Assembly: GCA_947166445.1 (NCBI GenBank)
Contig: CAMVED010000003.1
Span: 589 to 64,588 of the forward strand
Direction of reading: 5' to 3'
DNA length: 64,000 bases
Source: an uncultured Mycoplasmatota bacterium
GTDB taxonomy: Bacteria; Bacillota_I; Bacilli_A; RF39; UBA660
Shown: piece by piece, positions 1 through 64,000 of the stretch
Layout: each line of letters begins with the position of its first letter
Position numbering within the stretch: the stretch's first letter is position 1
Position numbers and translations under genes: made by a program
The notes under the pieces: generated by a model
The model's database searches: none
What the model saw: the letters and a program-made list of their open reading frames with translations, nothing else
What the model was told of the DNA's origin: nothing

Positions 1-233
1 TATTCTTCTTCATCTAGATAAATAAATGGATTTTTGTATCCCAAAATATATTTTTCCGCATCCTCAACAAGTATAACTCTACCTTGACTAATATCACTAA
101 TAGAGATATCGCATCCCAAACAAGGTTCTACTTCAAACATTTCTATCATCTGCTCATGAGTAAGACCATTAGTATTACTACCTTGTATATTGTAATACTT
201 AGACAAAAACTTTCCTATTTTCATTTTATTCAT
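1..233 (-). CDS. Partial CDS (first 77 codons, continues past window start); product not recognised; lies directly behind a T-box leader
   Basis: ATG is the complement of 231-233 and GGAGG the complement of 241-245. My own translation, MNKMKIGKFLSKYYNIQGSNTNGLTHEQMIEMFEVEPCLGCD..., stays open to base 1. It is absent from the ORF track because it is truncated. Confidence 0.5.
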   Translation of the reverse strand, partial: MNKMKIGKFLSKYYNIQGSNTNGLTHEQMIEMFEVEPCLGCDISISDISQGRVILVEDAEKYILGYKNPFIYLDEEE

Positions 234-253
234 TTATATTCCTCCATTTCCCC

Positions 254-460
254 TAAAAAAATAAAAACACCCCTTATACAAGGAGTGTTCATCACACGGT
301 ACCATCCTACCTTTAACTCTACATTTATAACGGAATTACCCGAAATCCATTTCTAGACAGGCTCAAAGGTAGTAACAAATAACTAACTTATTAGTTCACA
401 GCAACCACTAACTCTCTTAAAAGTATTATTATTTATCGTATCCTTATCTTCGCTTTCATA
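254..460 (-). promoter_or_regulatory. T-box leader (tRNA-sensing transcription attenuator); candidate specifier ACU (Thr)
   Basis: The minus-strand read shows an AGAGAG bay and the T-box sequence GGATGGTACCGTG (complement of 295-307). A terminator AACACTCCTTGTATAAGGGGTGTT (complement of 266-289) is followed by a T-run. ACU-A-CCUUUGAGC (codon is the complement of 371-373) aligns with the GGC-A-CUUCGAGC arrangement of the glyQS leader. Confidence 0.7.
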
Positions 461-481
461 TTTATTTTATGATTATTTTTA

Positions 482-967
482 TTAATTGTCAATATTAAAA
501 ACATTAAGTAATTTTTCTGATATAAATTGAACAATAACTTCTTTATTTTCAATTCTTGTTTGTTTATCAGTTTTTAATTCAAAATCATAATACTTATCAA
601 TATCTTTATCATAAATACTAATAAAGACTTCTCCTACAACGCCAAAAGGATTATTAGGATCTTGCTTGTTTATTTGTCCTGTAACACCTACTCCATAATT
701 TGAATTTGTAAAACTAGATATAGCCTTACTCATTTCTCTGGCAGTTTCTATACTATAAACAGTATACTTATCAATAATATTACTATCTACTCCCATTTTT
801 ATTTTATATTCATTTGAATAAGTTACTGCTCCGAAATGAAACACTTCGCTTGAATTTGGAATACAAGTAATTGAACTAGCAAATGCTCCTCCAGTACATG
901 ATTCCATACAAGATATAGTTTTATCGTTATCTAATAAAAAACTTACTATTCTTTCAAAATTATTCAT
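482..967 (-). CDS. CinA C-terminal-domain protein (PncC-type nicotinamide-nucleotide amidase family)
   Basis: ESCTGG motif (CMESCTGGAFASSI). About 160 aa, single domain. Start moved from 1030 to MNNFERIV (967). Confidence 0.75.
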   Translation of the reverse strand: MNNFERIVSFLLDNDKTISCMESCTGGAFASSITCIPNSSEVFHFGAVTYSNEYKIKMGVDSNIIDKYTVYSIETAREMSKAISSFTNSNYGVGVTGQINKQDPNNPFGVVGEVFISIYDKDIDKYYDFELKTDKQTRIENKEVIVQFISEKLLNVFNIDN

Positions 968-1061
968 TCTATCACAATCCTTTATTAAATTATAACATAG
1001 ATTACCTATAATAAAATAGTACTTTAACAAGAAAAAATCTCAAGTATATTGAGATTATTCT

Positions 1062-1544
1062 TTACACTAACTTTTCTACTTCACTTATAACATAGTTTTT
1101 AGTTTCCTCAAAAGACTTGTTTAAAATAACACCAAGTTCTGTATATAAAAACTTCTCTGCTAGTTTAAAATAAGTATCATCTTTCTCACTTATTTTTTTA
1201 TTACTATCAAGTCTGTTTTTATTTCTTAAATAAGTAGTCTTTATAATTCTAATTAAATCTTCATGTTTTTCTGTTTTTAATAAATTCTTATAAGATGATT
1301 CAAGCATCCTTTCATCAATATCTATTGTCTCAACATTTGGTATATTTTTAATTAATCTATTAACATCCTCTAAAGTAAGTAAATCTCTTAATAAATTACT
1401 ATTAATAGGAACATTTATTATTAAACTTAAATCAGATATAGGATTAAGCACATAATAATCTATATCATTATAATACTTTTCTTTTATCTCTTTTACTATA
1501 CATACATCTCTTTTATATACTACGTAGTCTCCAGTTTTATACAT
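1062..1544 (-). CDS. CarD/CdnL-family transcription factor-like protein
   Basis: The N-terminus YKTGDYVVYKRDVCIVKEI resembles the CarD_CdnL_TRCF RNAP-interacting domain. 160 aa. Confidence 0.6.
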   Translation of the reverse strand: MYKTGDYVVYKRDVCIVKEIKEKYYNDIDYYVLNPISDLSLIINVPINSNLLRDLLTLEDVNRLIKNIPNVETIDIDERMLESSYKNLLKTEKHEDLIRIIKTTYLRNKNRLDSNKKISEKDDTYFKLAEKFLYTELGVILNKSFEETKNYVISEVEKLV

Positions 1545-1616
1545 AAGAAAAACCTCCCAAAAATAAGTATCTCTTTATATATTATAACTTTTTTTGAAAG
1601 ATTTCGTAAGAAAAAA

Positions 1617-2333
1617 TTATTTTAAATTCTTAAAAACATACTCAATATCATCATCTATAACTAAGTCAGCGACATTATCATAACTAGTAGTCATCTTATT
1701 AATTATAACTAAATTTTTACCCCTGAAATAACTTATAAAACCAGAAGCAGGATAAACTGTTAAAGAAGTTCCTGCCACTATTAAAAGATCACAATTTGAT
1801 ATATATTTAATAGTATTATTTATAATCTCACTATCTAAAGGTTCTTCATAAAGAACTACTTCAGGTTTTATCAAACCTCCACAAGAACACTTAGGAATAG
1901 AATCACTATTAAAAACTATCTTTTCATCATAAAACTGATTACAATCCATACATCTATTTCTATATATACTACCATGTAGTTCTAAAACATTTTTACTACC
2001 AGCTTTTTGATGTAATCCATCTATATTTTGGGTAATAATAGCTTTAAGTTTACCTTTTTCTTCAAGTTTAGTTAAATACAAATGACATTCATTAGGTAAT
2101 TTATCTAAACAATTCATCTTATCCCGGTAAAACTTGTAAAATTCTTCTGTTTTACTAATAAAAAAGCTATGAGAAAGTATTTCTTCTGGAGGATAATCAT
2201 ATTTCATATTATAAAGTCCATCTTTACTTCTAAAATCTTTTATTCCACTTGCGGTACTAACTCCTGCTCCTCCAAAAAAAACTATTGTTTTTGAACCATC
2301 TATAAGTTCTTGTAATTTTTCTATTTTATCCAT
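1617..2333 (-). CDS. cobB: NAD-dependent protein deacylase, Sir2 family
   Basis: GAGVSTASGIKDFRS, TQNIDGLHQKAG, HG, and a CxxC...CxC zinc module (CMDC...CSCGG). Confidence 0.9.
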   Translation of the reverse strand: MDKIEKLQELIDGSKTIVFFGGAGVSTASGIKDFRSKDGLYNMKYDYPPEEILSHSFFISKTEEFYKFYRDKMNCLDKLPNECHLYLTKLEEKGKLKAIITQNIDGLHQKAGSKNVLELHGSIYRNRCMDCNQFYDEKIVFNSDSIPKCSCGGLIKPEVVLYEEPLDSEIINNTIKYISNCDLLIVAGTSLTVYPASGFISYFRGKNLVIINKMTTSYDNVADLVIDDDIEYVFKNLK

Positions 2334-2335
2334 AA

Positions 2336-2740
2336 CTACACTCCTAAATATTTAAGAGCATCTTCATATACATGAGTAGTATCTTGATATTTAAAATAAT
2401 CTTTTGCATTCTTGTAATTTACCCACTTTGCATCCATTAACTCTTTAGGATCAATAACCAAATTATCTGAAATAGCTTTTCCAATAAAAAATACTACATC
2501 TTTTGTAACTCCTGCCCTAGGACTATAAGTAATAACTTTTCTAAAATTATCATCAATCTCTACATCGATATTTGTTTCTTCTTTTATCTCTCTTATTGCA
2601 GTATCAATTTCTGTTTCTCCTTCTTCTACATGTCCTTTTGGAAATCCCCAATATCCATCTGTTTGCTTAATTATTAAAAGCTTTAACTCATTGTTTTCTT
2701 TTTTTATAACTACAGCTCCACATGATTTTTCACACTTCAT
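2336..2740 (-). CDS. NUDIX hydrolase
   Basis: Nudix box GHVEEGETEIDTAIREIKEETNI. A 2-nt gap to the Sir2 gene suggests an operon. Confidence 0.85.
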   Translation of the reverse strand: MKCEKSCGAVVIKKENNELKLLIIKQTDGYWGFPKGHVEEGETEIDTAIREIKEETNIDVEIDDNFRKVITYSPRAGVTKDVVFFIGKAISDNLVIDPKELMDAKWVNYKNAKDYFKYQDTTHVYEDALKYLGV

Positions 2741-2780
2741 AACATCACCACTTTCATTTTAACATAAAAAGAAAACAAAA

Positions 2781-3425
2781 TTAATTGTTTTCTATATTAT
2801 TATCAATATAAGACTCTAAATCTTCTTTCCAAGATGATCCTATCGAGTCTTCCTCATACATCATAGAACTAGCTCGTGCTACTGCTCCGAACATTTTAGA
2901 CATCCCTTTTTTATCCTTTACATAATTTGAAATATTACTAGTTTTAATACCTATACTACTTCCTTCACTATAAGAATCTATTCCTGCACCTATATAAATA
3001 AATTCCCAATTACTATGTCCCTTGATAAGTTCTTTTATTTGTTCTTTACTATACTCTCTTGATGCATTCTCATAGCCATCTGTTGTTATAACAAACATTA
3101 CTTTTTTAGCTTTTTTCAAGTCCATAGATTTAATTGTTTTTCCTATTGCATCTAAAAGTGCAGTACACCCTCTTACATAATATTCCTTACTAGTAAGTTT
3201 TTTAACATCATTTATATCCTTTCTATCGTGAAGAACTTCATACTGATCATCAAATAATATAGTAGTTACTTTTGCGTTTTTTCCATTTTGCTTTATTAAA
3301 TAGCTATTATACCCCCCAATTGTATCTGATTCTAATCCACCCATAGAACCACTTCTATCAAGTAAAAAAACTATGTCCATTTCTTTTTCATTTTTATTTT
3401 TGCTTTTTTCTTGCTCTTTTTTCAT
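2781..3425 (-). CDS. von Willebrand factor A (vWA) domain protein
   Basis: MIDAS motif DRSGSM in IVFLLDRSGSMGG, plus TTDGYEN. Confidence 0.8.
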   Translation of the reverse strand: MKKEQEKSKNKNEKEMDIVFLLDRSGSMGGLESDTIGGYNSYLIKQNGKNAKVTTILFDDQYEVLHDRKDINDVKKLTSKEYYVRGCTALLDAIGKTIKSMDLKKAKKVMFVITTDGYENASREYSKEQIKELIKGHSNWEFIYIGAGIDSYSEGSSIGIKTSNISNYVKDKKGMSKMFGAVARASSMMYEEDSIGSSWKEDLESYIDNNIENN

Positions 3426-3497
3426 AAAATATTTCTCCTTTCTGCTATAATAGTACTATAAATAAAACTTTTATTGGTCGCATGAAAGGAGACAATT

Positions 3498-3998
3498 ATG
3501 AATATAAAATTAAAAAAATATATAAAAGAAAACTTAAAAGAATATAATAGAGAAACAAAAGCAAAAAGAATCGCATTTGCTAGAATGGCTAATTCTTTTT
3601 ATGGAGATGAACAAGCATTAGAATCATCAATTAATAATTATATAAATATAAACAAAACCGAAAATAAATTTCAAACTCTTCTTTTTAAATATATTGACAA
3701 AAAAGGTTTAAAAGATAGTGATGTCTACAACAAAGTACATATTGATAGAAGATTGTTTTCTAAAATAAGAAGCGATGTTAATTATCACCCTAGCAAAGAA
3801 ACAGTTATACTACTTGGAATATCCCTTGAACTTAACGAGAATGAAATAGAAGAACTTCTTGAAAGTGCATCATACTCATTGCCCAAAAATAATTATTATG
3901 ATTTAATCATCAGATTTTGTTTTAAAGAAAAAATATATGATTTGAAAACTATAAATGATTTTTTAGATGAATACAAACAAAAAATGTTTAGTTATTAG
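3498..3998 (+). CDS. Hypothetical protein (possible small regulatory or HTH-like domain)
   Basis: RBS GGAGA lies upstream of the ATG. One of the few plus-strand genes. No catalytic motif recognised. Confidence 0.5.
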   Translation: MNIKLKKYIKENLKEYNRETKAKRIAFARMANSFYGDEQALESSINNYININKTENKFQTLLFKYIDKKGLKDSDVYNKVHIDRRLFSKIRSDVNYHPSKETVILLGISLELNENEIEELLESASYSLPKNNYYDLIIRFCFKEKIYDLKTINDFLDEYKQKMFSY

Positions 3999-4008
3999 CT
4001 AAACATTT

Positions 4009-5487
4009 TTATTTTACTACCTCAATAAGTTTTTCATATATTTTTACCATAGCATACGTATCAAGTTTACAATACTTTAACATATTGTTTCTTAACACAT
4101 TTTGTTCTTCTGTACTAAGTGTCGGTAATAACAAATAAGAATTACTTGCTTCATCTCCTTTATGCACTTGCTCTAGATTATGATAGTCTAAACTAGGATC
4201 TTTTGGATATAATGCTGGTAAAACAACTTTAATTGACCACCTACCAGCCATTTCCTTAGTGTAATAATCTTGATTGAAGAATGGTATCATTAAATCAATA
4301 ATGTTATCTCTGATATTTAATAAATGTTCTCTATACTCTGGGAATAATTCTGCCATTTCCTTTAATCGTGCTTTCTCAAAAGATTGATTATAAACAAGTA
4401 CGCAAGAATCCATTGGTATATCCTCACATAACCTTTTACATAGTCCGTACATAGGATTTCCATCATAGTCATCACTTAAAAACTCTTTATGATATAACTT
4501 ACCATTTTCTTCTAAATAATAATGAAGACTATATTGAAAACATATTTGCTGGTAAGGTTTGGTTCCATCAATTGTAGGAATTGGCACTTGATATGATTCG
4601 AAATCCAAAAAATACAAAGGATATGTAAAAGTATCTAATAACTTTTTTATATTATCTTTATTTATTTTAGGTTTAAGATCTTTAAGTTCATAATTCATTT
4701 GCACATCAGCTTTTGGATTAAGTCCACCAGCACTTAAAATATCCTCATAAGAAACCTTATTGTTATAATACATTTCTAATTTTTTATCTGTATGAGTATT
4801 CCAGCCTACATCAAATACATTAGGACTAGGTAAATGCCTAGTACAATACTTAAAAAATGGGCATTTATAAGGCTTAAAGCAATTTAATCCAATATCATCA
4901 TTGGGTTCTTTTGTTTGCTCCATATACTTATTTATATCATCAATATTTTTCTTAACTTCATCAAGTTTACTAATAGCTATATCAGTAATATCATTTTTTA
5001 TAAACAATTTATCTAACTCAAGATCTCCATTTTTTACATATTTATTATTTATTAAAACTACAAAACACTTTTTTACATTTAATCCTAAACTAGTAAGAAC
5101 ATAATATTGATATGATGCATCATTAATAAAAACATCTTTTAAATGAGTAGAACTTTTTACTTCGTATATTTCATAAGAATCTCCTTCTTTTTTCAAAATA
5201 TCTACACTACAGAAATTGTTCTTATAATTAAACGAAGCCTCTGTTACTATTACATTTTCTTTTTTTAAAGCTTCTTCTGTATCCTTTATCATTTCATTTA
5301 AATTTTCATTAAACGAAATATTTATATCTTCTCCGAGAAGCTTTCTAGCTACTTCATGTACAGCATTACCATTTTCAAGTACAGAATCATTATCAAGTTC
5401 TCCTTGTTCTTCAGGTTTATATTTATAAAGCCATAACATTTTTTTACATTGTATTCCATTACAATACTTTGATTTTGATAAATTCAT
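4009..5487 (-). CDS. DUF2779-type protein (RecB-like nuclease fold family)
   Basis: The N-terminus LSKSKYCNGIQCKKMLWLYKY is typical of DUF2779. Start moved to M12, which has an AAGGAAGG RBS. Confidence 0.65.
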   Translation of the reverse strand: MNLSKSKYCNGIQCKKMLWLYKYKPEEQGELDNDSVLENGNAVHEVARKLLGEDINISFNENLNEMIKDTEEALKKENVIVTEASFNYKNNFCSVDILKKEGDSYEIYEVKSSTHLKDVFINDASYQYYVLTSLGLNVKKCFVVLINNKYVKNGDLELDKLFIKNDITDIAISKLDEVKKNIDDINKYMEQTKEPNDDIGLNCFKPYKCPFFKYCTRHLPSPNVFDVGWNTHTDKKLEMYYNNKVSYEDILSAGGLNPKADVQMNYELKDLKPKINKDNIKKLLDTFTYPLYFLDFESYQVPIPTIDGTKPYQQICFQYSLHYYLEENGKLYHKEFLSDDYDGNPMYGLCKRLCEDIPMDSCVLVYNQSFEKARLKEMAELFPEYREHLLNIRDNIIDLMIPFFNQDYYTKEMAGRWSIKVVLPALYPKDPSLDYHNLEQVHKGDEASNSYLLLPTLSTEEQNVLRNNMLKYCKLDTYAMVKIYEKLIEVVK

Positions 5488-5540
5488 ATTACTACCTTCC
5501 TTAAGTTTATTATAGCACAAAAAAAGACACTAAGTGCCTT

Positions 5541-5888
5541 TTATTCATCTTCTGTTTCTTCTGTATCTTCAGATTCATCAGAATTGTCTACATTACTATC
5601 TTCATTATCACTATTATCACTATTATCACTGTTATTACTATTATCTTTGCTTTGTAATTTTATTAATGTTTCTTGAATTTTAGTAGTATCAACATTATCT
5701 ATGTTATACCAACCATATTCTGTCATTTTATCATAAGTATCAGCTTGCATAGACATAGTGTTATCTAAACACTCTTTTAGATGTTCTCTTACATCACTAT
5801 TAGAGCTTTCAAGAGTACCATGCACATATACTTCTACAGTGCTTTTTAAAAGTAATAAATAGTTATCCATTAATACTTGATCAGTCAT
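5541..5888 (-). CDS. Coat F domain (spore coat protein F-like) protein with acidic NSD-repeat tail
   Basis: LLLKSTVEVYVHGTLESSNSDVREHLKECL...MQADTYDKMTEYGWY resembles the Coat_F domain. The C-terminus carries (NSD)n plus a D/E-rich tail. Confidence 0.7.
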   Translation of the reverse strand: MTDQVLMDNYLLLLKSTVEVYVHGTLESSNSDVREHLKECLDNTMSMQADTYDKMTEYGWYNIDNVDTTKIQETLIKLQSKDNSNNSDNSDNSDNEDSNVDNSDESEDTEETEDE

Positions 5889-6072
5889 TTACTTTTTCCT
5901 CCAATAAATTCATTAATCCTTCCTTCATAGAAGTGTGATTTTGTAATTCTTCTTCTATAAAAGAGACCAATTCTTCATCTTGTAATTTTTCTTTAGTGTC
6001 TTCTAAAACTGATATAAGTGTAGATTCATGCCCAATTGCATCTTCTACATAACATAATTCTTTTTGTGTCAT
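5881..6072 (-). CDS. Small hypothetical protein, overlaps the CotF-like gene start
   Basis: Start moved to MTQKELCY, which has a GGAGGA RBS. An 8-nt overlap with the downstream gene suggests coupling. Confidence 0.5.
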   Translation of the reverse strand: MTQKELCYVEDAIGHESTLISVLEDTKEKLQDEELVSFIEEELQNHTSMKEGLMNLLEEKVND

Positions 6073-6138
6073 ATTTTCCTCCTTCTCTATTAATGTAACC
6101 AAAATTAAAAAATATAAACACAAAAAAACCATTTATAT

Positions 6139-7737
6139 TTAAATGGTTCTAATTCTATGTTTTTTAGGTTTTTCTAATAAATCCTCAGTCAACATAACAG
6201 TATCTTCTTTATCAAATTCCTCCATAATTAACTCAAGTAACATTTCATTTTGAATTTCTGACATAAGCGTTTGCAAACCTCTTGCACCAGTATTCATATT
6301 ATAAGCTTCTTCAACTATTTTTTCGATGAACTCATCAGTACATACTACCTTTTTATATCCAAACATTTCAGCAGTTTTTATAAAGTTCTTTAAAGGACTT
6401 ATCTGAGAATTTAATAATATTTTCTTTAAATCTTCTTTAGAATATGATTTCGTACTAGTTATAACTTTAATTCTACCAAAGAATTCACGTAACAATCCAT
6501 AATCTATATAATCTTGTACAGTAACTTCATAACTATTACTTTTCTTTTTTAAGGCATCGTCATCAGAAAAACCAATTGTTCTTTTATTTAATTCTTTTGT
6601 TTTCTTTTCTTTTAAACCAGTAAAAGCTCCACTTAATATAAATGTTAAAAAGCTTGTATCAAATGGTACTACTATACCAAGATTTTCAATCTTCACATCG
6701 TATATTCCGCCACTTATAAATGATAGCAATTCTTCTTGAACACCTTTTTTCATATCTTTTGAGCCATAATTATAATTACTTGCTATTTTATCTATTTCAT
6801 CAAGAACAACAATACCGCGTTCTGCAAGTTCTAAATCTCCATCAGTTTGAACAAATAAATTTGCAAGTATATCAGTTATAGAAGGACCAATATAACCAGT
6901 TTCTGAAAAAGAATTAGCATTTACTATTTCCATTGGAATACTTAATTTATCAGAAATTTCCTTTAATATTGCAGTCTTACCAGTACCAGTAGAACCATCA
7001 AGTAATACCGAAACTTTTCTTCCATCCATTTCAGCCATATCAAATTCTTGTCTTTCAATCATGCTATCTATTAAAGCTTGATTATAATAAATATTAGTAA
7101 CTAATGTTTTAATAGCTTCTTCTTGTCCGATTATTTTACTACTTATTTCAGAAATAACATCTTTTACACTAATTGATTCTTCTAAAATTTCATCTTCAGA
7201 ATTATTATCTTCATCTGATTTAGCTTCTTCAGTATCTTCCTCTGTAATCCTTTCAACTTCTACTTTTTCTTCCTCTATATTTCCAAATAGCATTTGACAT
7301 ATATCCATAGCACCATAAGTAACAGTGCTTTCTCCATTTTTTACAGATATAACACTACCATTTGAATTTAATATACTAGCTCTTTCTTTAAGTTTTATTT
7401 TAGATAGTTTTTTAGCAATATATACATAAGCATTAATTTGATCAATTTTCTTTTCTTCTTCTACTTTTTTTATAAAATCATTATTAAATACATAAATACT
7501 ATATGAAGATGAATCATCTAAAACTTCCATTTCATTAAAATTACCATAGATAAAATCCCCTTCTCCAGTAATTCTATTGAATGCTTTTTGATTAGAGTTT
7601 TCAAATTCTCCGTTTAACACAGTAAAATTACCATTATCTTTACTATAATCTAGTAATGCTACTGTTTCAAAATTAAAATTAGTATTATCACCAGAATTTT
7701 TAAAAATAACGGCCAATCTTTCTTCATGATTTTCCAT
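6139..7737 (-). CDS. ClpX-family AAA+ unfoldase paralog with non-canonical N-terminal region
   Basis: Walker A GSTGTGKT, Walker B VVLDEIDK, a GYIG pore-loop-like motif and a TIGF (IGF-loop-like) motif. The roughly 190-aa N-terminal part has no Cys4 zinc finger. Confidence 0.75.
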   Translation of the reverse strand: MENHEERLAVIFKNSGDNTNFNFETVALLDYSKDNGNFTVLNGEFENSNQKAFNRITGEGDFIYGNFNEMEVLDDSSSYSIYVFNNDFIKKVEEEKKIDQINAYVYIAKKLSKIKLKERASILNSNGSVISVKNGESTVTYGAMDICQMLFGNIEEEKVEVERITEEDTEEAKSDEDNNSEDEILEESISVKDVISEISSKIIGQEEAIKTLVTNIYYNQALIDSMIERQEFDMAEMDGRKVSVLLDGSTGTGKTAILKEISDKLSIPMEIVNANSFSETGYIGPSITDILANLFVQTDGDLELAERGIVVLDEIDKIASNYNYGSKDMKKGVQEELLSFISGGIYDVKIENLGIVVPFDTSFLTFILSGAFTGLKEKKTKELNKRTIGFSDDDALKKKSNSYEVTVQDYIDYGLLREFFGRIKVITSTKSYSKEDLKKILLNSQISPLKNFIKTAEMFGYKKVVCTDEFIEKIVEEAYNMNTGARGLQTLMSEIQNEMLLELIMEEFDKEDTVMLTEDLLEKPKKHRIRTI

Positions 7738-7761
7738 TCAAACACCCCACTTAATTTAGCT

Positions 7762-7790
7762 ATTTTATTGCGTTATTGCAATTTAGTCAA
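7762..7790 (-). promoter_or_regulatory. Candidate sigma-A promoter of the ClpX-like gene
   Basis: Minus strand reads TTGACT (complement of 7785-7790), 17 nt, then TAAAAT (complement of 7762-7767). Confidence 0.45.
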
Positions 7791-7826
7791 GAGTTATATT
7801 GCGTTTTAATTCTTTTGTATTGCGTT
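7766..7826. repeat. Three exact copies of TATTGCGTT (7766, 7797, 7818) plus a TATTGCAAT variant (7774); candidate operator array
   Basis: Direct reading. A CG-containing 9-mer occurs three times within 61 bp of AT-rich intergenic DNA and overlaps the candidate promoter. Confidence 0.5.
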
Positions 7827-7828
7827 TT

Positions 7829-8656
7829 TTATTTTTTATCATAATCATTCAAAAATGACTCATACATACCATCTTTTTTTGTGCCTAAAACACAGTTTAA
7901 ATTAATATTATCATATGCTTTAAAAATGTGTTCGTCTATTTTACTATCAACTTTTTTTAAGTCTTTAATTAAGTTTTTTATCTCTTCACGCTTACTTTCT
8001 ACTTTACTTAAATTATATTCTTCAGTAAACTTGCAAGCACAATTTAGAAATGAAAGATTATTATATTTAGACCATGATATTATATTCTCTTCCTTTATTA
8101 AATACAAAGGTCTTATAAGTTCTAGCCCTGGAAAATTATCACTATGAAGTTTTGGCATCATTGTCTTTATTTCAGAACCATATAAAAGTGATAAAAGACT
8201 AGTTTCTATAACATCATCAAAGTGATGTCCAAGAGCTATTTTATTACAACCAAGTTCTTGTGCTTTACTATATAAATAACCTCTTCTCATTCTAGCACAT
8301 AAATAACAAGGACTTTTCCCTCCAACTCTATCTACTACTTCAAAAATATCACTTTCAAATATTTCAATTGGAATATTTAAAAGAGATGCATTTTCTTTTA
8401 TTTTATTTAAATTTTTATCAGTATATCCAGGATTCATAACTACGTAATGAGCTGTAAAAGGTATTTTACTATGTCTTTCAAGTTCTTGAATACACTTAGC
8501 AAGTAAAAATGAGTCTTTTCCACCACTCATACAAACCATAATATTATCGTTTTCTTCAATTAAAAAAAACTCTTTTATTGCTTTTACAAACTTACTCCAA
8601 ATCTCTTTACGAAATCTTTTTATAATACTTCTTTCAATTTCTTTATACTTTTCCAT
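7829..8656 (-). CDS. ttcA: tRNA 2-thiocytidine biosynthesis TtcA-family PP-loop ATPase
   Basis: PP-loop SGGKDS and CxxC motifs (CYLCARMRRG; NCACKF). Confidence 0.85.
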   Translation of the reverse strand: MEKYKEIERSIIKRFRKEIWSKFVKAIKEFFLIEENDNIMVCMSGGKDSFLLAKCIQELERHSKIPFTAHYVVMNPGYTDKNLNKIKENASLLNIPIEIFESDIFEVVDRVGGKSPCYLCARMRRGYLYSKAQELGCNKIALGHHFDDVIETSLLSLLYGSEIKTMMPKLHSDNFPGLELIRPLYLIKEENIISWSKYNNLSFLNCACKFTEEYNLSKVESKREEIKNLIKDLKKVDSKIDEHIFKAYDNINLNCVLGTKKDGMYESFLNDYDKK

Positions 8657-8693
8657 ATATACTCCTTTTTGACAAGTAAATAAATTATATCAC

Positions 8694-8716
8694 AAAAAAA
8701 GCAGATTTTCATCTGC
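8694..8716 (-). terminator. Rho-independent terminator after the DUF898-like gene
   Basis: Hairpin GCAGAT-GAAA-ATCTGC followed by T7 on the minus strand. Confidence 0.7.
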
Positions 8717-8728
8717 TATATAATAATC

Positions 8729-9853
8729 TTAATATCCAACCCTAACTTCATTAACTGCTTCATGATGTCCAAAACTATTTGATGATCTTTTAATACTGTT
8801 ATCAGTCTTACAAGTAAATGGATTAATACAAATTGAATTTCCACTTGGTAATTCCCAACCTGTTGTAACAGCCGCAAATATTTTTGGAGCAACAAGCAAA
8901 AATAATGCTATTCCAATAACTGCTACAACAGCTGCTATAGCAGTAGAATTATCTTTTTCATCTACTTCTCCAACTGTCCTTATATGGATATTCTTAGTTT
9001 CCCATTTAAGCATTTTTATTCTTAGCCACCAACCATATATACCAAATGTTATTAATGTTAAAAATGCCCATAGTAAATACTTTCCAAATAGATTTAAAGC
9101 TTTACCAGAAAATGCTAATTTCTTCCTATTGATTATTGTATGTCTATTGATCCATCTTAATCTAAAGCATATAGTAAATGGGAATAATAGTCCAAAACTA
9201 AACAAGTTTAATAAATAACATAAAATATTTAAACCTATTAAATGTGATGTTTTACCATCAAAGAAACTTTCACCTTTTATTAAGTTTTCATCTTCAAAAT
9301 GTAAATTCGCAGTTACCCATTGTTGTTTCTTTACTGGTATAAAAAATAAATATATCCCTAGTGTAACAATCGATAAAAAGAACCATTTAAATTTATTAAC
9401 AAATAAGTCCCCACCAGTACCCTCGAATTTAAGTCTCTTTCCATTATAAACAGTATGCTTATATTGATAATTATAAAGCATACATGAAGCCCAAGGACCT
9501 CCAATACCAAGAGTAAAACCTGTAATTAATCCAGCTAAAATACGCCAACCTATAAGTTCTAGTAATCCTCCATCAAAATATGAGTCAGTTCTGACAGGTG
9601 CTTGAGCAACGGCTACTTCTTGGAACTGTGGTTCTGCCTCTTCATACATAGGAGCAGAAACATCAACAGGCTCAAGAACTTCAGTATTACCAGTTACAAC
9701 AGTTTGAGATATTTGATCTGTTTCCATATTACTCACTTCAGGTTGTACTCCATTATTAACCATATCCCCAGATTGCATCCCATTATTTGGAATTTCTATG
9801 TTATTATCATAAGTTGTATTCATCATGTTATCATTATTTTGATTATCATTCAT
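8729..9853 (-). CDS. Multi-pass membrane protein, DUF898 (YjgN)-like, with N/Q/M-rich N-terminal tail
   Basis: FDGGLLELIGWRILAGLITGFTLGIGGPW followed by repeated TM hairpins. The family call is tentative. Confidence 0.55.
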   Translation of the reverse strand: MNDNQNNDNMMNTTYDNNIEIPNNGMQSGDMVNNGVQPEVSNMETDQISQTVVTGNTEVLEPVDVSAPMYEEAEPQFQEVAVAQAPVRTDSYFDGGLLELIGWRILAGLITGFTLGIGGPWASCMLYNYQYKHTVYNGKRLKFEGTGGDLFVNKFKWFFLSIVTLGIYLFFIPVKKQQWVTANLHFEDENLIKGESFFDGKTSHLIGLNILCYLLNLFSFGLLFPFTICFRLRWINRHTIINRKKLAFSGKALNLFGKYLLWAFLTLITFGIYGWWLRIKMLKWETKNIHIRTVGEVDEKDNSTAIAAVVAVIGIALFLLVAPKIFAAVTTGWELPSGNSICINPFTCKTDNSIKRSSNSFGHHEAVNEVRVGY

Positions 9854-9944
9854 AAATACACATCCTTACCTACTAAGCAAACATAGTCTACTTTAATTAC
9901 AGTATAGCATAATTCTATGAATTACAATACAATTTATAAAAAAA

Positions 9945-9974
9945 ATACAAAAAAAAGAGTGTCAAATCACTCTT
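9945..9974 (-). terminator. Rho-independent terminator after the 192-aa gene
   Basis: Hairpin AAGAGTG-ATTTGA-CACTCTT followed by a T-run on the minus strand. It overlaps the stop codon. Confidence 0.7.
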
Positions 9975-10552
9975 TATTTTCTTGTTCTAACCTTTTTATT
10001 ATCATCCCAATATGCATGAACATTTTCCCAATAAGGATAATTTTCATCAGCATAGTCTTGTGCAGCCATTATTAATTCATTAATAGTTTCAAATTGATTT
10101 TCAATTTCTTCTTTAGAAGCATCAAAATCAATAGTAACTCTACCTGCTACAAAAAGTTTTTCATCAGCATTACCGAAATAAATTTCAGTTTCTTTACCTA
10201 TAACTTCTCTTCTTATACCATAACGTTGCCATAATTTCATATGTGCATCCCTATCATAAGTAGATACCCTATAAAACATATCACCTCTTGTAATACCATT
10301 TTCATCGACAACATCATTCCACATAGGTTGATCAGTAGGTTTTATACTCCATCCATCTGGTAAAGTAGCGACACAAAGTACATTATCACCCGGAATATCG
10401 TTAAAAGAAAAGCCTAAGTTTTCCCAGTTTTCTCTACTTGGATGCATATCACGTGGCATCAAAACTCCATCAATAGTTTCAATATTTTGTTTTTTTTCAT
10501 TATTATTTGTAACTAACATAACAATAGTTCCAAAACTTTCATCATCATACAT
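9974..10552 (-). CDS. Hypothetical protein, second gene of a SAM-riboswitch-controlled pair
   Basis: 192-aa ORF with a GGAGGAG RBS. No recognisable motif. Confidence 0.6.
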   Translation of the reverse strand: MYDDESFGTIVMLVTNNNEKKQNIETIDGVLMPRDMHPSRENWENLGFSFNDIPGDNVLCVATLPDGWSIKPTDQPMWNDVVDENGITRGDMFYRVSTYDRDAHMKLWQRYGIRREVIGKETEIYFGNADEKLFVAGRVTIDFDASKEEIENQFETINELIMAAQDYADENYPYWENVHAYWDDNKKVRTRK

Positions 10553-10633
10553 TATGACTCCTCCTTATATATGAAAACTCTATGTGTTAACTATTATATC
10601 ATTAGTAAAAAAGTTGTCAATTTTAAAAAGATT

Positions 10634-10846
10634 TTATTTTCTATTTGCTTCTCGTATTTTTGTATAATGAATTTTTGCTTGAACTATTATAGGTGTCTTC
10701 ATTAAATCACTAAAATCTTCATCATTTAAGTTTACTATCCAATCTATAACATCATATGGATCAGCATTTCCAAAAGGTAAAACCATACATTCCCCTTCCG
10801 GAGTTTTTACTATTTCACGTAATTCCTTTAACATATCTTTTTTCAT
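10634..10846 (-). CDS. Small hypothetical protein, first gene behind the SAM-I riboswitch
   Basis: 70-aa ORF with an AGGAGGA RBS 7 nt upstream of the ATG. Confidence 0.55.
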   Translation of the reverse strand: MKKDMLKELREIVKTPEGECMVLPFGNADPYDVIDWIVNLNDEDFSDLMKTPIIVQAKIHYTKIREANRK

Positions 10847-10884
10847 ATTATCCTCCTTTCTAACATCTTATAAGAAGAATAAAA

Positions 10885-11006
10885 GAAATAAAAAATACCT
10901 AAGAAAACTAGGTATTAGTTATCTTATAGATCTAGCATTACCACCTAACTTAATAGGTTGGTGTGACTTCATTGGGCTAGTCCCTCCATCACTCTTTATA
11001 AGATGT
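10885..11006 (-). promoter_or_regulatory. SAM-I (S-box) riboswitch with terminator expression platform
   Basis: The minus strand reads CATCTTATAAAGAGTGATGGAGGGACTAGCCCAATGAAGTCACACCAACC...GGTGGTAATGCTAGATCTATAAGAT. This matches the S-box core (CTTATCAAGAG..GGAGGGACTGGCCCGATGAA...GCAACC...GGTGCTAA...AGATAAG). It is followed by the hairpin AATACCTAG-TTTTC-TTAGGTATT and a T-run. Confidence 0.8.
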
Positions 11007-11013
11007 TGTATAT

Positions 11014-11022
11014 ATTATAACA
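11014..11022 (-). promoter_or_regulatory. Extended -10 box (TGTTATAAT) upstream of the SAM-I riboswitch
   Basis: The complement of 11014-11022 reads TGTTATAAT, about 8 nt before the P1 stem. Confidence 0.5.
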
Positions 11023-11048
11023 TAAAAATTAAATATTTCCCCAAAAAA

Positions 11049-12611
11049 TTACTCTAAAATTAAATTTTCTATATTAATATCTTTTTTAGTAATTGTTTTA
11101 AGTACTTTCTTTTGTTTTTTGTCCTTTACGTTAGATGCATGTCTTACTACAGTCTTTTCATAAATATTTCTTACAAATCTTGCATTACCAAAATTCTTCA
11201 TATTACGATATTTATCAATTATTTCACGTAAGTAATCTATCGCATCTTCTTCTACTTCGAAGCCTGCTTTTTTAGTCATACCAAGAAATATTTGAATTAA
11301 CTCATCTGTAGTATAATCATCAAAATGAAGAGTATACCCTATCCTTGAGGTTATACCAGAATTTGAATCAAGAAAAGTTTGCATTTCTTTTGTATAACCT
11401 GCGAAAATTACCACTAGCTTGTCTCTATAATTTTCCATGGCTTGAATTAGTGTAGCAATTGCTTCACCATTATAAGAATTATCCCCACGATCTGCTAAAG
11501 CGTACGCTTCATCGATAAATAGTACTCCATTCATTGCCTTTTCGATTACAGACATAGTTTTCGGAGCAGTTTGTCCAACATACTCTGCTACTAAATCTTT
11601 TACTGATACTTCTACTAGTTTATTTTCTTTTACATATTTTAAATTATATAAAATTTCAGAAATCATTCTAGCAATAGTAGTTTTACCAGTACCAGGATTA
11701 CCTAAGAAAACCATATGTAAGTTAATATCTTTTATTTTTAAATCTCCTGCTTTTTCTTTTAATGAGATAACATCTACTAATTCATGAAGAACCTTTTTAA
11801 CTTTTTCAAGACCAACTAATTCATTAAGATCCGCAAATACTTCATCAATAGTTTTTTCTTCTTCAATTTTAGGAACTTCTTTATGAAATGAAATATACTT
11901 AATTAAATCATTTTTATATTCTACATAATCTATATCTTTTTTATATGTAGCAGTAATATAATCAAGTATTTTTACTTTAAAATCATCATCTGCAGATACT
12001 TTTTCTATTACTTCGTTATATATATCTTGTATATCTGGATTAGTACCAACCAAACTAAAATCAAAATAATTATTTTTTAAAGATTCATTTCCTAAAAAGA
12101 AATTACTTATTTCTTCATTTGTACCAGATATAACAGTAATACATTTACTATCTTTATCTAAATATTCTGTTAGATCATGAATAAACTTTTTAGAAGTTTT
12201 ACTCTCTTCAAGATTAATTCCACTTAAATTATTTATAAGAAGAAGTCCTGTATCAGTAATATCTTCAAGTCTATATAAAGATAATTCTTTTTTACCTTTA
12301 TCTATATAATTATAGAAAGACCCTGCAGTAACAAGTATATCAGTTATTTCATCTTCTAAAAGTTTATTATTTGTTTCAAGTATAATCCTAAATGGAATAT
12401 AATTAGTCTCAGTTCCTTCTTCAAAAAGTCTCATATACTCGATTATTCTTTTTATTAATTCTTTAGATTCATCAAGAACATTTAAAGCATTTATTCTATC
12501 AAAAAGAGATGCCATTTCTTCATTTGATGGCATTTCTTCTACTTCTATTTTAGGAATGTTTTCAGTATCAAAAAAGTCTTTGTATATATCTTTTAAATAG
12601 TCTTTATTCAT
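11049..12611 (-). CDS. AAA+ ATPase, SpoVK/CbbX type
   Basis: Walker A GNPGTGKTT and Walker B VLFIDEAYAL, with a long N-terminal non-ATPase region. Confidence 0.8.
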   Translation of the reverse strand: MNKDYLKDIYKDFFDTENIPKIEVEEMPSNEEMASLFDRINALNVLDESKELIKRIIEYMRLFEEGTETNYIPFRIILETNNKLLEDEITDILVTAGSFYNYIDKGKKELSLYRLEDITDTGLLLINNLSGINLEESKTSKKFIHDLTEYLDKDSKCITVISGTNEEISNFFLGNESLKNNYFDFSLVGTNPDIQDIYNEVIEKVSADDDFKVKILDYITATYKKDIDYVEYKNDLIKYISFHKEVPKIEEEKTIDEVFADLNELVGLEKVKKVLHELVDVISLKEKAGDLKIKDINLHMVFLGNPGTGKTTIARMISEILYNLKYVKENKLVEVSVKDLVAEYVGQTAPKTMSVIEKAMNGVLFIDEAYALADRGDNSYNGEAIATLIQAMENYRDKLVVIFAGYTKEMQTFLDSNSGITSRIGYTLHFDDYTTDELIQIFLGMTKKAGFEVEEDAIDYLREIIDKYRNMKNFGNARFVRNIYEKTVVRHASNVKDKKQKKVLKTITKKDINIENLILE

Positions 12612-12618
12612 AAAACCA

Positions 12619-13770
12619 CTACTTTTCTACTTTAATTTCTAACATTTTAGATTTTAATTCTTTTTCAATATCTTCTAAAGTCTTTTCAGCTTCAGCTCTC
12701 TTTATTCTTCCTTCTTCATGAATCTTAATAACTGTATCTAATGTTTCTATTAAATTTTGGTTTGTCTTTTGTAATGTTTCAACATCTACAATAGCTCTTT
12801 CACTTTCTCTAGCTATATCAATAGAACCTTGTTTTAAAGTTTCACTATTCTTTTGTAACATTTCGTTAGTAAGTTTAGATACTTCTTGTTGTGTTTTTAA
12901 AGCACTTTTTGCATTATTTATTCCAAGAGCAAGTACCATTTGGTTCTTCCAAAGTGGAATTGTATTTGTAATAGAACTTTGAATTTTTTCAACTAGTTCT
13001 GCTTCATTATTTTGTAAAAGTCTAATTTGTGGTGCCATTTGAATAGAAATAATTCTAGTAGTTTTTAAATCATATATTTTCTTTTCAAATCTATTAATTA
13101 AAGCTTCCATATCATGAACTTTTTGTACATCTAATTGTTCACCACTTTTTTCTGCAGCTTCTTTTAATTTAGGAAGTTCTTTAGTTCTTAATTCTTCAAG
13201 TTTTCTTTCTCCTGCGATAATATATAAAGATATTTCTTTAAAATATTCAAGATTCTTTTCATACATAGTATCAAAAATAGTAATATCTTTTAACATTTGA
13301 AGTTTATCTTTTTCTAGACCTCCTTCAATAGTATCGATATTCTTTTCAATTTTACTATACTTAGCTACTATAAAATCAAATTCTTTTTTAGCACTTGTAA
13401 ACAACTTAGTAAGAAGTCCCTTCTTAGCACTACCACTTACATCTTTATCAAAAGATTTAATTTGACTGACTAAGTCTGCAAGAAGATCTCCTACTTCACC
13501 TGTATTTTTAGTTTTAACATCTTCCAAAATACTATCAGAAAACTTTGATATTTTTTCTTGAGCTGCAACACCATATTGTAATACTTGAGCAGAATCTGTA
13601 AGATCAATTTTTTTATTAAATTCATCTATTGCTTTTTTTTCTGCTTTAGATAATTCGTCATAGTTAAGTGACTTTTCAATTTGTTTTTCAGTTACTTCTT
13701 TTTCATTAACTAAACTTTCTAATTTTTTTTCATCAACTTTTTGTTCTACTTTTAATTCTAAATTATTCAT
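12619..13770 (-). CDS. telA: TelA-family (toxic anion resistance) protein
   Basis: Coiled, all-helical 383-aa protein with LQYGVAAQEKISKFSD, typical of TelA/YaaN. Confidence 0.8.
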   Translation of the reverse strand: MNNLELKVEQKVDEKKLESLVNEKEVTEKQIEKSLNYDELSKAEKKAIDEFNKKIDLTDSAQVLQYGVAAQEKISKFSDSILEDVKTKNTGEVGDLLADLVSQIKSFDKDVSGSAKKGLLTKLFTSAKKEFDFIVAKYSKIEKNIDTIEGGLEKDKLQMLKDITIFDTMYEKNLEYFKEISLYIIAGERKLEELRTKELPKLKEAAEKSGEQLDVQKVHDMEALINRFEKKIYDLKTTRIISIQMAPQIRLLQNNEAELVEKIQSSITNTIPLWKNQMVLALGINNAKSALKTQQEVSKLTNEMLQKNSETLKQGSIDIARESERAIVDVETLQKTNQNLIETLDTVIKIHEEGRIKRAEAEKTLEDIEKELKSKMLEIKVEK

Positions 13771-13773
13771 ATT

Positions 13774-14985
13774 TTAACTCTCCTTTAAATAATCTATTAA
13801 TTTATTATAAGTGTTCATCTTTAAACTAGAAACTGTACTAGTAATTGACTTAGGAACACCAATACCAAGTCCTGAAACATCATAAGTTCCCCCAGTTACA
13901 CCAGTTCTAAATCCATATTTTTCCCATGCTATTTGACTTATTTCTGGATCATTTATTGCTTTATATACTTTTGCACCATTATCAGAAAATACCATAAAGC
14001 AATGTGAATTCCAAATAGTTGGTGCTGGATAAAGAATTGTAACTTCTTCTTTTACTCTATTAAATGCATCTGGACTAGAGTTTGCAAAATCAATCATACT
14101 CTTTTCATAATCTACAATCATTGGTTCTCCGCCCATACCTGTTTTTAAATATCTTTCAAATAAGTCTGCTGGAGTATTGTTCATATATCCTGATTTAATA
14201 TAAAAATCTTTTAATTTAGGTAAATTCTTTTTAACATTTGTACTATTTACTTGACCTTCACTAAGTACTGATAAAAGAAGTCCATAATATGTAGCACCAG
14301 GTGATGATGATACAGGATCTGTTGATGCTATATTTATAGTACCGTATAAAGATCTAAGTCCAATATCTTTCCATTTTTTACCTTCAAGAATATAATCAAT
14401 TAATTTATTCATATCAGTAATATAGTAAACACCATCATCATTAGTAACAATTTTTTCTTTAATAAGAGCTTCTACTACTTTATCCCAGCTATAAATAACT
14501 ATTGGAGTATTTAAAGTAAGTCCCCCATCAAGAACTGTATATCTATCAGCTTCTCCTGCATCTTTATTTGGAGCAAGTTTATAGTAATCATAAAATCTTT
14601 GATCTGATGTAAATAGTGCATCGTATTTAGTTACTCCTGGAGAATTAATTGAATAAGTTTTACCATTTTCCATACTAGATACTATATCTTGATTACCAAG
14701 ACCTACACTTTCTCTAATAAGTGGTTTAGTAATAGTCTTACCATTACTCCAAGTATCAAATACAACATTTAATTTATATTTTTTTCTTAATATGTTTTTA
14801 ACATCTTTATCGTTTAAGAAATCTTCTTTTCCTCCACCTGTAGCAACATATACTGTAGTAAGCTTACCAATCAAAGGATTTTCCCCATCACTATTAGTAA
14901 AGTTCTTAATGAAAATCATTGCAAGTACTAGTACTACAAATATTATAATACCTACAACCACATTTTTATTCTTCACTTTGATCAC
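13774..14985 (-). CDS. Membrane-anchored extracytoplasmic protein, solute-binding-protein-like
   Basis: N-terminal TM segment VVVGIIIFVVLVLAMIF. The body resembles the N-terminal half of the neighbouring vWA protein. Family not identified. Confidence 0.5.
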   Translation of the reverse strand: MIKVKNKNVVVGIIIFVVLVLAMIFIKNFTNSDGENPLIGKLTTVYVATGGGKEDFLNDKDVKNILRKKYKLNVVFDTWSNGKTITKPLIRESVGLGNQDIVSSMENGKTYSINSPGVTKYDALFTSDQRFYDYYKLAPNKDAGEADRYTVLDGGLTLNTPIVIYSWDKVVEALIKEKIVTNDDGVYYITDMNKLIDYILEGKKWKDIGLRSLYGTINIASTDPVSSSPGATYYGLLLSVLSEGQVNSTNVKKNLPKLKDFYIKSGYMNNTPADLFERYLKTGMGGEPMIVDYEKSMIDFANSSPDAFNRVKEEVTILYPAPTIWNSHCFMVFSDNGAKVYKAINDPEISQIAWEKYGFRTGVTGGTYDVSGLGIGVPKSITSTVSSLKMNTYNKLIDYLKES

Positions 14986-15598
14986 TACCTTTCATAATAA
15001 GATTATCATCCACTATTCCATCTGCTTTTAACATTAAATTATACACTTTCATATCTGCATCTGCATCTATTATATCATTTTGATATAAATTAGATAAAAT
15101 TGTTTCAAAAGCATTATTAGTATCACTAATCATTTTATCAGCTTTAATCATGAAATCTTTTCCTTCAGAAGAGACAAGTTTTTGATTTTCAACTTCATCA
15201 TATTTATTTACTATTTTTATTAAAACTGGTAAATAGTACTCAAAAAAGTTATCAATTTTATTAGCCTTTTTAGGATTACTTTCTACTGTTAAAAGTATTT
15301 TTTCAACAGTATCGTGTATCTCTTTAAGATTCTTTTTAGTTTCAGCAGACTCAACTTTAGGAATTAAACTAAGTATTTCCTTATTCTGTTTCCTTGCTTT
15401 AGTTATTTTCAAATATAAACTTCTATTAGTATCTTTTAATAGTTCTTTTGTCTTAACTCCAGATAAAACTAATTCTGAAGCTCCAAAAGCTGCTGCACCA
15501 ATAGCAAGAGCTGGTGCAAGTGTAATTGATAGTCCTAAGTAAGGAATTGCAAAAAATGTACTCCCTACTACTGCCGATATTATTTCTTTATTCTTCAT
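14966..15598 (-). CDS. XpaC-like (5-bromo-4-chloroindolyl phosphate hydrolysis family) membrane protein
   Basis: Two N-terminal TM helices and a helical C-terminus. Its position next to telA mirrors B. subtilis xpaC-yaaN. TAATG stop/start overlap with the upstream gene. Confidence 0.55.
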   Translation of the reverse strand: MKNKEIISAVVGSTFFAIPYLGLSITLAPALAIGAAAFGASELVLSGVKTKELLKDTNRSLYLKITKARKQNKEILSLIPKVESAETKKNLKEIHDTVEKILLTVESNPKKANKIDNFFEYYLPVLIKIVNKYDEVENQKLVSSEGKDFMIKADKMISDTNNAFETILSNLYQNDIIDADADMKVYNLMLKADGIVDDNLIMKGSDQSEE

Positions 15599-17214
15599 TA
15601 GTTGTAACTCCTTACTTCTGTAAATGCCCTTAGAAGTCCACTTTTACCATCAAATACTTTAGCATTACTAAGTTTTGCTAAATCTTTTAATTGGTAATCA
15701 TCAGAACTACCAAAAGTAATACTGTAAATTGGAACAGTTTCATTATTATTTTTATAATAATTCTCTAAATCATCAAATGAACCACTATTAGAATATCCAT
15801 CAGTCATTAATATTACTGTTTTAGTATATTCATTGTCATTATCTTTCTTTAGAATCTTTAAGGCTTCAATACTTGGATCATATATGTTTGTACCACCCAT
15901 AGCTTCTAAAGAATCTATATCTTTAATTACACTTGAAGTATCATTTCCATATTTAGTATCAAACACTTTATCTACATCACTATTAAATGTAATAACTGTT
16001 ATTTTATCTTTATCAGAAAACTGTAAATTATCTTTACTTGCAGTTTTATAATCAAGTATGTAATTCATAGCATCTTTAAGTTCAGAAAGGCCCCTATTAT
16101 ACATACTACCAGATGTATCTAAGCAAAATACTACATGAGTAGGTTTTCTAAGTGCTTCAATGTATAAATTAATAGCTTCAGTAATAACCTTTTTACTAGG
16201 ATATTTCATATCTTTCAAGTATTTAGTAGTATCAATACCCCAATCAGGATTAAATATTTTTTTATCTGCATCTTTATTAGTACCACCATACCAAGAACGA
16301 TATCCATATTTTTCCATCAAGTTGATTGCTTCATCACTACGTAAATAACTTTGAATCTTAATAAACTTTTCTTTATTTTTAGTATCAGTAGCATCATTAC
16401 TTATATAAGCAAATGGCATATCATTAATAGCAACTCCATCTACTGGATAAACTAAATATAAAGGTTCTTTACCTTTTTTAACTAATGATTGATTAAGTTC
16501 AATTAAAGAACTTTCATAGTTAATCATTGCATCATAATCACCATTTTTAAACATATCTGTAAGATACTCTTCATCACCACTTACACGTTCAACACCCTTA
16601 AAGAATGATTTTAAATCATTTTTTAAAGATTCACTTTTAAGCATATCAGTAGTAAGAACTTCAGGATTACCCGCTAAACTATTTAAGAAACTTAAATAAC
16701 TAGTAGCACCTGTATTAGTCTTAGTAACTGATGCCATAACATATTTTAGTTTTCCGGATTTAATACTTTCAAGTAAATCTTTGTTATATACACGATTACC
16801 TACAAAACCTAATTCTTTAGCTTTACTTTTTGTAATTCCCATAACAACTGGATCAATTACAATAGATTTACTATCAGTAGTCAAATAAGAATTGTTAAGT
16901 TGATATAACCAAATAGAATTAGATATCCAAACAGCATCATAATGACTACTATCAGAATTAAGCATATCAACAATTTCTAAATCACCATAATGTTCAATTT
17001 CGACTTTAATGTGATTCTTCTTACCATATTTAATTATATGATCATCCATCTTCTTAGTAGATGTCGAAGCAATAATACGAAAAACACTATCTTCGCTATA
17101 ATTATCATCAAGAACATTATCACAAGAACAAGATGAAATCATAGAATAAATAACGATAAAAATAATAGTACAAAAAAGCCAATGTTTTTTCAAAAAATCA
17201 TCCACACTATTCAC
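15598..17214 (-). CDS. Secreted or anchored solute-binding-like plus vWA domain protein
   Basis: N-terminal TM or signal segment. MIDAS DTSGSM in VVFCLDTSGSM, plus MTDGYSN. Confidence 0.75.
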   Translation of the reverse strand: MNSVDDFLKKHWLFCTIIFIVIYSMISSCSCDNVLDDNYSEDSVFRIIASTSTKKMDDHIIKYGKKNHIKVEIEHYGDLEIVDMLNSDSSHYDAVWISNSIWLYQLNNSYLTTDSKSIVIDPVVMGITKSKAKELGFVGNRVYNKDLLESIKSGKLKYVMASVTKTNTGATSYLSFLNSLAGNPEVLTTDMLKSESLKNDLKSFFKGVERVSGDEEYLTDMFKNGDYDAMINYESSLIELNQSLVKKGKEPLYLVYPVDGVAINDMPFAYISNDATDTKNKEKFIKIQSYLRSDEAINLMEKYGYRSWYGGTNKDADKKIFNPDWGIDTTKYLKDMKYPSKKVITEAINLYIEALRKPTHVVFCLDTSGSMYNRGLSELKDAMNYILDYKTASKDNLQFSDKDKITVITFNSDVDKVFDTKYGNDTSSVIKDIDSLEAMGGTNIYDPSIEALKILKKDNDNEYTKTVILMTDGYSNSGSFDDLENYYKNNNETVPIYSITFGSSDDYQLKDLAKLSNAKVFDGKSGLLRAFTEVRSYN

Positions 17215-17252
17215 CTCTATCTACTAATAAATATACCATAATTACGCAAAAT

Positions 17253-17283
17253 AAAAAAGAGAAAAACAAATTTTTCTCTTTTT
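17253..17283. terminator. Bidirectional-looking rho-independent terminator
   Basis: Hairpin AGAGAAAAA-CAAA-TTTTTCTCT flanked by A-run and T-run. Confidence 0.6.
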
Positions 17284-17297
17284 AAAAATATAAATAA

Positions 17298-17990
17298 TTA
17301 ACCATTAAAATCTGCAAGATCTACATAAGCAACAGATGTAAGCTTAACATCTCCATTTAAATCCTTATAAATAGTAAGAACATTTATTGAATATATACTT
17401 TCCTTTGTTACAGTTTTAGCAAGTGATAAAACTGCATAATTAGTTCCTGAAACTACTTGATTACCTAAATAAGCAATTGGTGTATATTCTACTCCTACTA
17501 TTGAAGTAGCTTTAGTAAATGCTTCTTTTACATCGTTGCTTAAAGTAGCACTTTTTGTATCTTGATAAATTGTCCATCCTCCCGATAATTGTTCAGTATT
17601 AGTAGGAATATCTTTGCTTACATACTTAGTATAGTCAAAGTCTTTAACTGATGTAACAGATGATTTATTATCTAAATCATTATATACTACTACTATTTTT
17701 AAACCTGTAACAGGATTTGCAGTAACAGTTGTTCCTTTACATAAGAACATATAATTAGTACCTGAAACTACTTGTGTTCCTAAAAGAGCAAGTGGTTCAA
17801 AAGTCATACCAGCATATTCTGCAGTAGCTTTAGTAAATGCTTTAGAAGCATCTTCTGATATATTTACTGCCTTAATATCTGTATTAGCAGTCCAACCTCC
17901 TACTATTTCTCCTTTATTAGGACTAGTTTTTTTGCCACAACCTACCAAACAAAGACACACTATTAAACAAAATATAATTGTTTTTCTCAT
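17298..17990 (-). CDS. Lipoprotein with two tandem cystatin/stefin-like domains
   Basis: Lipobox LVGC. There are two internal repeats, each with GGW...QVVSGTNY (cystatin QxVxG motif; compare stefin QVVAGTNY) and a following beta-hairpin region. Confidence 0.6.
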   Translation of the reverse strand: MRKTIIFCLIVCLCLVGCGKKTSPNKGEIVGGWTANTDIKAVNISEDASKAFTKATAEYAGMTFEPLALLGTQVVSGTNYMFLCKGTTVTANPVTGLKIVVVYNDLDNKSSVTSVKDFDYTKYVSKDIPTNTEQLSGGWTIYQDTKSATLSNDVKEAFTKATSIVGVEYTPIAYLGNQVVSGTNYAVLSLAKTVTKESIYSINVLTIYKDLNGDVKLTSVAYVDLADFNG

Positions 17991-18033
17991 ATTATTACCT
18001 CCAATTACTATTATACAACTTTTACAGACTTTT

Positions 18034-19035
18034 TCAATGGTAGATATAATTATTTATTACTTCAATTATTTTATTACCATGAACATTCACTTTAACACTG
18101 GGTAAAACAGTATTTAACTCTTCAATAGTTTTAGGTAAAGCTTCAACTATTGTATCTAATTCTTCATTAGTAAATATATAATACGCTGGTATATTCATCT
18201 TTTTAGATCTTTCTTTTCTAAAAGAAATAAGTTTTTCCTTTAAAGAAACATTATCATCCTTTTGATAATTATCCAAAACCAGTTTATTTTTATAATAATA
18301 GTAATAATTAGTTTTATCTTCAACATTAGAGTTCAAAAATGTTTTGGCCCATACTTCAGTAGAACTTTTACTACCCCATAATGATTTATCAGATAGTTTT
18401 AAATCAGTTTCTATTTTCCTTATAAGACCATCTGCTCTAACAACTTTATCTTTTACATCATCAGGTGCATATCTATCATTAATAATTGTTTCATCGTTTG
18501 CAGCACATACTAATACTCTATGAATATTAGTAAAATTATCCTCATTTATCAATCTTCTTACGTAGTTAAGAACTTTATTAGAACTTAAACTTGTATTCCA
18601 AAGCTTCTTATAAACATCTCTTTGTGCTTCAACTTGTCTTAAAGGTGAATACATACCTTTTAAAATCTTTTTACCATTGTAGTTGTTTTCTCTTAAAAAA
18701 TCTCCTTTATTATTAATAGTAATGTTTCCATATAAATTTTTACATTCGATAAAGTAACAACAATATCTAGTAACTACAACAAAATCTATTTGAGCTTTTA
18801 AATTCTCATACTCTATATTTATATCGTGTAAAACATACATACCTATATTTGCTTTAGATAATTGATATCTTATTTCTTTTTCTCCTTTAATACCCTTTTT
18901 TACAACATATAACTCTTCTTTTATCTTTTTATTATTTGGATATTCTTCTAATAACTTTTCAAGAGCATCAAGTCTTTTATTTAAACTAGAAGATTCCTTT
19001 AAAAAAATTGTATCTTTAAATGTATCAAACAACAT
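18034..19035 (-). CDS. NERD domain protein with C-terminal HRDC-like module
   Basis: GEKEIRYQL...DFVVVTRYCCYFIECKNL is NERD-like. The C-terminal NIPAYYIFTNEELDTIVEALP is HRDC-like. Start moved to M14. Confidence 0.7.
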   Translation of the reverse strand: MLFDTFKDTIFLKESSSLNKRLDALEKLLEEYPNNKKIKEELYVVKKGIKGEKEIRYQLSKANIGMYVLHDINIEYENLKAQIDFVVVTRYCCYFIECKNLYGNITINNKGDFLRENNYNGKKILKGMYSPLRQVEAQRDVYKKLWNTSLSSNKVLNYVRRLINEDNFTNIHRVLVCAANDETIINDRYAPDDVKDKVVRADGLIRKIETDLKLSDKSLWGSKSSTEVWAKTFLNSNVEDKTNYYYYYKNKLVLDNYQKDDNVSLKEKLISFRKERSKKMNIPAYYIFTNEELDTIVEALPKTIEELNTVLPSVKVNVHGNKIIEVINNYIYH

Positions 19036-19190
19036 ATTTTTCGCCCCAATCCTATTACATTTACATTTTATCATAAAACAAAATATTTTGTAGAAAAAAA
19101 TATGTTTTTGCGCAAAAAAGAGTTTTTCCTTTGATCCTTTTATTATGTGGTTTCAAACATATTCAATACACATAACGATTCCATTTGATT

Positions 19191-19874
19191 TTAATTATTA
19201 TTATTTTTACTCACTATTACACACATAGATAAATTAAATCCTGGTATATCTTTAGAGATCCATTTTTTATTAAGTAAAAGTCCAGCCTTTTTAATTTCTT
19301 CTTCTAATGTATTCCAACCTACTATATTACAAGAAGTTTCAGGTACATTTACCACTTCATCAGTGTTTTGATATTTTCTTTCAACAATATTAAAAGCATC
19401 TTCAATATTAGTACATTTATTAAAAGAGCCATCTCCTAAAACTGTTATTAAAGCTTTACCATTTTCTTTTAAATGATCTTTTATAAACTTTAAATATTTA
19501 ATTCTATGTTCTTTTAAAACTAACATATGTAATACTGATACCGAATATATATAATCATACTTATTATTTAATTCTTCAGTTAAAAAATCTAATGTTTTAA
19601 AATTCTTAATATATTGATTATTACTTAGTTCATTACATTTATTAATTGCTTCTTTTGAATAATCAGTGGCAAGTAAGTTATAACCTTTATTTAAAAGATT
19701 AATAGCATCTCTTCCTTCACCACATCCTAATTCTAATACTGAATCTCCTTTGTTATAATCTTCTAAAAAATCTAATACTTCCTTTGTAGGCTCTTCAAAT
19801 TCCCACAGTTTACCTAAACTATGTACTTGTTTATATCTTAAATCATATGCTTTATAATAATCATTTTTATCCAT
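19191..19874 (-). CDS. Class I SAM-dependent methyltransferase
   Basis: Motif I VLELGCGEGRD. Start moved to MDKNDYY (GGTGG RBS), which removes the overlap with the upstream gene. Confidence 0.8.
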   Translation of the reverse strand: MDKNDYYKAYDLRYKQVHSLGKLWEFEEPTKEVLDFLEDYNKGDSVLELGCGEGRDAINLLNKGYNLLATDYSKEAINKCNELSNNQYIKNFKTLDFLTEELNNKYDYIYSVSVLHMLVLKEHRIKYLKFIKDHLKENGKALITVLGDGSFNKCTNIEDAFNIVERKYQNTDEVVNVPETSCNIVGWNTLEEEIKKAGLLLNKKWISKDIPGFNLSMCVIVSKNNNN

Positions 19875-19950
19875 AAAACCACCAATTAAATTATAACACA
19901 TCACTACACAAAAAAAGAAACTATTAACTAGTTTCTTAATATTTAAATTA

Positions 19951-20637
19951 TTATGCAACTGAAGAATATAGTAATGTAATATCTCCAAATGCTACATCAA
20001 AATCACCATCTGCTTGATCAGATCCAGCTTCATAAGCAATTCTAACTTTTACAGGTTCAGAGCCATCTTTAGCTAAGTCATGAGCAGTAGCAGAAGTAAA
20101 TGCATTTCTTAATGTAGTTTGAGTGAATGATTCAGTTCCTACAGTAAGAGTTAATGTAATACCATTACAAGCAGCATTAACTAAATTTTGAGTTGTACCA
20201 GTTTTAGCAGTACATTTTTTTGTAGCAGATTCACCAGATACATTAGAGAATGTTACACTTTTTAAATATGCTGCTAATTCTCCAGCGTTTTTAGTATAAA
20301 AATTATAAGTTACTTCTTGACCTGGTTTAGTAAATACAGCATGTAAATTTTTAATTACTGCATCTCCATTATCATTATCAATTTCTGCGTTTGTCGCACT
20401 AAATCCTGCATCAGTAGTTGGATTTAATACTGGTACTATATCACTATCATCAACACTATCTGAACTTTTTGAGAAGTCAACATTAAATATACTTTCATCA
20501 ACTTGAACTTCAGCTGAAGATTTAATTGTAAGTGTATTTGAGAATGCTGCGAAACCTAGTGATAAACCTACAACACCTAAAAGAAGCCCTATTATTGCTA
20601 TTACTCTAGCTCTGTTATCTCTTACATTATTTTCCAT
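19951..20637 (-). CDS. Secreted or signal-anchored protein of unknown function
   Basis: The N-terminal hydrophobic segment IAIIGLLLGVVGLSLGFAAF is followed by a T/S/A-rich beta-type sequence. Confidence 0.55.
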   Translation of the reverse strand: MENNVRDNRARVIAIIGLLLGVVGLSLGFAAFSNTLTIKSSAEVQVDESIFNVDFSKSSDSVDDSDIVPVLNPTTDAGFSATNAEIDNDNGDAVIKNLHAVFTKPGQEVTYNFYTKNAGELAAYLKSVTFSNVSGESATKKCTAKTGTTQNLVNAACNGITLTLTVGTESFTQTTLRNAFTSATAHDLAKDGSEPVKVRIAYEAGSDQADGDFDVAFGDITLLYSSVA

Positions 20638-20714
20638 ATATACCTCCTTATATTACAATACAATTATAAAACATAAATAAAAATATTTCAATTCTATTTA
20701 CACCATTTATTGAT

Positions 20715-21146
20715 TTAGTTTACACAAGAAAGTAGATTTAAAGTCTTGGAATCTTTCTTTCCATTGTAAAACTTATCAATAATTTTTGAAAAAATATCTA
20801 TCGAAGGATCAATATAATTAAATAAAGTCATACAAGAGTTTAGTTTCAAAGCATCTATATATCCAAGAATATCATAAATGCTATCATTCAGCTTATATAA
20901 TTCTTCAGATATTTCTATTAAATGTTTTCTTAATATATCATTATTTAAATATTCTTTAGCTTCATCTATACTTTTAATAGAATAATAATTAGAGGTGGAA
21001 CTATGTCCTAAACCATTAATTTGAGGAAATATATACCATATCCAATGCGACCATTTTCTTCCGCTTTTTATTTCATATAATGCTTTATCATAATTACCTT
21101 CTTGTGCATCTATAAATCTTTGTAAGTTGTAAGGATCTGTTTTCAT
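20715..21146 (-). CDS. DUF1810 family protein
   Basis: DPYNLQRFIDAQ...YDKALYEIKSGRKWSHWIWYIFPQ matches the conserved DUF1810 N-terminus. Confidence 0.7.
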   Translation of the reverse strand: MKTDPYNLQRFIDAQEGNYDKALYEIKSGRKWSHWIWYIFPQINGLGHSSTSNYYSIKSIDEAKEYLNNDILRKHLIEISEELYKLNDSIYDILGYIDALKLNSCMTLFNYIDPSIDIFSKIIDKFYNGKKDSKTLNLLSCVN

Positions 21147-21148
21147 AA

Positions 21149-22081
21149 TTACTTCCCTACTTTCTCTTCAAACTTAGTTGCTAAGTCAATTAAGTAATTC
21201 TTTCTTAATAATTTATCTAACCAAGTTTTAGGAATGCTTTCAATTCCATATATAATACCAGCCATAGATCCTGTAACAGCACCAATAGTATCAGTATCAT
21301 TTCCAATATTTGTAGAAGCAATAATGGCATCTTTATAATTATTAGAATTCATTATTATCCATAAAGAAGCTTCTAAAGTATCAACTACATATCCTGTAGA
21401 CTTAATATCATCTAATGATAAATCTTTAATATTATTTTTAAGTACTCTATCATAACAATTAATAGCTTCTTCTCCATAAGAACTATAATCTAAAAACTGG
21501 ATATTTTTATACGCCTCTTCTTTAGATAAACCTTCGAGTAAATAAATAACAAACCTTACATATAGATAACAACCAAGTTTACTTATATTATGAGAATGAG
21601 TTAGAGATGATATATCATTTGTTAAACTAATAATCTCTTCTTCTTTTAGTTTTTTAGAATAAGAGTAAAGTGCTACAGGCAAAATCCTCATTAATGAGCC
21701 GTTACCGTTAAGGTTAATGTTATTAGTAGCACATTCTAATGGACTAATACCATAACTAAAATTATGTATAGCTTTTAAACAAGTTCTACCTACGTCAAAT
21801 ACTTCATTATTTGCAGTATATTCTGCATAATTAATCCAATTTAACCATTTATTCATAATATCGTAATAATCAAAACATCCTTTTTCTATAAAAGAATCAA
21901 TTGTAGCTATTTCCATAGAAGTATCATCAGACCAAGATCCTGCGGGAACAGAATGTGATCCATATCCTTTCATTTCAGTTACAGGATTCATTAATAGTTT
22001 TTCTCTTATACAAAATTCAGTAGGAACACCCATAGCATCTCCAATAGCATGTCCTATTATAGAATCAATATATTTACTCAT
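21149..22081 (-). CDS. ADP-ribosylglycohydrolase family protein
   Basis: IGDAMGVPTEF and GNDTDTIGAVTGSMAGIIYG. Start moved to MSKYIDS. The gap to the DUF1810 gene is 2 nt. Confidence 0.85.
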   Translation of the reverse strand: MSKYIDSIIGHAIGDAMGVPTEFCIREKLLMNPVTEMKGYGSHSVPAGSWSDDTSMEIATIDSFIEKGCFDYYDIMNKWLNWINYAEYTANNEVFDVGRTCLKAIHNFSYGISPLECATNNINLNGNGSLMRILPVALYSYSKKLKEEEIISLTNDISSLTHSHNISKLGCYLYVRFVIYLLEGLSKEEAYKNIQFLDYSSYGEEAINCYDRVLKNNIKDLSLDDIKSTGYVVDTLEASLWIIMNSNNYKDAIIASTNIGNDTDTIGAVTGSMAGIIYGIESIPKTWLDKLLRKNYLIDLATKFEEKVGK

Positions 22082-22157
22082 AATATCACCTAGAGATATT
22101 ATAACACACAAAAATAAAAAGAAAGGATTTGGTAACTAAAACAAATCCTCCTTAAAA

Positions 22158-23216
22158 TTATCTTACAATCATTCTATCTATTTTATTAGATATTTCATCA
22201 TCTAGTTCTCTTATTTTTTTAGTTATAGACTTATTATAATCAATTAGTCTCAATACTTTATTTTGATCTATATCAATACCTTTTGTATAATTAGTAAAAC
22301 CTATTCTATGATTGTTATTTTTAATATTTTCTAAAGACACTAAAACACTTATATTATTTATTTCTTCATTTGACTTTATAATTTTTTTAAGATTATTATC
22401 ATTAACTTTTGACAATTCTTTTATGCTTATTTTTAAATCATTCAAATCTTTATTCTTATATGGATTCTTTTTACAAAATTTAATATAAGTTTTATCTTTA
22501 TCAATCATTATAGTTTCAATTGTTTCAAACGTATCACTATAATTAGAAATATCACTATATTTACATATCATAAATATATCTGAAACAATCTTATGTTTTT
22601 TTACAACATATTCTTTAGCATCAATATATTTCTTCCCATCGTTAATATAAATAATAGAATCATATTTTTTTATATTTATTTCATTTGATATATTAAAATA
22701 TTCTCTTTTAATACCTAATATTTCATCTAATAATTGATTTTTAAAAAGTTTGTATTTAGTACTATTAATATCACATATATCAACATTTGGATGATTGATA
22801 TATGGAATATCATAATTAGATATAAGCAAGTATTTTTTATTATTCTCTATATATGCATCAAGGACTCTATCCTTATAAATACTAATTTCATAATCTTCGA
22901 AAGCTATTTTTCTTATAATTTCATATATTTTATACTTAACAAAACAACTAACTAATCCTCTTCCAATAATTATTTCAGAATATTTTTCTTTAAGAAAAGG
23001 AATTAACTCTTCTACTTGACCATTAATTATTTTAGAATAATCTAGTTTTTCTCTTTCTATAATATATTTAGAGTATAATAATAATTCATAAAAGAATGAA
23101 GCACCAATAGTTACATTATCAGTTTTATATTTATTAATATGCTTTTTAATTAATTCAAGTAATTCTTTTTTCTGTATATTATCTTTATTATTAACATATC
23201 TAATATTACTTTTCAT
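22158..23216 (-). CDS. Hypothetical 352-aa protein (no catalytic motif recognised; C-terminal helix resembles HsdS conserved region)
   Basis: ORF with an 11-nt overlap onto the HsdS-like gene. The C-terminus reads ...VLRLIDYNKSITKKIRELDDEISNKIDRMI. Confidence 0.55.
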   Translation of the reverse strand: MKSNIRYVNNKDNIQKKELLELIKKHINKYKTDNVTIGASFFYELLLYSKYIIEREKLDYSKIINGQVEELIPFLKEKYSEIIIGRGLVSCFVKYKIYEIIRKIAFEDYEISIYKDRVLDAYIENNKKYLLISNYDIPYINHPNVDICDINSTKYKLFKNQLLDEILGIKREYFNISNEINIKKYDSIIYINDGKKYIDAKEYVVKKHKIVSDIFMICKYSDISNYSDTFETIETIMIDKDKTYIKFCKKNPYKNKDLNDLKISIKELSKVNDNNLKKIIKSNEEINNISVLVSLENIKNNNHRIGFTNYTKGIDIDQNKVLRLIDYNKSITKKIRELDDEISNKIDRMIVR

Positions 23217-23784
23217 CTTTAATTACCTCGTTTATCATATATTTTTTTATTGATTCATCATTTTTAATAAGTTTTTGATAAAGTCTATTTCTTTCATTTA
23301 TAGGGCGAATAATATCAATTAACTCATTTTGTTTATCTATTGGAACTAAAGGTATTTCTATTTCTTCTATATCCCAAAGAACTAATCCTTCTTCTCTACT
23401 TTTTCTTTCCATAATTTGATTTATCCCAAAGTATTCTAAATATTCTGCAATAAACTCAAGATTATAAAGATTATTATCATAAGGATTTCTTAAAACAAAG
23501 AAATTCTTTTTTATTATTACTTTATCATTATTAAGTGATGAACAATACCCAACATGATTTGTATTTTTCGAAGGTATTGAGGCTATTATAATGTCATTAG
23601 GTTTTAATAAGTACTTATCCTTTATATTCATTTTAATTTTTTGAACACCTGAATTTGAATAATTAATGACACAATTTTCAACATCTTTAGTATCAATTAG
23701 ATAAGCATCCATTGCTTCAAGACTGTTATCATTTTCTATACGTAGGCCTTTATAAATATCTTTAAAAATATCTTTTAATTTCAT
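23206..23784 (-). CDS. Type I restriction S-subunit-like protein (single target-recognition domain)
   Basis: LKDIFKDIYKG..., NDIIIASIPS..., FFVLRNP...EFIAEYL, IEIPLVPIDKQNELIDII follows the HsdS TRD plus conserved-helix pattern. Start moved to M6 (GAGGTGG RBS). Confidence 0.55.
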   Translation of the reverse strand: MKLKDIFKDIYKGLRIENDNSLEAMDAYLIDTKDVENCVINYSNSGVQKIKMNIKDKYLLKPNDIIIASIPSKNTNHVGYCSSLNNDKVIIKKNFFVLRNPYDNNLYNLEFIAEYLEYFGINQIMERKSREEGLVLWDIEEIEIPLVPIDKQNELIDIIRPINERNRLYQKLIKNDESIKKYMINEVIKDEK

Positions 23785-23837
23785 ACCAATCCACCTCATT
23801 AATTAAAATTATGCTATATTATATCACACTTTTTCAT

Positions 23838-23860
23838 TTTTGACTAATTTTTAGTCAAAA
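23838..23860. promoter_or_regulatory. Perfect palindrome TTTTGACTA-ATTTT-TAGTCAAAA between the macro-like and HsdS-like genes
   Basis: Direct reading. It contains TTGACT on both strands. On the minus strand a TGTGATATAAT extended -10 follows. Confidence 0.4.
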
Positions 23861-23862
23861 GT

Positions 23863-24366
23863 TTATATATAATTCTTTTTTTCACTTTTCTTATTAAAAA
23901 TAATATCAATATTAATATCTTTTTTTATAATATAATCTTTAAATAATTTATATATTTTAGGACATATTTCATTTGATTTGTAATCATATATCTTGTTTTC
24001 GATACTAAAGCACAAAACATTTTTATATTCATTTTTATTTATAATATCAAGCATAGTGCTATAAGTATTTAATAATAATTTATTACATTCATTATTATTA
24101 AAATATGGATATCTTATAAACATTAGATCAGATTTCAATTTAAAACTTGGTGTGATTCTAATATCTCCTACTTTCATTCTTTTAATTAAAGTATACTTTT
24201 TATTAATATATTTTTTTAGAAGTTTTATATTTACTTTATTAAAAATAATAAATGATGCTTTATTAGTATTTTCCATTGTAGAAGTACATGGAATAACAAT
24301 TAAATCATAATTAGATAAAAGTTCTGTATATAAAACTTTTTTGGATACCAATCTAAGCCTACCCAT
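23863..24366 (-). CDS. Hypothetical protein, possibly a macro-domain-like fold
   Basis: DLIVIPCTS...GDIRITPSF...LMFIRYP...NVLCFSIENKIYDY loosely follows the macro pattern (IVNAAN / G.a.iT / viH..gP / siafP). Start M13 lies 1 nt after the upstream stop. Confidence 0.4.
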   Translation of the reverse strand: MGRLRLVSKKVLYTELLSNYDLIVIPCTSTMENTNKASFIIFNKVNIKLLKKYINKKYTLIKRMKVGDIRITPSFKLKSDLMFIRYPYFNNNECNKLLLNTYSTMLDIINKNEYKNVLCFSIENKIYDYKSNEICPKIYKLFKDYIIKKDINIDIIFNKKSEKKNYI

Positions 24367-24367
24367 T

Positions 24368-25675
24368 TTAAATGTCCTTTTTTTCTTTATTAAAACTATC
24401 AATTATTTCTTTTATTTCATTTTCAAACAATATTTTTTTATCCTTTAGTTCATTTGCTAAAGCATCTAATATATGTCTGTTTTCTATTAACATTGTTTTT
24501 ACTTCACTATAATAATCAGTTATAGTTCTATTAGCATTATCTTCTTTTGACATCTTTGCTTTTTCTGATGCTCCATAGAAATTACATGAATTAAAATCAT
24601 TCATACAATAGTCATCTACAAGTCTTCTTACAATAGTATAAGCTCTATCTAAATCTGAAGATGTACCAACATCACATGAATTAAAAACTACTTCTGTTGC
24701 AGCTTTTCCTGCAAGTAAAGTTTTAACTCTATTTGTCATAAATTTAATATCTGAGAAATAATCATCATTATTATGAAATGTTGTAAATCCTCTTGTATTG
24801 CTATCACTTTTAGCTATAGTAATGAATGATACTGAACCAGGTTCTAAAAGTTCTCCAATTAAAGCATGTCCAGCTTCATGATAAGCAACATTAATAGCAT
24901 AGTTATCTTCTTGGTTAATATCATTAATAACTGCTTCATATTTTAATTCAAGAGCAGCTCTAACTAAGTCTTCCATATATATTTTCTTTTTATTATCGTA
25001 TGCTGCATATATACCAGCTTGATTACATACATTTTCAAGTTCAGCACATGATGTATTTGATAATATACAAGAAATATTTTTAATATTTACATTATCATCT
25101 ATTTTTTTTGATTTTAAATAATGAGTAAATACTTTTACCATATCTTTTTCTTTAGGAATATCTATTAAAAGTCTATTATCAAGTCTACCTGCCCTTTTAA
25201 GTGATTTTGGTAAAGAACTTATATCGTTAGCAGTAGCAATTACATATATATCTTCATCTTTTATACTGTCTATAAACGATTGAACAGCAACATATTCTTC
25301 ATTATTATTAATAAAACCTCCATTTTCTGAAAACTTATCTATATCATCTAATAGAATGATTGAGGGTTGATTCTTCTTAGCTTTATCAAATATTCCATTC
25401 ATATAATTAATAAAACTTCCATCAGATTTTACCTTTCTAATAACATATTTTGTCCTTTGAACATTATTCATAATTTCATTAGCTATACTAGTTTTTCCAG
25501 TTCCGGGAGGACCATATAGTAATAAACCATGTGACATAGCACATCCCATTTTTTTATATTTTTTTCCATTGTTTAACATATCAACAATAGTTTTCAATGT
25601 TTTTTTGATATCATCATAACCTATAATGTTATCAAATATTTCTTTTTCTTTTTTTAATTCTTTTTCTTTTTCCAT
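24368..25675 (-). CDS. Soluble FtsH-like AAA+ ATPase fused to an M41-type zinc metalloprotease domain (no TM segments)
   Basis: Walker A GPPGTGKT, Walker B IILLDDID (Asp where FtsH has the catalytic Glu), RAGRLD, HEAGH zinc motif and a downstream SSDLDRA. Start at M7 with an AAGGAG RBS. Confidence 0.8.
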   Translation of the reverse strand: MEKEKELKKEKEIFDNIIGYDDIKKTLKTIVDMLNNGKKYKKMGCAMSHGLLLYGPPGTGKTSIANEIMNNVQRTKYVIRKVKSDGSFINYMNGIFDKAKKNQPSIILLDDIDKFSENGGFINNNEEYVAVQSFIDSIKDEDIYVIATANDISSLPKSLKRAGRLDNRLLIDIPKEKDMVKVFTHYLKSKKIDDNVNIKNISCILSNTSCAELENVCNQAGIYAAYDNKKKIYMEDLVRAALELKYEAVINDINQEDNYAINVAYHEAGHALIGELLEPGSVSFITIAKSDSNTRGFTTFHNNDDYFSDIKFMTNRVKTLLAGKAATEVVFNSCDVGTSSDLDRAYTIVRRLVDDYCMNDFNSCNFYGASEKAKMSKEDNANRTITDYYSEVKTMLIENRHILDALANELKDKKILFENEIKEIIDSFNKEKKDI

Positions 25676-25764
25676 AATATCTCCTTCTTTCAAATTCGAT
25701 ATTACTATTAATTCTTTGATATAGAAATGAATTATTTTGACTAAGGATTTAGTTAAATGATTAC

Positions 25765-25795
25765 ATAAAAAAAGTCATAGCTACAATTTGCTATG
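25765..25795 (-). terminator. Rho-independent terminator after the DUF262-DUF1524 gene
   Basis: Hairpin CATAGC-AAATTGTA-GCTATG followed by ACTTTTTTT on the minus strand. It overlaps the stop codon. Confidence 0.6.
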
Positions 25796-27439
25796 CTCTT
25801 TATTATAATCCTCTATTAGAACTGTATACAATTTGTCCCTTAAGTATTTACATTTATTTTCATCCCAAACTTCATCCTTCAAAGTAAGCTTTGTCATCAA
25901 TTGAAGTTTAATACTATATCTATCTATATTATTCTTAAAATAATTTGCCTTGTTCGAAGGAGTAGCATTCTGCATCTTTGTATTTGTACCGTATGCCAAT
26001 AATGCCAGATTGCCAAAATCGTGTACCCAATGTGAATTCTTTTCTTTATCATCATTCTCTCTTGAAAGAAAATGTTCAATTGAATTTCTAAATTTAAATT
26101 GAAAATTAGATAAATCCAATTCCTTTAGTAGCGGTATTGTTTTACTGATATTATCTTTATTAATTAATATTAAATAATCCAAATAATTTAGTACTATTCT
26201 TTGCGTTTCAAATCCTGTTTGGCACTTTTCTTTTTCATATAGTGAAATAAAATCTCTAATGTATTCGTTTCTTATAAATGATCTTATATAATTAACATAA
26301 TCTTGATTTTTTCCATTATTGTGGAAAAACTTAAGTGTTTCAAATAACCATTTCATTTGTTTTCTATCAGTAAATGATACTCTTAAACAAGATTGAATAC
26401 GTATTATATCTTTATTTACATCTTTATTATTTAATATCCATTTGTCATCCTCAGAACTAGATTCATTATCTCTTCTTATTATTTTTTCATCATAAATATT
26501 TTTAGTTTTGATTAAAAAATCTAGAAAATCTAACACTTCTTGTTCATTTGATTGTTTAAAAGTCTCATCGTACTCTCCTACTAAATCTTTTAATTCAAAT
26601 AATTTATTATCATTTTCTTTATGCAGAATTATACTTCTATATAGTCTTATTGTATATAACAGAAAGTATTCAAAATCTAATATAGAGTTTTCGTTTTCAA
26701 TTTCTTCGTTTTTATTATTTTCAACTATACTATTCTTCTGATTAAGCATTTGATTAATAGTTAATTCTTTATATTCATTCTTATAAGGAACAGACTTAAA
26801 TTTATCAAATCCTTTTATACTCATTTTTTCATATTCATTCCATAAATTATTTATTCTTTTTTTATATGCATTATTGTTTTCATTTATTTTTGATATTAAT
26901 TTAGCTTTTATCATATCGCTTCTACTTAATTGAACGCCTCTAGAATTCATAACTTCAAAATAATGATTTAAGTCTTTTTCATCTTTATCAATATTTATTT
27001 CATAAAAATAAACATTTTCTAATTTGGAACGCATTTTCTCTACTCCGTATTTTTCAATTGTATTCTCGATTAGTCTATATTTATCATATAAAATATTCTC
27101 ATCTTTTTGATTATTTTGTTTTAGGAGTTCTTTAAGACTATTTTTTTTGTTTGTAATTTCATCAACTTCATATGTTAAGTTGATTTGGTTTTCATTTTTT
27201 ATAAAACCACATGCTATTGCAATCATATAAATCGTTGTTAATCTTTGCTGGCCATCAATTAAAACATATTTATCGTTATTTTGATTTACAGTAGTGACTC
27301 CTATACAATATTTATCTTTACTATTATAAATATCATCGATTAACTCTTCTATTTCTTTTACTTCCCAAGAGTATTCTCTTTGAAAGCAAGGAATAAAGTA
27401 TTCTTTTTCAAATGACTTAATTACTTTAACTGTTCCCAT
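25781..27439 (-). CDS. DUF262 + DUF1524 protein (GmrSD-like type IV restriction family)
   Basis: N-terminal FQREYSWE and DGQQRLTT (DUF262/ParB-like). C-terminal IEHFLSRE...NLALLAYGTNTKMQN (His-Me finger, DUF1524). Confidence 0.8.
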   Translation of the reverse strand: MGTVKVIKSFEKEYFIPCFQREYSWEVKEIEELIDDIYNSKDKYCIGVTTVNQNNDKYVLIDGQQRLTTIYMIAIACGFIKNENQINLTYEVDEITNKKNSLKELLKQNNQKDENILYDKYRLIENTIEKYGVEKMRSKLENVYFYEINIDKDEKDLNHYFEVMNSRGVQLSRSDMIKAKLISKINENNNAYKKRINNLWNEYEKMSIKGFDKFKSVPYKNEYKELTINQMLNQKNSIVENNKNEEIENENSILDFEYFLLYTIRLYRSIILHKENDNKLFELKDLVGEYDETFKQSNEQEVLDFLDFLIKTKNIYDEKIIRRDNESSSEDDKWILNNKDVNKDIIRIQSCLRVSFTDRKQMKWLFETLKFFHNNGKNQDYVNYIRSFIRNEYIRDFISLYEKEKCQTGFETQRIVLNYLDYLILINKDNISKTIPLLKELDLSNFQFKFRNSIEHFLSRENDDKEKNSHWVHDFGNLALLAYGTNTKMQNATPSNKANYFKNNIDRYSIKLQLMTKLTLKDEVWDENKCKYLRDKLYTVLIEDYNKEHSKL

Positions 27440-28710
27440 AATCTCCTCCTTGTCTCTGCTAATCCAGTACCGGTTTTTTTAGGCTCAACTCCAATTTCTG
27501 GATAATTTAGTTTATATAACTCTTCAATACTTAAAGAGTTTGTACATTCAAAAAAGAAATTATCATTATTAAGAATATAATTATTTATAGTTAAATACTT
27601 TACTTGTTCATTATTTATACGATGAATTATTACCCATTTATATAGAAAATCTTTAATTATTTCCATTTCATAGTCCTTAACAGTGCCATATTTATTTATA
27701 AACATAAATAATGCATCATAATATACTATATTTATAAACTTATAATCATAATTAAACCATTTTTCTGGATAATCATTTATTTGGGTATCTTTTAAAACTT
27801 TATTATACAAATTGTACTTTTCAATTATGTTATCATATGATTCTATCAGATTTTCAACCATAAGAAAGAATGAAATTCCTTTTTTAAAAGGTTTATTTAA
27901 TAAAAATATACTATCTGATACAGATTTATAATATTTAACATAATTATACTCATAATTTTCACTATTGCTATATCCCTTATATAAATATATATCATTCTTT
28001 GAAAAATCTTTCCTTTCTTTATTTAATGACCAATTGTATATATTAAACAAAACATCATCAAACAAAAATTGAATTTTATTTTTCCTTGAAATTAGTTTAG
28101 AAGGTTCTTTTATATATTTGTCCCATATTTCTAATGCTTGTTTTTTTTCAGATTTACTATTTATTGCACCCAAGTGATAGGCTTTTAATAAATCAATTGG
28201 ATCTAATTGCTTAAACTTTGAATTTCTTCCATCAAATAATTGAAACGCTTCATTTTCATCACTTGCTGTTAATATAAAAAACTTAATTTTGTATTTAACA
28301 TATTTAACAAATTTATTAATATCAAATTGATCATCTTTAGTTAATCTTTTTATATATTCTTTTATTTCATTATTATTTGAAATTATTCTATTTACAGTAT
28401 TTGAAACACATTGTATTTTCTCATTAAGTATTTTCATTCCATCATCTAAACCTAACTCTTTGCATAGTAATGCTAAAGATATTATTCTTTGTTGACCATC
28501 TACAATATCATAATTATTCTTATTTTTTAATAAGATAATTGTTCCTAAATTTATTTCTTTATCACATATAAATTCGTTATATATATCATTTAATAATATC
28601 AATATATTAGACCTTTCCCATTCATATGGACGTTGATATAAAGGAATTTGTAAATTCATTTGTAAAAGTCTAAATAAACTATCCGTTTTTATTCTTTTCA
28701 ATATGATCAC
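27421..28710 (-). CDS. DUF262 domain protein (partner of the GmrSD-like gene)
   Basis: LYQRPYEWE and DGQQRIISL. 19-nt overlap with the downstream gene. No clear DUF1524 motif. Confidence 0.75.
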   Translation of the reverse strand: MIILKRIKTDSLFRLLQMNLQIPLYQRPYEWERSNILILLNDIYNEFICDKEINLGTIILLKNKNNYDIVDGQQRIISLALLCKELGLDDGMKILNEKIQCVSNTVNRIISNNNEIKEYIKRLTKDDQFDINKFVKYVKYKIKFFILTASDENEAFQLFDGRNSKFKQLDPIDLLKAYHLGAINSKSEKKQALEIWDKYIKEPSKLISRKNKIQFLFDDVLFNIYNWSLNKERKDFSKNDIYLYKGYSNSENYEYNYVKYYKSVSDSIFLLNKPFKKGISFFLMVENLIESYDNIIEKYNLYNKVLKDTQINDYPEKWFNYDYKFINIVYYDALFMFINKYGTVKDYEMEIIKDFLYKWVIIHRINNEQVKYLTINNYILNNDNFFFECTNSLSIEELYKLNYPEIGVEPKKTGTGLAETRRRLWEQLK

Positions 28711-28817
28711 CTACGATAAAATTATATCATAAAAAGTATTAATAGTTAATTATAAAAAAGATGTTAATTAAACATCTTAATAAACTAATACCTATAAATA
28801 ATTTTAGAAAAATATTT

Positions 28818-30059
28818 TTATTTTTTTAAGCTATGTATTGTTTTTGATCCTTTGTGACTAGAACCCCTTAATAGGCTTGATACTATTGGCTCCCATTCAT
28901 GTCCACATATTTTACATTTTGCTTTAACAGGATAATGCCTTCCCTTATACTTACCTATTATTTCTACATTTGGATTCTTAATTTTTAGTTCTTCAATTAG
29001 CTTTTTTTCATCTTTTAAGAATTTCTCATGAGCTTTTATCGTTCCACATTTTTTACAGCCATCACCTCTTATTAAATTTGCTGGTATTCCCCTCCACTGA
29101 AAACCACACTTTTTACATTTGACAAGAATTCTTCTGTTAGCGTTTTCGTATTTTCCAATCACTTTTACAGAAGGTAAAATCTTATACATTTCTTTTAAAA
29201 AATCTTCGTGAGTTTTACATTTAGCTAAAGAATACGCTTGTGTTTCAATATCGTTCCACTCGTTTTCATTAAAATCACATTCTATGCCGCATACCTTAAA
29301 TAAATCTGCTACCAATTTTTTTATTTCTTTTCTATCAGATTTATTATAATCATCTTCAAACACAATACAGTTATCTTTGAATGGTTTTATCTCATTTTTT
29401 GGGAACTTATCATATACTGTTATCAATTTAAATCCTTTATTATTACAAAGCTCTCTTTTTTTCTCATCTCTTTTTATATATTTTCTATGTAAAAACCAAT
29501 TTCCGGGTTCTATAGCTATTTTTAATTTTGGTATTAAAATATCAAGTTCCATACCAATTAGTTTCCTATCTCTAGAAATAACTTCAGCTTCTGATAGTTT
29601 CTTTATAAAAGAAATCCTAATAAATTGTTCCATAAAACTTGTGCCTGATTTAGCACACCTAGGACATCCGTGTCCTTGTAATAGAGAATAAGCTCTTGCT
29701 TCCCATTCATTATTACATCTATTACATTTACATTTTATCATACTTTTATTATTGCTATAATTTGATTTTACAAGTATATCTTTATTAATTTTATACAATT
29801 CATTTATAAAGTCGTCCTGACTTTTTCTGGCTGTTAAGCCTTTATTATTATTTAATCCTCTAATCGTTTTACATTTTGGACAAGCTCTTCCAGATAATAA
29901 GGAATAGGCTTTAGCATCCCATTCAAATCCACATTTATTACATTTAGCTTTTATGTAATCTGTTGCTTTTGTATATTTACCAACAATAGTAACTTTATTA
30001 TTTCTATTTTTTATTTCTTTAATAAATTGCTCATGAGTTTTTGTCAAAGATATCACCAT
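28818..30059 (-). CDS. Four-fold zinc-ribbon repeat protein with central Vsr/DUF559-like endonuclease core
   Basis: Four modules of the form KC.KCG.EW.....SLL.G.GCP.C; the last has lost its second Cys pair. The central MELDILIP...IAIEPGNWFLH...KGFKLITVYD resembles a Vsr-type PD-(D/E)xK fold. Confidence 0.55.
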   Translation of the reverse strand: MVISLTKTHEQFIKEIKNRNNKVTIVGKYTKATDYIKAKCNKCGFEWDAKAYSLLSGRACPKCKTIRGLNNNKGLTARKSQDDFINELYKINKDILVKSNYSNNKSMIKCKCNRCNNEWEARAYSLLQGHGCPRCAKSGTSFMEQFIRISFIKKLSEAEVISRDRKLIGMELDILIPKLKIAIEPGNWFLHRKYIKRDEKKRELCNNKGFKLITVYDKFPKNEIKPFKDNCIVFEDDYNKSDRKEIKKLVADLFKVCGIECDFNENEWNDIETQAYSLAKCKTHEDFLKEMYKILPSVKVIGKYENANRRILVKCKKCGFQWRGIPANLIRGDGCKKCGTIKAHEKFLKDEKKLIEELKIKNPNVEIIGKYKGRHYPVKAKCKICGHEWEPIVSSLLRGSSHKGSKTIHSLKK

Positions 30060-30189
30060 ACTTATATAATATATTATACTATATTATATCATATATTTGT
30101 TTAAGCTAAACTAGTTAAATTTGATATTATAGTTCCTACTTAAATCAAATATTAAAACCATTTATAACTACTGTATAAGTTAATTACTC

Positions 30190-30200
30190 TCTTCAGGGGG
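30190..30200 (+). repeat. Island junction core TCTTCAGGGGG, copy 1 (putative attL of island A)
   Basis: Exact 11-mer, identical to 41335-41345 and 52738-52748. Confidence 0.6.
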
Positions 30201-30450
30201 CGGTTTAGATTTTTAAGAATATTTCGCAAAATGTCAAATCTTTTTCAAAGCCATTTTTGCCTTAAAAATACTTTGCTTTGAACGGTTTTTTCCTGTATGA
30301 ATACCTTTGGTGAGACGTAACATTTTTTATTTCAATTTCTTATAAGATGCTATATTTTACATTTTAAGTACCACTTTTTAAGCCAAAAATACTTGACTTT
30401 AATCAATAAAAGAGTGATTAATACAATACCTTTTGAAGGGAGGTATTATA

Positions 30451-30708
30451 TTGAAAGCTAAAGAAATATTAGAAATAATTTCTATGCCCTGGTGTTCTAA
30501 TCAAGATATCATGAAAATTGGTAATGTATCCACTTCTACTGCAAGTAAAATAAAGAAAGTAATAGAAAGTGAATTCAGAAAAAAAGAGCCAAACAAATTC
30601 ATGCCTGCTCACTGTGTTCCAACTAAAGAAGTAATCAAATATTTTGATCTTGATATTGAGTTTTTAAAATCTGTTATTTATCTAGATAAAGAAGAAAGAG
30701 TTGAATAA
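30451..30708 (+). CDS. Small DNA-binding-like protein (HTH/excisionase-like?)
   Basis: TTG start 6 nt after GGGAGG. NQDIMKIGNVSTSTASKIKK is HTH-like. Start codon uncertain. Confidence 0.45.
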   Translation: MKAKEILEIISMPWCSNQDIMKIGNVSTSTASKIKKVIESEFRKKEPNKFMPAHCVPTKEVIKYFDLDIEFLKSVIYLDKEERVE

Positions 30709-30719
30709 TTTTTCGACTC

Positions 30720-31769
30720 TTATTTTATTTCATTTGCTATAACAATTCTTAATTTTTCAAGATCAATTTTTTCTTCGTTCACATATTCATTTTTTCTAGC
30801 AATTATTTTATTCCAAATACTCAGTATTTTTTTATTATTTATAATTTTATCGTCAAGTTTATAATCCTTTTGTAGTAATTCTTTGTGTACAAATAAAGAT
30901 ACAATAGTATTATCTATTATTGTATGAATTTTTTCTTCACTTCTATCAAAATTACTACTAATTAAGTTTAGATAGTAAACAACTTCTTCTCTAAAAACAA
31001 ATAAATCCAAATTTAAAATATCAGATAAATATATTAAATCAATAGCTTGACAAAATCTTCCATATAAGAATTCATATAAAGCTTCCATAATATCCATTGG
31101 ATTAGATGAGTCTATAATTCTTCCACTGCTTTTACAAAAATTAACAATTTTTTCTGTTATATTTTTACTTATATCTTTTTGGTGAGTAAATATGTAATCG
31201 GCTTTAACAAGCTTATTTAGTTCTTCTACATCATTAACACTTTTAGAATAATTTATCAAATCTTCATTACTTTGAATTGGATAATTAGTAAATTCAGTCA
31301 ATGATTGATATGTAAATCTGTTACTAATATAGTTTATATCATCTGAAATATCTGGATAATACAACCTCATTGGAACTATCAATATGTTATTTTTATTGAT
31401 TAATTTTTTATTATCTATAATATTATCAACAATACATATCAAGATTTCTATAATTCTATTTTCATCTATTACATCGTTCAATCTAAACATATTAATCATT
31501 TTACAAATAGGTTCATCCATTATTACCGCATTATTAATGCATAAAGGCAACTTGTGCTCATATTCACTAAAATGAATATACATAGCACCACCAATATATG
31601 AACACTTTTGATATTTTAAAAATTCACAAATAAACTGTTTTTTCTTCATCCAAAATAATTCTATTTCATCCAAAACATCCAAAAACTCATCTTGATTACT
31701 TAATCTTAGTTTTAATTTTTCTATTAACATCAAATATTGCTTATTAATATTTATTATTCTATGATCCAT
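30720..31769 (-). CDS. Hypothetical 349-aa protein (island A cargo, gene 2 of an unknown pair)
   Basis: Long ORF with an 11-nt overlap onto the upstream gene. No motif recognised. Confidence 0.6.
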   Translation of the reverse strand: MDHRIININKQYLMLIEKLKLRLSNQDEFLDVLDEIELFWMKKKQFICEFLKYQKCSYIGGAMYIHFSEYEHKLPLCINNAVIMDEPICKMINMFRLNDVIDENRIIEILICIVDNIIDNKKLINKNNILIVPMRLYYPDISDDINYISNRFTYQSLTEFTNYPIQSNEDLINYSKSVNDVEELNKLVKADYIFTHQKDISKNITEKIVNFCKSSGRIIDSSNPMDIMEALYEFLYGRFCQAIDLIYLSDILNLDLFVFREEVVYYLNLISSNFDRSEEKIHTIIDNTIVSLFVHKELLQKDYKLDDKIINNKKILSIWNKIIARKNEYVNEEKIDLEKLRIVIANEIK

Positions 31770-33195
31770 ACTTTCTCAATTCCTCTATTTTGAAATTTTC
31801 ATACTGTGAATTCAATAATTCTATAAATTTATTGGAAATCTTTATCATATCTGATTTTATACTTGAACACTTAACTTCAAAATTAATGTCTGACTGAAAA
31901 TGACTTTTATGCAATGGATTAGAACAAGAAACAGTAGCACTTTCTCTTATAGCACCCCAATGACCATGTGAAAACTGCACATCATAATCATACAATAAAT
32001 CATACAATTCTTTCTCGCCTATTTCTTTAAATCTATCTTTAATACTTTTTTTATCAAAATAACCCAAGTTAACATCAAGATATTCCTCAGATTTCAGTTC
32101 ATTGGAAAGAGCTTCCAACACTAAAGGTAACATATGTCCATATTCTTTTATTTTGTTATCACGTGCTTTAACATTGATAAGTTTATAATGTCCTAATCCA
32201 TCCTCAATATAATCTATGTATATATTTGGATTGGTCTTTTCTTCAACAACTAAAAATTTAGCAATCACGTAGCAATCCATTAACGTTCTCATTAGAATTC
32301 TACCTGATATTTTAAAGTATAAATCGTTCTCATCAATTTCGTTCATTATTTTTAAAAAATAATTAAAAATTGAAGTTAAAACATTGAATTTTGTATTGTC
32401 AAAATCTTTAGAATTTTCACAAACTAATAATGATAACTGTTTTTTTGCTTCTTGAATATATTCTTTCATATTTACATTACACCTTTCTTTATAATCTATA
32501 TAAAAGTTATCACAATCACTTACTTTACCAAGAACATCCCAAAAATATAAATAATAGTTTCTTGGTTCATATATAGGCTCAGCAGCTATTTCTGTACTTC
32601 TAATCAAGGATCTATATAATTTCATTCTTTCATCTGTATGATCTAAATAGCAATATTCTTTAATTGCATCCATTGTTTCCATTTCCTCAATAAAATGAAG
32701 CTTACCCTGCGCAAATAAAAAATAAACTATAATAAATCTTACATCAGTAGATACTTCTGAATGATCATCAATTAAATTTTTAATATTTTCTTTTATTTGA
32801 TTTATTCTATACTTGTTTGGCATCTTAAAATCATAAAATTTTTTTCTATACAATTCATTATTATCACAAACACAACAAAAAACATCCATTATAGTTTTGT
32901 CAATTGTTAATGCAATAAAATCATATAATTCACAATTGTTCAATTCTAACAAAGAAGAAAATCTTAAATCATTTATTTCAAGCTTATTATTTACTATGTA
33001 TTCAATAATACTATATACTTTCTTAAATCCTTCTTTGCGACCATACTTATTAAGTATACATCCAAGCCATAAATATTCAGGGACTCTTTCCTTATACCAA
33101 GATCTCAGAGTAAATTTATCGCCTATTACTGCATTCCATGGAGTTAACAATTGCTTCTTGACCAGTTTATGTTCTTTTAGTGTGCTATTACGCAT
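31759..33195 (-). CDS. Hypothetical 478-aa protein (island A cargo, gene 1 of an unknown pair)
   Basis: Start moved to MRNSTLKEH (AGGAGG RBS). All-helical looking, with a FSHGHWGAIRE motif near the C-terminus. No family recognised. Confidence 0.6.
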   Translation of the reverse strand: MRNSTLKEHKLVKKQLLTPWNAVIGDKFTLRSWYKERVPEYLWLGCILNKYGRKEGFKKVYSIIEYIVNNKLEINDLRFSSLLELNNCELYDFIALTIDKTIMDVFCCVCDNNELYRKKFYDFKMPNKYRINQIKENIKNLIDDHSEVSTDVRFIIVYFLFAQGKLHFIEEMETMDAIKEYCYLDHTDERMKLYRSLIRSTEIAAEPIYEPRNYYLYFWDVLGKVSDCDNFYIDYKERCNVNMKEYIQEAKKQLSLLVCENSKDFDNTKFNVLTSIFNYFLKIMNEIDENDLYFKISGRILMRTLMDCYVIAKFLVVEEKTNPNIYIDYIEDGLGHYKLINVKARDNKIKEYGHMLPLVLEALSNELKSEEYLDVNLGYFDKKSIKDRFKEIGEKELYDLLYDYDVQFSHGHWGAIRESATVSCSNPLHKSHFQSDINFEVKCSSIKSDMIKISNKFIELLNSQYENFKIEELRKYGS

Positions 33196-33302
33196 ATTTA
33201 ACCTCCTATCAAAAAAGTAGAGCATACCCCATTATTAAAATGAAATATTCTCTACTATCTGTAATTATATTATACCACTATTTCAATAAATATTAAACAC
33301 TT

Positions 33303-34238
33303 TTATAAAAAATAATCTTTTAATACTTCATCTAACATACCATATTTAGCTAAATGATAATTCATTAAATAATCCAGATTTCTAAACCCTTTTTGTAATT
33401 GATTCTTATCTTTATTATCCCAACACATTCCATCTGTTAATAAAATAAATCCTATATTAAGTTTCTTTAAATCATTTTGTCTATTTATGTAACTATCTAT
33501 AATTTCTTCCGGTTTTGAACCACCTCTAAAGAAATAGTCAACTTCTATATTTAATACTTTATTTTCTTTTACTAAAATAAAATCTGCTTTTCTATTTGCG
33601 ACATCCGAAGACACTTTAAATCCATAATCTTTCAATACTTTAAATTGTTTTTGAGATATCAAAGATATATCATATTTTTTACATACTTCAGAGATAATTG
33701 GCTCACATGCATCTTCAAATGCAGTTCCTCCTCTATTCTTTCTGCCATTTGAATCTAAGCCAACTAAAACTCCTATAACATAATCAATAACACTTTTTTC
33801 TAACAGGTTTTCAAACAAATCTTTTAATCCCATTTTTTCGAAAAAGATATAGTATATTTCAATCGTTTCATCAGATAGTCCACCACTTATTTCATTTACA
33901 TTAAAATTATATGAATAAAAATCATCTTCATCTAAATCTTCATTTACTACTTGTAGATCATTTTTACCTTTCCAAACATCTTTGCGTTCACTTTTAGAAA
34001 GGGCAAATAATAATGGAAAAGTTGCTATTACTGTAGGAATCTTTCTTGCTAATTCAACAAATTTCTTATGAATATCATCACATCTTATTAAAACATTCAT
34101 AGCATTTAATTCTATCTCAAAATTTCTATAATCAAGTACATTGCCCCAATTAACATAGAAGTTAAATCCTCTATTAGTTGCAACTAAATTATCAACGAAT
34201 AATTCAGCTAATTCATCATTACTCATATTTTTATACAT
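33303..34238 (-). CDS. dpnB: Type II restriction endonuclease, DpnII/MboI family (GATC)
   Basis: DYVIGVLVGLDSNGRKNRGGTAFE and NIEVDYFFRGGSK closely parallel S. pneumoniae DpnII (DYVTGVEVGMDTNGRKNRTGDAME; IEVNFYSGSGSK). Confidence 0.85.
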   Translation of the reverse strand: MYKNMSNDELAELFVDNLVATNRGFNFYVNWGNVLDYRNFEIELNAMNVLIRCDDIHKKFVELARKIPTVIATFPLLFALSKSERKDVWKGKNDLQVVNEDLDEDDFYSYNFNVNEISGGLSDETIEIYYIFFEKMGLKDLFENLLEKSVIDYVIGVLVGLDSNGRKNRGGTAFEDACEPIISEVCKKYDISLISQKQFKVLKDYGFKVSSDVANRKADFILVKENKVLNIEVDYFFRGGSKPEEIIDSYINRQNDLKKLNIGFILLTDGMCWDNKDKNQLQKGFRNLDYLMNYHLAKYGMLDEVLKDYFL

Positions 34239-34995
34239 TTTCTTCTAACCTCCTAATTGTAAGATCTAAATAATCTTTTTCTTTATCAATTCCTATATAT
34301 TTTCTTTTTAGCCTACTGGCAACAATGCCTGTAGTTCCACTACCATTGAATGGATCAAGTATTAAATCCTTTTCATCTGTAGATGCAAGTATTATTTTTT
34401 CTAGAAGTGCTATTGGTTTTTGTGTAGGATGTTTACCACACTTTTTTTCACTCGGTTTAGTTAATGATGTTTCCCATACATCTTTCATTTGTTTACCATC
34501 ATTTAATTCTTTCATCACATCATAGTTAAATTTATGTTTAGCTTTTTTTATGTCTTTTTTAGCCCATAAAATCGTTTCTGTTGAGTGAACAAAGGCACGA
34601 CAGCTAATATTAGGAGGCGGATTTAATTTCTTCCATGTGATGTTATTTATAACCTTAAATCCCTCTTCTTCAAGTGCCATACCAATTGAATAAATATTAT
34701 GCATCGTTCCACTTATCCATATTGTTCCATCATCTTTTAAAACTCGCTTACAGGCTCTTATCCATTTCTTATTGAAGTTATGCTTTTCTTTGATGCCTAT
34801 CTTCTCATCCCATTCCCCTTTTTTAACTGATACCATTTTACCTGCACTACAAGTTATTCCATCTCCTGACAAAAAATATGGAGGATCTGCAAATATCATA
34901 TCAATAGTTTGTGGCTTGATTTTTTTCAATAATAAAAGGGCATCGCCATGCAATAATTTAAAATCATCTTTTTCGTAGTAATAATCCTCACTCAT
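34231..34995 (-). CDS. dpnA: N6-adenine DNA methyltransferase, N4/N6 (DpnA-like) family
   Basis: FADPPYFL motif IV precedes DPFNGSGTTG motif I. Start moved to M4 (AGGAGGTG RBS). Confidence 0.85.
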   Translation of the reverse strand: MSEDYYYEKDDFKLLHGDALLLLKKIKPQTIDMIFADPPYFLSGDGITCSAGKMVSVKKGEWDEKIGIKEKHNFNKKWIRACKRVLKDDGTIWISGTMHNIYSIGMALEEEGFKVINNITWKKLNPPPNISCRAFVHSTETILWAKKDIKKAKHKFNYDVMKELNDGKQMKDVWETSLTKPSEKKCGKHPTQKPIALLEKIILASTDEKDLILDPFNGSGTTGIVASRLKRKYIGIDKEKDYLDLTIRRLEENV

Positions 34996-35029
34996 GTAAT
35001 GCACCTCCTATATATATTATTACCTTAAA

Positions 35030-35881
35030 TTATGAAAACTCCTTACTATTTTCGTAATTTGTTATAATTACTTCTTCAACTTTACCTCTTTTTTTCCCAT
35101 TGGAATTTATATTTCTTTTAGCTTCAATAATATAGATATTATAGTCTTTATATAATTCATTGATTAATACTGTATTATGATTAGAAAGCATTACATAACA
35201 TCCTTTGTCAGATAATTCTTTATAAACTTTAGCTAATCTTTTTTGTTGTTCTTTTCCAAATCCATCTTCAGTATAACTATTAAATGTTGAGGTATCTGAA
35301 TCATATGGTGGATCAAAATATATAAAATCACCTTTTTTAGCATCTTTCACTGCTTCTTCAAAATCCACACTCAATATTTTAATATCATTCATTGTTAAAT
35401 AATTGCTAACTGTTATTAGATTACCACCCTCGTAAGTATTAACTTTTAATTTCTTACCAAATGGAACATTAAATTCATTCTTGCTATTTACTCTATATAA
35501 TCCATTAAAACAAGCTTTATTTAAATAAATTGTTCTTCCTGCTCTTGTATAATCTGATAGTCTATTAAATGATGCTTTATTTCTATCTTTATTTCTTATT
35601 TCATAAAAGAAATCTTCACTATGATTTGCTTCATAATTATTCAAAACATTACACATTTTTTTAAATTTATCTTCATCACATAAAACTTTGTAAACATTTA
35701 TAAGTTCTTCATTCGAATCATTGATAACTGCTTTTTTTGGAGATAATTCAAACAATAATGCGCCACCACCGACGAATGGTTCATAATAAGTATTAAACTC
35801 ATCAGGCACATATTGTAATAATTTATCAATTATTTGTCTTTTTCCTCCAACCCATTTAACAAATGGTTTTGCTTTTATCAT
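35030..35881 (-). CDS. dpnM: Dam-type (D12 class) N6-adenine DNA methyltransferase (DpnM-like)
   Basis: KPFVKWVGGKRQ, EPFVGGGA and FIYFDPPY. Start moved to M6. Confidence 0.9.
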   Translation of the reverse strand: MIKAKPFVKWVGGKRQIIDKLLQYVPDEFNTYYEPFVGGGALLFELSPKKAVINDSNEELINVYKVLCDEDKFKKMCNVLNNYEANHSEDFFYEIRNKDRNKASFNRLSDYTRAGRTIYLNKACFNGLYRVNSKNEFNVPFGKKLKVNTYEGGNLITVSNYLTMNDIKILSVDFEEAVKDAKKGDFIYFDPPYDSDTSTFNSYTEDGFGKEQQKRLAKVYKELSDKGCYVMLSNHNTVLINELYKDYNIYIIEAKRNINSNGKKRGKVEEVIITNYENSKEFS

Positions 35882-36024
35882 GTTATCTACCTCCAATTAA
35901 GTACATATTAATTATACCATTAAAATAATATTTTTCCTATAAAACTAATTATTAATTACACAATTTTTAATAATACTTGCAATATCTTTTAATTTAAGTG
36001 ATTAATACAACAGGAGGTATATTT

Positions 36025-36348
36025 ATGATCAGAAAATCTAATGGAAAAGATATTAGTGAAGAAGAATGGAACAATGTATTAAATCCTTTTTATGATAATT
36101 ATACTAATTTTATGGAAAGTTATGTTATGCCAGAAGTTATTGCTTTTTATATAGCAAGTTCCTTTTACAGAAATGCTATGTGGGAATCTACTTTTAAACA
36201 ACATTATAATTCTGGAAAGGAATATTTAAATATTTTTGATGAGAACTATAGAAAAGTAAAATCTGAAGTTATTAAATTATTAAGAATTAAATATTCCTTA
36301 GAAATCACTAATGAAAATCCTTTAGAACTTAAAAAAATAGAGTATTAG
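36025..36348 (+). CDS. Conserved island protein (paralog of 46573-46896), function unknown
   Basis: AGGAGG RBS. Clearly homologous to the island B copy (shared PEVIAFYIASSFYRNAMWE and KLLR.KYSLEI.NE.PL), and the upstream DNA is also conserved. Confidence 0.65.
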   Translation: MIRKSNGKDISEEEWNNVLNPFYDNYTNFMESYVMPEVIAFYIASSFYRNAMWESTFKQHYNSGKEYLNIFDENYRKVKSEVIKLLRIKYSLEITNENPLELKKIEY

Positions 36349-36463
36349 TATTTGCTAATCTCTTTTCTATTACAAAAAAAGAACAAGAGTACGGGTAAAA
36401 TCCCGCAGTCAAGTTCCTATTTACTTCTATCATTCTTTTTGTTTATTGTCAAGAAAATTCAAT

Positions 36464-36643
36464 TTATTCAACATCTTCACTAAGCTCAACATAATCTTCT
36501 AATGTTCCTATACGTCTTAAATAGTCATGTCCTCCATCAACTGCAATTGCCCCACATTTGCAATACTTGAAATCATGTCTATGTTTAGATTCAATTACAT
36601 CTCCACATTTTTTACATTTAACTTTATTGGTTATTATACTCAT
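36464..36643 (-). CDS. Small zinc-ribbon protein
   Basis: CKKCG...CKCG Cys4 pattern. Start moved to M23 (AGGAGG RBS). Confidence 0.5.
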   Translation of the reverse strand: MSIITNKVKCKKCGDVIESKHRHDFKYCKCGAIAVDGGHDYLRRIGTLEDYVELSEDVE

Positions 36644-36696
36644 TATTCTTACCTCCTGAAGCAACAATACTACAACAATTCTAATAAGTCTATATA

Positions 36697-36805
36697 ATTT
36701 ATTTTCCAAAAAACTCAGGGAAAATATAAAATTGTGTGAATGGAGGTGGCTGGTCGGTCTAGAAATTTACCAAATTAAAAAGAGTTATCCCTGGGGGGGT
36801 ACTCT
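36697..36805. repeat. Conserved non-coding block shared by islands A and B (copy A), ending in a GC hairpin terminator
   Basis: ATTTATTTTCCAAAAAACTCA.GGAAAATATAAA.TTGTGTGAAT..AGGTGGC... aligns with 47088-47195. The hairpin plus T-run on the minus strand follows the replisome-organizer stop. Confidence 0.7.
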
Positions 36806-36820
36806 TCGTTGGTTATATTT

Positions 36821-37648
36821 TTAGTAATAATTTTCTATGAATTTAGAACGCCAATCTGTTTCAATTCTTGCAGGTGTTTCATGTAAATAAGATTTAAAAG
36901 AATTACCAAATAATGTTATAGGTCTTAAGTATTCTTCATAATCATCATTACCTATCCACTCATATACTTTATTATCTATAACCTTATAAAAATCTTCTAA
37001 CTTATATCCATCATTTAATCTTTGTTTGATCAAACTAACTGTTTTTTTAGAATCAGGTTTGAAGTTTTTATAAGCTTTTTTATTTAAGTAATTAATTACA
37101 CTACTACATATATCCTGCAAAGCAGGATTTTCTACAACTTCTAGTTGTTCAAAAGAACAATTATAATTTTCTTCTTTTATATTTCTTTCTTCTAATATCT
37201 GATTTCTAATATCTAAGTTCTGATTTCTAGTTTCTTCTTCTGGTGGACAATCAGGTGGACATTTGTCCACTTTTCTTTTTCTTTGTTTTTGTTTCTTTTC
37301 AGCACTAACAGTTTGATTAGTATAGTTAAGAGCTTTCTCGATATATAACATACCATCTTTTGAATCTATAAGGCCTACTTCATGTAATCGATCAATTCTT
37401 CTTACTAAATCTCCCACATCAGTATTAGTCTTTTTGGCTAAAACTTCTATTGTATATGGTTTTAATTCTCCTGATATTAACCTACATAAATATCCACATT
37501 TGTTCATAGCTATTGTTATTAATTTTAAGTATAAAATAATTGTACTATCCCCATCATAATCATTTGATAACTCCTCAATTTCATCAGTATCAAAAAAAGA
37601 ATCAGGGAACTTAAAAAAGTACATCTCTGTTTTATTATACTTGGCCAT
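36821..37648 (-). CDS. Phage replisome organizer / conserved phage C-terminal domain protein (DnaD-like)
   Basis: The N-terminus YFFKFPDSFFDTDEIEEL is typical of the phage replisome-organizer N-terminal region. The C-terminus VINYLNKKAYKNFKPDSKKTVSLIKQRLNDGY is typical of the conserved phage C-terminal domain. Confidence 0.7.
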   Translation of the reverse strand: MAKYNKTEMYFFKFPDSFFDTDEIEELSNDYDGDSTIILYLKLITIAMNKCGYLCRLISGELKPYTIEVLAKKTNTDVGDLVRRIDRLHEVGLIDSKDGMLYIEKALNYTNQTVSAEKKQKQRKRKVDKCPPDCPPEEETRNQNLDIRNQILEERNIKEENYNCSFEQLEVVENPALQDICSSVINYLNKKAYKNFKPDSKKTVSLIKQRLNDGYKLEDFYKVIDNKVYEWIGNDDYEEYLRPITLFGNSFKSYLHETPARIETDWRSKFIENYY

Positions 37649-37907
37649 TTTTTTCTAATATTCTTTGTCTTTCTGCAATAGCATACGGTTCTATATCTTT
37701 CCAATTAACAGAATTTTTTATTTCGTTTCTTGGTGTTATACCTAAAAATATATAGTTACATACTGCATAATAGAATTTATTTATCTCATAATTACTAGCA
37801 TTTTCTATTTCATAATACACTTTCATAAATTCTGGAATCGTTGTAACACTTTCTTGTTTTTTATATTCTTGGCGAATATAATTATAATACTGCTTTTGAT
37901 CTTTCAT
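37635..37907 (-). CDS. Hypothetical protein of the island A early operon
   Basis: 90-aa ORF with a GAGGTAAAG RBS. 14-nt overlap with the replisome-organizer gene. Confidence 0.5.
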   Translation of the reverse strand: MKDQKQYYNYIRQEYKKQESVTTIPEFMKVYYEIENASNYEINKFYYAVCNYIFLGITPRNEIKNSVNWKDIEPYAIAERQRILEKNGQV

Positions 37908-37919
37908 TTTCTTTACCTC

Positions 37920-37956
37920 TTTCTTTATAATTATTTGTTCTTTAGTTTGTCAGACT
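37920..37956. repeat. Left arm of a 37/38-bp inverted repeat bracketing the cro/cI module
   Basis: The reverse complement AGTCTGACAAACTAAAGAACAAATAATTATAAAGAAA matches 39048-39085 with one mismatch and one indel. Confidence 0.8.
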
Positions 37957-38180
37957 ATTTTTTGATTACCTATGACTAATTCTTTGCAATCCGCTGAATA
38001 TACAACATCACCATATTTAACATTGTATAAACTTAATATTTCACTTAATCTTTTAAAGTCAGGATGCGTTTTATTATTCTCATAGCTTCTTAATGTTTCA
38101 GTACTTATATTTAACTTACTACATGCTTGTTTAAGAGTTAATCCTGCATTTATTCTAAGTGCTCTTAAAGATATTTTCAT
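37950..38180 (-). CDS. XRE-family HTH regulator (Cro-like)
   Basis: LRINAGLTLKQACSKLNISTETLRSYENNK HTH. Divergent from the cI-like gene. Confidence 0.8.
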   Translation of the reverse strand: MKISLRALRINAGLTLKQACSKLNISTETLRSYENNKTHPDFKRLSEILSLYNVKYGDVVYSADCKELVIGNQKIV

Positions 38181-38326
38181 ATGTCTACCTCCTTTCTATT
38201 TTCAATTCAATTATATCGCACACTTTTGTATTTGTAAATACTTTTTATGAGATATTTAACATTTGTTTTGTTTTATACTTGACAAATATTACATTTTACT
38301 TTATTATCTTAGTAGGAGGTAAAAAT

Positions 38327-38998
38327 ATGATTAAGCGTGAAGAAAGACAAATCATATCTGATAATCTTAAAGTTCTACTTAGTCAAAGTAAAAAGAAAAG
38401 GACTGAGGTTGCTAAAGATCTAAATGTTAAGTATTCAACATTTTGTGATTGGGTTCGTGCTAGAACTGCTCCTGATGCTAATCAAGTAAAAAAACTAGCA
38501 GATTATTTCAAAGTGAGTGTTGGAGAAATAACTAATCGTAATGAGGATCACAATAATATATCTGATTCTGAGATACTAGATAGTAAAGTTAGAGTAACGA
38601 TATTCAAAACAGTTGAATGTGCAGATGGTAGCACTGCTTATGATACTGACTACGAGTACATTGACAAATATCTTCCTGGAGTTCAAGAAAGCATAGGATT
38701 TAGATTAAATGATGATTCTATGGAACCCGAATATCATAAAGGAGATATTATCATCGCTAGAAAAGTAAAATATTTAAATAGTTGTGGTGACTATATCTTA
38801 GATACTAATTCATCAAGTGAGTGGTTTCCTGATCTTAGATTAGTAAGAGTTATTCCTAAAGGTCAAGAAGTAATTATTACTCCACTTAACATTGATAATG
38901 AAAAAGGATTAATGCCTGAACGATTGAATGAAATGGAATATATGAAAAAATATCATAGCATTTATTCTGTTATTCGTTTAATAAGGAATTATAAATAA
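38327..38998 (+). CDS. CI/LexA-like repressor (XRE HTH + S24 peptidase domain)
   Basis: N-terminal HTH (KKKRTEVAKDLNVKYSTFCDW). C-terminal LNDDSMEPEY...GDIIIARK (S24 Ser/Lys dyad pattern). ATG follows a GGAGGT RBS. The track ORF start at 38159 was rejected. Confidence 0.8.
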   Translation: MIKREERQIISDNLKVLLSQSKKKRTEVAKDLNVKYSTFCDWVRARTAPDANQVKKLADYFKVSVGEITNRNEDHNNISDSEILDSKVRVTIFKTVECADGSTAYDTDYEYIDKYLPGVQESIGFRLNDDSMEPEYHKGDIIIARKVKYLNSCGDYILDTNSSSEWFPDLRLVRVIPKGQEVIITPLNIDNEKGLMPERLNEMEYMKKYHSIYSVIRLIRNYK

Positions 38999-39047
38999 AA
39001 AAATCTCGTACTGCGAATACGAGATAGGAACTACCAAAATATGTTTC

Positions 39048-39085
39048 AGTCTGACAAACTAAAAAACAAATACATTATAAAGAAA
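39048..39085. repeat. Right arm of the inverted repeat, upstream of integrase 1
   Basis: AGTCTGACAAACTAAAAAACAAATACATTATAAAGAAA. See 37920-37956. Confidence 0.8.
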
Positions 39086-39182
39086 TAATGTTACATCGGC
39101 TTTCCATATATAAATTATAACACAAATGTAAAATTTTACAAGTTTTTAGGCATATTTTGGTATTTTTCAGAAAGGAAAAGTT

Positions 39183-40298
39183 ATGCCTGTATATAAAGAT
39201 AAAGTCACCACTAAAGATGGAAGATGCTGGTACTTTAGATCCAGATATCAAAAATTAGATGGCACTCGTACTCAATATCACTCTAAAAGATACATGACCA
39301 GAAAAGAAGCACAAGAAGCTGAAGCAGAGTTTCTAATTAAATCTAAAGAAGCCGCTAATGTCAGTACTCTTAATTTTAAACAGCTTATTAACTTATTTAT
39401 TGAAAATAGATCTACAATTGTGAAAGGTACAACCATGTACAATTACAAAAATAAAAAAGTTTATTTGGAACCATTATATAATGTAAAATTAAAAAACTTT
39501 AATATTGATATTTACGAACGCTGGAGAAAATATATAATTACTTGTAATCTTTCTACTCGTTATAAAAATGATATATATAAGTTTTTAAAATCATTACTTA
39601 ATTATGCTTCTGATTGGTATGGATTTAGTTTTGCACATGTATATAGAAAAATGCGTAATTTTAACGATCCTAATGAAATACCCAAGGAAATGCAATTTTT
39701 TACTTATGATGAATTTCAAAAGTTTTTATCTGTAGAAGAAGATATCAAATTTAGATGTGCTTGGCAACTACTCTACTACTGTGGATTAAGAATTGGTGAA
39801 TTAAAAGGTATTACATGGAAGGATATTGATTTTGAAAATAGAAAAGTTACTATTAACAAACAAATCACTCAACAATCATGTCGTACTAGATGGCAATTTG
39901 CACCACCTAAAACTGCTAAAAGTAATCGAGTGTTACCACTTACTAAAGTTCTTGTTAATGACCTTAAAAAACTAAAAGAAAGCGATTCAGATATACTATT
40001 TGGATTCAATGATTCATATTTTGTCATTGGTGATGTGGCTCCACAAATAAGTAGTACTATTACCTCTAGAAAAAATCGTAATTGTGAACTTGCTGGTGTT
40101 AAGCAAATCAGGATCCACGATTTCAGGCATTCGTGTGCTTCACTACTTATTTATAAAGGTGCTACTATAAATACTGTATCAAAGTTCTTAGGTCATTCTA
40201 AAATTGAAGAAACTTTGAATACTTATACTCACTTATATAAAAATGCTTTGACTGATATAACAGCTTTAATTGATGAAATGAATGAAGGCCAGGATTAA
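39183..40298 (+). CDS. int: Tyrosine recombinase (phage integrase family), island A
   Basis: LRIGEL...(R), HDFRHSCASLL and LGHSKIEETLNTYTHLY (R-H-R-Y catalytic pattern). Confidence 0.9.
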   Translation: MPVYKDKVTTKDGRCWYFRSRYQKLDGTRTQYHSKRYMTRKEAQEAEAEFLIKSKEAANVSTLNFKQLINLFIENRSTIVKGTTMYNYKNKKVYLEPLYNVKLKNFNIDIYERWRKYIITCNLSTRYKNDIYKFLKSLLNYASDWYGFSFAHVYRKMRNFNDPNEIPKEMQFFTYDEFQKFLSVEEDIKFRCAWQLLYYCGLRIGELKGITWKDIDFENRKVTINKQITQQSCRTRWQFAPPKTAKSNRVLPLTKVLVNDLKKLKESDSDILFGFNDSYFVIGDVAPQISSTITSRKNRNCELAGVKQIRIHDFRHSCASLLIYKGATINTVSKFLGHSKIEETLNTYTHLYKNALTDITALIDEMNEGQD

Positions 40299-40309
40299 CT
40301 CCCGGCCTT

Positions 40310-41137
40310 TTAGCTATTTATATTTTCTACAAATGTTGAATTTGTTTTAATTACACTTATACCATGAAAATTTTGTAGCCACATCTTATAATGCATTTTT
40401 GTACTAATTTCATTAAAATTTTCTATTGTCAATTCAAACATTAAGCATAAATCTGCATCATTGTTGATCATACTATCAAAACATTTGTCTGGTTCACAAT
40501 ATACTTTTATTTGAATGAAAAACTCATCTTCACTAATCCAATTTAAATAAGCTTTATTACTTATATTTATATCTAAACCTAAAGGAATTGGATCATTTGA
40601 ATTATCTTCCCATTTTAATCCAACTTCTGATGGATCTTGAACACATAAAATATTATCAATTGTGATTTTTTTAATATTGCTACATTTCCCAGAACACTTA
40701 AAATATAAATTCATCAAATATTGATTAAATCTTTTTGCGTTTTTGTCAAATGGTTCAGTAACAATTATTGATCCATAATCGACTTTATGATGTGTAGACA
40801 TAGTAATTTTTGTATCTCTGTTTTCCTTAAAATCAATATCAAATTTATTTTGTAATTGTGGTATTGATATAGATTCTAATAAAGAGTTTTTTAAAACTCT
40901 TTCACTTAAATCATTTGCTTTCTTTGTTTGCCATACGCTTATAGTTCCTAGTATTATAGTTCCTACAAATGATAGAACAGATCCATAAAAGTTAAGTGCA
41001 TCTCCAGCACTCCATTCACTCTGCAACAAAGATATATTGAAATTAGTTTTAAAGGCTATATTAATTAAAAAAGGAACAAAAAAAATAATAAAACAAAAAA
41101 CAAAAAATATTAAACAAATATTTATTATCTTTTTCAT
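40310..41137 (-). CDS. Membrane protein of unknown function (island A, between int and the junction)
   Basis: Two N-terminal TM helices and a roughly 190-aa soluble C-terminus. No motif recognised. Confidence 0.55.
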   Translation of the reverse strand: MKKIINICLIFFVFCFIIFFVPFLINIAFKTNFNISLLQSEWSAGDALNFYGSVLSFVGTIILGTISVWQTKKANDLSERVLKNSLLESISIPQLQNKFDIDFKENRDTKITMSTHHKVDYGSIIVTEPFDKNAKRFNQYLMNLYFKCSGKCSNIKKITIDNILCVQDPSEVGLKWEDNSNDPIPLGLDINISNKAYLNWISEDEFFIQIKVYCEPDKCFDSMINNDADLCLMFELTIENFNEISTKMHYKMWLQNFHGISVIKTNSTFVENINS

Positions 41138-41240
41138 TATGCTGCCTCCTGAATAGTTATTATATCACAACTATTTACATATTTAAAATAACTATAATAT
41201 TCTTTTTATTTAGAAGAAAATCCGGTAAATGCTAAATATA

Positions 41241-41262
41241 ATTGGGCCTAAATTGGGCCTAA
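41241..41262 (+). repeat. Tandem 11-mer ATTGGGCCTAA x2 (candidate arm-type integrase site)
   Basis: Exact tandem duplication about 75 bp left of junction core 2. Confidence 0.45.
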
Positions 41263-41311
41263 AATTTTAATATTCAAAACTTGCAAACCCTTACAAACAT
41301 TGACTAAAAGC

Positions 41312-41336
41312 AAAAAGTGAGCCGATTTCTCGGCTC
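41312..41336 (-). terminator. Hairpin + CACTTTTTG terminator abutting junction core 2
   Basis: The minus strand reads GAGCCGA-GAAA-TCGGCTC then ACTTTTT. It has the same architecture as 52713-52738 but a different stem sequence. Confidence 0.6.
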
Positions 41337-41345
41337 TTCAGGGGG
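41335..41345 (+). repeat. Island junction core TCTTCAGGGGG, copy 2 (A/B boundary)
   Basis: Exact 11-mer. Confidence 0.6.
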
Positions 41346-41448
41346 AAAAATTATAACCTAATTTTTTGTCATATTTTTCATTATTATTGATTTATCACTT
41401 GCTATATTTCTCGTAAACAGCCCTATTTTACCTATCTTGCTCTATATA

Positions 41449-41470
41449 GTTGTTCCCCATTTGTTCCCAA
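41449..41470 (+). repeat. Tandem 11-mers GTTGTTCCCCA / TTTGTTCCCAA (candidate arm-type sites, left arm of island B)
   Basis: Matches the pair at 50861-50882. TTGTTCCCAAGAA is shared exactly. Confidence 0.45.
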
Positions 41471-41503
41471 GAAAAAGGATGAGCTATAAAACCAATCCAG
41501 TAA

Positions 41504-42091
41504 TTATTTCCATATATAATTAAACATTTTTATCATTTGTTCTTTATCTTCATTAAATCTTTTCTCATCAATATTTTTTAATATATTTTCTATTTCTTTT
41601 ATAAATGGTTCAATACTTTTATCAACTGATTTTTCATTAAACCATTTAACCAATGTCTTTATCATTTTTTCTGCTTTATAGTTTTCACCCATATTAATCT
41701 GTGGATTCATTATCATATACATTGAATCGTTCTTCTTGAAAAATCCATGATATTCAGATAAAGAATCTTTAATCTTTGAAGAAAGTTCTGTAAGTTTATT
41801 AAAGAATACAAGGGTATTGATATGATGTAGAAACTCTTTATTTCTAGCAGTATAATATGTAGTATATAATTCAAAATATAGACTATACACAGAATTTATA
41901 ATACGTCTTTTAGCCATAAAGTATTGACATATAGCTGTAACTAAACCAACTATAACACCACACTCTAAATTAGTAATAATATTAATGCTTAATTCTTGAT
42001 TTATTCCAAACAACTGCAATAAATATAACATTGGTATTAATACTACCATCATTATCATTGAAATAATTATAATAATTCTTGATTCTTTCAT
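41504..42091 (-). CDS. Membrane protein of unknown function (island B)
   Basis: Two N-terminal TM helices and a helical cytoplasmic C-terminus. No motif recognised. Confidence 0.55.
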   Translation of the reverse strand: MKESRIIIIISMIMMVVLIPMLYLLQLFGINQELSINIITNLECGVIVGLVTAICQYFMAKRRIINSVYSLYFELYTTYYTARNKEFLHHINTLVFFNKLTELSSKIKDSLSEYHGFFKKNDSMYMIMNPQINMGENYKAEKMIKTLVKWFNEKSVDKSIEPFIKEIENILKNIDEKRFNEDKEQMIKMFNYIWK

Positions 42092-42155
42092 GTAATCACC
42101 TCATTTATTAATTTTATATTATACCACAAAAAAAGCCTAAATTTCTTAGACTCTT

Positions 42156-44813
42156 TTATTCACACACAAATTGTTCACACAAATGTTTAAATGTTGAATT
42201 TTCAGTTATTTTGCTTGCAGGAATTAGAACATAGTTCCATTTTTTCATTCCATTATTGCCTTCCCAGCTTGATACAAGTTTACAATATGATATAGCTCTT
42301 TCCTTTTTAGCTAAAACATCAGCATCATCAAGATCTTTATCTGCTTTTACTTCAACAATAAAAACATTTGATTTGGTTTCAACAACGAAATCAGGTTCAT
42401 ATTTTTTGCCATTATTATATGTAATGTTAAATTCATTAGGGCTAGGTCTTAACCATGTTTTTATAAAATTATTTTCTCTTTCCAATAATCTTGCTAATAC
42501 TAATTCTGGAACACTATCAAATTTTGCTGAAGAAAAAACTCCAATTTTTATTCCGTCAAATAATATTGATGTTATTTTTCCATCTCGTTCAGAATCATAT
42601 TTTTCAAAAATATTTTTTATAATAGAATATGTATAATTAGATTGAATGTTAGTTTTCCTATCAGAGAATACTTCTTCCTTTATTATTCCCTCATTTCTAA
42701 CAAAGTGTTTTAACATTTGCGAATATATTTCATTTACTAACTCAATTTTATACATCATAACTACATTTTTCATGGCTTCAATTCCATATTTATCTGAAAG
42801 ATAAGTTGTTAAAGAATTAATTAATTTAAATAGCAACTCACTATTTTCTTCATAATTAATTTCAGCTTTTTTTCTAAGTTCATCAACAAGTGTTTTATTT
42901 GGATTCACTGCATCAAAATTAATGTACCCACCATCTAATATTTGTTGATCAGACGCATCAATTAGATTTCTAATAAGTATCTCATTATCAGTTGGTTTTT
43001 GATTAAACACACTCAAATTTAAATCAAAATCCTCAAAAAAGTATTCTCCTTCTTCTCTTTCGGTCTTAATTTTAGGTATCATAATAAATTTTTCTAACAT
43101 TTCATCGTGAGCTTTAGATAAATTTTCCTTTATCCAATGTTCAATTGGTTCTTTATTTGATTCATAAATTTTACCTAAATCAACATCTTTCTTAATTTCT
43201 TCTTCTATATTTTGTTTTATTATTTCTTTTTTTTCAGAAGTTAATCCATCGTCGCCATTATTATTGAAAACAAAGTTTTCGACATTTTTAATTAGCAAAT
43301 CATTCATTTTTGAAGAAAAACCATATTTTTCAGATTCTTCTTTTACAACTAATATATCTGTTAGGCTATCATCTGTTGGATAATTAATGGATAACTGTGT
43401 GAATACCTCTTTTTGATTTTCAATTTCTTCTACCTTAATTACATTTCCAGCATTAAAAATTGAATTACCTTTTTGTGCTTCTTCTATTATTTCATTAAAT
43501 TTATCATGTGCTGTTAACATTACAGCATCAATTTCCTTATTTCCTGTTCTTTCCCCATAAGGAAGTCTTAATCCTCTTCCAACCATTTGCTCTCTTAGTA
43601 TTTTAGATGTCGCCGTTCTCAATGGAACTATTGTATATAAATTATTGACATCCCAGCCTTCTTTTAGCATGTTAACATGAATTACTATTTCAACAGGATT
43701 ATCCGGATGTTCAACTTCTAATAATTGTTTAGTATTATATTCTGATTCTGCACCTTTTTGCTTTGAATTAATTGTAATTGTTTTATATTTATAAAAACCA
43801 TTTTCAAATTCATCAGATTTAATATAATTTTCAATTTTTTTAGCATGTTCTGTGTCTTTACAAACTACTAACATAAATGGCTTTACTAATTTTTGCTGCG
43901 TTGATTTGGAATAATATCTCAGCTTTTCTTTTATCATCTTATGGCATGTTATTCCATCATTTAGCATAAGTTTGTCTAATTCTTCATCACCGAATTTATA
44001 ATAACTAAAGTCTGTTCTGGTTACTGCAAAAGGAACACGTGTATAACCATCTTTAATGGCAGCAGATAGTGGATACTCAAAGACAACATTTTTAAATGAT
44101 ATTTGTTTATTACCAATATTAACTAAAGGCGTAGCTGTTAATTCTATCCCCAAAATTGGTTTCAAATTATTAATAGCTTCCATCCCTTTTTCAGCTCTAT
44201 AATGATGTGATTCATCCATTATAATTACTAAATCGTCCATGGCGGATAGTTTTTCATAAAATGACATCCCTAAATTTTCATTAAAAGCTTTCATTTTTGT
44301 GTTTTCTTTATCAAATTTACTAATATTATATACATAAATAGACACATCAGAATCATATATAGAAATATTTCTATTTAGATAATCATCATCTGCTATAACT
44401 TTAGGTAATTGATGAAAACAATTTAAACCTTTAAACACATATTTTGGACTTTCCTGATATCCTAAATCTGATCTTAATTTATCGTAAATCGTTGTACTTG
44501 GTGCAACAACTAAAAAGTTCTTTATTCCATAATTTGAATATAAATATGCAATAAAAGCACCCATCAATCTTGTTTTCCCTACACCAGTAGCTAAAGCAAA
44601 TGTAATAGATGTAAATTTTCTTTCAAAATCAGTAAATATAGGGTATTCACTGTTTATATCTTTTATTATTTTTTCATTGCTATCTTGATTTAAAATATCA
44701 TATTTTTTAGTTATATTGTCTAATATTTCTAAAGATTTTTTTTGTGGAATCCTAAGAGACATTGCTCCTGAAATATAATCTGTATCAAATCTAGAATCTA
44801 ATTTCTTAATCAT
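42156..44813 (-). CDS. res: Type III restriction enzyme, Res subunit (SF2 helicase + PD-(D/E)xK nuclease)
   Basis: ATGVGKTR motif I and MDESHH motif II. C-terminal EPDFVVE...IVEVK nuclease motif. ATGA overlap with mod. Confidence 0.85.
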   Translation of the reverse strand: MIKKLDSRFDTDYISGAMSLRIPQKKSLEILDNITKKYDILNQDSNEKIIKDINSEYPIFTDFERKFTSITFALATGVGKTRLMGAFIAYLYSNYGIKNFLVVAPSTTIYDKLRSDLGYQESPKYVFKGLNCFHQLPKVIADDDYLNRNISIYDSDVSIYVYNISKFDKENTKMKAFNENLGMSFYEKLSAMDDLVIIMDESHHYRAEKGMEAINNLKPILGIELTATPLVNIGNKQISFKNVVFEYPLSAAIKDGYTRVPFAVTRTDFSYYKFGDEELDKLMLNDGITCHKMIKEKLRYYSKSTQQKLVKPFMLVVCKDTEHAKKIENYIKSDEFENGFYKYKTITINSKQKGAESEYNTKQLLEVEHPDNPVEIVIHVNMLKEGWDVNNLYTIVPLRTATSKILREQMVGRGLRLPYGERTGNKEIDAVMLTAHDKFNEIIEEAQKGNSIFNAGNVIKVEEIENQKEVFTQLSINYPTDDSLTDILVVKEESEKYGFSSKMNDLLIKNVENFVFNNNGDDGLTSEKKEIIKQNIEEEIKKDVDLGKIYESNKEPIEHWIKENLSKAHDEMLEKFIMIPKIKTEREEGEYFFEDFDLNLSVFNQKPTDNEILIRNLIDASDQQILDGGYINFDAVNPNKTLVDELRKKAEINYEENSELLFKLINSLTTYLSDKYGIEAMKNVVMMYKIELVNEIYSQMLKHFVRNEGIIKEEVFSDRKTNIQSNYTYSIIKNIFEKYDSERDGKITSILFDGIKIGVFSSAKFDSVPELVLARLLERENNFIKTWLRPSPNEFNITYNNGKKYEPDFVVETKSNVFIVEVKADKDLDDADVLAKKERAISYCKLVSSWEGNNGMKKWNYVLIPASKITENSTFKHLCEQFVCE

Positions 44814-46423
44814 TATTCTTCCTCACTTTCTAACGATTGAATAATATTTAAATTATAATTGTCAACATCATATTTACATTTATCTAATAAAATTTCAGGA
44901 ATTTTTCTTATAACAATATTTTTATATTTCTTCACAATATTGGTGTCATATGAAGTACAAGCAATTATTAAAAATTCATTTTCTTTCATGCTTTGATATA
45001 TACTATCTAACAGGTTTTCATTAACAAAATTTGTAGTTGTATATAAATAACTATTTTCTGTCCCTATGGATTGTTTCCAAAATATTTCAGGAGAAGGATT
45101 ATAAGTATAATTCTCATGAAGAGCAACTGCAGAAGCAAGCATCTCAGCATTATATTGTTTATTGATAACTTGAATTCCAAAACAATCTTCTTTTATTAGA
45201 GTTGGCGCTAGTTCATAGAATTTGTAGCCTCCGCCACCTTTCCAATTTACAAGTTCACTTATACCCTTCGTATCTTTTCCAGTAATAACATCATTTATTC
45301 TAGGAATACAATGTGTATAACAATGATCTCTCATTTCTATTCCTATCCATTTTCTATTCATTTTGTGTGCTACCGCACATGTAGAACCACTTCCTAAAAA
45401 AGAATCTAAAACATAATCACCTTCATCTGTAGACATACTTATAACTCTTTTAATTAATCTCTCAGGTTTTTTCCCAGCCTTAAAATCACCATTTCCTTCT
45501 TGAAATAAGTTGTTAAATCCAATATCTGTCCATAAGTCACACACCAATCTAGCAAGCACAAATCCATCATTCGTTTCTTTGATACTATTGTCAATTAATT
45601 GAACCTGTCTACCTTTATATGCAAAATAACCTGGCATTTCATCAATTGGCACAACACAATCTTTGTTATATTTTTCAACATCTTTAATTCTTGCTAATCC
45701 GACCGGCTGAAAAATTCTATTTTTATTTTCATAAACCCATTTATTAAATGCATTATTATTAATATCTGCAATAAGATTTTTTTCTTTTAAAACATCACTA
45801 ATCGAAACCACTTCACAAGATGATAAATCATTTAGATTTCCTTTTATATACTTATTGTAATGAGAATCCCATGAATCAGCCTTAATATATTCTCGATTAA
45901 ATCTTACACATTCTCTTTTTTTAGAATATACAAGAATATATTCTTTCTCTTTTAATATTTTTTTCTCTGCATGTTGAATTTTAACGCCATTAGGTGGACT
46001 GACTTTTATTGAGATTGTGTTAATAAAATTATTTCTACCAAAAATTTCATCGCAAAGAACCTTTAAGTATGCCATCTCTCCATCATCAATTTGAATCCAT
46101 ATTAATCCATCATCAGTCAACAATTCTCTTAAAAGTTCAAGTCTTTGTCTCATTAAATTTAACCAAATTGAATGTTCTAAATTATCATCATAATGTTCAA
46201 ATGCACTACCAGTATTATACGGAGGATCAATGTAAATACATTTGATTTTGCCTGTAAAATCTTTTTGCAATGCTTTAAGTGCTAGCAAGTTATCTCCATG
46301 TATCAACTTATTATCAGTATTACTATCACCAAAAGATTTCGACTTTTCTTCCAATAATATTCTTGGTTCTATTGATTCTCTTTTTTCTTTTCCAATCCAC
46401 ATAAGTTCTAATTTGTTCTTCAT
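44813..46423 (-). CDS. mod: Type III DNA methyltransferase, Mod subunit (beta-class N6-adenine)
   Basis: IYIDPPYNTGS (motif IV) precedes DSFLGSGSTC (motif I). Start moved to M9 (GAGGGTGG RBS). Confidence 0.85.
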   Translation of the reverse strand: MKNKLELMWIGKEKRESIEPRILLEEKSKSFGDSNTDNKLIHGDNLLALKALQKDFTGKIKCIYIDPPYNTGSAFEHYDDNLEHSIWLNLMRQRLELLRELLTDDGLIWIQIDDGEMAYLKVLCDEIFGRNNFINTISIKVSPPNGVKIQHAEKKILKEKEYILVYSKKRECVRFNREYIKADSWDSHYNKYIKGNLNDLSSCEVVSISDVLKEKNLIADINNNAFNKWVYENKNRIFQPVGLARIKDVEKYNKDCVVPIDEMPGYFAYKGRQVQLIDNSIKETNDGFVLARLVCDLWTDIGFNNLFQEGNGDFKAGKKPERLIKRVISMSTDEGDYVLDSFLGSGSTCAVAHKMNRKWIGIEMRDHCYTHCIPRINDVITGKDTKGISELVNWKGGGGYKFYELAPTLIKEDCFGIQVINKQYNAEMLASAVALHENYTYNPSPEIFWKQSIGTENSYLYTTTNFVNENLLDSIYQSMKENEFLIIACTSYDTNIVKKYKNIVIRKIPEILLDKCKYDVDNYNLNIIQSLESEEE

Positions 46424-46572
46424 ATTACCACCCTCATCGCTTAGCAATTCTCTTAACTAAAATTATATCACAAAAATGCAGTTTTTTATTACATATACAC
46501 ATTAATTATTAAAAATTGTTTAAATCTTGCATTATTTTTAATTTAGAGTAATTAATACATACGGAGGTGTTT

Positions 46573-46896
46573 ATGTTAAGGAAATGTACTGATGAAGATA
46601 TAAGTGATGAGGAATGTGAAAAGGTTATTGATCCTTTTTATGATAACTATGATAGTTATTTGGAAGAATATGTTATTCCTGAAGTTATAGCATTTTATAT
46701 TGCTAGTTCTTTTTATAGAAATGCTATGTGGGAAGCAACTTTTGAACAACATTTTAATTCTGCTTTTGATACATTTAATCTGATGTGTAAAAATTATAAA
46801 AAAATGAAAGCTGAGGTTATTAAATTACTCAGATTAAAATATTCTTTAGAAATTATCAACGAGGATCCTTTAGACTTCAAAATAATTGAGTATTAG
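46573..46896 (+). CDS. Conserved island protein (paralog of 36025-36348)
   Basis: GGAGGTG RBS. High similarity to the island A copy. Same position, divergent from the RM methylase gene. Confidence 0.65.
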   Translation: MLRKCTDEDISDEECEKVIDPFYDNYDSYLEEYVIPEVIAFYIASSFYRNAMWEATFEQHFNSAFDTFNLMCKNYKKMKAEVIKLLRLKYSLEIINEDPLDFKIIEY

Positions 46897-46950
46897 TGAT
46901 TACTAATCTCTTTTTTTTATTGTAGTAGTAATACAATAAAAATATATATT

Positions 46951-46999
46951 CTTTTCTTATTCTTTCCTTATCCTTATCCTTATTCTTATCCTTATCCTA
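46951..46999. repeat. Tandem hexamer array (CTTATC/CTTATT-type, about 8 units)
   Basis: CTTTTCTTATTCTTTCCTTATCCTTATCCTTATTCTTATCCTTATCC, read directly. Confidence 0.75.
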
Positions 47000-47008
47000 G
47001 GAGGTCAT

Positions 47009-47090
47009 TGATTATTATTTGATTTCAATTTGATTATATTTTGATTTTTGTTTGATTTGTTTTTGATTTTGTTTTGGTTGATAAATGATT
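47009..47090. repeat. Iteron-like array: TGATT repeated with strict 11-bp phasing (8 positions, one degenerate)
   Basis: TGATT occurs at 47009, 47020, 47031, 47042, 47053, 47064 and 47086, with TGGTT at 47075. Candidate replication origin. Confidence 0.7.
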
Positions 47091-47195
47091 TATTTTCCAA
47101 AAAACTCACGGAAAATATAAATTTGTGTGAATTTAGGTGGCAGATCGGTGTTGATTTTTTTACCAAATAAAAAGAGCTATCCCCCGGGGGATGCT
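47088..47195. repeat. Conserved non-coding block (copy B), ending in the palindrome ATCCCCCGGGGGAT terminator
   Basis: Aligns with 36697-36805. The hairpin plus T-run on the minus strand follows the rep-remnant stop. Confidence 0.7.
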
Positions 47196-47499
47196 AAAAT
47201 GGAAAGTCAATGTTGTGGTAATTCACTTCATATTCATCATTCAAACATTCATTCTTAACCCAATTAGAACCGTATTTTATATGAATATCAGGAGTGTCAT
47301 CATTTTTTAAAAATTCTATATAATTATCCAAGCCTTGTTCTATAATTTCAAACGATTCTCCATTTTTTATTGCTTGATTATAATAATATAAAGCTTCTTT
47401 TTTACCAACTCTTTTAGGATATTTATCCCATAATAGTTCAAACTGATTTATTGTTTTTGGATCAATGTCAGAAACATCAAAAGTGCTACACAACCTCAT
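47194..47499 (-). pseudogene. Probable remnant of a phage replication-associated gene (C-terminal domain only)
   Basis: It retains FELLWDKYPKRVGKKEALYYYNQAI... There is no convincing RBS. The 5' part of the track ORF (47500-47559) runs into DNA homologous to the non-coding int leader of island A. Confidence 0.4.
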
Positions 47500-47711
47500 A
47501 AGGCTATAAGAGTTTCTAAAAATATATAAAAAAAATCTCGTACTGGAATACGGGATCAATCAGAAATACCGTTTTGTTAGAGTCTGAAAAACTTTAAACA
47601 AATAAACATTATATAAATACAATGTAATGGGATTTCCTAAATTAATTATACCATTTTTATATAATATTACAAGTTTTTAACGGTATTTCCTTTGTAGAAA
47701 GGAATTTTTAT

Positions 47712-48836
47712 ATGGATGTGTATAAAGATAATAGGCCTACCAAAGATGGTAAGATATGGTTTTATAAGACTCAATATGAAGATATTGATGGTACTCATAA
47801 GATTAAAAAATTAGGTAGATATGCAACTAAAAAAGAAGCAGAAGATGCTGAATTTGAATTTAAATTAAAACTAAGAGAATATGAGAATACTAATAATGTG
47901 ACTTTTGAAGAAATGATTAGGATGTTTATTGATTTTAGAAAAGATAAAGTTAAGGAAAATACGTTATATGGTTATAACAATAAATTACCTTATTTAAAAT
48001 CACTATATAAAGTTAAGCTTAAAGATTTTAACTACCCTACTTTTGAAAGATGGCATGATGAAATAAATAGTACTCATCTTGCTACAAGAACTAAAAATGA
48101 CATTTATAAATTATTAAAAACTATTTTGAATTATGCTACTGCTTGGCATGAGTTTAACTTTGCTAAGGTATATCCTAAAATGTATAACTTTAATGATCCG
48201 AATGAATTTCCAAAAGAACAATTATTTTTTACTTATGAAGAATTTAAGCAATTTCTTTCTGTTGAAACTGATATCAAATGGATTGGTATTTTTGAAATAT
48301 TATACTATTGTGGATTAAGACGTGGTGAGCTTAGAGGATTACAATGGAAAGATATCAATTTTAAAGATAGAACTTTAAGTATATCTAAGCAAATTAATGA
48401 TCGTTGTGGATCCGTTAAAAATTGGCGATTCTCGGTTCCAAAAACTAAAAGTAGTATAAGAATATTAAAGATGCCACAATTCCTTACAAACGACCTTAAA
48501 ATGATGAAAAACGAGGCAGAAAAGATACCTGGATTTAATGATAACTTCTTTATAGCTGGAGATATGCTTCCTGTATGTAGTAATACACTTACTAATCATA
48601 AAAATGTTAATTGTAAATTAGCTAATGTTAAGCAAATTAGATTACACGATTTTAGACATTCATGTGCATCTCTTTTAGTTAATAAAGGAGCTAATGTTCA
48701 AGTAGTAGCAAAATACTTAGGTCATACAAAAGTTGAAGAAACTCTAAAGACTTATTCACACCTATTTACAAGCACTTTAGATGAAGTAGTTGCTGTAATA
48801 GATAATTTAGATAATAATAAAACCGATGATGTTTAG
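47712..48836 (+). CDS. int: Tyrosine recombinase (phage integrase family), island B
   Basis: Homologous along its length to 39183-40298. HDFRHSCASLL and LGHTKVEETLKTYSHLF. Confidence 0.9.
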   Translation: MDVYKDNRPTKDGKIWFYKTQYEDIDGTHKIKKLGRYATKKEAEDAEFEFKLKLREYENTNNVTFEEMIRMFIDFRKDKVKENTLYGYNNKLPYLKSLYKVKLKDFNYPTFERWHDEINSTHLATRTKNDIYKLLKTILNYATAWHEFNFAKVYPKMYNFNDPNEFPKEQLFFTYEEFKQFLSVETDIKWIGIFEILYYCGLRRGELRGLQWKDINFKDRTLSISKQINDRCGSVKNWRFSVPKTKSSIRILKMPQFLTNDLKMMKNEAEKIPGFNDNFFIAGDMLPVCSNTLTNHKNVNCKLANVKQIRLHDFRHSCASLLVNKGANVQVVAKYLGHTKVEETLKTYSHLFTSTLDEVVAVIDNLDNNKTDDV

Positions 48837-48850
48837 TCACCGGTTATTTT

Positions 48851-50746
48851 TTATAGTAATTCAAGTTTTTCAGATAATACACTCTCTAGATAATTTACAG
48901 CTTCCTTTTTTGTAACACCATACTTATCTTTTTCCAATTTAGAAATACCATTAATAAGTTCTTCAAATGCTTCTCTATCGCTGTCATAATATTCTTTTAT
49001 ATTTCCAAAACTATACATTCTATCTATGCAATACTTAAAATGATATATATTTCTATTATTGCTTTTATCAATATTATTTATTATCTTTCCGATATTTAAT
49101 TTTGATAAAAATCCTTTACCATTAAAAAAGTAATTGTAATTCTCACTTTCATGGATATAATTATATAATTTAATTCCCCAATCATCATCATTTAATATAT
49201 TTTCAACAGAATCATTATTAATGATAGTATTCTTATTTTTACTTGCTATTTTTAATCTTTCTATATTCTTATTATAAATATTTAATACTTTCTCATTTCT
49301 AATTATTTGATCATAATTTATGTAGTATTTTCTATCGAGGTTCTTATCTATTTTGTCTTCCATAATAGTTATTATTTCATCAATAAGTTTAGGTTCAAAA
49401 TTTAAATTTTGTAATGCTGATAAAGTTACTACTATTTTTGGAAAAATACTACACGGATATAAATCATCATTTAATTCATCTTTTAATGCATTTAATAATT
49501 CACGCAGTTTATCATCTTCTAATTCCCAATAACACTTTAATTCAGAAAATGCATTATCGGAATTTTCAAAATCATTTTCATTACTATTAACATATTCATC
49601 TATAGTACTCTCTATTTCTTTTACATCTATATTTTTATTTAAAATATAATCATCAACAAATTTAAATGCTAAAAAGTACATAAAAGTACTCTGATGTTCA
49701 TCATCACCAAAACAAGTTGTTTGATATTTTATACCACCTGACCAATTCAACATTTTATTGCCTGCTTTAATATTGATAACGTCAATAATGAAATTAATAT
49801 AAATTTTTGAATACATTTCTTTTTCTAATTTTAAATTTGCTTTCTTTATTTTTAAATATAACTCATAGAAATCTTCAAATATACATTTTACTGTTCTTAG
49901 ATTTCCACAAGTATATAAGTTTATTTCATTCATCAATGTTTTTTTATGTTCTTTTAAAAACAAATAATAAGCATTATCATATTTATAAATATCTATTAAT
50001 TTATCGATTATTGTATCCAAATTAGGAATATACTTATAAGTTTTACCAATAAGCTTTTCTTTAATAAGCCTATAGTTATAGTTCATTTCATATAAACGAT
50101 CTACTCTTTCTTTAATAATAGAAATACTTGGTACTGTAGTATCAACTTTTTTTCCAAAAAAATCTTTCTTTTCTGGATCTTCATAATTAATATTTGATTG
50201 CATTGTAGATAAAAGTTTCAATTCATAATTTTTATTAAAATCTATTTTGCCAACTTCATTTTCATTAGCTATTATAATTACTTTAATTCCATGATGTTCA
50301 ACAAATGAATTAATGTATGCTAAACACATATTAATATCTAAATTTGCTCTTTCTAAATCATCAAATATTAGTACATAATTTTTCAAATTACTATTTTCAT
50401 TAAGTGTTCCAAATATTTCTGAATAATTCAAGTCTGGTTTTATTATTTTTATTACACTTAAGCCAAGCGAAGCTATTTTAGAATATTTACCAGTGATTTG
50501 TAAATATATTTGTGCAGAAACAGAATCTAAAGAGTCTACACCGTATAGTGATATATATAAAGGCTTTTTGTTTTTTAAAGTTGGCTTATTACCATTATTT
50601 GCAATATCTTCATTTAATTTTGGAATCAGTTCTTCTTTTATAAAATATGTTTTACCGGATCCCCATTCTCCATCTATTAATACTGCATAATTAATTCTAT
50701 CGTTCTTAATATATTTTTTTAGTTCTTCTATCAATTCTACATTCAT
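48851..50746 (-). CDS. KAP-family P-loop NTPase
   Basis: IDGEWGSGKTYF Walker A and LIFDDLER Walker B, with a long helical C-terminal region. Confidence 0.75.
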   Translation of the reverse strand: MNVELIEELKKYIKNDRINYAVLIDGEWGSGKTYFIKEELIPKLNEDIANNGNKPTLKNKKPLYISLYGVDSLDSVSAQIYLQITGKYSKIASLGLSVIKIIKPDLNYSEIFGTLNENSNLKNYVLIFDDLERANLDINMCLAYINSFVEHHGIKVIIIANENEVGKIDFNKNYELKLLSTMQSNINYEDPEKKDFFGKKVDTTVPSISIIKERVDRLYEMNYNYRLIKEKLIGKTYKYIPNLDTIIDKLIDIYKYDNAYYLFLKEHKKTLMNEINLYTCGNLRTVKCIFEDFYELYLKIKKANLKLEKEMYSKIYINFIIDVINIKAGNKMLNWSGGIKYQTTCFGDDEHQSTFMYFLAFKFVDDYILNKNIDVKEIESTIDEYVNSNENDFENSDNAFSELKCYWELEDDKLRELLNALKDELNDDLYPCSIFPKIVVTLSALQNLNFEPKLIDEIITIMEDKIDKNLDRKYYINYDQIIRNEKVLNIYNKNIERLKIASKNKNTIINNDSVENILNDDDWGIKLYNYIHESENYNYFFNGKGFLSKLNIGKIINNIDKSNNRNIYHFKYCIDRMYSFGNIKEYYDSDREAFEELINGISKLEKDKYGVTKKEAVNYLESVLSEKLELL

Positions 50747-50760
50747 AATATCCTCCTTAT

Positions 50761-50794
50761 AAAAGAAAAAATTCTATACTATAATTGTATAGAA
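50761..50794 (-). terminator. Rho-independent terminator of the Fic operon
   Basis: The minus strand reads TTCTATAC-AATTATA-GTATAGAA followed by TTTTTTCTTTT, just upstream of the KAP gene RBS. Confidence 0.55.
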
Positions 50795-50860
50795 CTTTAT
50801 GATTCAATTATACTACTTTATTTTTTAATTGTCTGCAATAATCATGCAATTTTAATAAAA

Positions 50861-50882
50861 CTTGTTTCCAAGTTGTTCCCAA
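50861..50882 (+). repeat. Tandem 11-mers CTTGTTTCCAA / GTTGTTCCCAA (candidate arm-type sites)
   Basis: Matches 41449-41470. Lies about 80 bp left of the degenerate core CAAGGGGG (50964-50971). Confidence 0.45.
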
Positions 50883-51034
50883 GAATTATTTATTATTACC
50901 CATATGCTCGTAAGTCCTTATAAATACTGGCTTAAATTAATTTCAATTTTTTGTTGGATGTGGCAAGGGGGAAAAGAGCAAATTTTATAATTATTTTTGT
51001 GTAAACTATTTACACGAAAAAAGAAGATTATTAT

Positions 51035-51283
51035 TTAATCTTCTCCCTTTTCATATAAATCATCATCTTCTAGTTCATCCTCTTCTTCCTCTAATTGATA
51101 TGGTTCATATCCTTCTACTTTTGTTTCTTCTCCTGAACCCCAAAAATCATATTTAGTTTTATTTGTATTAGAGTCTCCTAATAAATCATTAACATCTGTT
51201 AAAAACTTATTTAATTTCATTTTTCTTTGAATCTTCTTTTCTAATTTTTCTATCTTTCTTTGTTCTTTTTCTTCTCTAGTCAT
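51035..51283 (-). CDS. Small protein with basic N-terminus and highly acidic C-terminus
   Basis: Start moved to MTREEKEQ. C-terminus LEEEEDELEDDDLYEKGED. Follows the DUF3592-like gene. Confidence 0.45.
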   Translation of the reverse strand: MTREEKEQRKIEKLEKKIQRKMKLNKFLTDVNDLLGDSNTNKTKYDFWGSGEETKVEGYEPYQLEEEEDELEDDDLYEKGED

Positions 51284-51296
51284 ATTATCACCTATA

Positions 51297-51758
51297 TTAA
51301 TCACTCTTCATAGCGCTTTTAAATCCTTTATAAAAACCAATTAAATTCATACTAGATAGTACTAAAAGCATAGTTCCAAAAAGAAACGAAGGAACTGTTG
51401 ATTGTTTTGAACCAATATCAAACTGTTTATAGTTCTTAGGATTATAACTAATCTTTTGTGTACTTCCTATTATGATTTCATTGCTATTAGTTGTTGGAAA
51501 TCCATTTGCTCTTACAATTTGCCCATTATAATTATATTCATAAACTGGTTTATATACATTTATTTCTCTATTATATTCAATATCTACTACAGTAGCTGTT
51601 GCATCTTTATAAGTTATTAAATGAACTGCAGATACAAGATTAGCTACTGTCATAAGAACTCCTATTAAAAAAGCAATTATTAGACCAATAATTTTTGGTG
51701 TCATTAACGTTGCCCCTACTCCAACAGCAACTTTTTTCACTACTTCTTCATTATCCAT
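51297..51758 (-). CDS. DUF3592-like membrane protein
   Basis: TM helix, then a roughly 80-aa beta-rich segment, then a TM helix, as in DUF3592. Confidence 0.55.
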   Translation of the reverse strand: MDNEEVVKKVAVGVGATLMTPKIIGLIIAFLIGVLMTVANLVSAVHLITYKDATATVVDIEYNREINVYKPVYEYNYNGQIVRANGFPTTNSNEIIIGSTQKISYNPKNYKQFDIGSKQSTVPSFLFGTMLLVLSSMNLIGFYKGFKSAMKSD

Positions 51759-51843
51759 ACTATATACTCCTTTTTATAATATCAATTCTTTTTATCATTA
51801 TAACATATTTATAAAAAAAGCGACACTCGTAGGTGCCTATTTT

Positions 51844-52686
51844 TTATTTATTAACTAGTTCTTTAACTATTAAATCTTCTGAATGTAGATTATTAGTTTT
51901 TCCTAATAATAAATTTTCATAAAATTTAACAAGATATTTAGAATCTGTTTTAATATTTAAATCACTATTAGAATAATTACTTCTCACTAAAGCATTTCTA
52001 AAATAAACTGATTTATCTTTAAATAATGTATTATCTACTTCATAGCCTAAGCTTCTTAAATATTTTTCTATAAATACAGCAGTTGTTCTAGTATTTCCTT
52101 CTCTAAAAGGATGTACTTGCCATATTCTTGATGTAAAATCTGTAATACTACTTATTATATCTACTATATTCATATTTTTATAATCTTTATCTTTTTCTAA
52201 TCTTAAATCATATTCTAAAGAATCTTCTATCACTTTATAATCTGTATAAGGTACTGAATCTCCATTTAATATTATTTCATGTTTTGAAAAGTTTCTATCT
52301 CTTAATGTTCCTGCGAAATCATATATATCTTTAAATAAAAATTTGTGAATATCTTTTATACAATTAACAGATAACTCAAAATAATCATTTTGTAAAAATT
52401 CTACTATTCTAGTAGAAACAAGATCACACTCAAATTCATCCATGTTTATACTTTGTTTTTTATTTTTTTCTATGTAATAGTTTCTTAATTCTTGTTCTAC
52501 TTCTTTTATTGTTTTTTTACCAATTATATTTTCTTCAGTAAGATTTTCTAAATATTTAGAGGGCTTTAAGTTGTCTACTTTTTGAAGTCCAATAGCCATA
52601 TCCCAATATGTTTGTCTTTTATAACTTTCAGTTTCTTCTTTTATAATATATTCATTTACACTAGAATCATAATACTCTTCGCTCAT
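51844..52686 (-). CDS. Fic family protein (AMPylase-type fold)
   Basis: Fic motif HPFREGNTRT. Confidence 0.85.
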   Translation of the reverse strand: MSEEYYDSSVNEYIIKEETESYKRQTYWDMAIGLQKVDNLKPSKYLENLTEENIIGKKTIKEVEQELRNYYIEKNKKQSINMDEFECDLVSTRIVEFLQNDYFELSVNCIKDIHKFLFKDIYDFAGTLRDRNFSKHEIILNGDSVPYTDYKVIEDSLEYDLRLEKDKDYKNMNIVDIISSITDFTSRIWQVHPFREGNTRTTAVFIEKYLRSLGYEVDNTLFKDKSVYFRNALVRSNYSNSDLNIKTDSKYLVKFYENLLLGKTNNLHSEDLIVKELVNK

Positions 52687-52712
52687 ACAAGTCCTCCATT
52701 TACATTATATAC

Positions 52713-52814
52713 AAAAAGTGATAGGCCTTTCGGCCTATCTTCAGGGGGTTTTGGTTGAATACCACTTTTTACCTTTGTTCGTAAAAAGTAGACAAGGTTT
52801 TTTACTTACCTTGT
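52713..52814 (-). ncRNA. Candidate small RNA or cis-leader (two hairpins, C-rich single strand, terminator) containing the island junction core
   Basis: Its own TTGACA-17-TATTAT promoter. Hairpins at 52792-52814 and 52765-52788. CAACCAAAACCCCCUGAAGA, then hairpin ATAGGCC-GAAA-GGCCTAT plus CACTTTTT. Not matched to any RNA family I know. Confidence 0.4.
52738..52748 (+). repeat. Island junction core TCTTCAGGGGG, copy 3 (putative attR, recG side)
   Basis: Exact 11-mer. Confidence 0.6.
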
Positions 52815-52820
52815 AATTTC

Positions 52821-52849
52821 ATAATAATATATTTTTTTTTGATTGTCAA
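52821..52849 (-). promoter_or_regulatory. Candidate sigma-A promoter (TTGACA-17 nt-TATTAT) of the RNA unit / Fic gene
   Basis: TTGACA is the complement of 52844-52849 and TATTAT the complement of 52821-52826, with a 17-nt spacer. Confidence 0.55.
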
Positions 52850-52872
52850 TCTTTTTTTATTTTGTTCTGTTT

Positions 52873-54924
52873 TTAAGCATCTTTTATATTACTTATTATT
52901 TGATATCTCAATTTTATATCTTCTTCTTTTGTACTTTCTAAGAACTTTAAACTATCCTTTTTAGCTTGTAAAAGTATTTTATAATCTTCTTTTATATCTG
53001 CTATTTTAAAAGTCATATCCCCACTTTGTTTTGTACCAAATAGATCTCCATGACCTCTTAGTTTAAAGTCTTCTTCACTTATTTCAAAACCATTATTAGT
53101 CTTAGTCATTACTTTAAGACGTTCTGCATCTATATCACTAATAAGTATACAAGATGATTCTAGATTACTTCTTCCTACTCTACCTCTAAGTTGGTGAAGT
53201 GTGGAAAGTCCAAATCTATTTGCATCAAATATAACTATCATTGTTGTATTAGGTACATCTACTCCAACTTCTATTACTGTTGTACTAATTAGTATTTGAA
53301 TTTTATTTTCTTGAAAACTATTCATTATTTTATCTTTATCTTTTCCAGATAGTTTTCCATGAACAACACCAATATTATATTTAGAGCCAAATGCACCTTC
53401 CATTTTATCTTTAAGTTCATTTACAGTAGTTAGATCTAATGTTTCAGATTCTTCAATTAAAGGTGCAATAACATATATTTGATGACCTTCTTCTAACTCT
53501 TTATACATCATCTCCGCTACTTCTTTTGTATCTTTATAACCTTTTAAATAAGTTTTAATAGGTTTTCTTCCTTTTGGTAAAGATTCTATTATAGATATAT
53601 CCATATCACCATATATAGTAAGTGCATATGTTCTAGGAATAGGAGTTGCACTCATATAAAGTACATCTGGCATTAAACCTTTATCTTTTAAACTTGTTCT
53701 TTGAAGAACTCCAAATCTATGTTGTTCATCTGTTATTACAAGTCCTAAATTGTCGTACTCAACATCATCTTGTATTAAAGCATGAGTACCTATTACTATA
53801 TCAACTTCATGTTCTTTTATTTTTCTATGTATTTCATCTTTTTCTTTTTTTGTTAAAGAGCCAATTAATAACTCTATTTTACAATCAGTATCTTTTAATA
53901 TATTAGTAACTGTTTCCATATGTTGATTAGCTAAAATTTCAGTAGGAACCATTAAAGCTCCTTGATAACCACTTAAATAGTTTACATAAAGTGCTATGAT
54001 AGAAATTATAGTTTTACCGGACCCAACGTCACCTTGTAATAATCTGTTCATTCGTTTTGGTGATTTTAAATCTTCAAGTATTTCATCTAATACTTTATTT
54101 TGATCTTCTGTTAGTTTAAATGGTAGACTTTTTAATAATTTATTTAAATCTTCTTTTTTATATTTTCTTTCTATTCCATTTTTAACATTTTGATTCTTTA
54201 TTTTTAAATAATTTATTTTAGTCATATAAAGAAACAATTCTTCATATTTTAGTCTAATAGTAGCTTGTTTTAACTTTTCATATGTAGAAGGATTATGTAC
54301 TATATTTAAAGCTGTTTTTTTATTTAAAAAATCATATTTTTCTATTATATTCTTTGGTATATAATCTGTTATATCATTACCGTATTGCATAAGCGCATTA
54401 TTAATAAACACTGCTACATTTTTTGAAGATAACCCTGCAGTACCATGATAAACACTTTCTATTTTTGCACCCTTTGGTAAAAGTCCCATTCTTATTTCAG
54501 ATGCAAGTATTATATTTTTAGATCTTTCGTATTTACCTATTACAGTAATACTAGTTCCTACAGTAAGTTGACTTTTTAAAAATGCTCTATTAAAGATAGA
54601 AACACCAACAACTTTTCCTGTAGAAGTTACTACTCTAACATTCATTTTATTAAGATTACCTTTTAATCTTATTAATATTGGAGCACTATCTACTTTACCA
54701 TCTATAATTACTCTATCAAGCTCTTCAGCTTTATTTAAATCACTTCTTACAATCTTTTCATATCTAAATGGATAATGTGATACTAGAGTTTCAACATCCT
54801 CAATTCCAAGTTTTCCAAGTAGCATTTTTGACTTTGGTCCAACACCTTTTACTTTGTCTAAAGCTATCACAAACACCACGTCCTTTTTCTTACAAATTAT
54901 ACCATAAATTGACATATTTTTCAA
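52873..54924 (-). CDS. recG: ATP-dependent DNA helicase RecG
   Basis: LDKVKGVGPKS, wedge/OB region, GDVGSGKT and TDEQHRFG. The start is probably a GTG near 54870-54879 rather than 54924. Confidence 0.9.
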   Translation of the reverse strand: MKNMSIYGIICKKKDVVFVIALDKVKGVGPKSKMLLGKLGIEDVETLVSHYPFRYEKIVRSDLNKAEELDRVIIDGKVDSAPILIRLKGNLNKMNVRVVTSTGKVVGVSIFNRAFLKSQLTVGTSITVIGKYERSKNIILASEIRMGLLPKGAKIESVYHGTAGLSSKNVAVFINNALMQYGNDITDYIPKNIIEKYDFLNKKTALNIVHNPSTYEKLKQATIRLKYEELFLYMTKINYLKIKNQNVKNGIERKYKKEDLNKLLKSLPFKLTEDQNKVLDEILEDLKSPKRMNRLLQGDVGSGKTIISIIALYVNYLSGYQGALMVPTEILANQHMETVTNILKDTDCKIELLIGSLTKKEKDEIHRKIKEHEVDIVIGTHALIQDDVEYDNLGLVITDEQHRFGVLQRTSLKDKGLMPDVLYMSATPIPRTYALTIYGDMDISIIESLPKGRKPIKTYLKGYKDTKEVAEMMYKELEEGHQIYVIAPLIEESETLDLTTVNELKDKMEGAFGSKYNIGVVHGKLSGKDKDKIMNSFQENKIQILISTTVIEVGVDVPNTTMIVIFDANRFGLSTLHQLRGRVGRSNLESSCILISDIDAERLKVMTKTNNGFEISEEDFKLRGHGDLFGTKQSGDMTFKIADIKEDYKILLQAKKDSLKFLESTKEEDIKLRYQIISNIKDA

Positions 54925-54981
54925 AGAATATTTTAAGTTTTTTTAAGGTTAAAAAAAATGTAATTTTTTGTCTAAAATTGC

Positions 54982-55010
54982 TTGACAAACTACCTCTTTA
55001 CAATTATTAT
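54982..55010 (+). promoter_or_regulatory. Candidate sigma-A promoter (TTGACA-17 nt-TATTAT)
   Basis: TTGACA at 54982-54987 and TATTAT at 55005-55010. Confidence 0.55.
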
Positions 55011-55016
55011 ATATAT

Positions 55017-55120
55017 TACCAATTCGGTTTAGGCGAATTGGATGCTAGTATCACACTAGCCAACCCCTTTTTATTCTTTTTATTGAAGCCGTCCTCAGGG
55101 GGAACGGCTTCTTTTATTTT
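55017..55120 (+). ncRNA. Candidate small RNA or cis-leader upstream of the CPBP protease gene
   Basis: Hairpins CCAATTCG/CGAATTGG and GCTAGT/ACTAGC, then single-stranded CCAACCCCTTTTT. The terminator GAAGCCGT-CCTCAGGGGGA-ACGGCTTC plus T-run follows. Not matched to a known family. Confidence 0.4.
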
Positions 55121-55191
55121 ACACTTTATATTTATTTACTGTTTTTTTACTATATTTTTATGATATACTATATAAGAATAGAGATGATGAT

Positions 55192-55881
55192 ATGAATAAA
55201 AAAATAAACAACTTTTTATTTTTTATAGCCCTATTTATTTTATATGCCATATATTCAAGTTTAATAATATTTATATTACAAAAACTAGGACTTAATATTA
55301 ATAAACTAAATACACATACAAAAAACATATTTCTTATTTTAATAGATGTAAGTTTAATGATAATAGTTTATTTGTTCTATAGAAAAGAAAATAATAGAGA
55401 GCTAAGTAAATATGGGAGAAACTTTGGGAAGTATTTCTCATTTGGACTTAAAATGTGGATATTAGGTTTAATTCTTATGATAACTTCTAATCTATTAATA
55501 AACCTAATTTATCCAAACGCTACTGCTCAAAATGAAAACGCAGTACAAGCACTTCTCAAAACATCACCTGTTTATGTATCATTCACAGCCTGTGTGTTTG
55601 CACCATTTATGGAAGAAATGATGTTTAGGAAAAGTTTAGAGAAAGTTTTTAGTAGTAAAACAATATTTATTGTAGTATCAGGTCTTTTATTTGGTTTAGC
55701 TCACAATATTGGAGTAAGTAAAATTGATATGATATATATTATTCCTTATGCTTTATTTGGATGTGTTTTTGCTTATACTTATGTAAAAACAAATGATATA
55801 TTTGTACCTATTACATTTCATATGATTCATAATACAATGCTTATTATAGTATCTCTATATAATACGGGGGTGTTATTCTAA
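55192..55881 (+). CDS. CPBP-family intramembrane glutamic endopeptidase (CAAX protease/Abi family)
   Basis: FAPFMEEMMFRKSL (EExxxR), GLAHN and FHMIHN motifs. Multi-pass membrane protein. Confidence 0.8.
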   Translation: MNKKINNFLFFIALFILYAIYSSLIIFILQKLGLNINKLNTHTKNIFLILIDVSLMIIVYLFYRKENNRELSKYGRNFGKYFSFGLKMWILGLILMITSNLLINLIYPNATAQNENAVQALLKTSPVYVSFTACVFAPFMEEMMFRKSLEKVFSSKTIFIVVSGLLFGLAHNIGVSKIDMIYIIPYALFGCVFAYTYVKTNDIFVPITFHMIHNTMLIIVSLYNTGVLF

Positions 55882-56769
55882 ATGAAATCTAGATATGAAC
55901 AAAATGAAAAGAAAAGAAAAATAGAAAGAAAAGAAAAAAACAAAACAAGAATAAAAAAATTATTAATATTTTTAAGCATTATATTAACAATATTAATAAT
56001 ATGGGGTAAATTTGGAGAACCTAACTTACTTTTAATTAATGACTATAAAATAGAAAATAGTTCTTTACCAGAAAGTTTTGATGGCACAAGAATAGTTCAT
56101 TTCTCTGATTTACATTATGGCATGATAAAAGAACATAAATTAGAAAAAATAGTAGACACTATAAATAGTTTAAAACCAGATATAGTAATATTTACTGGAG
56201 ATTTAGTAGAACAAGGTTATGATCTTACTGATAACGACATAAAAGTATTAATTAAAAACTTAGGTAATATAAACGCCAAACTTGGAAAGTATGCTATATA
56301 TGGTAATCATGATACTAGTAATGAAAGTCTAAATGACATTATGTATGATTCAAAATTTTCACTATTAAAAAACAATTATGATACTGTTTATACTAAACAA
56401 AATGAAGCAATACTATTATATGGATTAGATGATACACTTAACGGAGAACCAAAAATAAATAATATTAAAGGAAAAAATATAAATAATATAAATTATAAAA
56501 TAGTATTAGTTCATGAACCAGATTACATAAATGACTTTATATATGATTATGATATATCTTTAGTTTTAGCAGGTCACTCTCATGGAAGTCAAATAAATAT
56601 TCCAGGTTCACAATTGTTCTTACCTAAAGGAAGTAAAAAGTATTACAAAAAATATTATGAAGTAAATAACACACCATTATATATATCAAATGGTGTTGGA
56701 AACTCAAGTATTAATTTCAGATTATTTTCAGCACCAAGTATAAATATTTATAGATTATATACAAAATAA
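55882..56769 (+). CDS. Membrane-anchored metallophosphoesterase (YkuE-like)
   Basis: HFSDLHYG, GDLV, GNHD and GHSHG motifs. Confidence 0.85.
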   Translation: MKSRYEQNEKKRKIERKEKNKTRIKKLLIFLSIILTILIIWGKFGEPNLLLINDYKIENSSLPESFDGTRIVHFSDLHYGMIKEHKLEKIVDTINSLKPDIVIFTGDLVEQGYDLTDNDIKVLIKNLGNINAKLGKYAIYGNHDTSNESLNDIMYDSKFSLLKNNYDTVYTKQNEAILLYGLDDTLNGEPKINNIKGKNINNINYKIVLVHEPDYINDFIYDYDISLVLAGHSHGSQINIPGSQLFLPKGSKKYYKKYYEVNNTPLYISNGVGNSSINFRLFSAPSINIYRLYTK

Positions 56770-56805
56770 AACTAGTATAAGTTTTAAACTTAAACTAGTT
56801 TTTTA

Positions 56806-57759
56806 TTAATTTAGAAAATTAATTGTTAAATCAACAATAGTATCTTTTTCTTTAGGATTAGATTCTGCAATTAAAATAGTAAGAACCGCCAAAAGTTTAT
56901 TATCTATTACTAGTTCATTATCTTTGTATAAAATATTATAAAAAGATAAGAAATATATAAAAAGAGTTGCTCCTATTCTTTTGTTACCATCTATAAAAAC
57001 ATGATTCTTTACTATTAAATATAAAAAGTTAGCAGCTTTTTCTTCTACTGTTTTATATAAAGCAGTACTATCATAAGTTTGATATATATTATTTATAACA
57101 GATTCAAGTCCTTTATTTCTCTCTAAACCAAAGATATTACTCTTTTCTTTAAACTTTAACTTAGAAACAATGTCTATACATGAATCATATGTAACTTTCT
57201 TATTAGATAAATTGCCTTTTACACTTGATAATTTTTTATTATCATAATCATCTAATATATCTAAACCTTTTGAATACTTATCTAAAACTTTTAATATTTC
57301 TTTAGCAGAATCTCCATCTATTCTATCTATAGCACGATTTCCTATTTCTATTAATTTAACTGTTTTTTCTAATTGTTTTAACCTTTTTTCATTAATTGAA
57401 TATCCTTTTATAAGATAATCTTTTAAAATACTATTAGCCCATCTTCTAAAAATAATACCATTTTTAGACTTAACACGATATCCTACGCTTATTATTACAT
57501 CTAAACTGTAGTATTCAACCATTCTAGTAATATTTCTATTACCTTCTTTTTGAACTGTCTCAAATTTTGCGACAGTTGTATTATCATTTAACAATTCTTC
57601 AACTAAAGCATTATTTATATGCTTTCTAATTGTCTTAGAATCTCTGTCAAATAGTTTTGCCATCTGATTAGCATTAAGCCAAACAGTATCATCATGCATA
57701 TTAACCTCAAGTTTAATGTTTTGATTTTCAAATAAAATAATTCCTTTTTTGTCTACCAT
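56806..57759 (-). CDS. RhuM-like N-terminal domain fused to a Fic/Doc domain
   Basis: VWLNANQMAKLFDRDSKTIRKHI...VISVGYRVKSKNGIIFRRWA is RhuM-like. HVFIDGNKRIG is the Fic/Doc core motif. Start moved to M5. Confidence 0.7.
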   Translation of the reverse strand: MVDKKGIILFENQNIKLEVNMHDDTVWLNANQMAKLFDRDSKTIRKHINNALVEELLNDNTTVAKFETVQKEGNRNITRMVEYYSLDVIISVGYRVKSKNGIIFRRWANSILKDYLIKGYSINEKRLKQLEKTVKLIEIGNRAIDRIDGDSAKEILKVLDKYSKGLDILDDYDNKKLSSVKGNLSNKKVTYDSCIDIVSKLKFKEKSNIFGLERNKGLESVINNIYQTYDSTALYKTVEEKAANFLYLIVKNHVFIDGNKRIGATLFIYFLSFYNILYKDNELVIDNKLLAVLTILIAESNPKEKDTIVDLTINFLN

Positions 57760-57864
57760 ACATTCCTCCACTCAAAAAGGAATAGTAAAAAAGCAAACTA
57801 TTCCCTTCATATATACAAGAGACATAAAAATAGAATTGCACCTAAGTTTTCATAAATTTATATT

Positions 57865-57890
57865 AAAAAAGCAAGGATAACCTTGCTTTT
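57865..57890 (-). terminator. Rho-independent terminator after obg
   Basis: Hairpin GCAAGG-TTAT-CCTTGC followed by a T-run on the minus strand. Confidence 0.7.
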
Positions 57891-57893
57891 TAA

Positions 57894-59168
57894 CTAGTTT
57901 CTAAATTCAAATTCAAAATCAAGTATTTTAACTATATCTCCTTGTTTTGCACCCATTTGTTCTAAACGTTCATCTACACCAAGTTTAGTTAATTTCTTAG
58001 CAAATTTCATAATAGCTTCATCTGAATTAAATTTATTCATTCTAAATAATTTTTCTATTTGTTTACCTTTTAATATATAAGTATCTCCATCTTTTTCTAT
58101 TTCGAATGGTTCTTCTTTTTTATACTTATATAAAACATAATCTTCAAAATCTTCTTCATCTTCAAGTGGAGTTACTTCTATTCTATCAAGAAGATCTGCT
58201 ATATGGATTAATACTTTATCTAATCCTTCGTTGTTTAAGGCAGATACTTCAAACACTTCTTTATCTTTTACTTTTTCTTTAAATTTCTTCAAGTTTTCTT
58301 TTGAAGATTCCATATCCATTTTATTAGCAATAATTAAACTTTCTTTTTTAAGTAGTTTTTCATCAAAGTCTTTTAACTCTTTACATATTTTTACATAATC
58401 ATCATATGGATCTCTTCCTTCGAAACCTGACATATCTATTACATGTGCTATTACTCTAGTTCTTTCAATATGTTTTAAAAACTTATCACCAAGACCCTCT
58501 CCAAGTGAAGCACCTTCAATTAATCCAGGAAGATCTGCTACTGTAAAACTTCTACCATCTTTAGTTTTGACTACCCCAAGATTTGGATTAAGTGTTGTAA
58601 AGTGATATGCTGCAATCTTTGGCTTAGAGTTTGATATTTTTGATATTATTGTACTTTTACCAACACTAGGCATACCAACAAGACCTACATCTGCTAAAAG
58701 TTTTAATTCAACTTTTAAATATCTTTCTTCACCAGGTTCACCACGTTCAGAAAAGTTTGGAGCAGGATTGCTTTGAGTTCTAAAAGCAGTATTACCTCTA
58801 CCACCTCTACCACCTTTTGCTACAATACATTCTTCTCCATGTTCTTTTAAATCACATATTAAAAGATTTGTATCATTATCTTTTACCACTGTCCCAGGAG
58901 GTACTTTTATAACTATATCTTTAGCACCTTTACCATTCTTATTTTTACCTTCTCCGTTTTGCCCTCTTTCACCTTTTATTATTTTGTTATAGCGAAGATC
59001 AACAAGAGTTCTTAATCCTTCATCGACTTTAAATATAATATTTGAACCTCTTCCACCATTTCCTCCGAATGGTCCACCAAGTTCTACATACTTTTCTCTA
59101 CGAAAGGCAGTGCACCCATCTCCACCAGAACCTGCAGTTACTTTTATATTTACTTCATCTACGAACAT
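57894..59168 (-). CDS. obg: GTPase Obg/CgtA
   Basis: MFVDEVNIKVTAGSGGDGCTAFRREKY, G1 GMPSVGKST, DLPGLIEGA, and a C-terminal OCT-like domain. Confidence 0.95.
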   Translation of the reverse strand: MFVDEVNIKVTAGSGGDGCTAFRREKYVELGGPFGGNGGRGSNIIFKVDEGLRTLVDLRYNKIIKGERGQNGEGKNKNGKGAKDIVIKVPPGTVVKDNDTNLLICDLKEHGEECIVAKGGRGGRGNTAFRTQSNPAPNFSERGEPGEERYLKVELKLLADVGLVGMPSVGKSTIISKISNSKPKIAAYHFTTLNPNLGVVKTKDGRSFTVADLPGLIEGASLGEGLGDKFLKHIERTRVIAHVIDMSGFEGRDPYDDYVKICKELKDFDEKLLKKESLIIANKMDMESSKENLKKFKEKVKDKEVFEVSALNNEGLDKVLIHIADLLDRIEVTPLEDEEDFEDYVLYKYKKEEPFEIEKDGDTYILKGKQIEKLFRMNKFNSDEAIMKFAKKLTKLGVDERLEQMGAKQGDIVKILDFEFEFRN

Positions 59169-59216
59169 AATATCACCTCAAATTCAGTAAAATTATATCA
59201 AAAAAAAAGAAAACAA

Positions 59217-59438
59217 TCAATTGTTTTCCTGATTTGCAATAATTCCAAATATTCTTTTAATCAAAGCTTCATCTCTAACGCTTTCTACGGTATCTTCCCC
59301 ATTTTCAATTGTTCTTATTAATAAAGAATACTTTTTGCCATCTAATGAGGCAACATATAAATAATTAACATTATCTACAACTATATCATTACATATGAGA
59401 TAATCTTCTCCGCTTAGTGTTATTAATCTTTCTTTCAT
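59217..59438 (-). CDS. Small hypothetical protein (possibly DUF1292-like)
   Basis: 73-aa ORF with a 4-nt overlap onto the upstream gene. Family call tentative. Confidence 0.45.
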   Translation of the reverse strand: MKERLITLSGEDYLICNDIVVDNVNYLYVASLDGKKYSLLIRTIENGEDTVESVRDEALIKRIFGIIANQENN

Positions 59439-60214
59439 AGAGATCTTCCTCCTTGAGACGCTTCATCAACATATCCAACTACATGTTCATTCCCGTTCAT
59501 TTCTATGTTTTGTTGTTGTTGATCTTTTATCAATTGCATACGTTCTTCAAAATTTAAACCATCTTGTTGTAGTTCTTCTTCAAATTGTTCAGTTGCTTTA
59601 TCGGGCTGTGGAGTATGATATTTGGATTGTTCGATTCTATCGGCAACTACTTTTCCTCCAATTATTGATGAAATAAAAATTGCTCCTCCCACTACATATG
59701 GTGCTATCTTCCATGCTACTTCTTTTACTTTTTGAAGAGTTCCTTTTTCATCTATTACTTCTTTTTCTTTAACCCTTTGTTTTTCTATCACTGCATACCA
59801 GTCTATCTTATTAATTTGTGTTAGCAAATCATTAAAACCATCATTTTCTTTTTCAGAATAATAATTGCTTACATTGCTAGATTCTTGATATTCTTTGGAT
59901 CCAACTTCTACTGATGATTGAGGAGTATTAGTTTTTTCATTCTCACCAAAGTTACTTCTAGTACTACTCATTATTGATTTAACTCTTCTTCTTTCAGAGT
60001 CTTTAGCTTCTGTATCTATTGCTATACCAAGTGCTTGTGATCTTTCATAATCATACTTTTCTTTTTCTTCAGGTTTAATTTCAGGAATAACTGGAGCATC
60101 AAAAGGACTTATTTCAGAATCATATCCTTGATTCTGATTTTCTGTTATTTGATGATAATATTCATAATCATTCCCATCATATCCTAAACCTTTATTAGTT
60201 TCATTACTATCCAT
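59435..60214 (-). CDS. Hypothetical protein with one TM segment
   Basis: Polar Q/E/N-rich sequence with a hydrophobic segment IAPYVVGGAIFISSIIGG. Confidence 0.5.
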   Translation of the reverse strand: MDSNETNKGLGYDGNDYEYYHQITENQNQGYDSEISPFDAPVIPEIKPEEKEKYDYERSQALGIAIDTEAKDSERRRVKSIMSSTRSNFGENEKTNTPQSSVEVGSKEYQESSNVSNYYSEKENDGFNDLLTQINKIDWYAVIEKQRVKEKEVIDEKGTLQKVKEVAWKIAPYVVGGAIFISSIIGGKVVADRIEQSKYHTPQPDKATEQFEEELQQDGLNFEERMQLIKDQQQQNIEMNGNEHVVGYVDEASQGGRSL

Positions 60215-60270
60215 AATATAGCCTCCCTATCTAATAATATCATACCACATTTAATATTTTTTGCAAATTT

Positions 60271-61536
60271 TTATAATTCTATTTTACTATTATCTGTAAA
60301 CATATTCTTATTTATTTTTATATCATATATTTCATTTTCTTTATAATTACCTTTTACTTTTAAATATAAATAATTTGAAGTATGGCCATAATAGTAACCA
60401 TCTTTTTTTGTTTCTATTAGTAATTGTTCATTTTTGCCAATATTGCTTTCATAATACTTCTTTTCTAATTCTTCAGATAATTTAAGTAATCTTTTAGTTC
60501 TTTCTTTTTTAGTAATGCCATCTACATGACCACTCATTCTAGCTGCTTTAGTACCATTTCTTTTAGAATAAGGAAATACATGTATTTTAGCAAAGTCTAT
60601 TTCTTTACAAAAATCTAAACATTCTTCAAAATCACTTTCTGTTTCATTAGGAAATCCTACGATTACATCTGTAGTAATTGATATATTAGGTCTTGCTTTT
60701 CTTATTTTATCTATTTGTTTTTTATACTCTTCCTTTGTATATTTTCTGTTCATTAATTTTAAAATTTTTTCACTTCCACTTTGAAGTGGTACATGTAAAT
60801 GATTACATAGTTTTTTATTTTCTAAAAGTTTAAAAAACTTATCATCAAGCTCAGTTATTTCAATTGAAGATATTCTAAGTCTTTCAAGTCCAGGTATTTC
60901 AAGTAATTCCTCAATTAAATCAGAAAACTTTATTCCTAAATCTATTCCATAACTGCCTGTATGAATACCTGTTAAGACTATTTCTTTATAACCATTATTA
61001 ACTAGACTTGTTATTTCCTTTACTACTTTGTCTTTTTCTTTAGATCTACATCTTCCTCTTACAAAAGGAATAATACAGTAAGCACAGTAATTTTCGCAAC
61101 CATCTTGTATTTTTACAAAAGCTCTTGTTCTTGATTCTAAATGATTTATTTCCATATCTTCGAAAGAAACTGTCATTATATTATCATTTGTAATTATTTG
61201 TTTTTTTGTTTTTAGATATTCTTCAACATAATCTACAATATTAGATTTATTATAATTACCAATAACTACATCTATATCTGAAAAATCATAATCTTTAGCA
61301 CTTTCTACAAAACAACCACATACTACAATACAAGCATCTTTATTTTTAACACTATTTATTATTTTTCTATCTTTTCTATCACTATTATTAGTTACAGTAC
61401 ATGTATTAATTATATATATATCACATTCATCATTAAAATCGCATATAGTATAACCTCTATTTTTAAATAAACTAATTATAAACTCACTTTCATATGTATT
61501 TACTTTACATCCTAAAGTATATATACCTACCTTCAT
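60271..61536 (-). CDS. mtaB: Radical-SAM methylthiotransferase, MtaB-type (MiaB family)
   Basis: TLGCKVNTYESE, CENYCAYC (CxxxCxxC) and a C-terminal TRAM-like region. Start moved to M7. Confidence 0.8.
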   Translation of the reverse strand: MKVGIYTLGCKVNTYESEFIISLFKNRGYTICDFNDECDIYIINTCTVTNNSDRKDRKIINSVKNKDACIVVCGCFVESAKDYDFSDIDVVIGNYNKSNIVDYVEEYLKTKKQIITNDNIMTVSFEDMEINHLESRTRAFVKIQDGCENYCAYCIIPFVRGRCRSKEKDKVVKEITSLVNNGYKEIVLTGIHTGSYGIDLGIKFSDLIEELLEIPGLERLRISSIEITELDDKFFKLLENKKLCNHLHVPLQSGSEKILKLMNRKYTKEEYKKQIDKIRKARPNISITTDVIVGFPNETESDFEECLDFCKEIDFAKIHVFPYSKRNGTKAARMSGHVDGITKKERTKRLLKLSEELEKKYYESNIGKNEQLLIETKKDGYYYGHTSNYLYLKVKGNYKENEIYDIKINKNMFTDNSKIEL

Positions 61537-61601
61537 AGTACTACTCCCTTCCAAACGCCATAATTATACCACAAAAAAAGAAAAAATAAAAATAAACTAG
61601 A

Positions 61602-62399
61602 CTAGTCTAATTTATTTTTTAGTTTTTTTAATTCAGATAAAAAGTCTTCAGTTCTTTGAATTTCATCTTCTAAATCCTTTGGTCCTACCTGCTTATCCAT
61701 TTCTTTTAAAGCATTTTTTGGTTTTATTTTACCAGTATAAATTCCAAATACTGGTGAAATTACTTCAGAATTTTTAAATTTCTTTTCTTCTTCAAAAACA
61801 GGATTACTAACCTTTACTTTTTCATTTATAGCATCTATATTATCAATAATACTTTGTTCTTCTTGATGCTTTTTATAAAGTTCTTCTAAAGTAATAGCAG
61901 CTTCTCCTTCATCTTCCAAAAGTTTATCATTTTTATCATCTATATCATGAGAAGCTTTAACAAGTTCTTCATAACTTATTATTGATTTTTCTTCTTGTTC
62001 TACTTCAAAATTAGTATGATCTATTAAATCTGAAGGATTATCATCTATTAATCTTTTAGTAACCTCTTCTAGTTTTTCTTTTGCTTCTTCAACAGTAGTA
62101 TCATTTGATGCATAATAAACCTTATCTTCATTAAAATTATCTAATAGTTCAACACTACTATCATCATTTACATGTTTATCAATTGGTTCAACTTTTGTTT
62201 CATTAACAATCCTAGTGTTACTAACATTATTATGAATATTATTATTCTTATTAATATTATCAATTTCTTTTCTTATCAATTTCCTTGAATTTCTTTTTTC
62301 TATAATAACAATTACTGCTAAAACTAAAATAATTACTCCTACTATTGCAAGCATTATAATAAAATTATCTTTTCCAAATTCCTTAATGAATTCACTCAT
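61602..62399 (-). CDS. N-terminally membrane-anchored acidic coiled protein, unknown function
   Basis: TM segment FIIMLAIVGVIILVLAVIVII followed by an E/D/K-rich sequence. Confidence 0.5.
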   Translation of the reverse strand: MSEFIKEFGKDNFIIMLAIVGVIILVLAVIVIIEKRNSRKLIRKEIDNINKNNNIHNNVSNTRIVNETKVEPIDKHVNDDSSVELLDNFNEDKVYYASNDTTVEEAKEKLEEVTKRLIDDNPSDLIDHTNFEVEQEEKSIISYEELVKASHDIDDKNDKLLEDEGEAAITLEELYKKHQEEQSIIDNIDAINEKVKVSNPVFEEEKKFKNSEVISPVFGIYTGKIKPKNALKEMDKQVGPKDLEDEIQRTEDFLSELKKLKNKLD

Positions 62400-62489
62400 T
62401 TACTTCACCTTTTTTCATAAAAATATTCTACCATGAAAAAAAGTGTTTTGACAATAATTCTTATATAAAATATTAAAAAAAATATGTCA

Positions 62490-63119
62490 TTATAATGACA
62501 TACTTTTGATTTTATCAATATTATCTAAATCATCCAATATAAAGGATGCACTTACTATTATATCAGCATCACTAACTAAAGGTAATACTTCTTCACATAC
62601 TCCACCATCCACTGATATTTTAGTATTAAGACTTCTTTTATTTATTTCTTCTTTAAGTTCTTTTATTTTTAAAGAAACATCATCTATAAATTTTTGTCCA
62701 CTTTTTCCAGGATATACTCCCATCACAAGCACTAAATCAACTCTATCTAATATATCAAATACTTCTTTTACATCTGTATCAGGATTAATAGCTATTCCTG
62801 CTTTTATACCATAACTTCTTATTAAATTTATCATCTCTAAATAGTTTTTAATTTCTCTATGAATAGTTATATTATTAACATTATATAAAGATAGCGCATC
62901 AATATATTTTTTAGGATTATCCACCATCAAATGAATATCTATTTTTTTACTACTAAGTTTAATGTACTTTTCAAGTTCACTTAAAGTTTTCAAATTAACA
63001 TTATCTACAAACTTACCATCCATTACATCATAATGAATATAATCAGTATTTGAATTGTTTAGTTTTTTTATAAAATCACTATAATTTCCTTCTTTTAGAA
63101 ATGAAGTTGATACAATCAT
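62490..63119 (-). CDS. rpe: Ribulose-phosphate 3-epimerase
   Basis: HYDVMDGKFVDN, HLMV, GQKF and SVDGGV motifs. Conserved position beside rsgA. Confidence 0.85.
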   Translation of the reverse strand: MIVSTSFLKEGNYSDFIKKLNNSNTDYIHYDVMDGKFVDNVNLKTLSELEKYIKLSSKKIDIHLMVDNPKKYIDALSLYNVNNITIHREIKNYLEMINLIRSYGIKAGIAINPDTDVKEVFDILDRVDLVLVMGVYPGKSGQKFIDDVSLKIKELKEEINKRSLNTKISVDGGVCEEVLPLVSDADIIVSASFILDDLDNIDKIKSMSL

Positions 63120-63122
63120 AAA

Positions 63123-63947
63123 CTACCTCTTTTCTATAAACTTAATATAATTATTATATCTAGATTTAAGTATACCATTATTTATATGTTTCTTTACTTC
63201 ACACTCTTTTTCTTTAGTATGAGTACAATCCTTATAAGGACATTTATACTTATCAAATTCTACAAATGCTTTCTTTATTTGATCGTTACTATAAACCGAT
63301 AAATCAACTGCTGAAAAACCAGGCGTATCTACAACTTTTCCTTTACCAATACTTACTAATGTAACATATCTAGTTGTATGCTTACCTCTTCCTAAAGCTT
63401 CTGATATTTCATTAGTTTCAAAATCTAAATTTTTATCAAGTTTGTTTATTAAACTACTCTTACCTGCACCAGTCTGTCCTGTAAAAACTACTGTTTTATT
63501 TTTAAACATTTTCTTAATCTTTCTTATTTTATTATTATAAATAACAGCATATCCTAATTTTTTATAATATTTTAAAATGTTCTTTAAAGAAGCAAATTCA
63601 TCTTTACTAAGTAAATCCTTTTTAGTAATACATATAACAGGTTTAATATTATTTATTTCACATACTACTAAAAGTTTATCTAATAAATTATCAGAAAAAT
63701 CAGGCTTTTTTAAACTTGTAACAATAAATGCTTCATCTATATTACTAACTAGTGGTCTATCAAGTTCATTTTTTCTAGATAATATTTTTTCAATAACTTT
63801 TTTATCAATATCAAAGATAACATAGTCCCCAACTTTAGGACTTATGTTATCTTTTCTAAACTTTCCTCTTGCTTTACAGACAAACTCTCCAAGAGTACTA
63901 TCTATAAAATAATCATCACTAACTATTTTTATAATTTGACCTTTCAT
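63123..63947 (-). CDS. rsgA: Ribosome small-subunit-dependent GTPase A (RsgA/YloQ)
   Basis: OB-fold N-terminus, circularly permuted GTPase (NKIDL-type then GQTGAGKSSLINKL), RGKHTT, DTPGF, and a C-terminal C..C.H....C zinc knuckle. Confidence 0.9.
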   Translation of the reverse strand: MKGQIIKIVSDDYFIDSTLGEFVCKARGKFRKDNISPKVGDYVIFDIDKKVIEKILSRKNELDRPLVSNIDEAFIVTSLKKPDFSDNLLDKLLVVCEINNIKPVICITKKDLLSKDEFASLKNILKYYKKLGYAVIYNNKIRKIKKMFKNKTVVFTGQTGAGKSSLINKLDKNLDFETNEISEALGRGKHTTRYVTLVSIGKGKVVDTPGFSAVDLSVYSNDQIKKAFVEFDKYKCPYKDCTHTKEKECEVKKHINNGILKSRYNNYIKFIEKR

Positions 63948-63958
63948 TCAAAACTCCC

Positions 63959-64000
63959 TTATTCAGTTTCAGTATTAGTTTTATTATCTGTATCCGTCTT
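63959..64000 (-). CDS. 3' end of an upstream gene (only 13 codons visible)
   Basis: The minus-strand frame ...KTDTDNKTNTETE-stop ends at 63959. Too short to identify. Confidence 0.3.
   Translation of the reverse strand, partial: KTDTDNKTNTETE

Follow-up and report, generated by a model that had tools for sequence, protein, structure and literature searches.

The locus downstream of recG raises the question of what a family of integrase-bearing islands uses as its landing site, and of what becomes of the gene that it enters. The window, by which we mean the whole 64,000-nucleotide stretch of DNA analyzed here, is low in GC (~26%) and carries, on the minus strand after recG, a compact RNA-like unit followed by an array of a Fic cassette, island B, island A, and an integrase-less defense remnant. 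A first-pass annotation made from the letters alone placed the repeated att core of the islands inside this unit, took an unannotated small RNA to be the target, and suggested that the islands bring replacement terminators, with a cis-attenuator of the Fic gene as the alternative. The explanation favored here as a whole, to which we assign a probability of roughly 85%, is that a conserved small RNA gene serves as the landing site of integrase islands that carry their own terminators.

A Predicted Small RNA Gene Downstream of recG

The unit lies at positions 52849–52713 of the minus strand and consists of a promoter, two hairpins, an unpaired C-rich stretch, and an intrinsic terminator (Table 1), all of which had been read from the letters in the first-pass annotation and were found in place. 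In a promoter scan, TTGACA-17-TATTAT (52849–52821) was the top-scoring promoter-like site of the region. A terminator scan of the unit region returned exactly one terminator, the one drawn, whose stem-loop GAUAGGCC-GAAA-GGCCUAUC spans 52739–52720 and is followed by AC and U5 to 52713. The minimum-energy fold reproduced the drawn architecture (−34.1 kcal/mol, z = −5.2), and none of 200 shuffles was as stable. The near-invariant unpaired stretch of the unit can also be written UCAACCAAAACCCCCUGAA or UCAACCAAAACCCCCUGAAG. The 3′ end of recG (52873) lies 24 nt ahead of the −35 element, and the small RNA gene is delimited in silico by its own predicted promoter, which is conserved, and predicted intrinsic terminator. 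The unit has no conserved ORF; the 6-codon ATG frame of the window is missing in a related locus (L001). ARAGORN found no tRNA or tmRNA in the window, and the only Rfam match there was a SAM riboswitch located away from the unit. Transcription and termination would follow the architecture drawn here, and the unit is predicted to encode a small RNA of ~100–115 nt.

Table 1. Positions of the small RNA unit, its neighbors, and the island junctions in the window
Feature	Position	Strand	Basis
Second RNA: TTGACA, 17 nt, TATTAT, two hairpins, unpaired CAACCCCUUUUUAUUCUUUUU, terminator	TTGACA 54982-54987; TATTAT 55005-55010; terminator 55085-55121	+	Fold z = -4.6
recG, conserved host gene upstream of the small RNA	52873-54924	-	Pfam
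Predicted sigma-70-type promoter: TTGACA (52849-52844), 17 nt, TATTAT (52826-52821)	52821-52849	-	11/12 consensus positions
Hairpin 1, host-encoded, 7 bp	52792-52814	-	Predicted fold and covariation
Hairpin 2, host-encoded, 11 bp	52762-52791	-	Predicted fold and covariation
Unpaired near-invariant stretch UAUUCAACCAAAACCCCCUGAA, presumed seed	52740-52761	-	Identity in relatives and individual folds
att core, junction 1, CCCCCTGAAGA: border of host RNA gene and mobile DNA	52738-52748	-	Exact repeats and source switch
Intrinsic terminator, element-borne, now ending the small RNA: GATAGGCC-GAAA-GGCCTATC, AC, T5	52713-52739	-	Fold, terminator scan, 95 related junctions
Integrase-less Fic cassette (Fic 51844-52686 and two small ORFs), nearest the RNA, 1.8 kb	50972-52737	-	Pfam Fic domain and homologous loci
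Junction 2: degenerate core CCCCCTTGCCA, terminator lost	50961-50971	-	Alignment to L088
Island B left-end signature: box TATTTATAAGGACTTACGAG (50926-50907), arm-type repeats TTGGGAACAA/TTGGAAACAA (50882-50862)	50862-50926	-	L088 alignment and repeat pattern
Island B: tyrosine integrase IntB 47712-48836 (+), KAP NTPase, ResIII helicase and N6/N4 methylase, replication-protein fragment	41346-50960		Pfam, PHROGs, arm repeats
Junction 3: core (41345-41335) and intact island A terminator GAGCCGA-GAAA-TCGGCTC, AC, T5	41312-41345	-	Core repeat and loci L025, L083, L128
Island A left-end signature: box TGTTTGTAAGGGTTTGCAAG (41299-41280), direct repeats TAGGCCCAA x2 (41261-41242)	41242-41299	-	Layout as in most islands
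Island A: tyrosine integrase IntA 39183-40298 (+), cI-like repressor, replication organizer, DpnII-type restriction-modification (two methylases and endonuclease), DUF5677 protein	30201-41334		Pfam, PHROGs
Junction 4: intact core (30200-30190), then decayed terminator and box	30150-30200	-	Comparison with L001, L056, L111

The Small RNA Is Conserved in Relatives

The proposal that an unannotated small RNA beside recG is the target is supported by more than 130 related contigs that share the unit and in which its hairpins covary. The hosts appear to be uncultured low-GC Bacilli of the gut and rumen, and the unit-bearing records are labeled Bacilli, Mollicutes, Mycoplasma, Tenericutes, or Erysipelotrichaceae. 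RecG alone, used as a probe with one genome per species, led to metagenome-assembled genomes with RecG identities of 61–93%; the unit follows recG in full in seven of them and in truncated form in L004. All seven complete units retain the promoter, two hairpins that still pair despite altered sequence, an identical 22-mer (UAUUCAACCAAAACCCCCUGAA), and a terminator. The 22-mer is unchanged in these units down to 61% RecG identity, and the terminator sequence is different in each of the seven genomes. Scanning metagenome contigs for the 22-mer yielded at least 120 further contigs. Across unit-bearing loci, recG lies upstream in 55 of 128, and the hairpin sequences of the small RNA track RecG relatedness. 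Loci that had been reached without the first bases of the 22-mer show variants of the seed; these include ACACAACCAAAACCCCCUGAAG, GUAGUAACCAAAACCCCC, and CAACCGAACCCCCUGAAG, and the invariant part is therefore approximately AACC(A/G)AA(A)CCCCCUGAAG.

Folded individually, all 70 distinct units gave the two hairpins followed by a single-stranded stretch and a terminator, with the invariant stretch unpaired in every one of the 70. A covariance-model search across related genomes, proposed in the first-pass annotation as a check, found the structure conserved: the model (R1), built from five sequences, gave one strong match per locus and an alignment of 86 distinct rows. In hairpins 1 and 2, 96.1% of cells in these rows are paired, versus 64.6% after shuffling and 27–56% when the partner was slid. 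Two-sided changes occur in 17 of the 18 pairs (421 cells), namely 7/7 pairs of hairpin 1 and 10/11 pairs of hairpin 2, where 97.7% of cells are paired; because the alignment is model-fitted, these counts lean towards structure, which is partly offset by the independent single-sequence folds. Plain MAFFT with RNAalifold on the 86 units supported four pairs only; this alignment is not structure-aware and was superseded by the covariance-model alignment. The promoter is conserved as well, with a score of at least 10/12 in 72 of 87 distinct upstream regions versus 6 of 92 control regions. Rfam 15 holds no family matching the unit, as judged from the window and 17 diverse loci at gathering threshold and from E-value searches around both this RNA and the second RNA described below. 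At the level of sequence, conservation and covariation show a conserved, structured, host-encoded RNA family absent from Rfam 15.

Four Junctions Share One att Core

Exact copies of CCCCCTGAAGA end at 30190, 41335, and 52738, all on the minus strand (3 versus 0.12 expected; 0 of 100 shuffles had as many), in agreement with the three junctions first described. A fourth had been missed. It is the degenerate junction at 50971, and it became apparent in alignment to L088, a locus whose integrase is 97% identical to IntB and which has an intact core and terminator where the window has junction 2; from ~50935 downward, the window matches the left end of the L088 island nearly base for base. All four cores of the window (three exact, one degenerate) share one orientation. 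At 41335, the first-pass annotation had seen the structure kept while the stem changed, and this holds, with GAGCCGA/TCGGCTC followed by the same AC-T5 tail as at the small RNA.

No hairpin follows the core copy at 30190. That observation, which had been left unexplained, was confirmed and can now be explained by decay: GAGAGTAATTAACTTATA at junction 4 corresponds to the intact GAGAGCGATTAACTTATGTCGCTCTC-T6 of L001, L056, and L111, with the 5′ arm and loop still recognizable and the 3′ arm and T-run deleted, and the mutated box ATAAATGGTTTTA corresponds to ATAAGGGTTTTA. The hairpin is gone at two of the three displaced junctions in the window (50971 and 30190). Distal cores were found in 16 other loci, where hairpins follow them, often succeeded by the left end of another island. 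Distal junctions carry the core only, with no upstream RNA sequence.

Comparison of loci with an identical host allele (L085 versus L015 and L050) revealed mosaic cargo and no clean empty site. Because neither an unoccupied site nor an excised circular attP junction was recovered among the loci examined, we infer from the flanking repeats that strand exchange lies inside the 9–11-bp core, within CCCCCTGAAG.

Terminators Accompany the Mobile DNA

Across loci, the source of the sequence switches directly after CCCCCTGAA, which bears out the placement of the core immediately 5′ of the terminator; the base next to CCCCCTGAA is G in 90 of 107 cases. Past the core, 95 of 95 distinct downstream sequences have a GC-containing hairpin within 0–3 nt and then at least five T, a test passed by 22 of 2560 random positions (0.9%). 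An earlier detector, which relied on whole-segment minimum-energy folds, miscounted these cases (82/107) and was replaced by the explicit hairpin search that gave 95/95. The hairpins are not homologous to each other and comprise ~60 alleles, compared with 74 host alleles. Eight identical host alleles each occur with two to five different terminators, and 12 terminators each stand behind two to nine different host alleles. The terminators also travel with integrases: identical integrase P0021 and identical hairpin GACACCCTTAATTGGGTGTC are found behind two different RNA alleles, and in L025, L083, and L128, which have integrases 79–82% identical to IntA, the RNA is immediately followed by the island A terminator. 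The junction that serves the RNA has an intact terminator in the window and in every other locus. Comparison of the loci in this way shows the point of the source switch and an element-borne terminator that is present at all related junctions, reassorts with the host alleles, and is associated with integrases, and the suggestion that the islands bring replacement terminators was thereby upheld.

Past the T-run, most elements have in common a TATAAGGGTTTGCGAG-like box followed by two 9–12-bp direct repeats, which are presumed to be arm-type integrase sites. We also considered whether the AAGGGTTT box might pair with host AAACCC as a core-type integrase site in inverted orientation, and rejected this because the P-arm sides of distal junctions lack such a motif.

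Three similar copies within 23 kb might also be expected of a generic scattered terminator or REP-like element unrelated to integration, a possibility that the first-pass annotation had itself raised. A set of ~60 mutually unrelated hairpin sequences is, however, not one repeat. In ~1 Mb of related DNA the core is restricted to this type of locus, that is, to the unit and the downstream island junctions, with a single exception, CCCCCTGAGG on the opposite strand, which lies at the apex of the second small RNA's terminator. Otherwise, the window has hardly any runs of five G. We consider a generic repeat extremely improbable.

The small RNA could instead belong to the mobile elements, as an RNA encoded at their ends, rather than to the host. 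The DNA directly downstream of the unit is mobile- or cargo-like in every locus examined, with no clear empty site, as this would predict. Against it, the position after recG is kept in 55 loci, the hairpin sequences follow RecG relatedness, the source switch falls at the 3′ end of the RNA with only the core at distal junctions, and identical elements stand behind different RNA alleles. An element-end RNA is in our judgment highly unlikely, if slightly less so than a generic repeat, and a host gene entered by the elements remains the preferred reading.

The Elements and Their Integrases

The gene nearest the unit in the window encodes a Fic protein. Its start (52686) lies 26 nt beyond the last T of the small RNA terminator, in the same direction, and Fic homologs (68–69% identity) are found directly after the unit in L015, L023, L027, L050, L067, and L107. 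This arrangement is what a cis-acting leader or attenuator of the Fic gene would produce, yet the many unrelated genes that follow the unit refute that alternative: it also precedes opposite-strand integrases, methylases, AAA/KAP proteins, and a PHP phosphoesterase. Elsewhere, moreover, the Fic gene lies at a distance of 160–230 nt, separated from the unit by the box and arm repeats and enclosed in a two-core cassette (in L023 and L050, a 1.35-kb cassette between two cores), and all folds leave the invariant stretch single-stranded and show no alternative structure in which it pairs with the terminator. Attenuation of the Fic gene therefore retains a negligible share of our confidence.

Pairs of TKGGRAACAA at 50882–50862 and 41470–41450 bracket island B (5 matches versus 0.75 expected). 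Because of these arm repeats and the degenerate junction 2, 52737–50972 is considered a separate Fic cassette, and on this evidence the terminator now serving the RNA belongs to the Fic cassette and not to the island with the integrase at 47712. Island A has putative arm repeats (TAGGCCCAA x2) at its integrase-proximal end only. Below 30190 lies an integrase-less defense-type cluster with two GmrSD proteins, an AAA-M41 protease, a Macro domain protein, an ADP-ribosylglycohydrolase, and a NERD protein. Phage satellites of the PICI type combine an integrase, a repressor, and a replication module with genes for hijacking phage packaging. In the islands, an integrase, a cI-like repressor, and a replication organizer are present, no packaging or capsid-redirecting gene was recognized, and the cargo consists of restriction-modification and other defense genes.

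IntA and IntB share 51% identity, each contains PF00589 and Arm-DNA-bind_4 (Pfam), and both match phrog_1, integrase. The nearest phage integrases are 33% identical to those of the window, and an exact-sequence look-up of IntA and IntB returned no record. Convergent homologs lie downstream of the unit in 27 loci, and in 15 of these the integrase ends at +84 to +150 from the core. The reverse approach, a forward sample of seven integrase clusters taken from the protein database (49–73% identity to IntA), answered the earlier question of whether homologous integrases sit beside the same RNA unit: in four of seven clusters (P0007, P0021, P0050, and P0061) the unit lies 0.16–2.9 kb past the integrase stop, in convergent orientation. 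The unit was absent within 4 kb in the three other clusters, which may have different target sites or be located further inside arrays. Relatives with 39–40% identity in two viral contigs are convergent to tRNA-Phe with the same geometry, which fits descent from integrases that target tRNA 3′ ends. Neither unit nor core was found at 74 loci of viral-contig homologs (22–46% identity); many of these contigs end at the integrase gene, so they are uninformative on site specificity.

A Second Candidate RNA Beside recG and Possible RNA Function

By analogy with RsaE/RoxS, the small RNA probably pairs through its C-rich stretch with G-rich, Shine-Dalgarno-like sites. When targets of this stretch were sought by complementarity in ~1 Mb of related DNA, only the island junctions and the second RNA were found. 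Only one possible target emerged, a GGGGGUG Shine-Dalgarno site that precedes a metallophosphoesterase gene in two genomes. A resemblance to the Mycoplasma MCS4 RNA was considered and dropped.

Beyond the other end of recG, the plus strand carries a second unit of like build. It is conserved in 17 other loci, with a ~37-nt invariant core and an apex of YCUCAGGGGG, and covariation was seen in its hairpin 1 (L079, L114) and in its terminator stem. The terminator apex, UCAGGGGG, is complementary to CCCCCUGA(AG) of the att-site RNA. The two RNAs flanking recG may interact, in the manner of a sponge RNA with RoxS. It is conceivable, but in our estimate doubtful, that recG is flanked by two small RNAs of like build, deeply conserved and as yet undescribed, with C-rich seeds, one of them an always-occupied landing pad where defense elements swap the 3′ hairpin. 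If true, mobile DNA would create allelic variation in the terminator/stability hairpin of a core regulatory RNA.

A Proposed Model for Integration

In the proposed model, the last 9–11 bases of the conserved stretch, CCCCCTGAA(GA), would be the crossover core (attB), and its users would be a lambda-type tyrosine integrase family with an arm-binding domain. The carriers would be small integrative elements (~10–11 kb in the window) with an integrase, a repressor, a replication module, and defense cargo, and with an integrase-proximal end made up of the core, their own hairpin and T-run, a TATAAGGGTTTGCGAG-like box, and arm-type direct repeats. attP would have the order P arm, core, terminator, box, arm repeats and would recombine with attB inside the RNA gene; the excised circle of island A would join P arm ...AATCTAAACCG to CCCCCTGAAGAGCCGAGAAATCGGCTC. 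Integration would leave the promoter, hairpins, and seed host-encoded and would exchange the terminator for an unrelated one of equal shape, with the old terminator displaced to the far junction. Repeated integration would generate tandem arrays, and displaced terminators could decay, as at junctions 2 and 4, because they are no longer needed.

The selective reason for carrying a terminator may be preservation of the RNA, shielding of the convergent integrase, or both. Since the integrase is convergent with the RNA, read-through from the RNA promoter would be antisense to the integrase gene, and the terminator might be kept mainly for the benefit of the element, as a shield for integrase and cargo. 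The end of the integrase gene 84–150 nt from the core in 15 loci and the mostly intact terminators at distal junctions inside arrays are consistent with this. The position of the hairpin 0–3 nt past the core in 95/95 has a precision that suits a defined RNA 3′ end, however, and two internal junctions of the window have lost their hairpin. Element benefit as the main reason is a possibility to be kept in mind, though we lean against it; the two reasons are compatible with each other, and the structure is the same under both, with only the selective reason differing.

Significance and Relation to Known Systems

The analysis yields a definition, with a covariance model, of a small RNA family that is widespread in poorly known Bacilli of the gut and rumen; a second candidate lies beside it. 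It suggests that an integrase family can have its attB in the best-conserved bases of a regulatory RNA and restore the gene by function only; tRNA-targeting elements, in contrast, restore the sequence itself. The loci provide a natural series in which one RNA occurs with many different 3′ hairpins. The RNA also marks a defense-island hotspot, with cargo that includes DpnII-type and ResIII/methylase restriction systems, GmrSD, KAP NTPase, Fic, and OLD-family nucleases, and it could be used for mining mobile elements and defense systems in metagenome-assembled genomes.

Elements that enter tRNA and tmRNA genes at the 3′ end and regenerate them are a classical case, to which the first-pass annotation had likened the present locus. 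The likenesses are a convergent tyrosine integrase adjoining a small stable-RNA gene, a short flanking core repeat, tandem arrays, and an element that provides the portion of the gene lying beyond the crossover. Unlike those islands, the target here is neither tRNA nor tmRNA (ARAGORN, Rfam), and only 9–12 bp are common to the sites. The comparison stands in that the 3′ part is restored, by shape, in 95/95 cases; it fails in that the restored part is not a sequence copy but any of ~60 unrelated terminator-shaped hairpins.

Phages were previously known to target ryeB and ryeE, and small RNA genes may be important integration sites (PMC3603311). The prophages at ryeB (Salmonella) and ryeE (Escherichia coli) likewise use a regulatory small RNA gene as attB. 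The RNA, host phylum, and integrases differ here, and Rfam gave no match to enterobacterial small RNAs; the site described here was, moreover, filled at all loci examined, and its occupants are of many element types with interchangeable terminators. In RsaE, single-stranded CCCCUU motifs pair with G-rich, Shine-Dalgarno-like sequences (PMC6158497). Like RsaE/RoxS, the att-site RNA is short and has an unpaired C-run between its stems and the terminator, CCCCCU here and CCCCUU in the second RNA. The context of the seed differs, and the stretch had no Rfam match to RsaE even at E-values up to 10, provided that RsaE is in the library.

Integrase-less cis-mobilizable elements (CIMEs) flanked by att sites have been described beside ICESt1/ICESt3. 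The Fic cassette resembles them in that it has no integrase, lies between two att cores, and has as neighbors integrase-bearing elements with the same target site. In the window, the distal one of its cores is degenerate. Relative to these systems, what is new is an RNA family absent from Rfam 15, the host group, and restoration by shape with many unrelated terminators for one RNA.

A second small RNA-like unit beside recG

A second small RNA-like unit lies beside recG, in divergent orientation (coordinates of this and the other features are in the table). Its promoter, TTGACA and TATTAT separated by 17 nt, is followed by two hairpins, an unpaired CAACCCCUUUUUAUUCUUUUU and a terminator, GAAGCCGUCCUCAGGGGGAACGGCUUC, with a U-run. 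The unpaired stretch contains CCCCUU of the type found in RsaE, a C-rich regulatory RNA of Firmicutes. The unit is conserved at 17 loci besides the window, with covariation in hairpin 1 and in the terminator stem and an invariant core of ~37 nt; no Rfam match was found for it. The apical part, UCAGGGGG, could pair with the complementary CCCCCUGA in the att-site RNA, the small RNA next to recG whose C-rich stretch ends in the att core; the complementarity is 11 bp in loci L079 and L114.

One gene, for a metallophosphoesterase, may be a target of these C-rich RNAs, a suggestion drawn from two genomes only. It is preceded by a GGGGGUG Shine-Dalgarno site, which is present in both the window and the L001 orthologue, and runs of five G are nearly absent elsewhere in the window.

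Model R1, the covariance model of the att-site RNA, also detected a second copy in L047, diverged and inverted, with the core CCCCCTTAAG; both copies are on one contig, this one ~370 nt downstream of the other. Separately, the window carries a SAM riboswitch upstream of gene 9974-10552, an ordinary feature.

Features located in the window and in compared loci
Feature	Location	Strand	Score
Second small RNA-like unit	window 54982-55121	+	
Region with GGGGGUG Shine-Dalgarno site	window 55860-55884	+	
Metallophosphoesterase gene	window 55882-56769		
Inverted att-site RNA copy	L047 6205-6291	-	26 bits (R1)
SAM riboswitch (RF00162)	window 10921-11004	-	66 bits
Shared backbone, island A	window 36022-36366, 36691-36768		
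Shared backbone, island B	window 46570-46914, 47082-47159		
Integrase-less defence-type cluster, beyond last core	window 18034-30059		
Integrase relative with convergent tRNA-Phe gene	L146 7175-7260; L149 7175-7250		

Islands and integrase relatives

Parts of the backbone, around small ORFs and the replication module, are 79-85% identical between islands A and B, which marks the two as related elements that differ in cargo. The defence-type cluster encodes two GmrSD-family proteins, a CapR/zinc-finger protein, an AAA-M41 protease, a Macro domain protein, a type I S-subunit fragment, an ADP-ribosylglycohydrolase and a NERD-HRDC protein, and is probably what is left of earlier integrations at the att-site RNA.

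The presence of a Mob_Pre relaxase and an AAA_25 protein in the elements of some integrase homologues (49-67% identity; L213 and L223-L225) points to integrative mobilisable elements. The att-site RNA unit was not found within 4 kb of these integrases, which may have a different target site or sit far inside an array. More distant relatives on viral contigs (39-40% identity; L146 and L149) end ~80 nt from a tRNA-Phe gene that lies in convergent orientation and heads a tRNA cluster, the same geometry as that of the integrases at the att-site small RNA.
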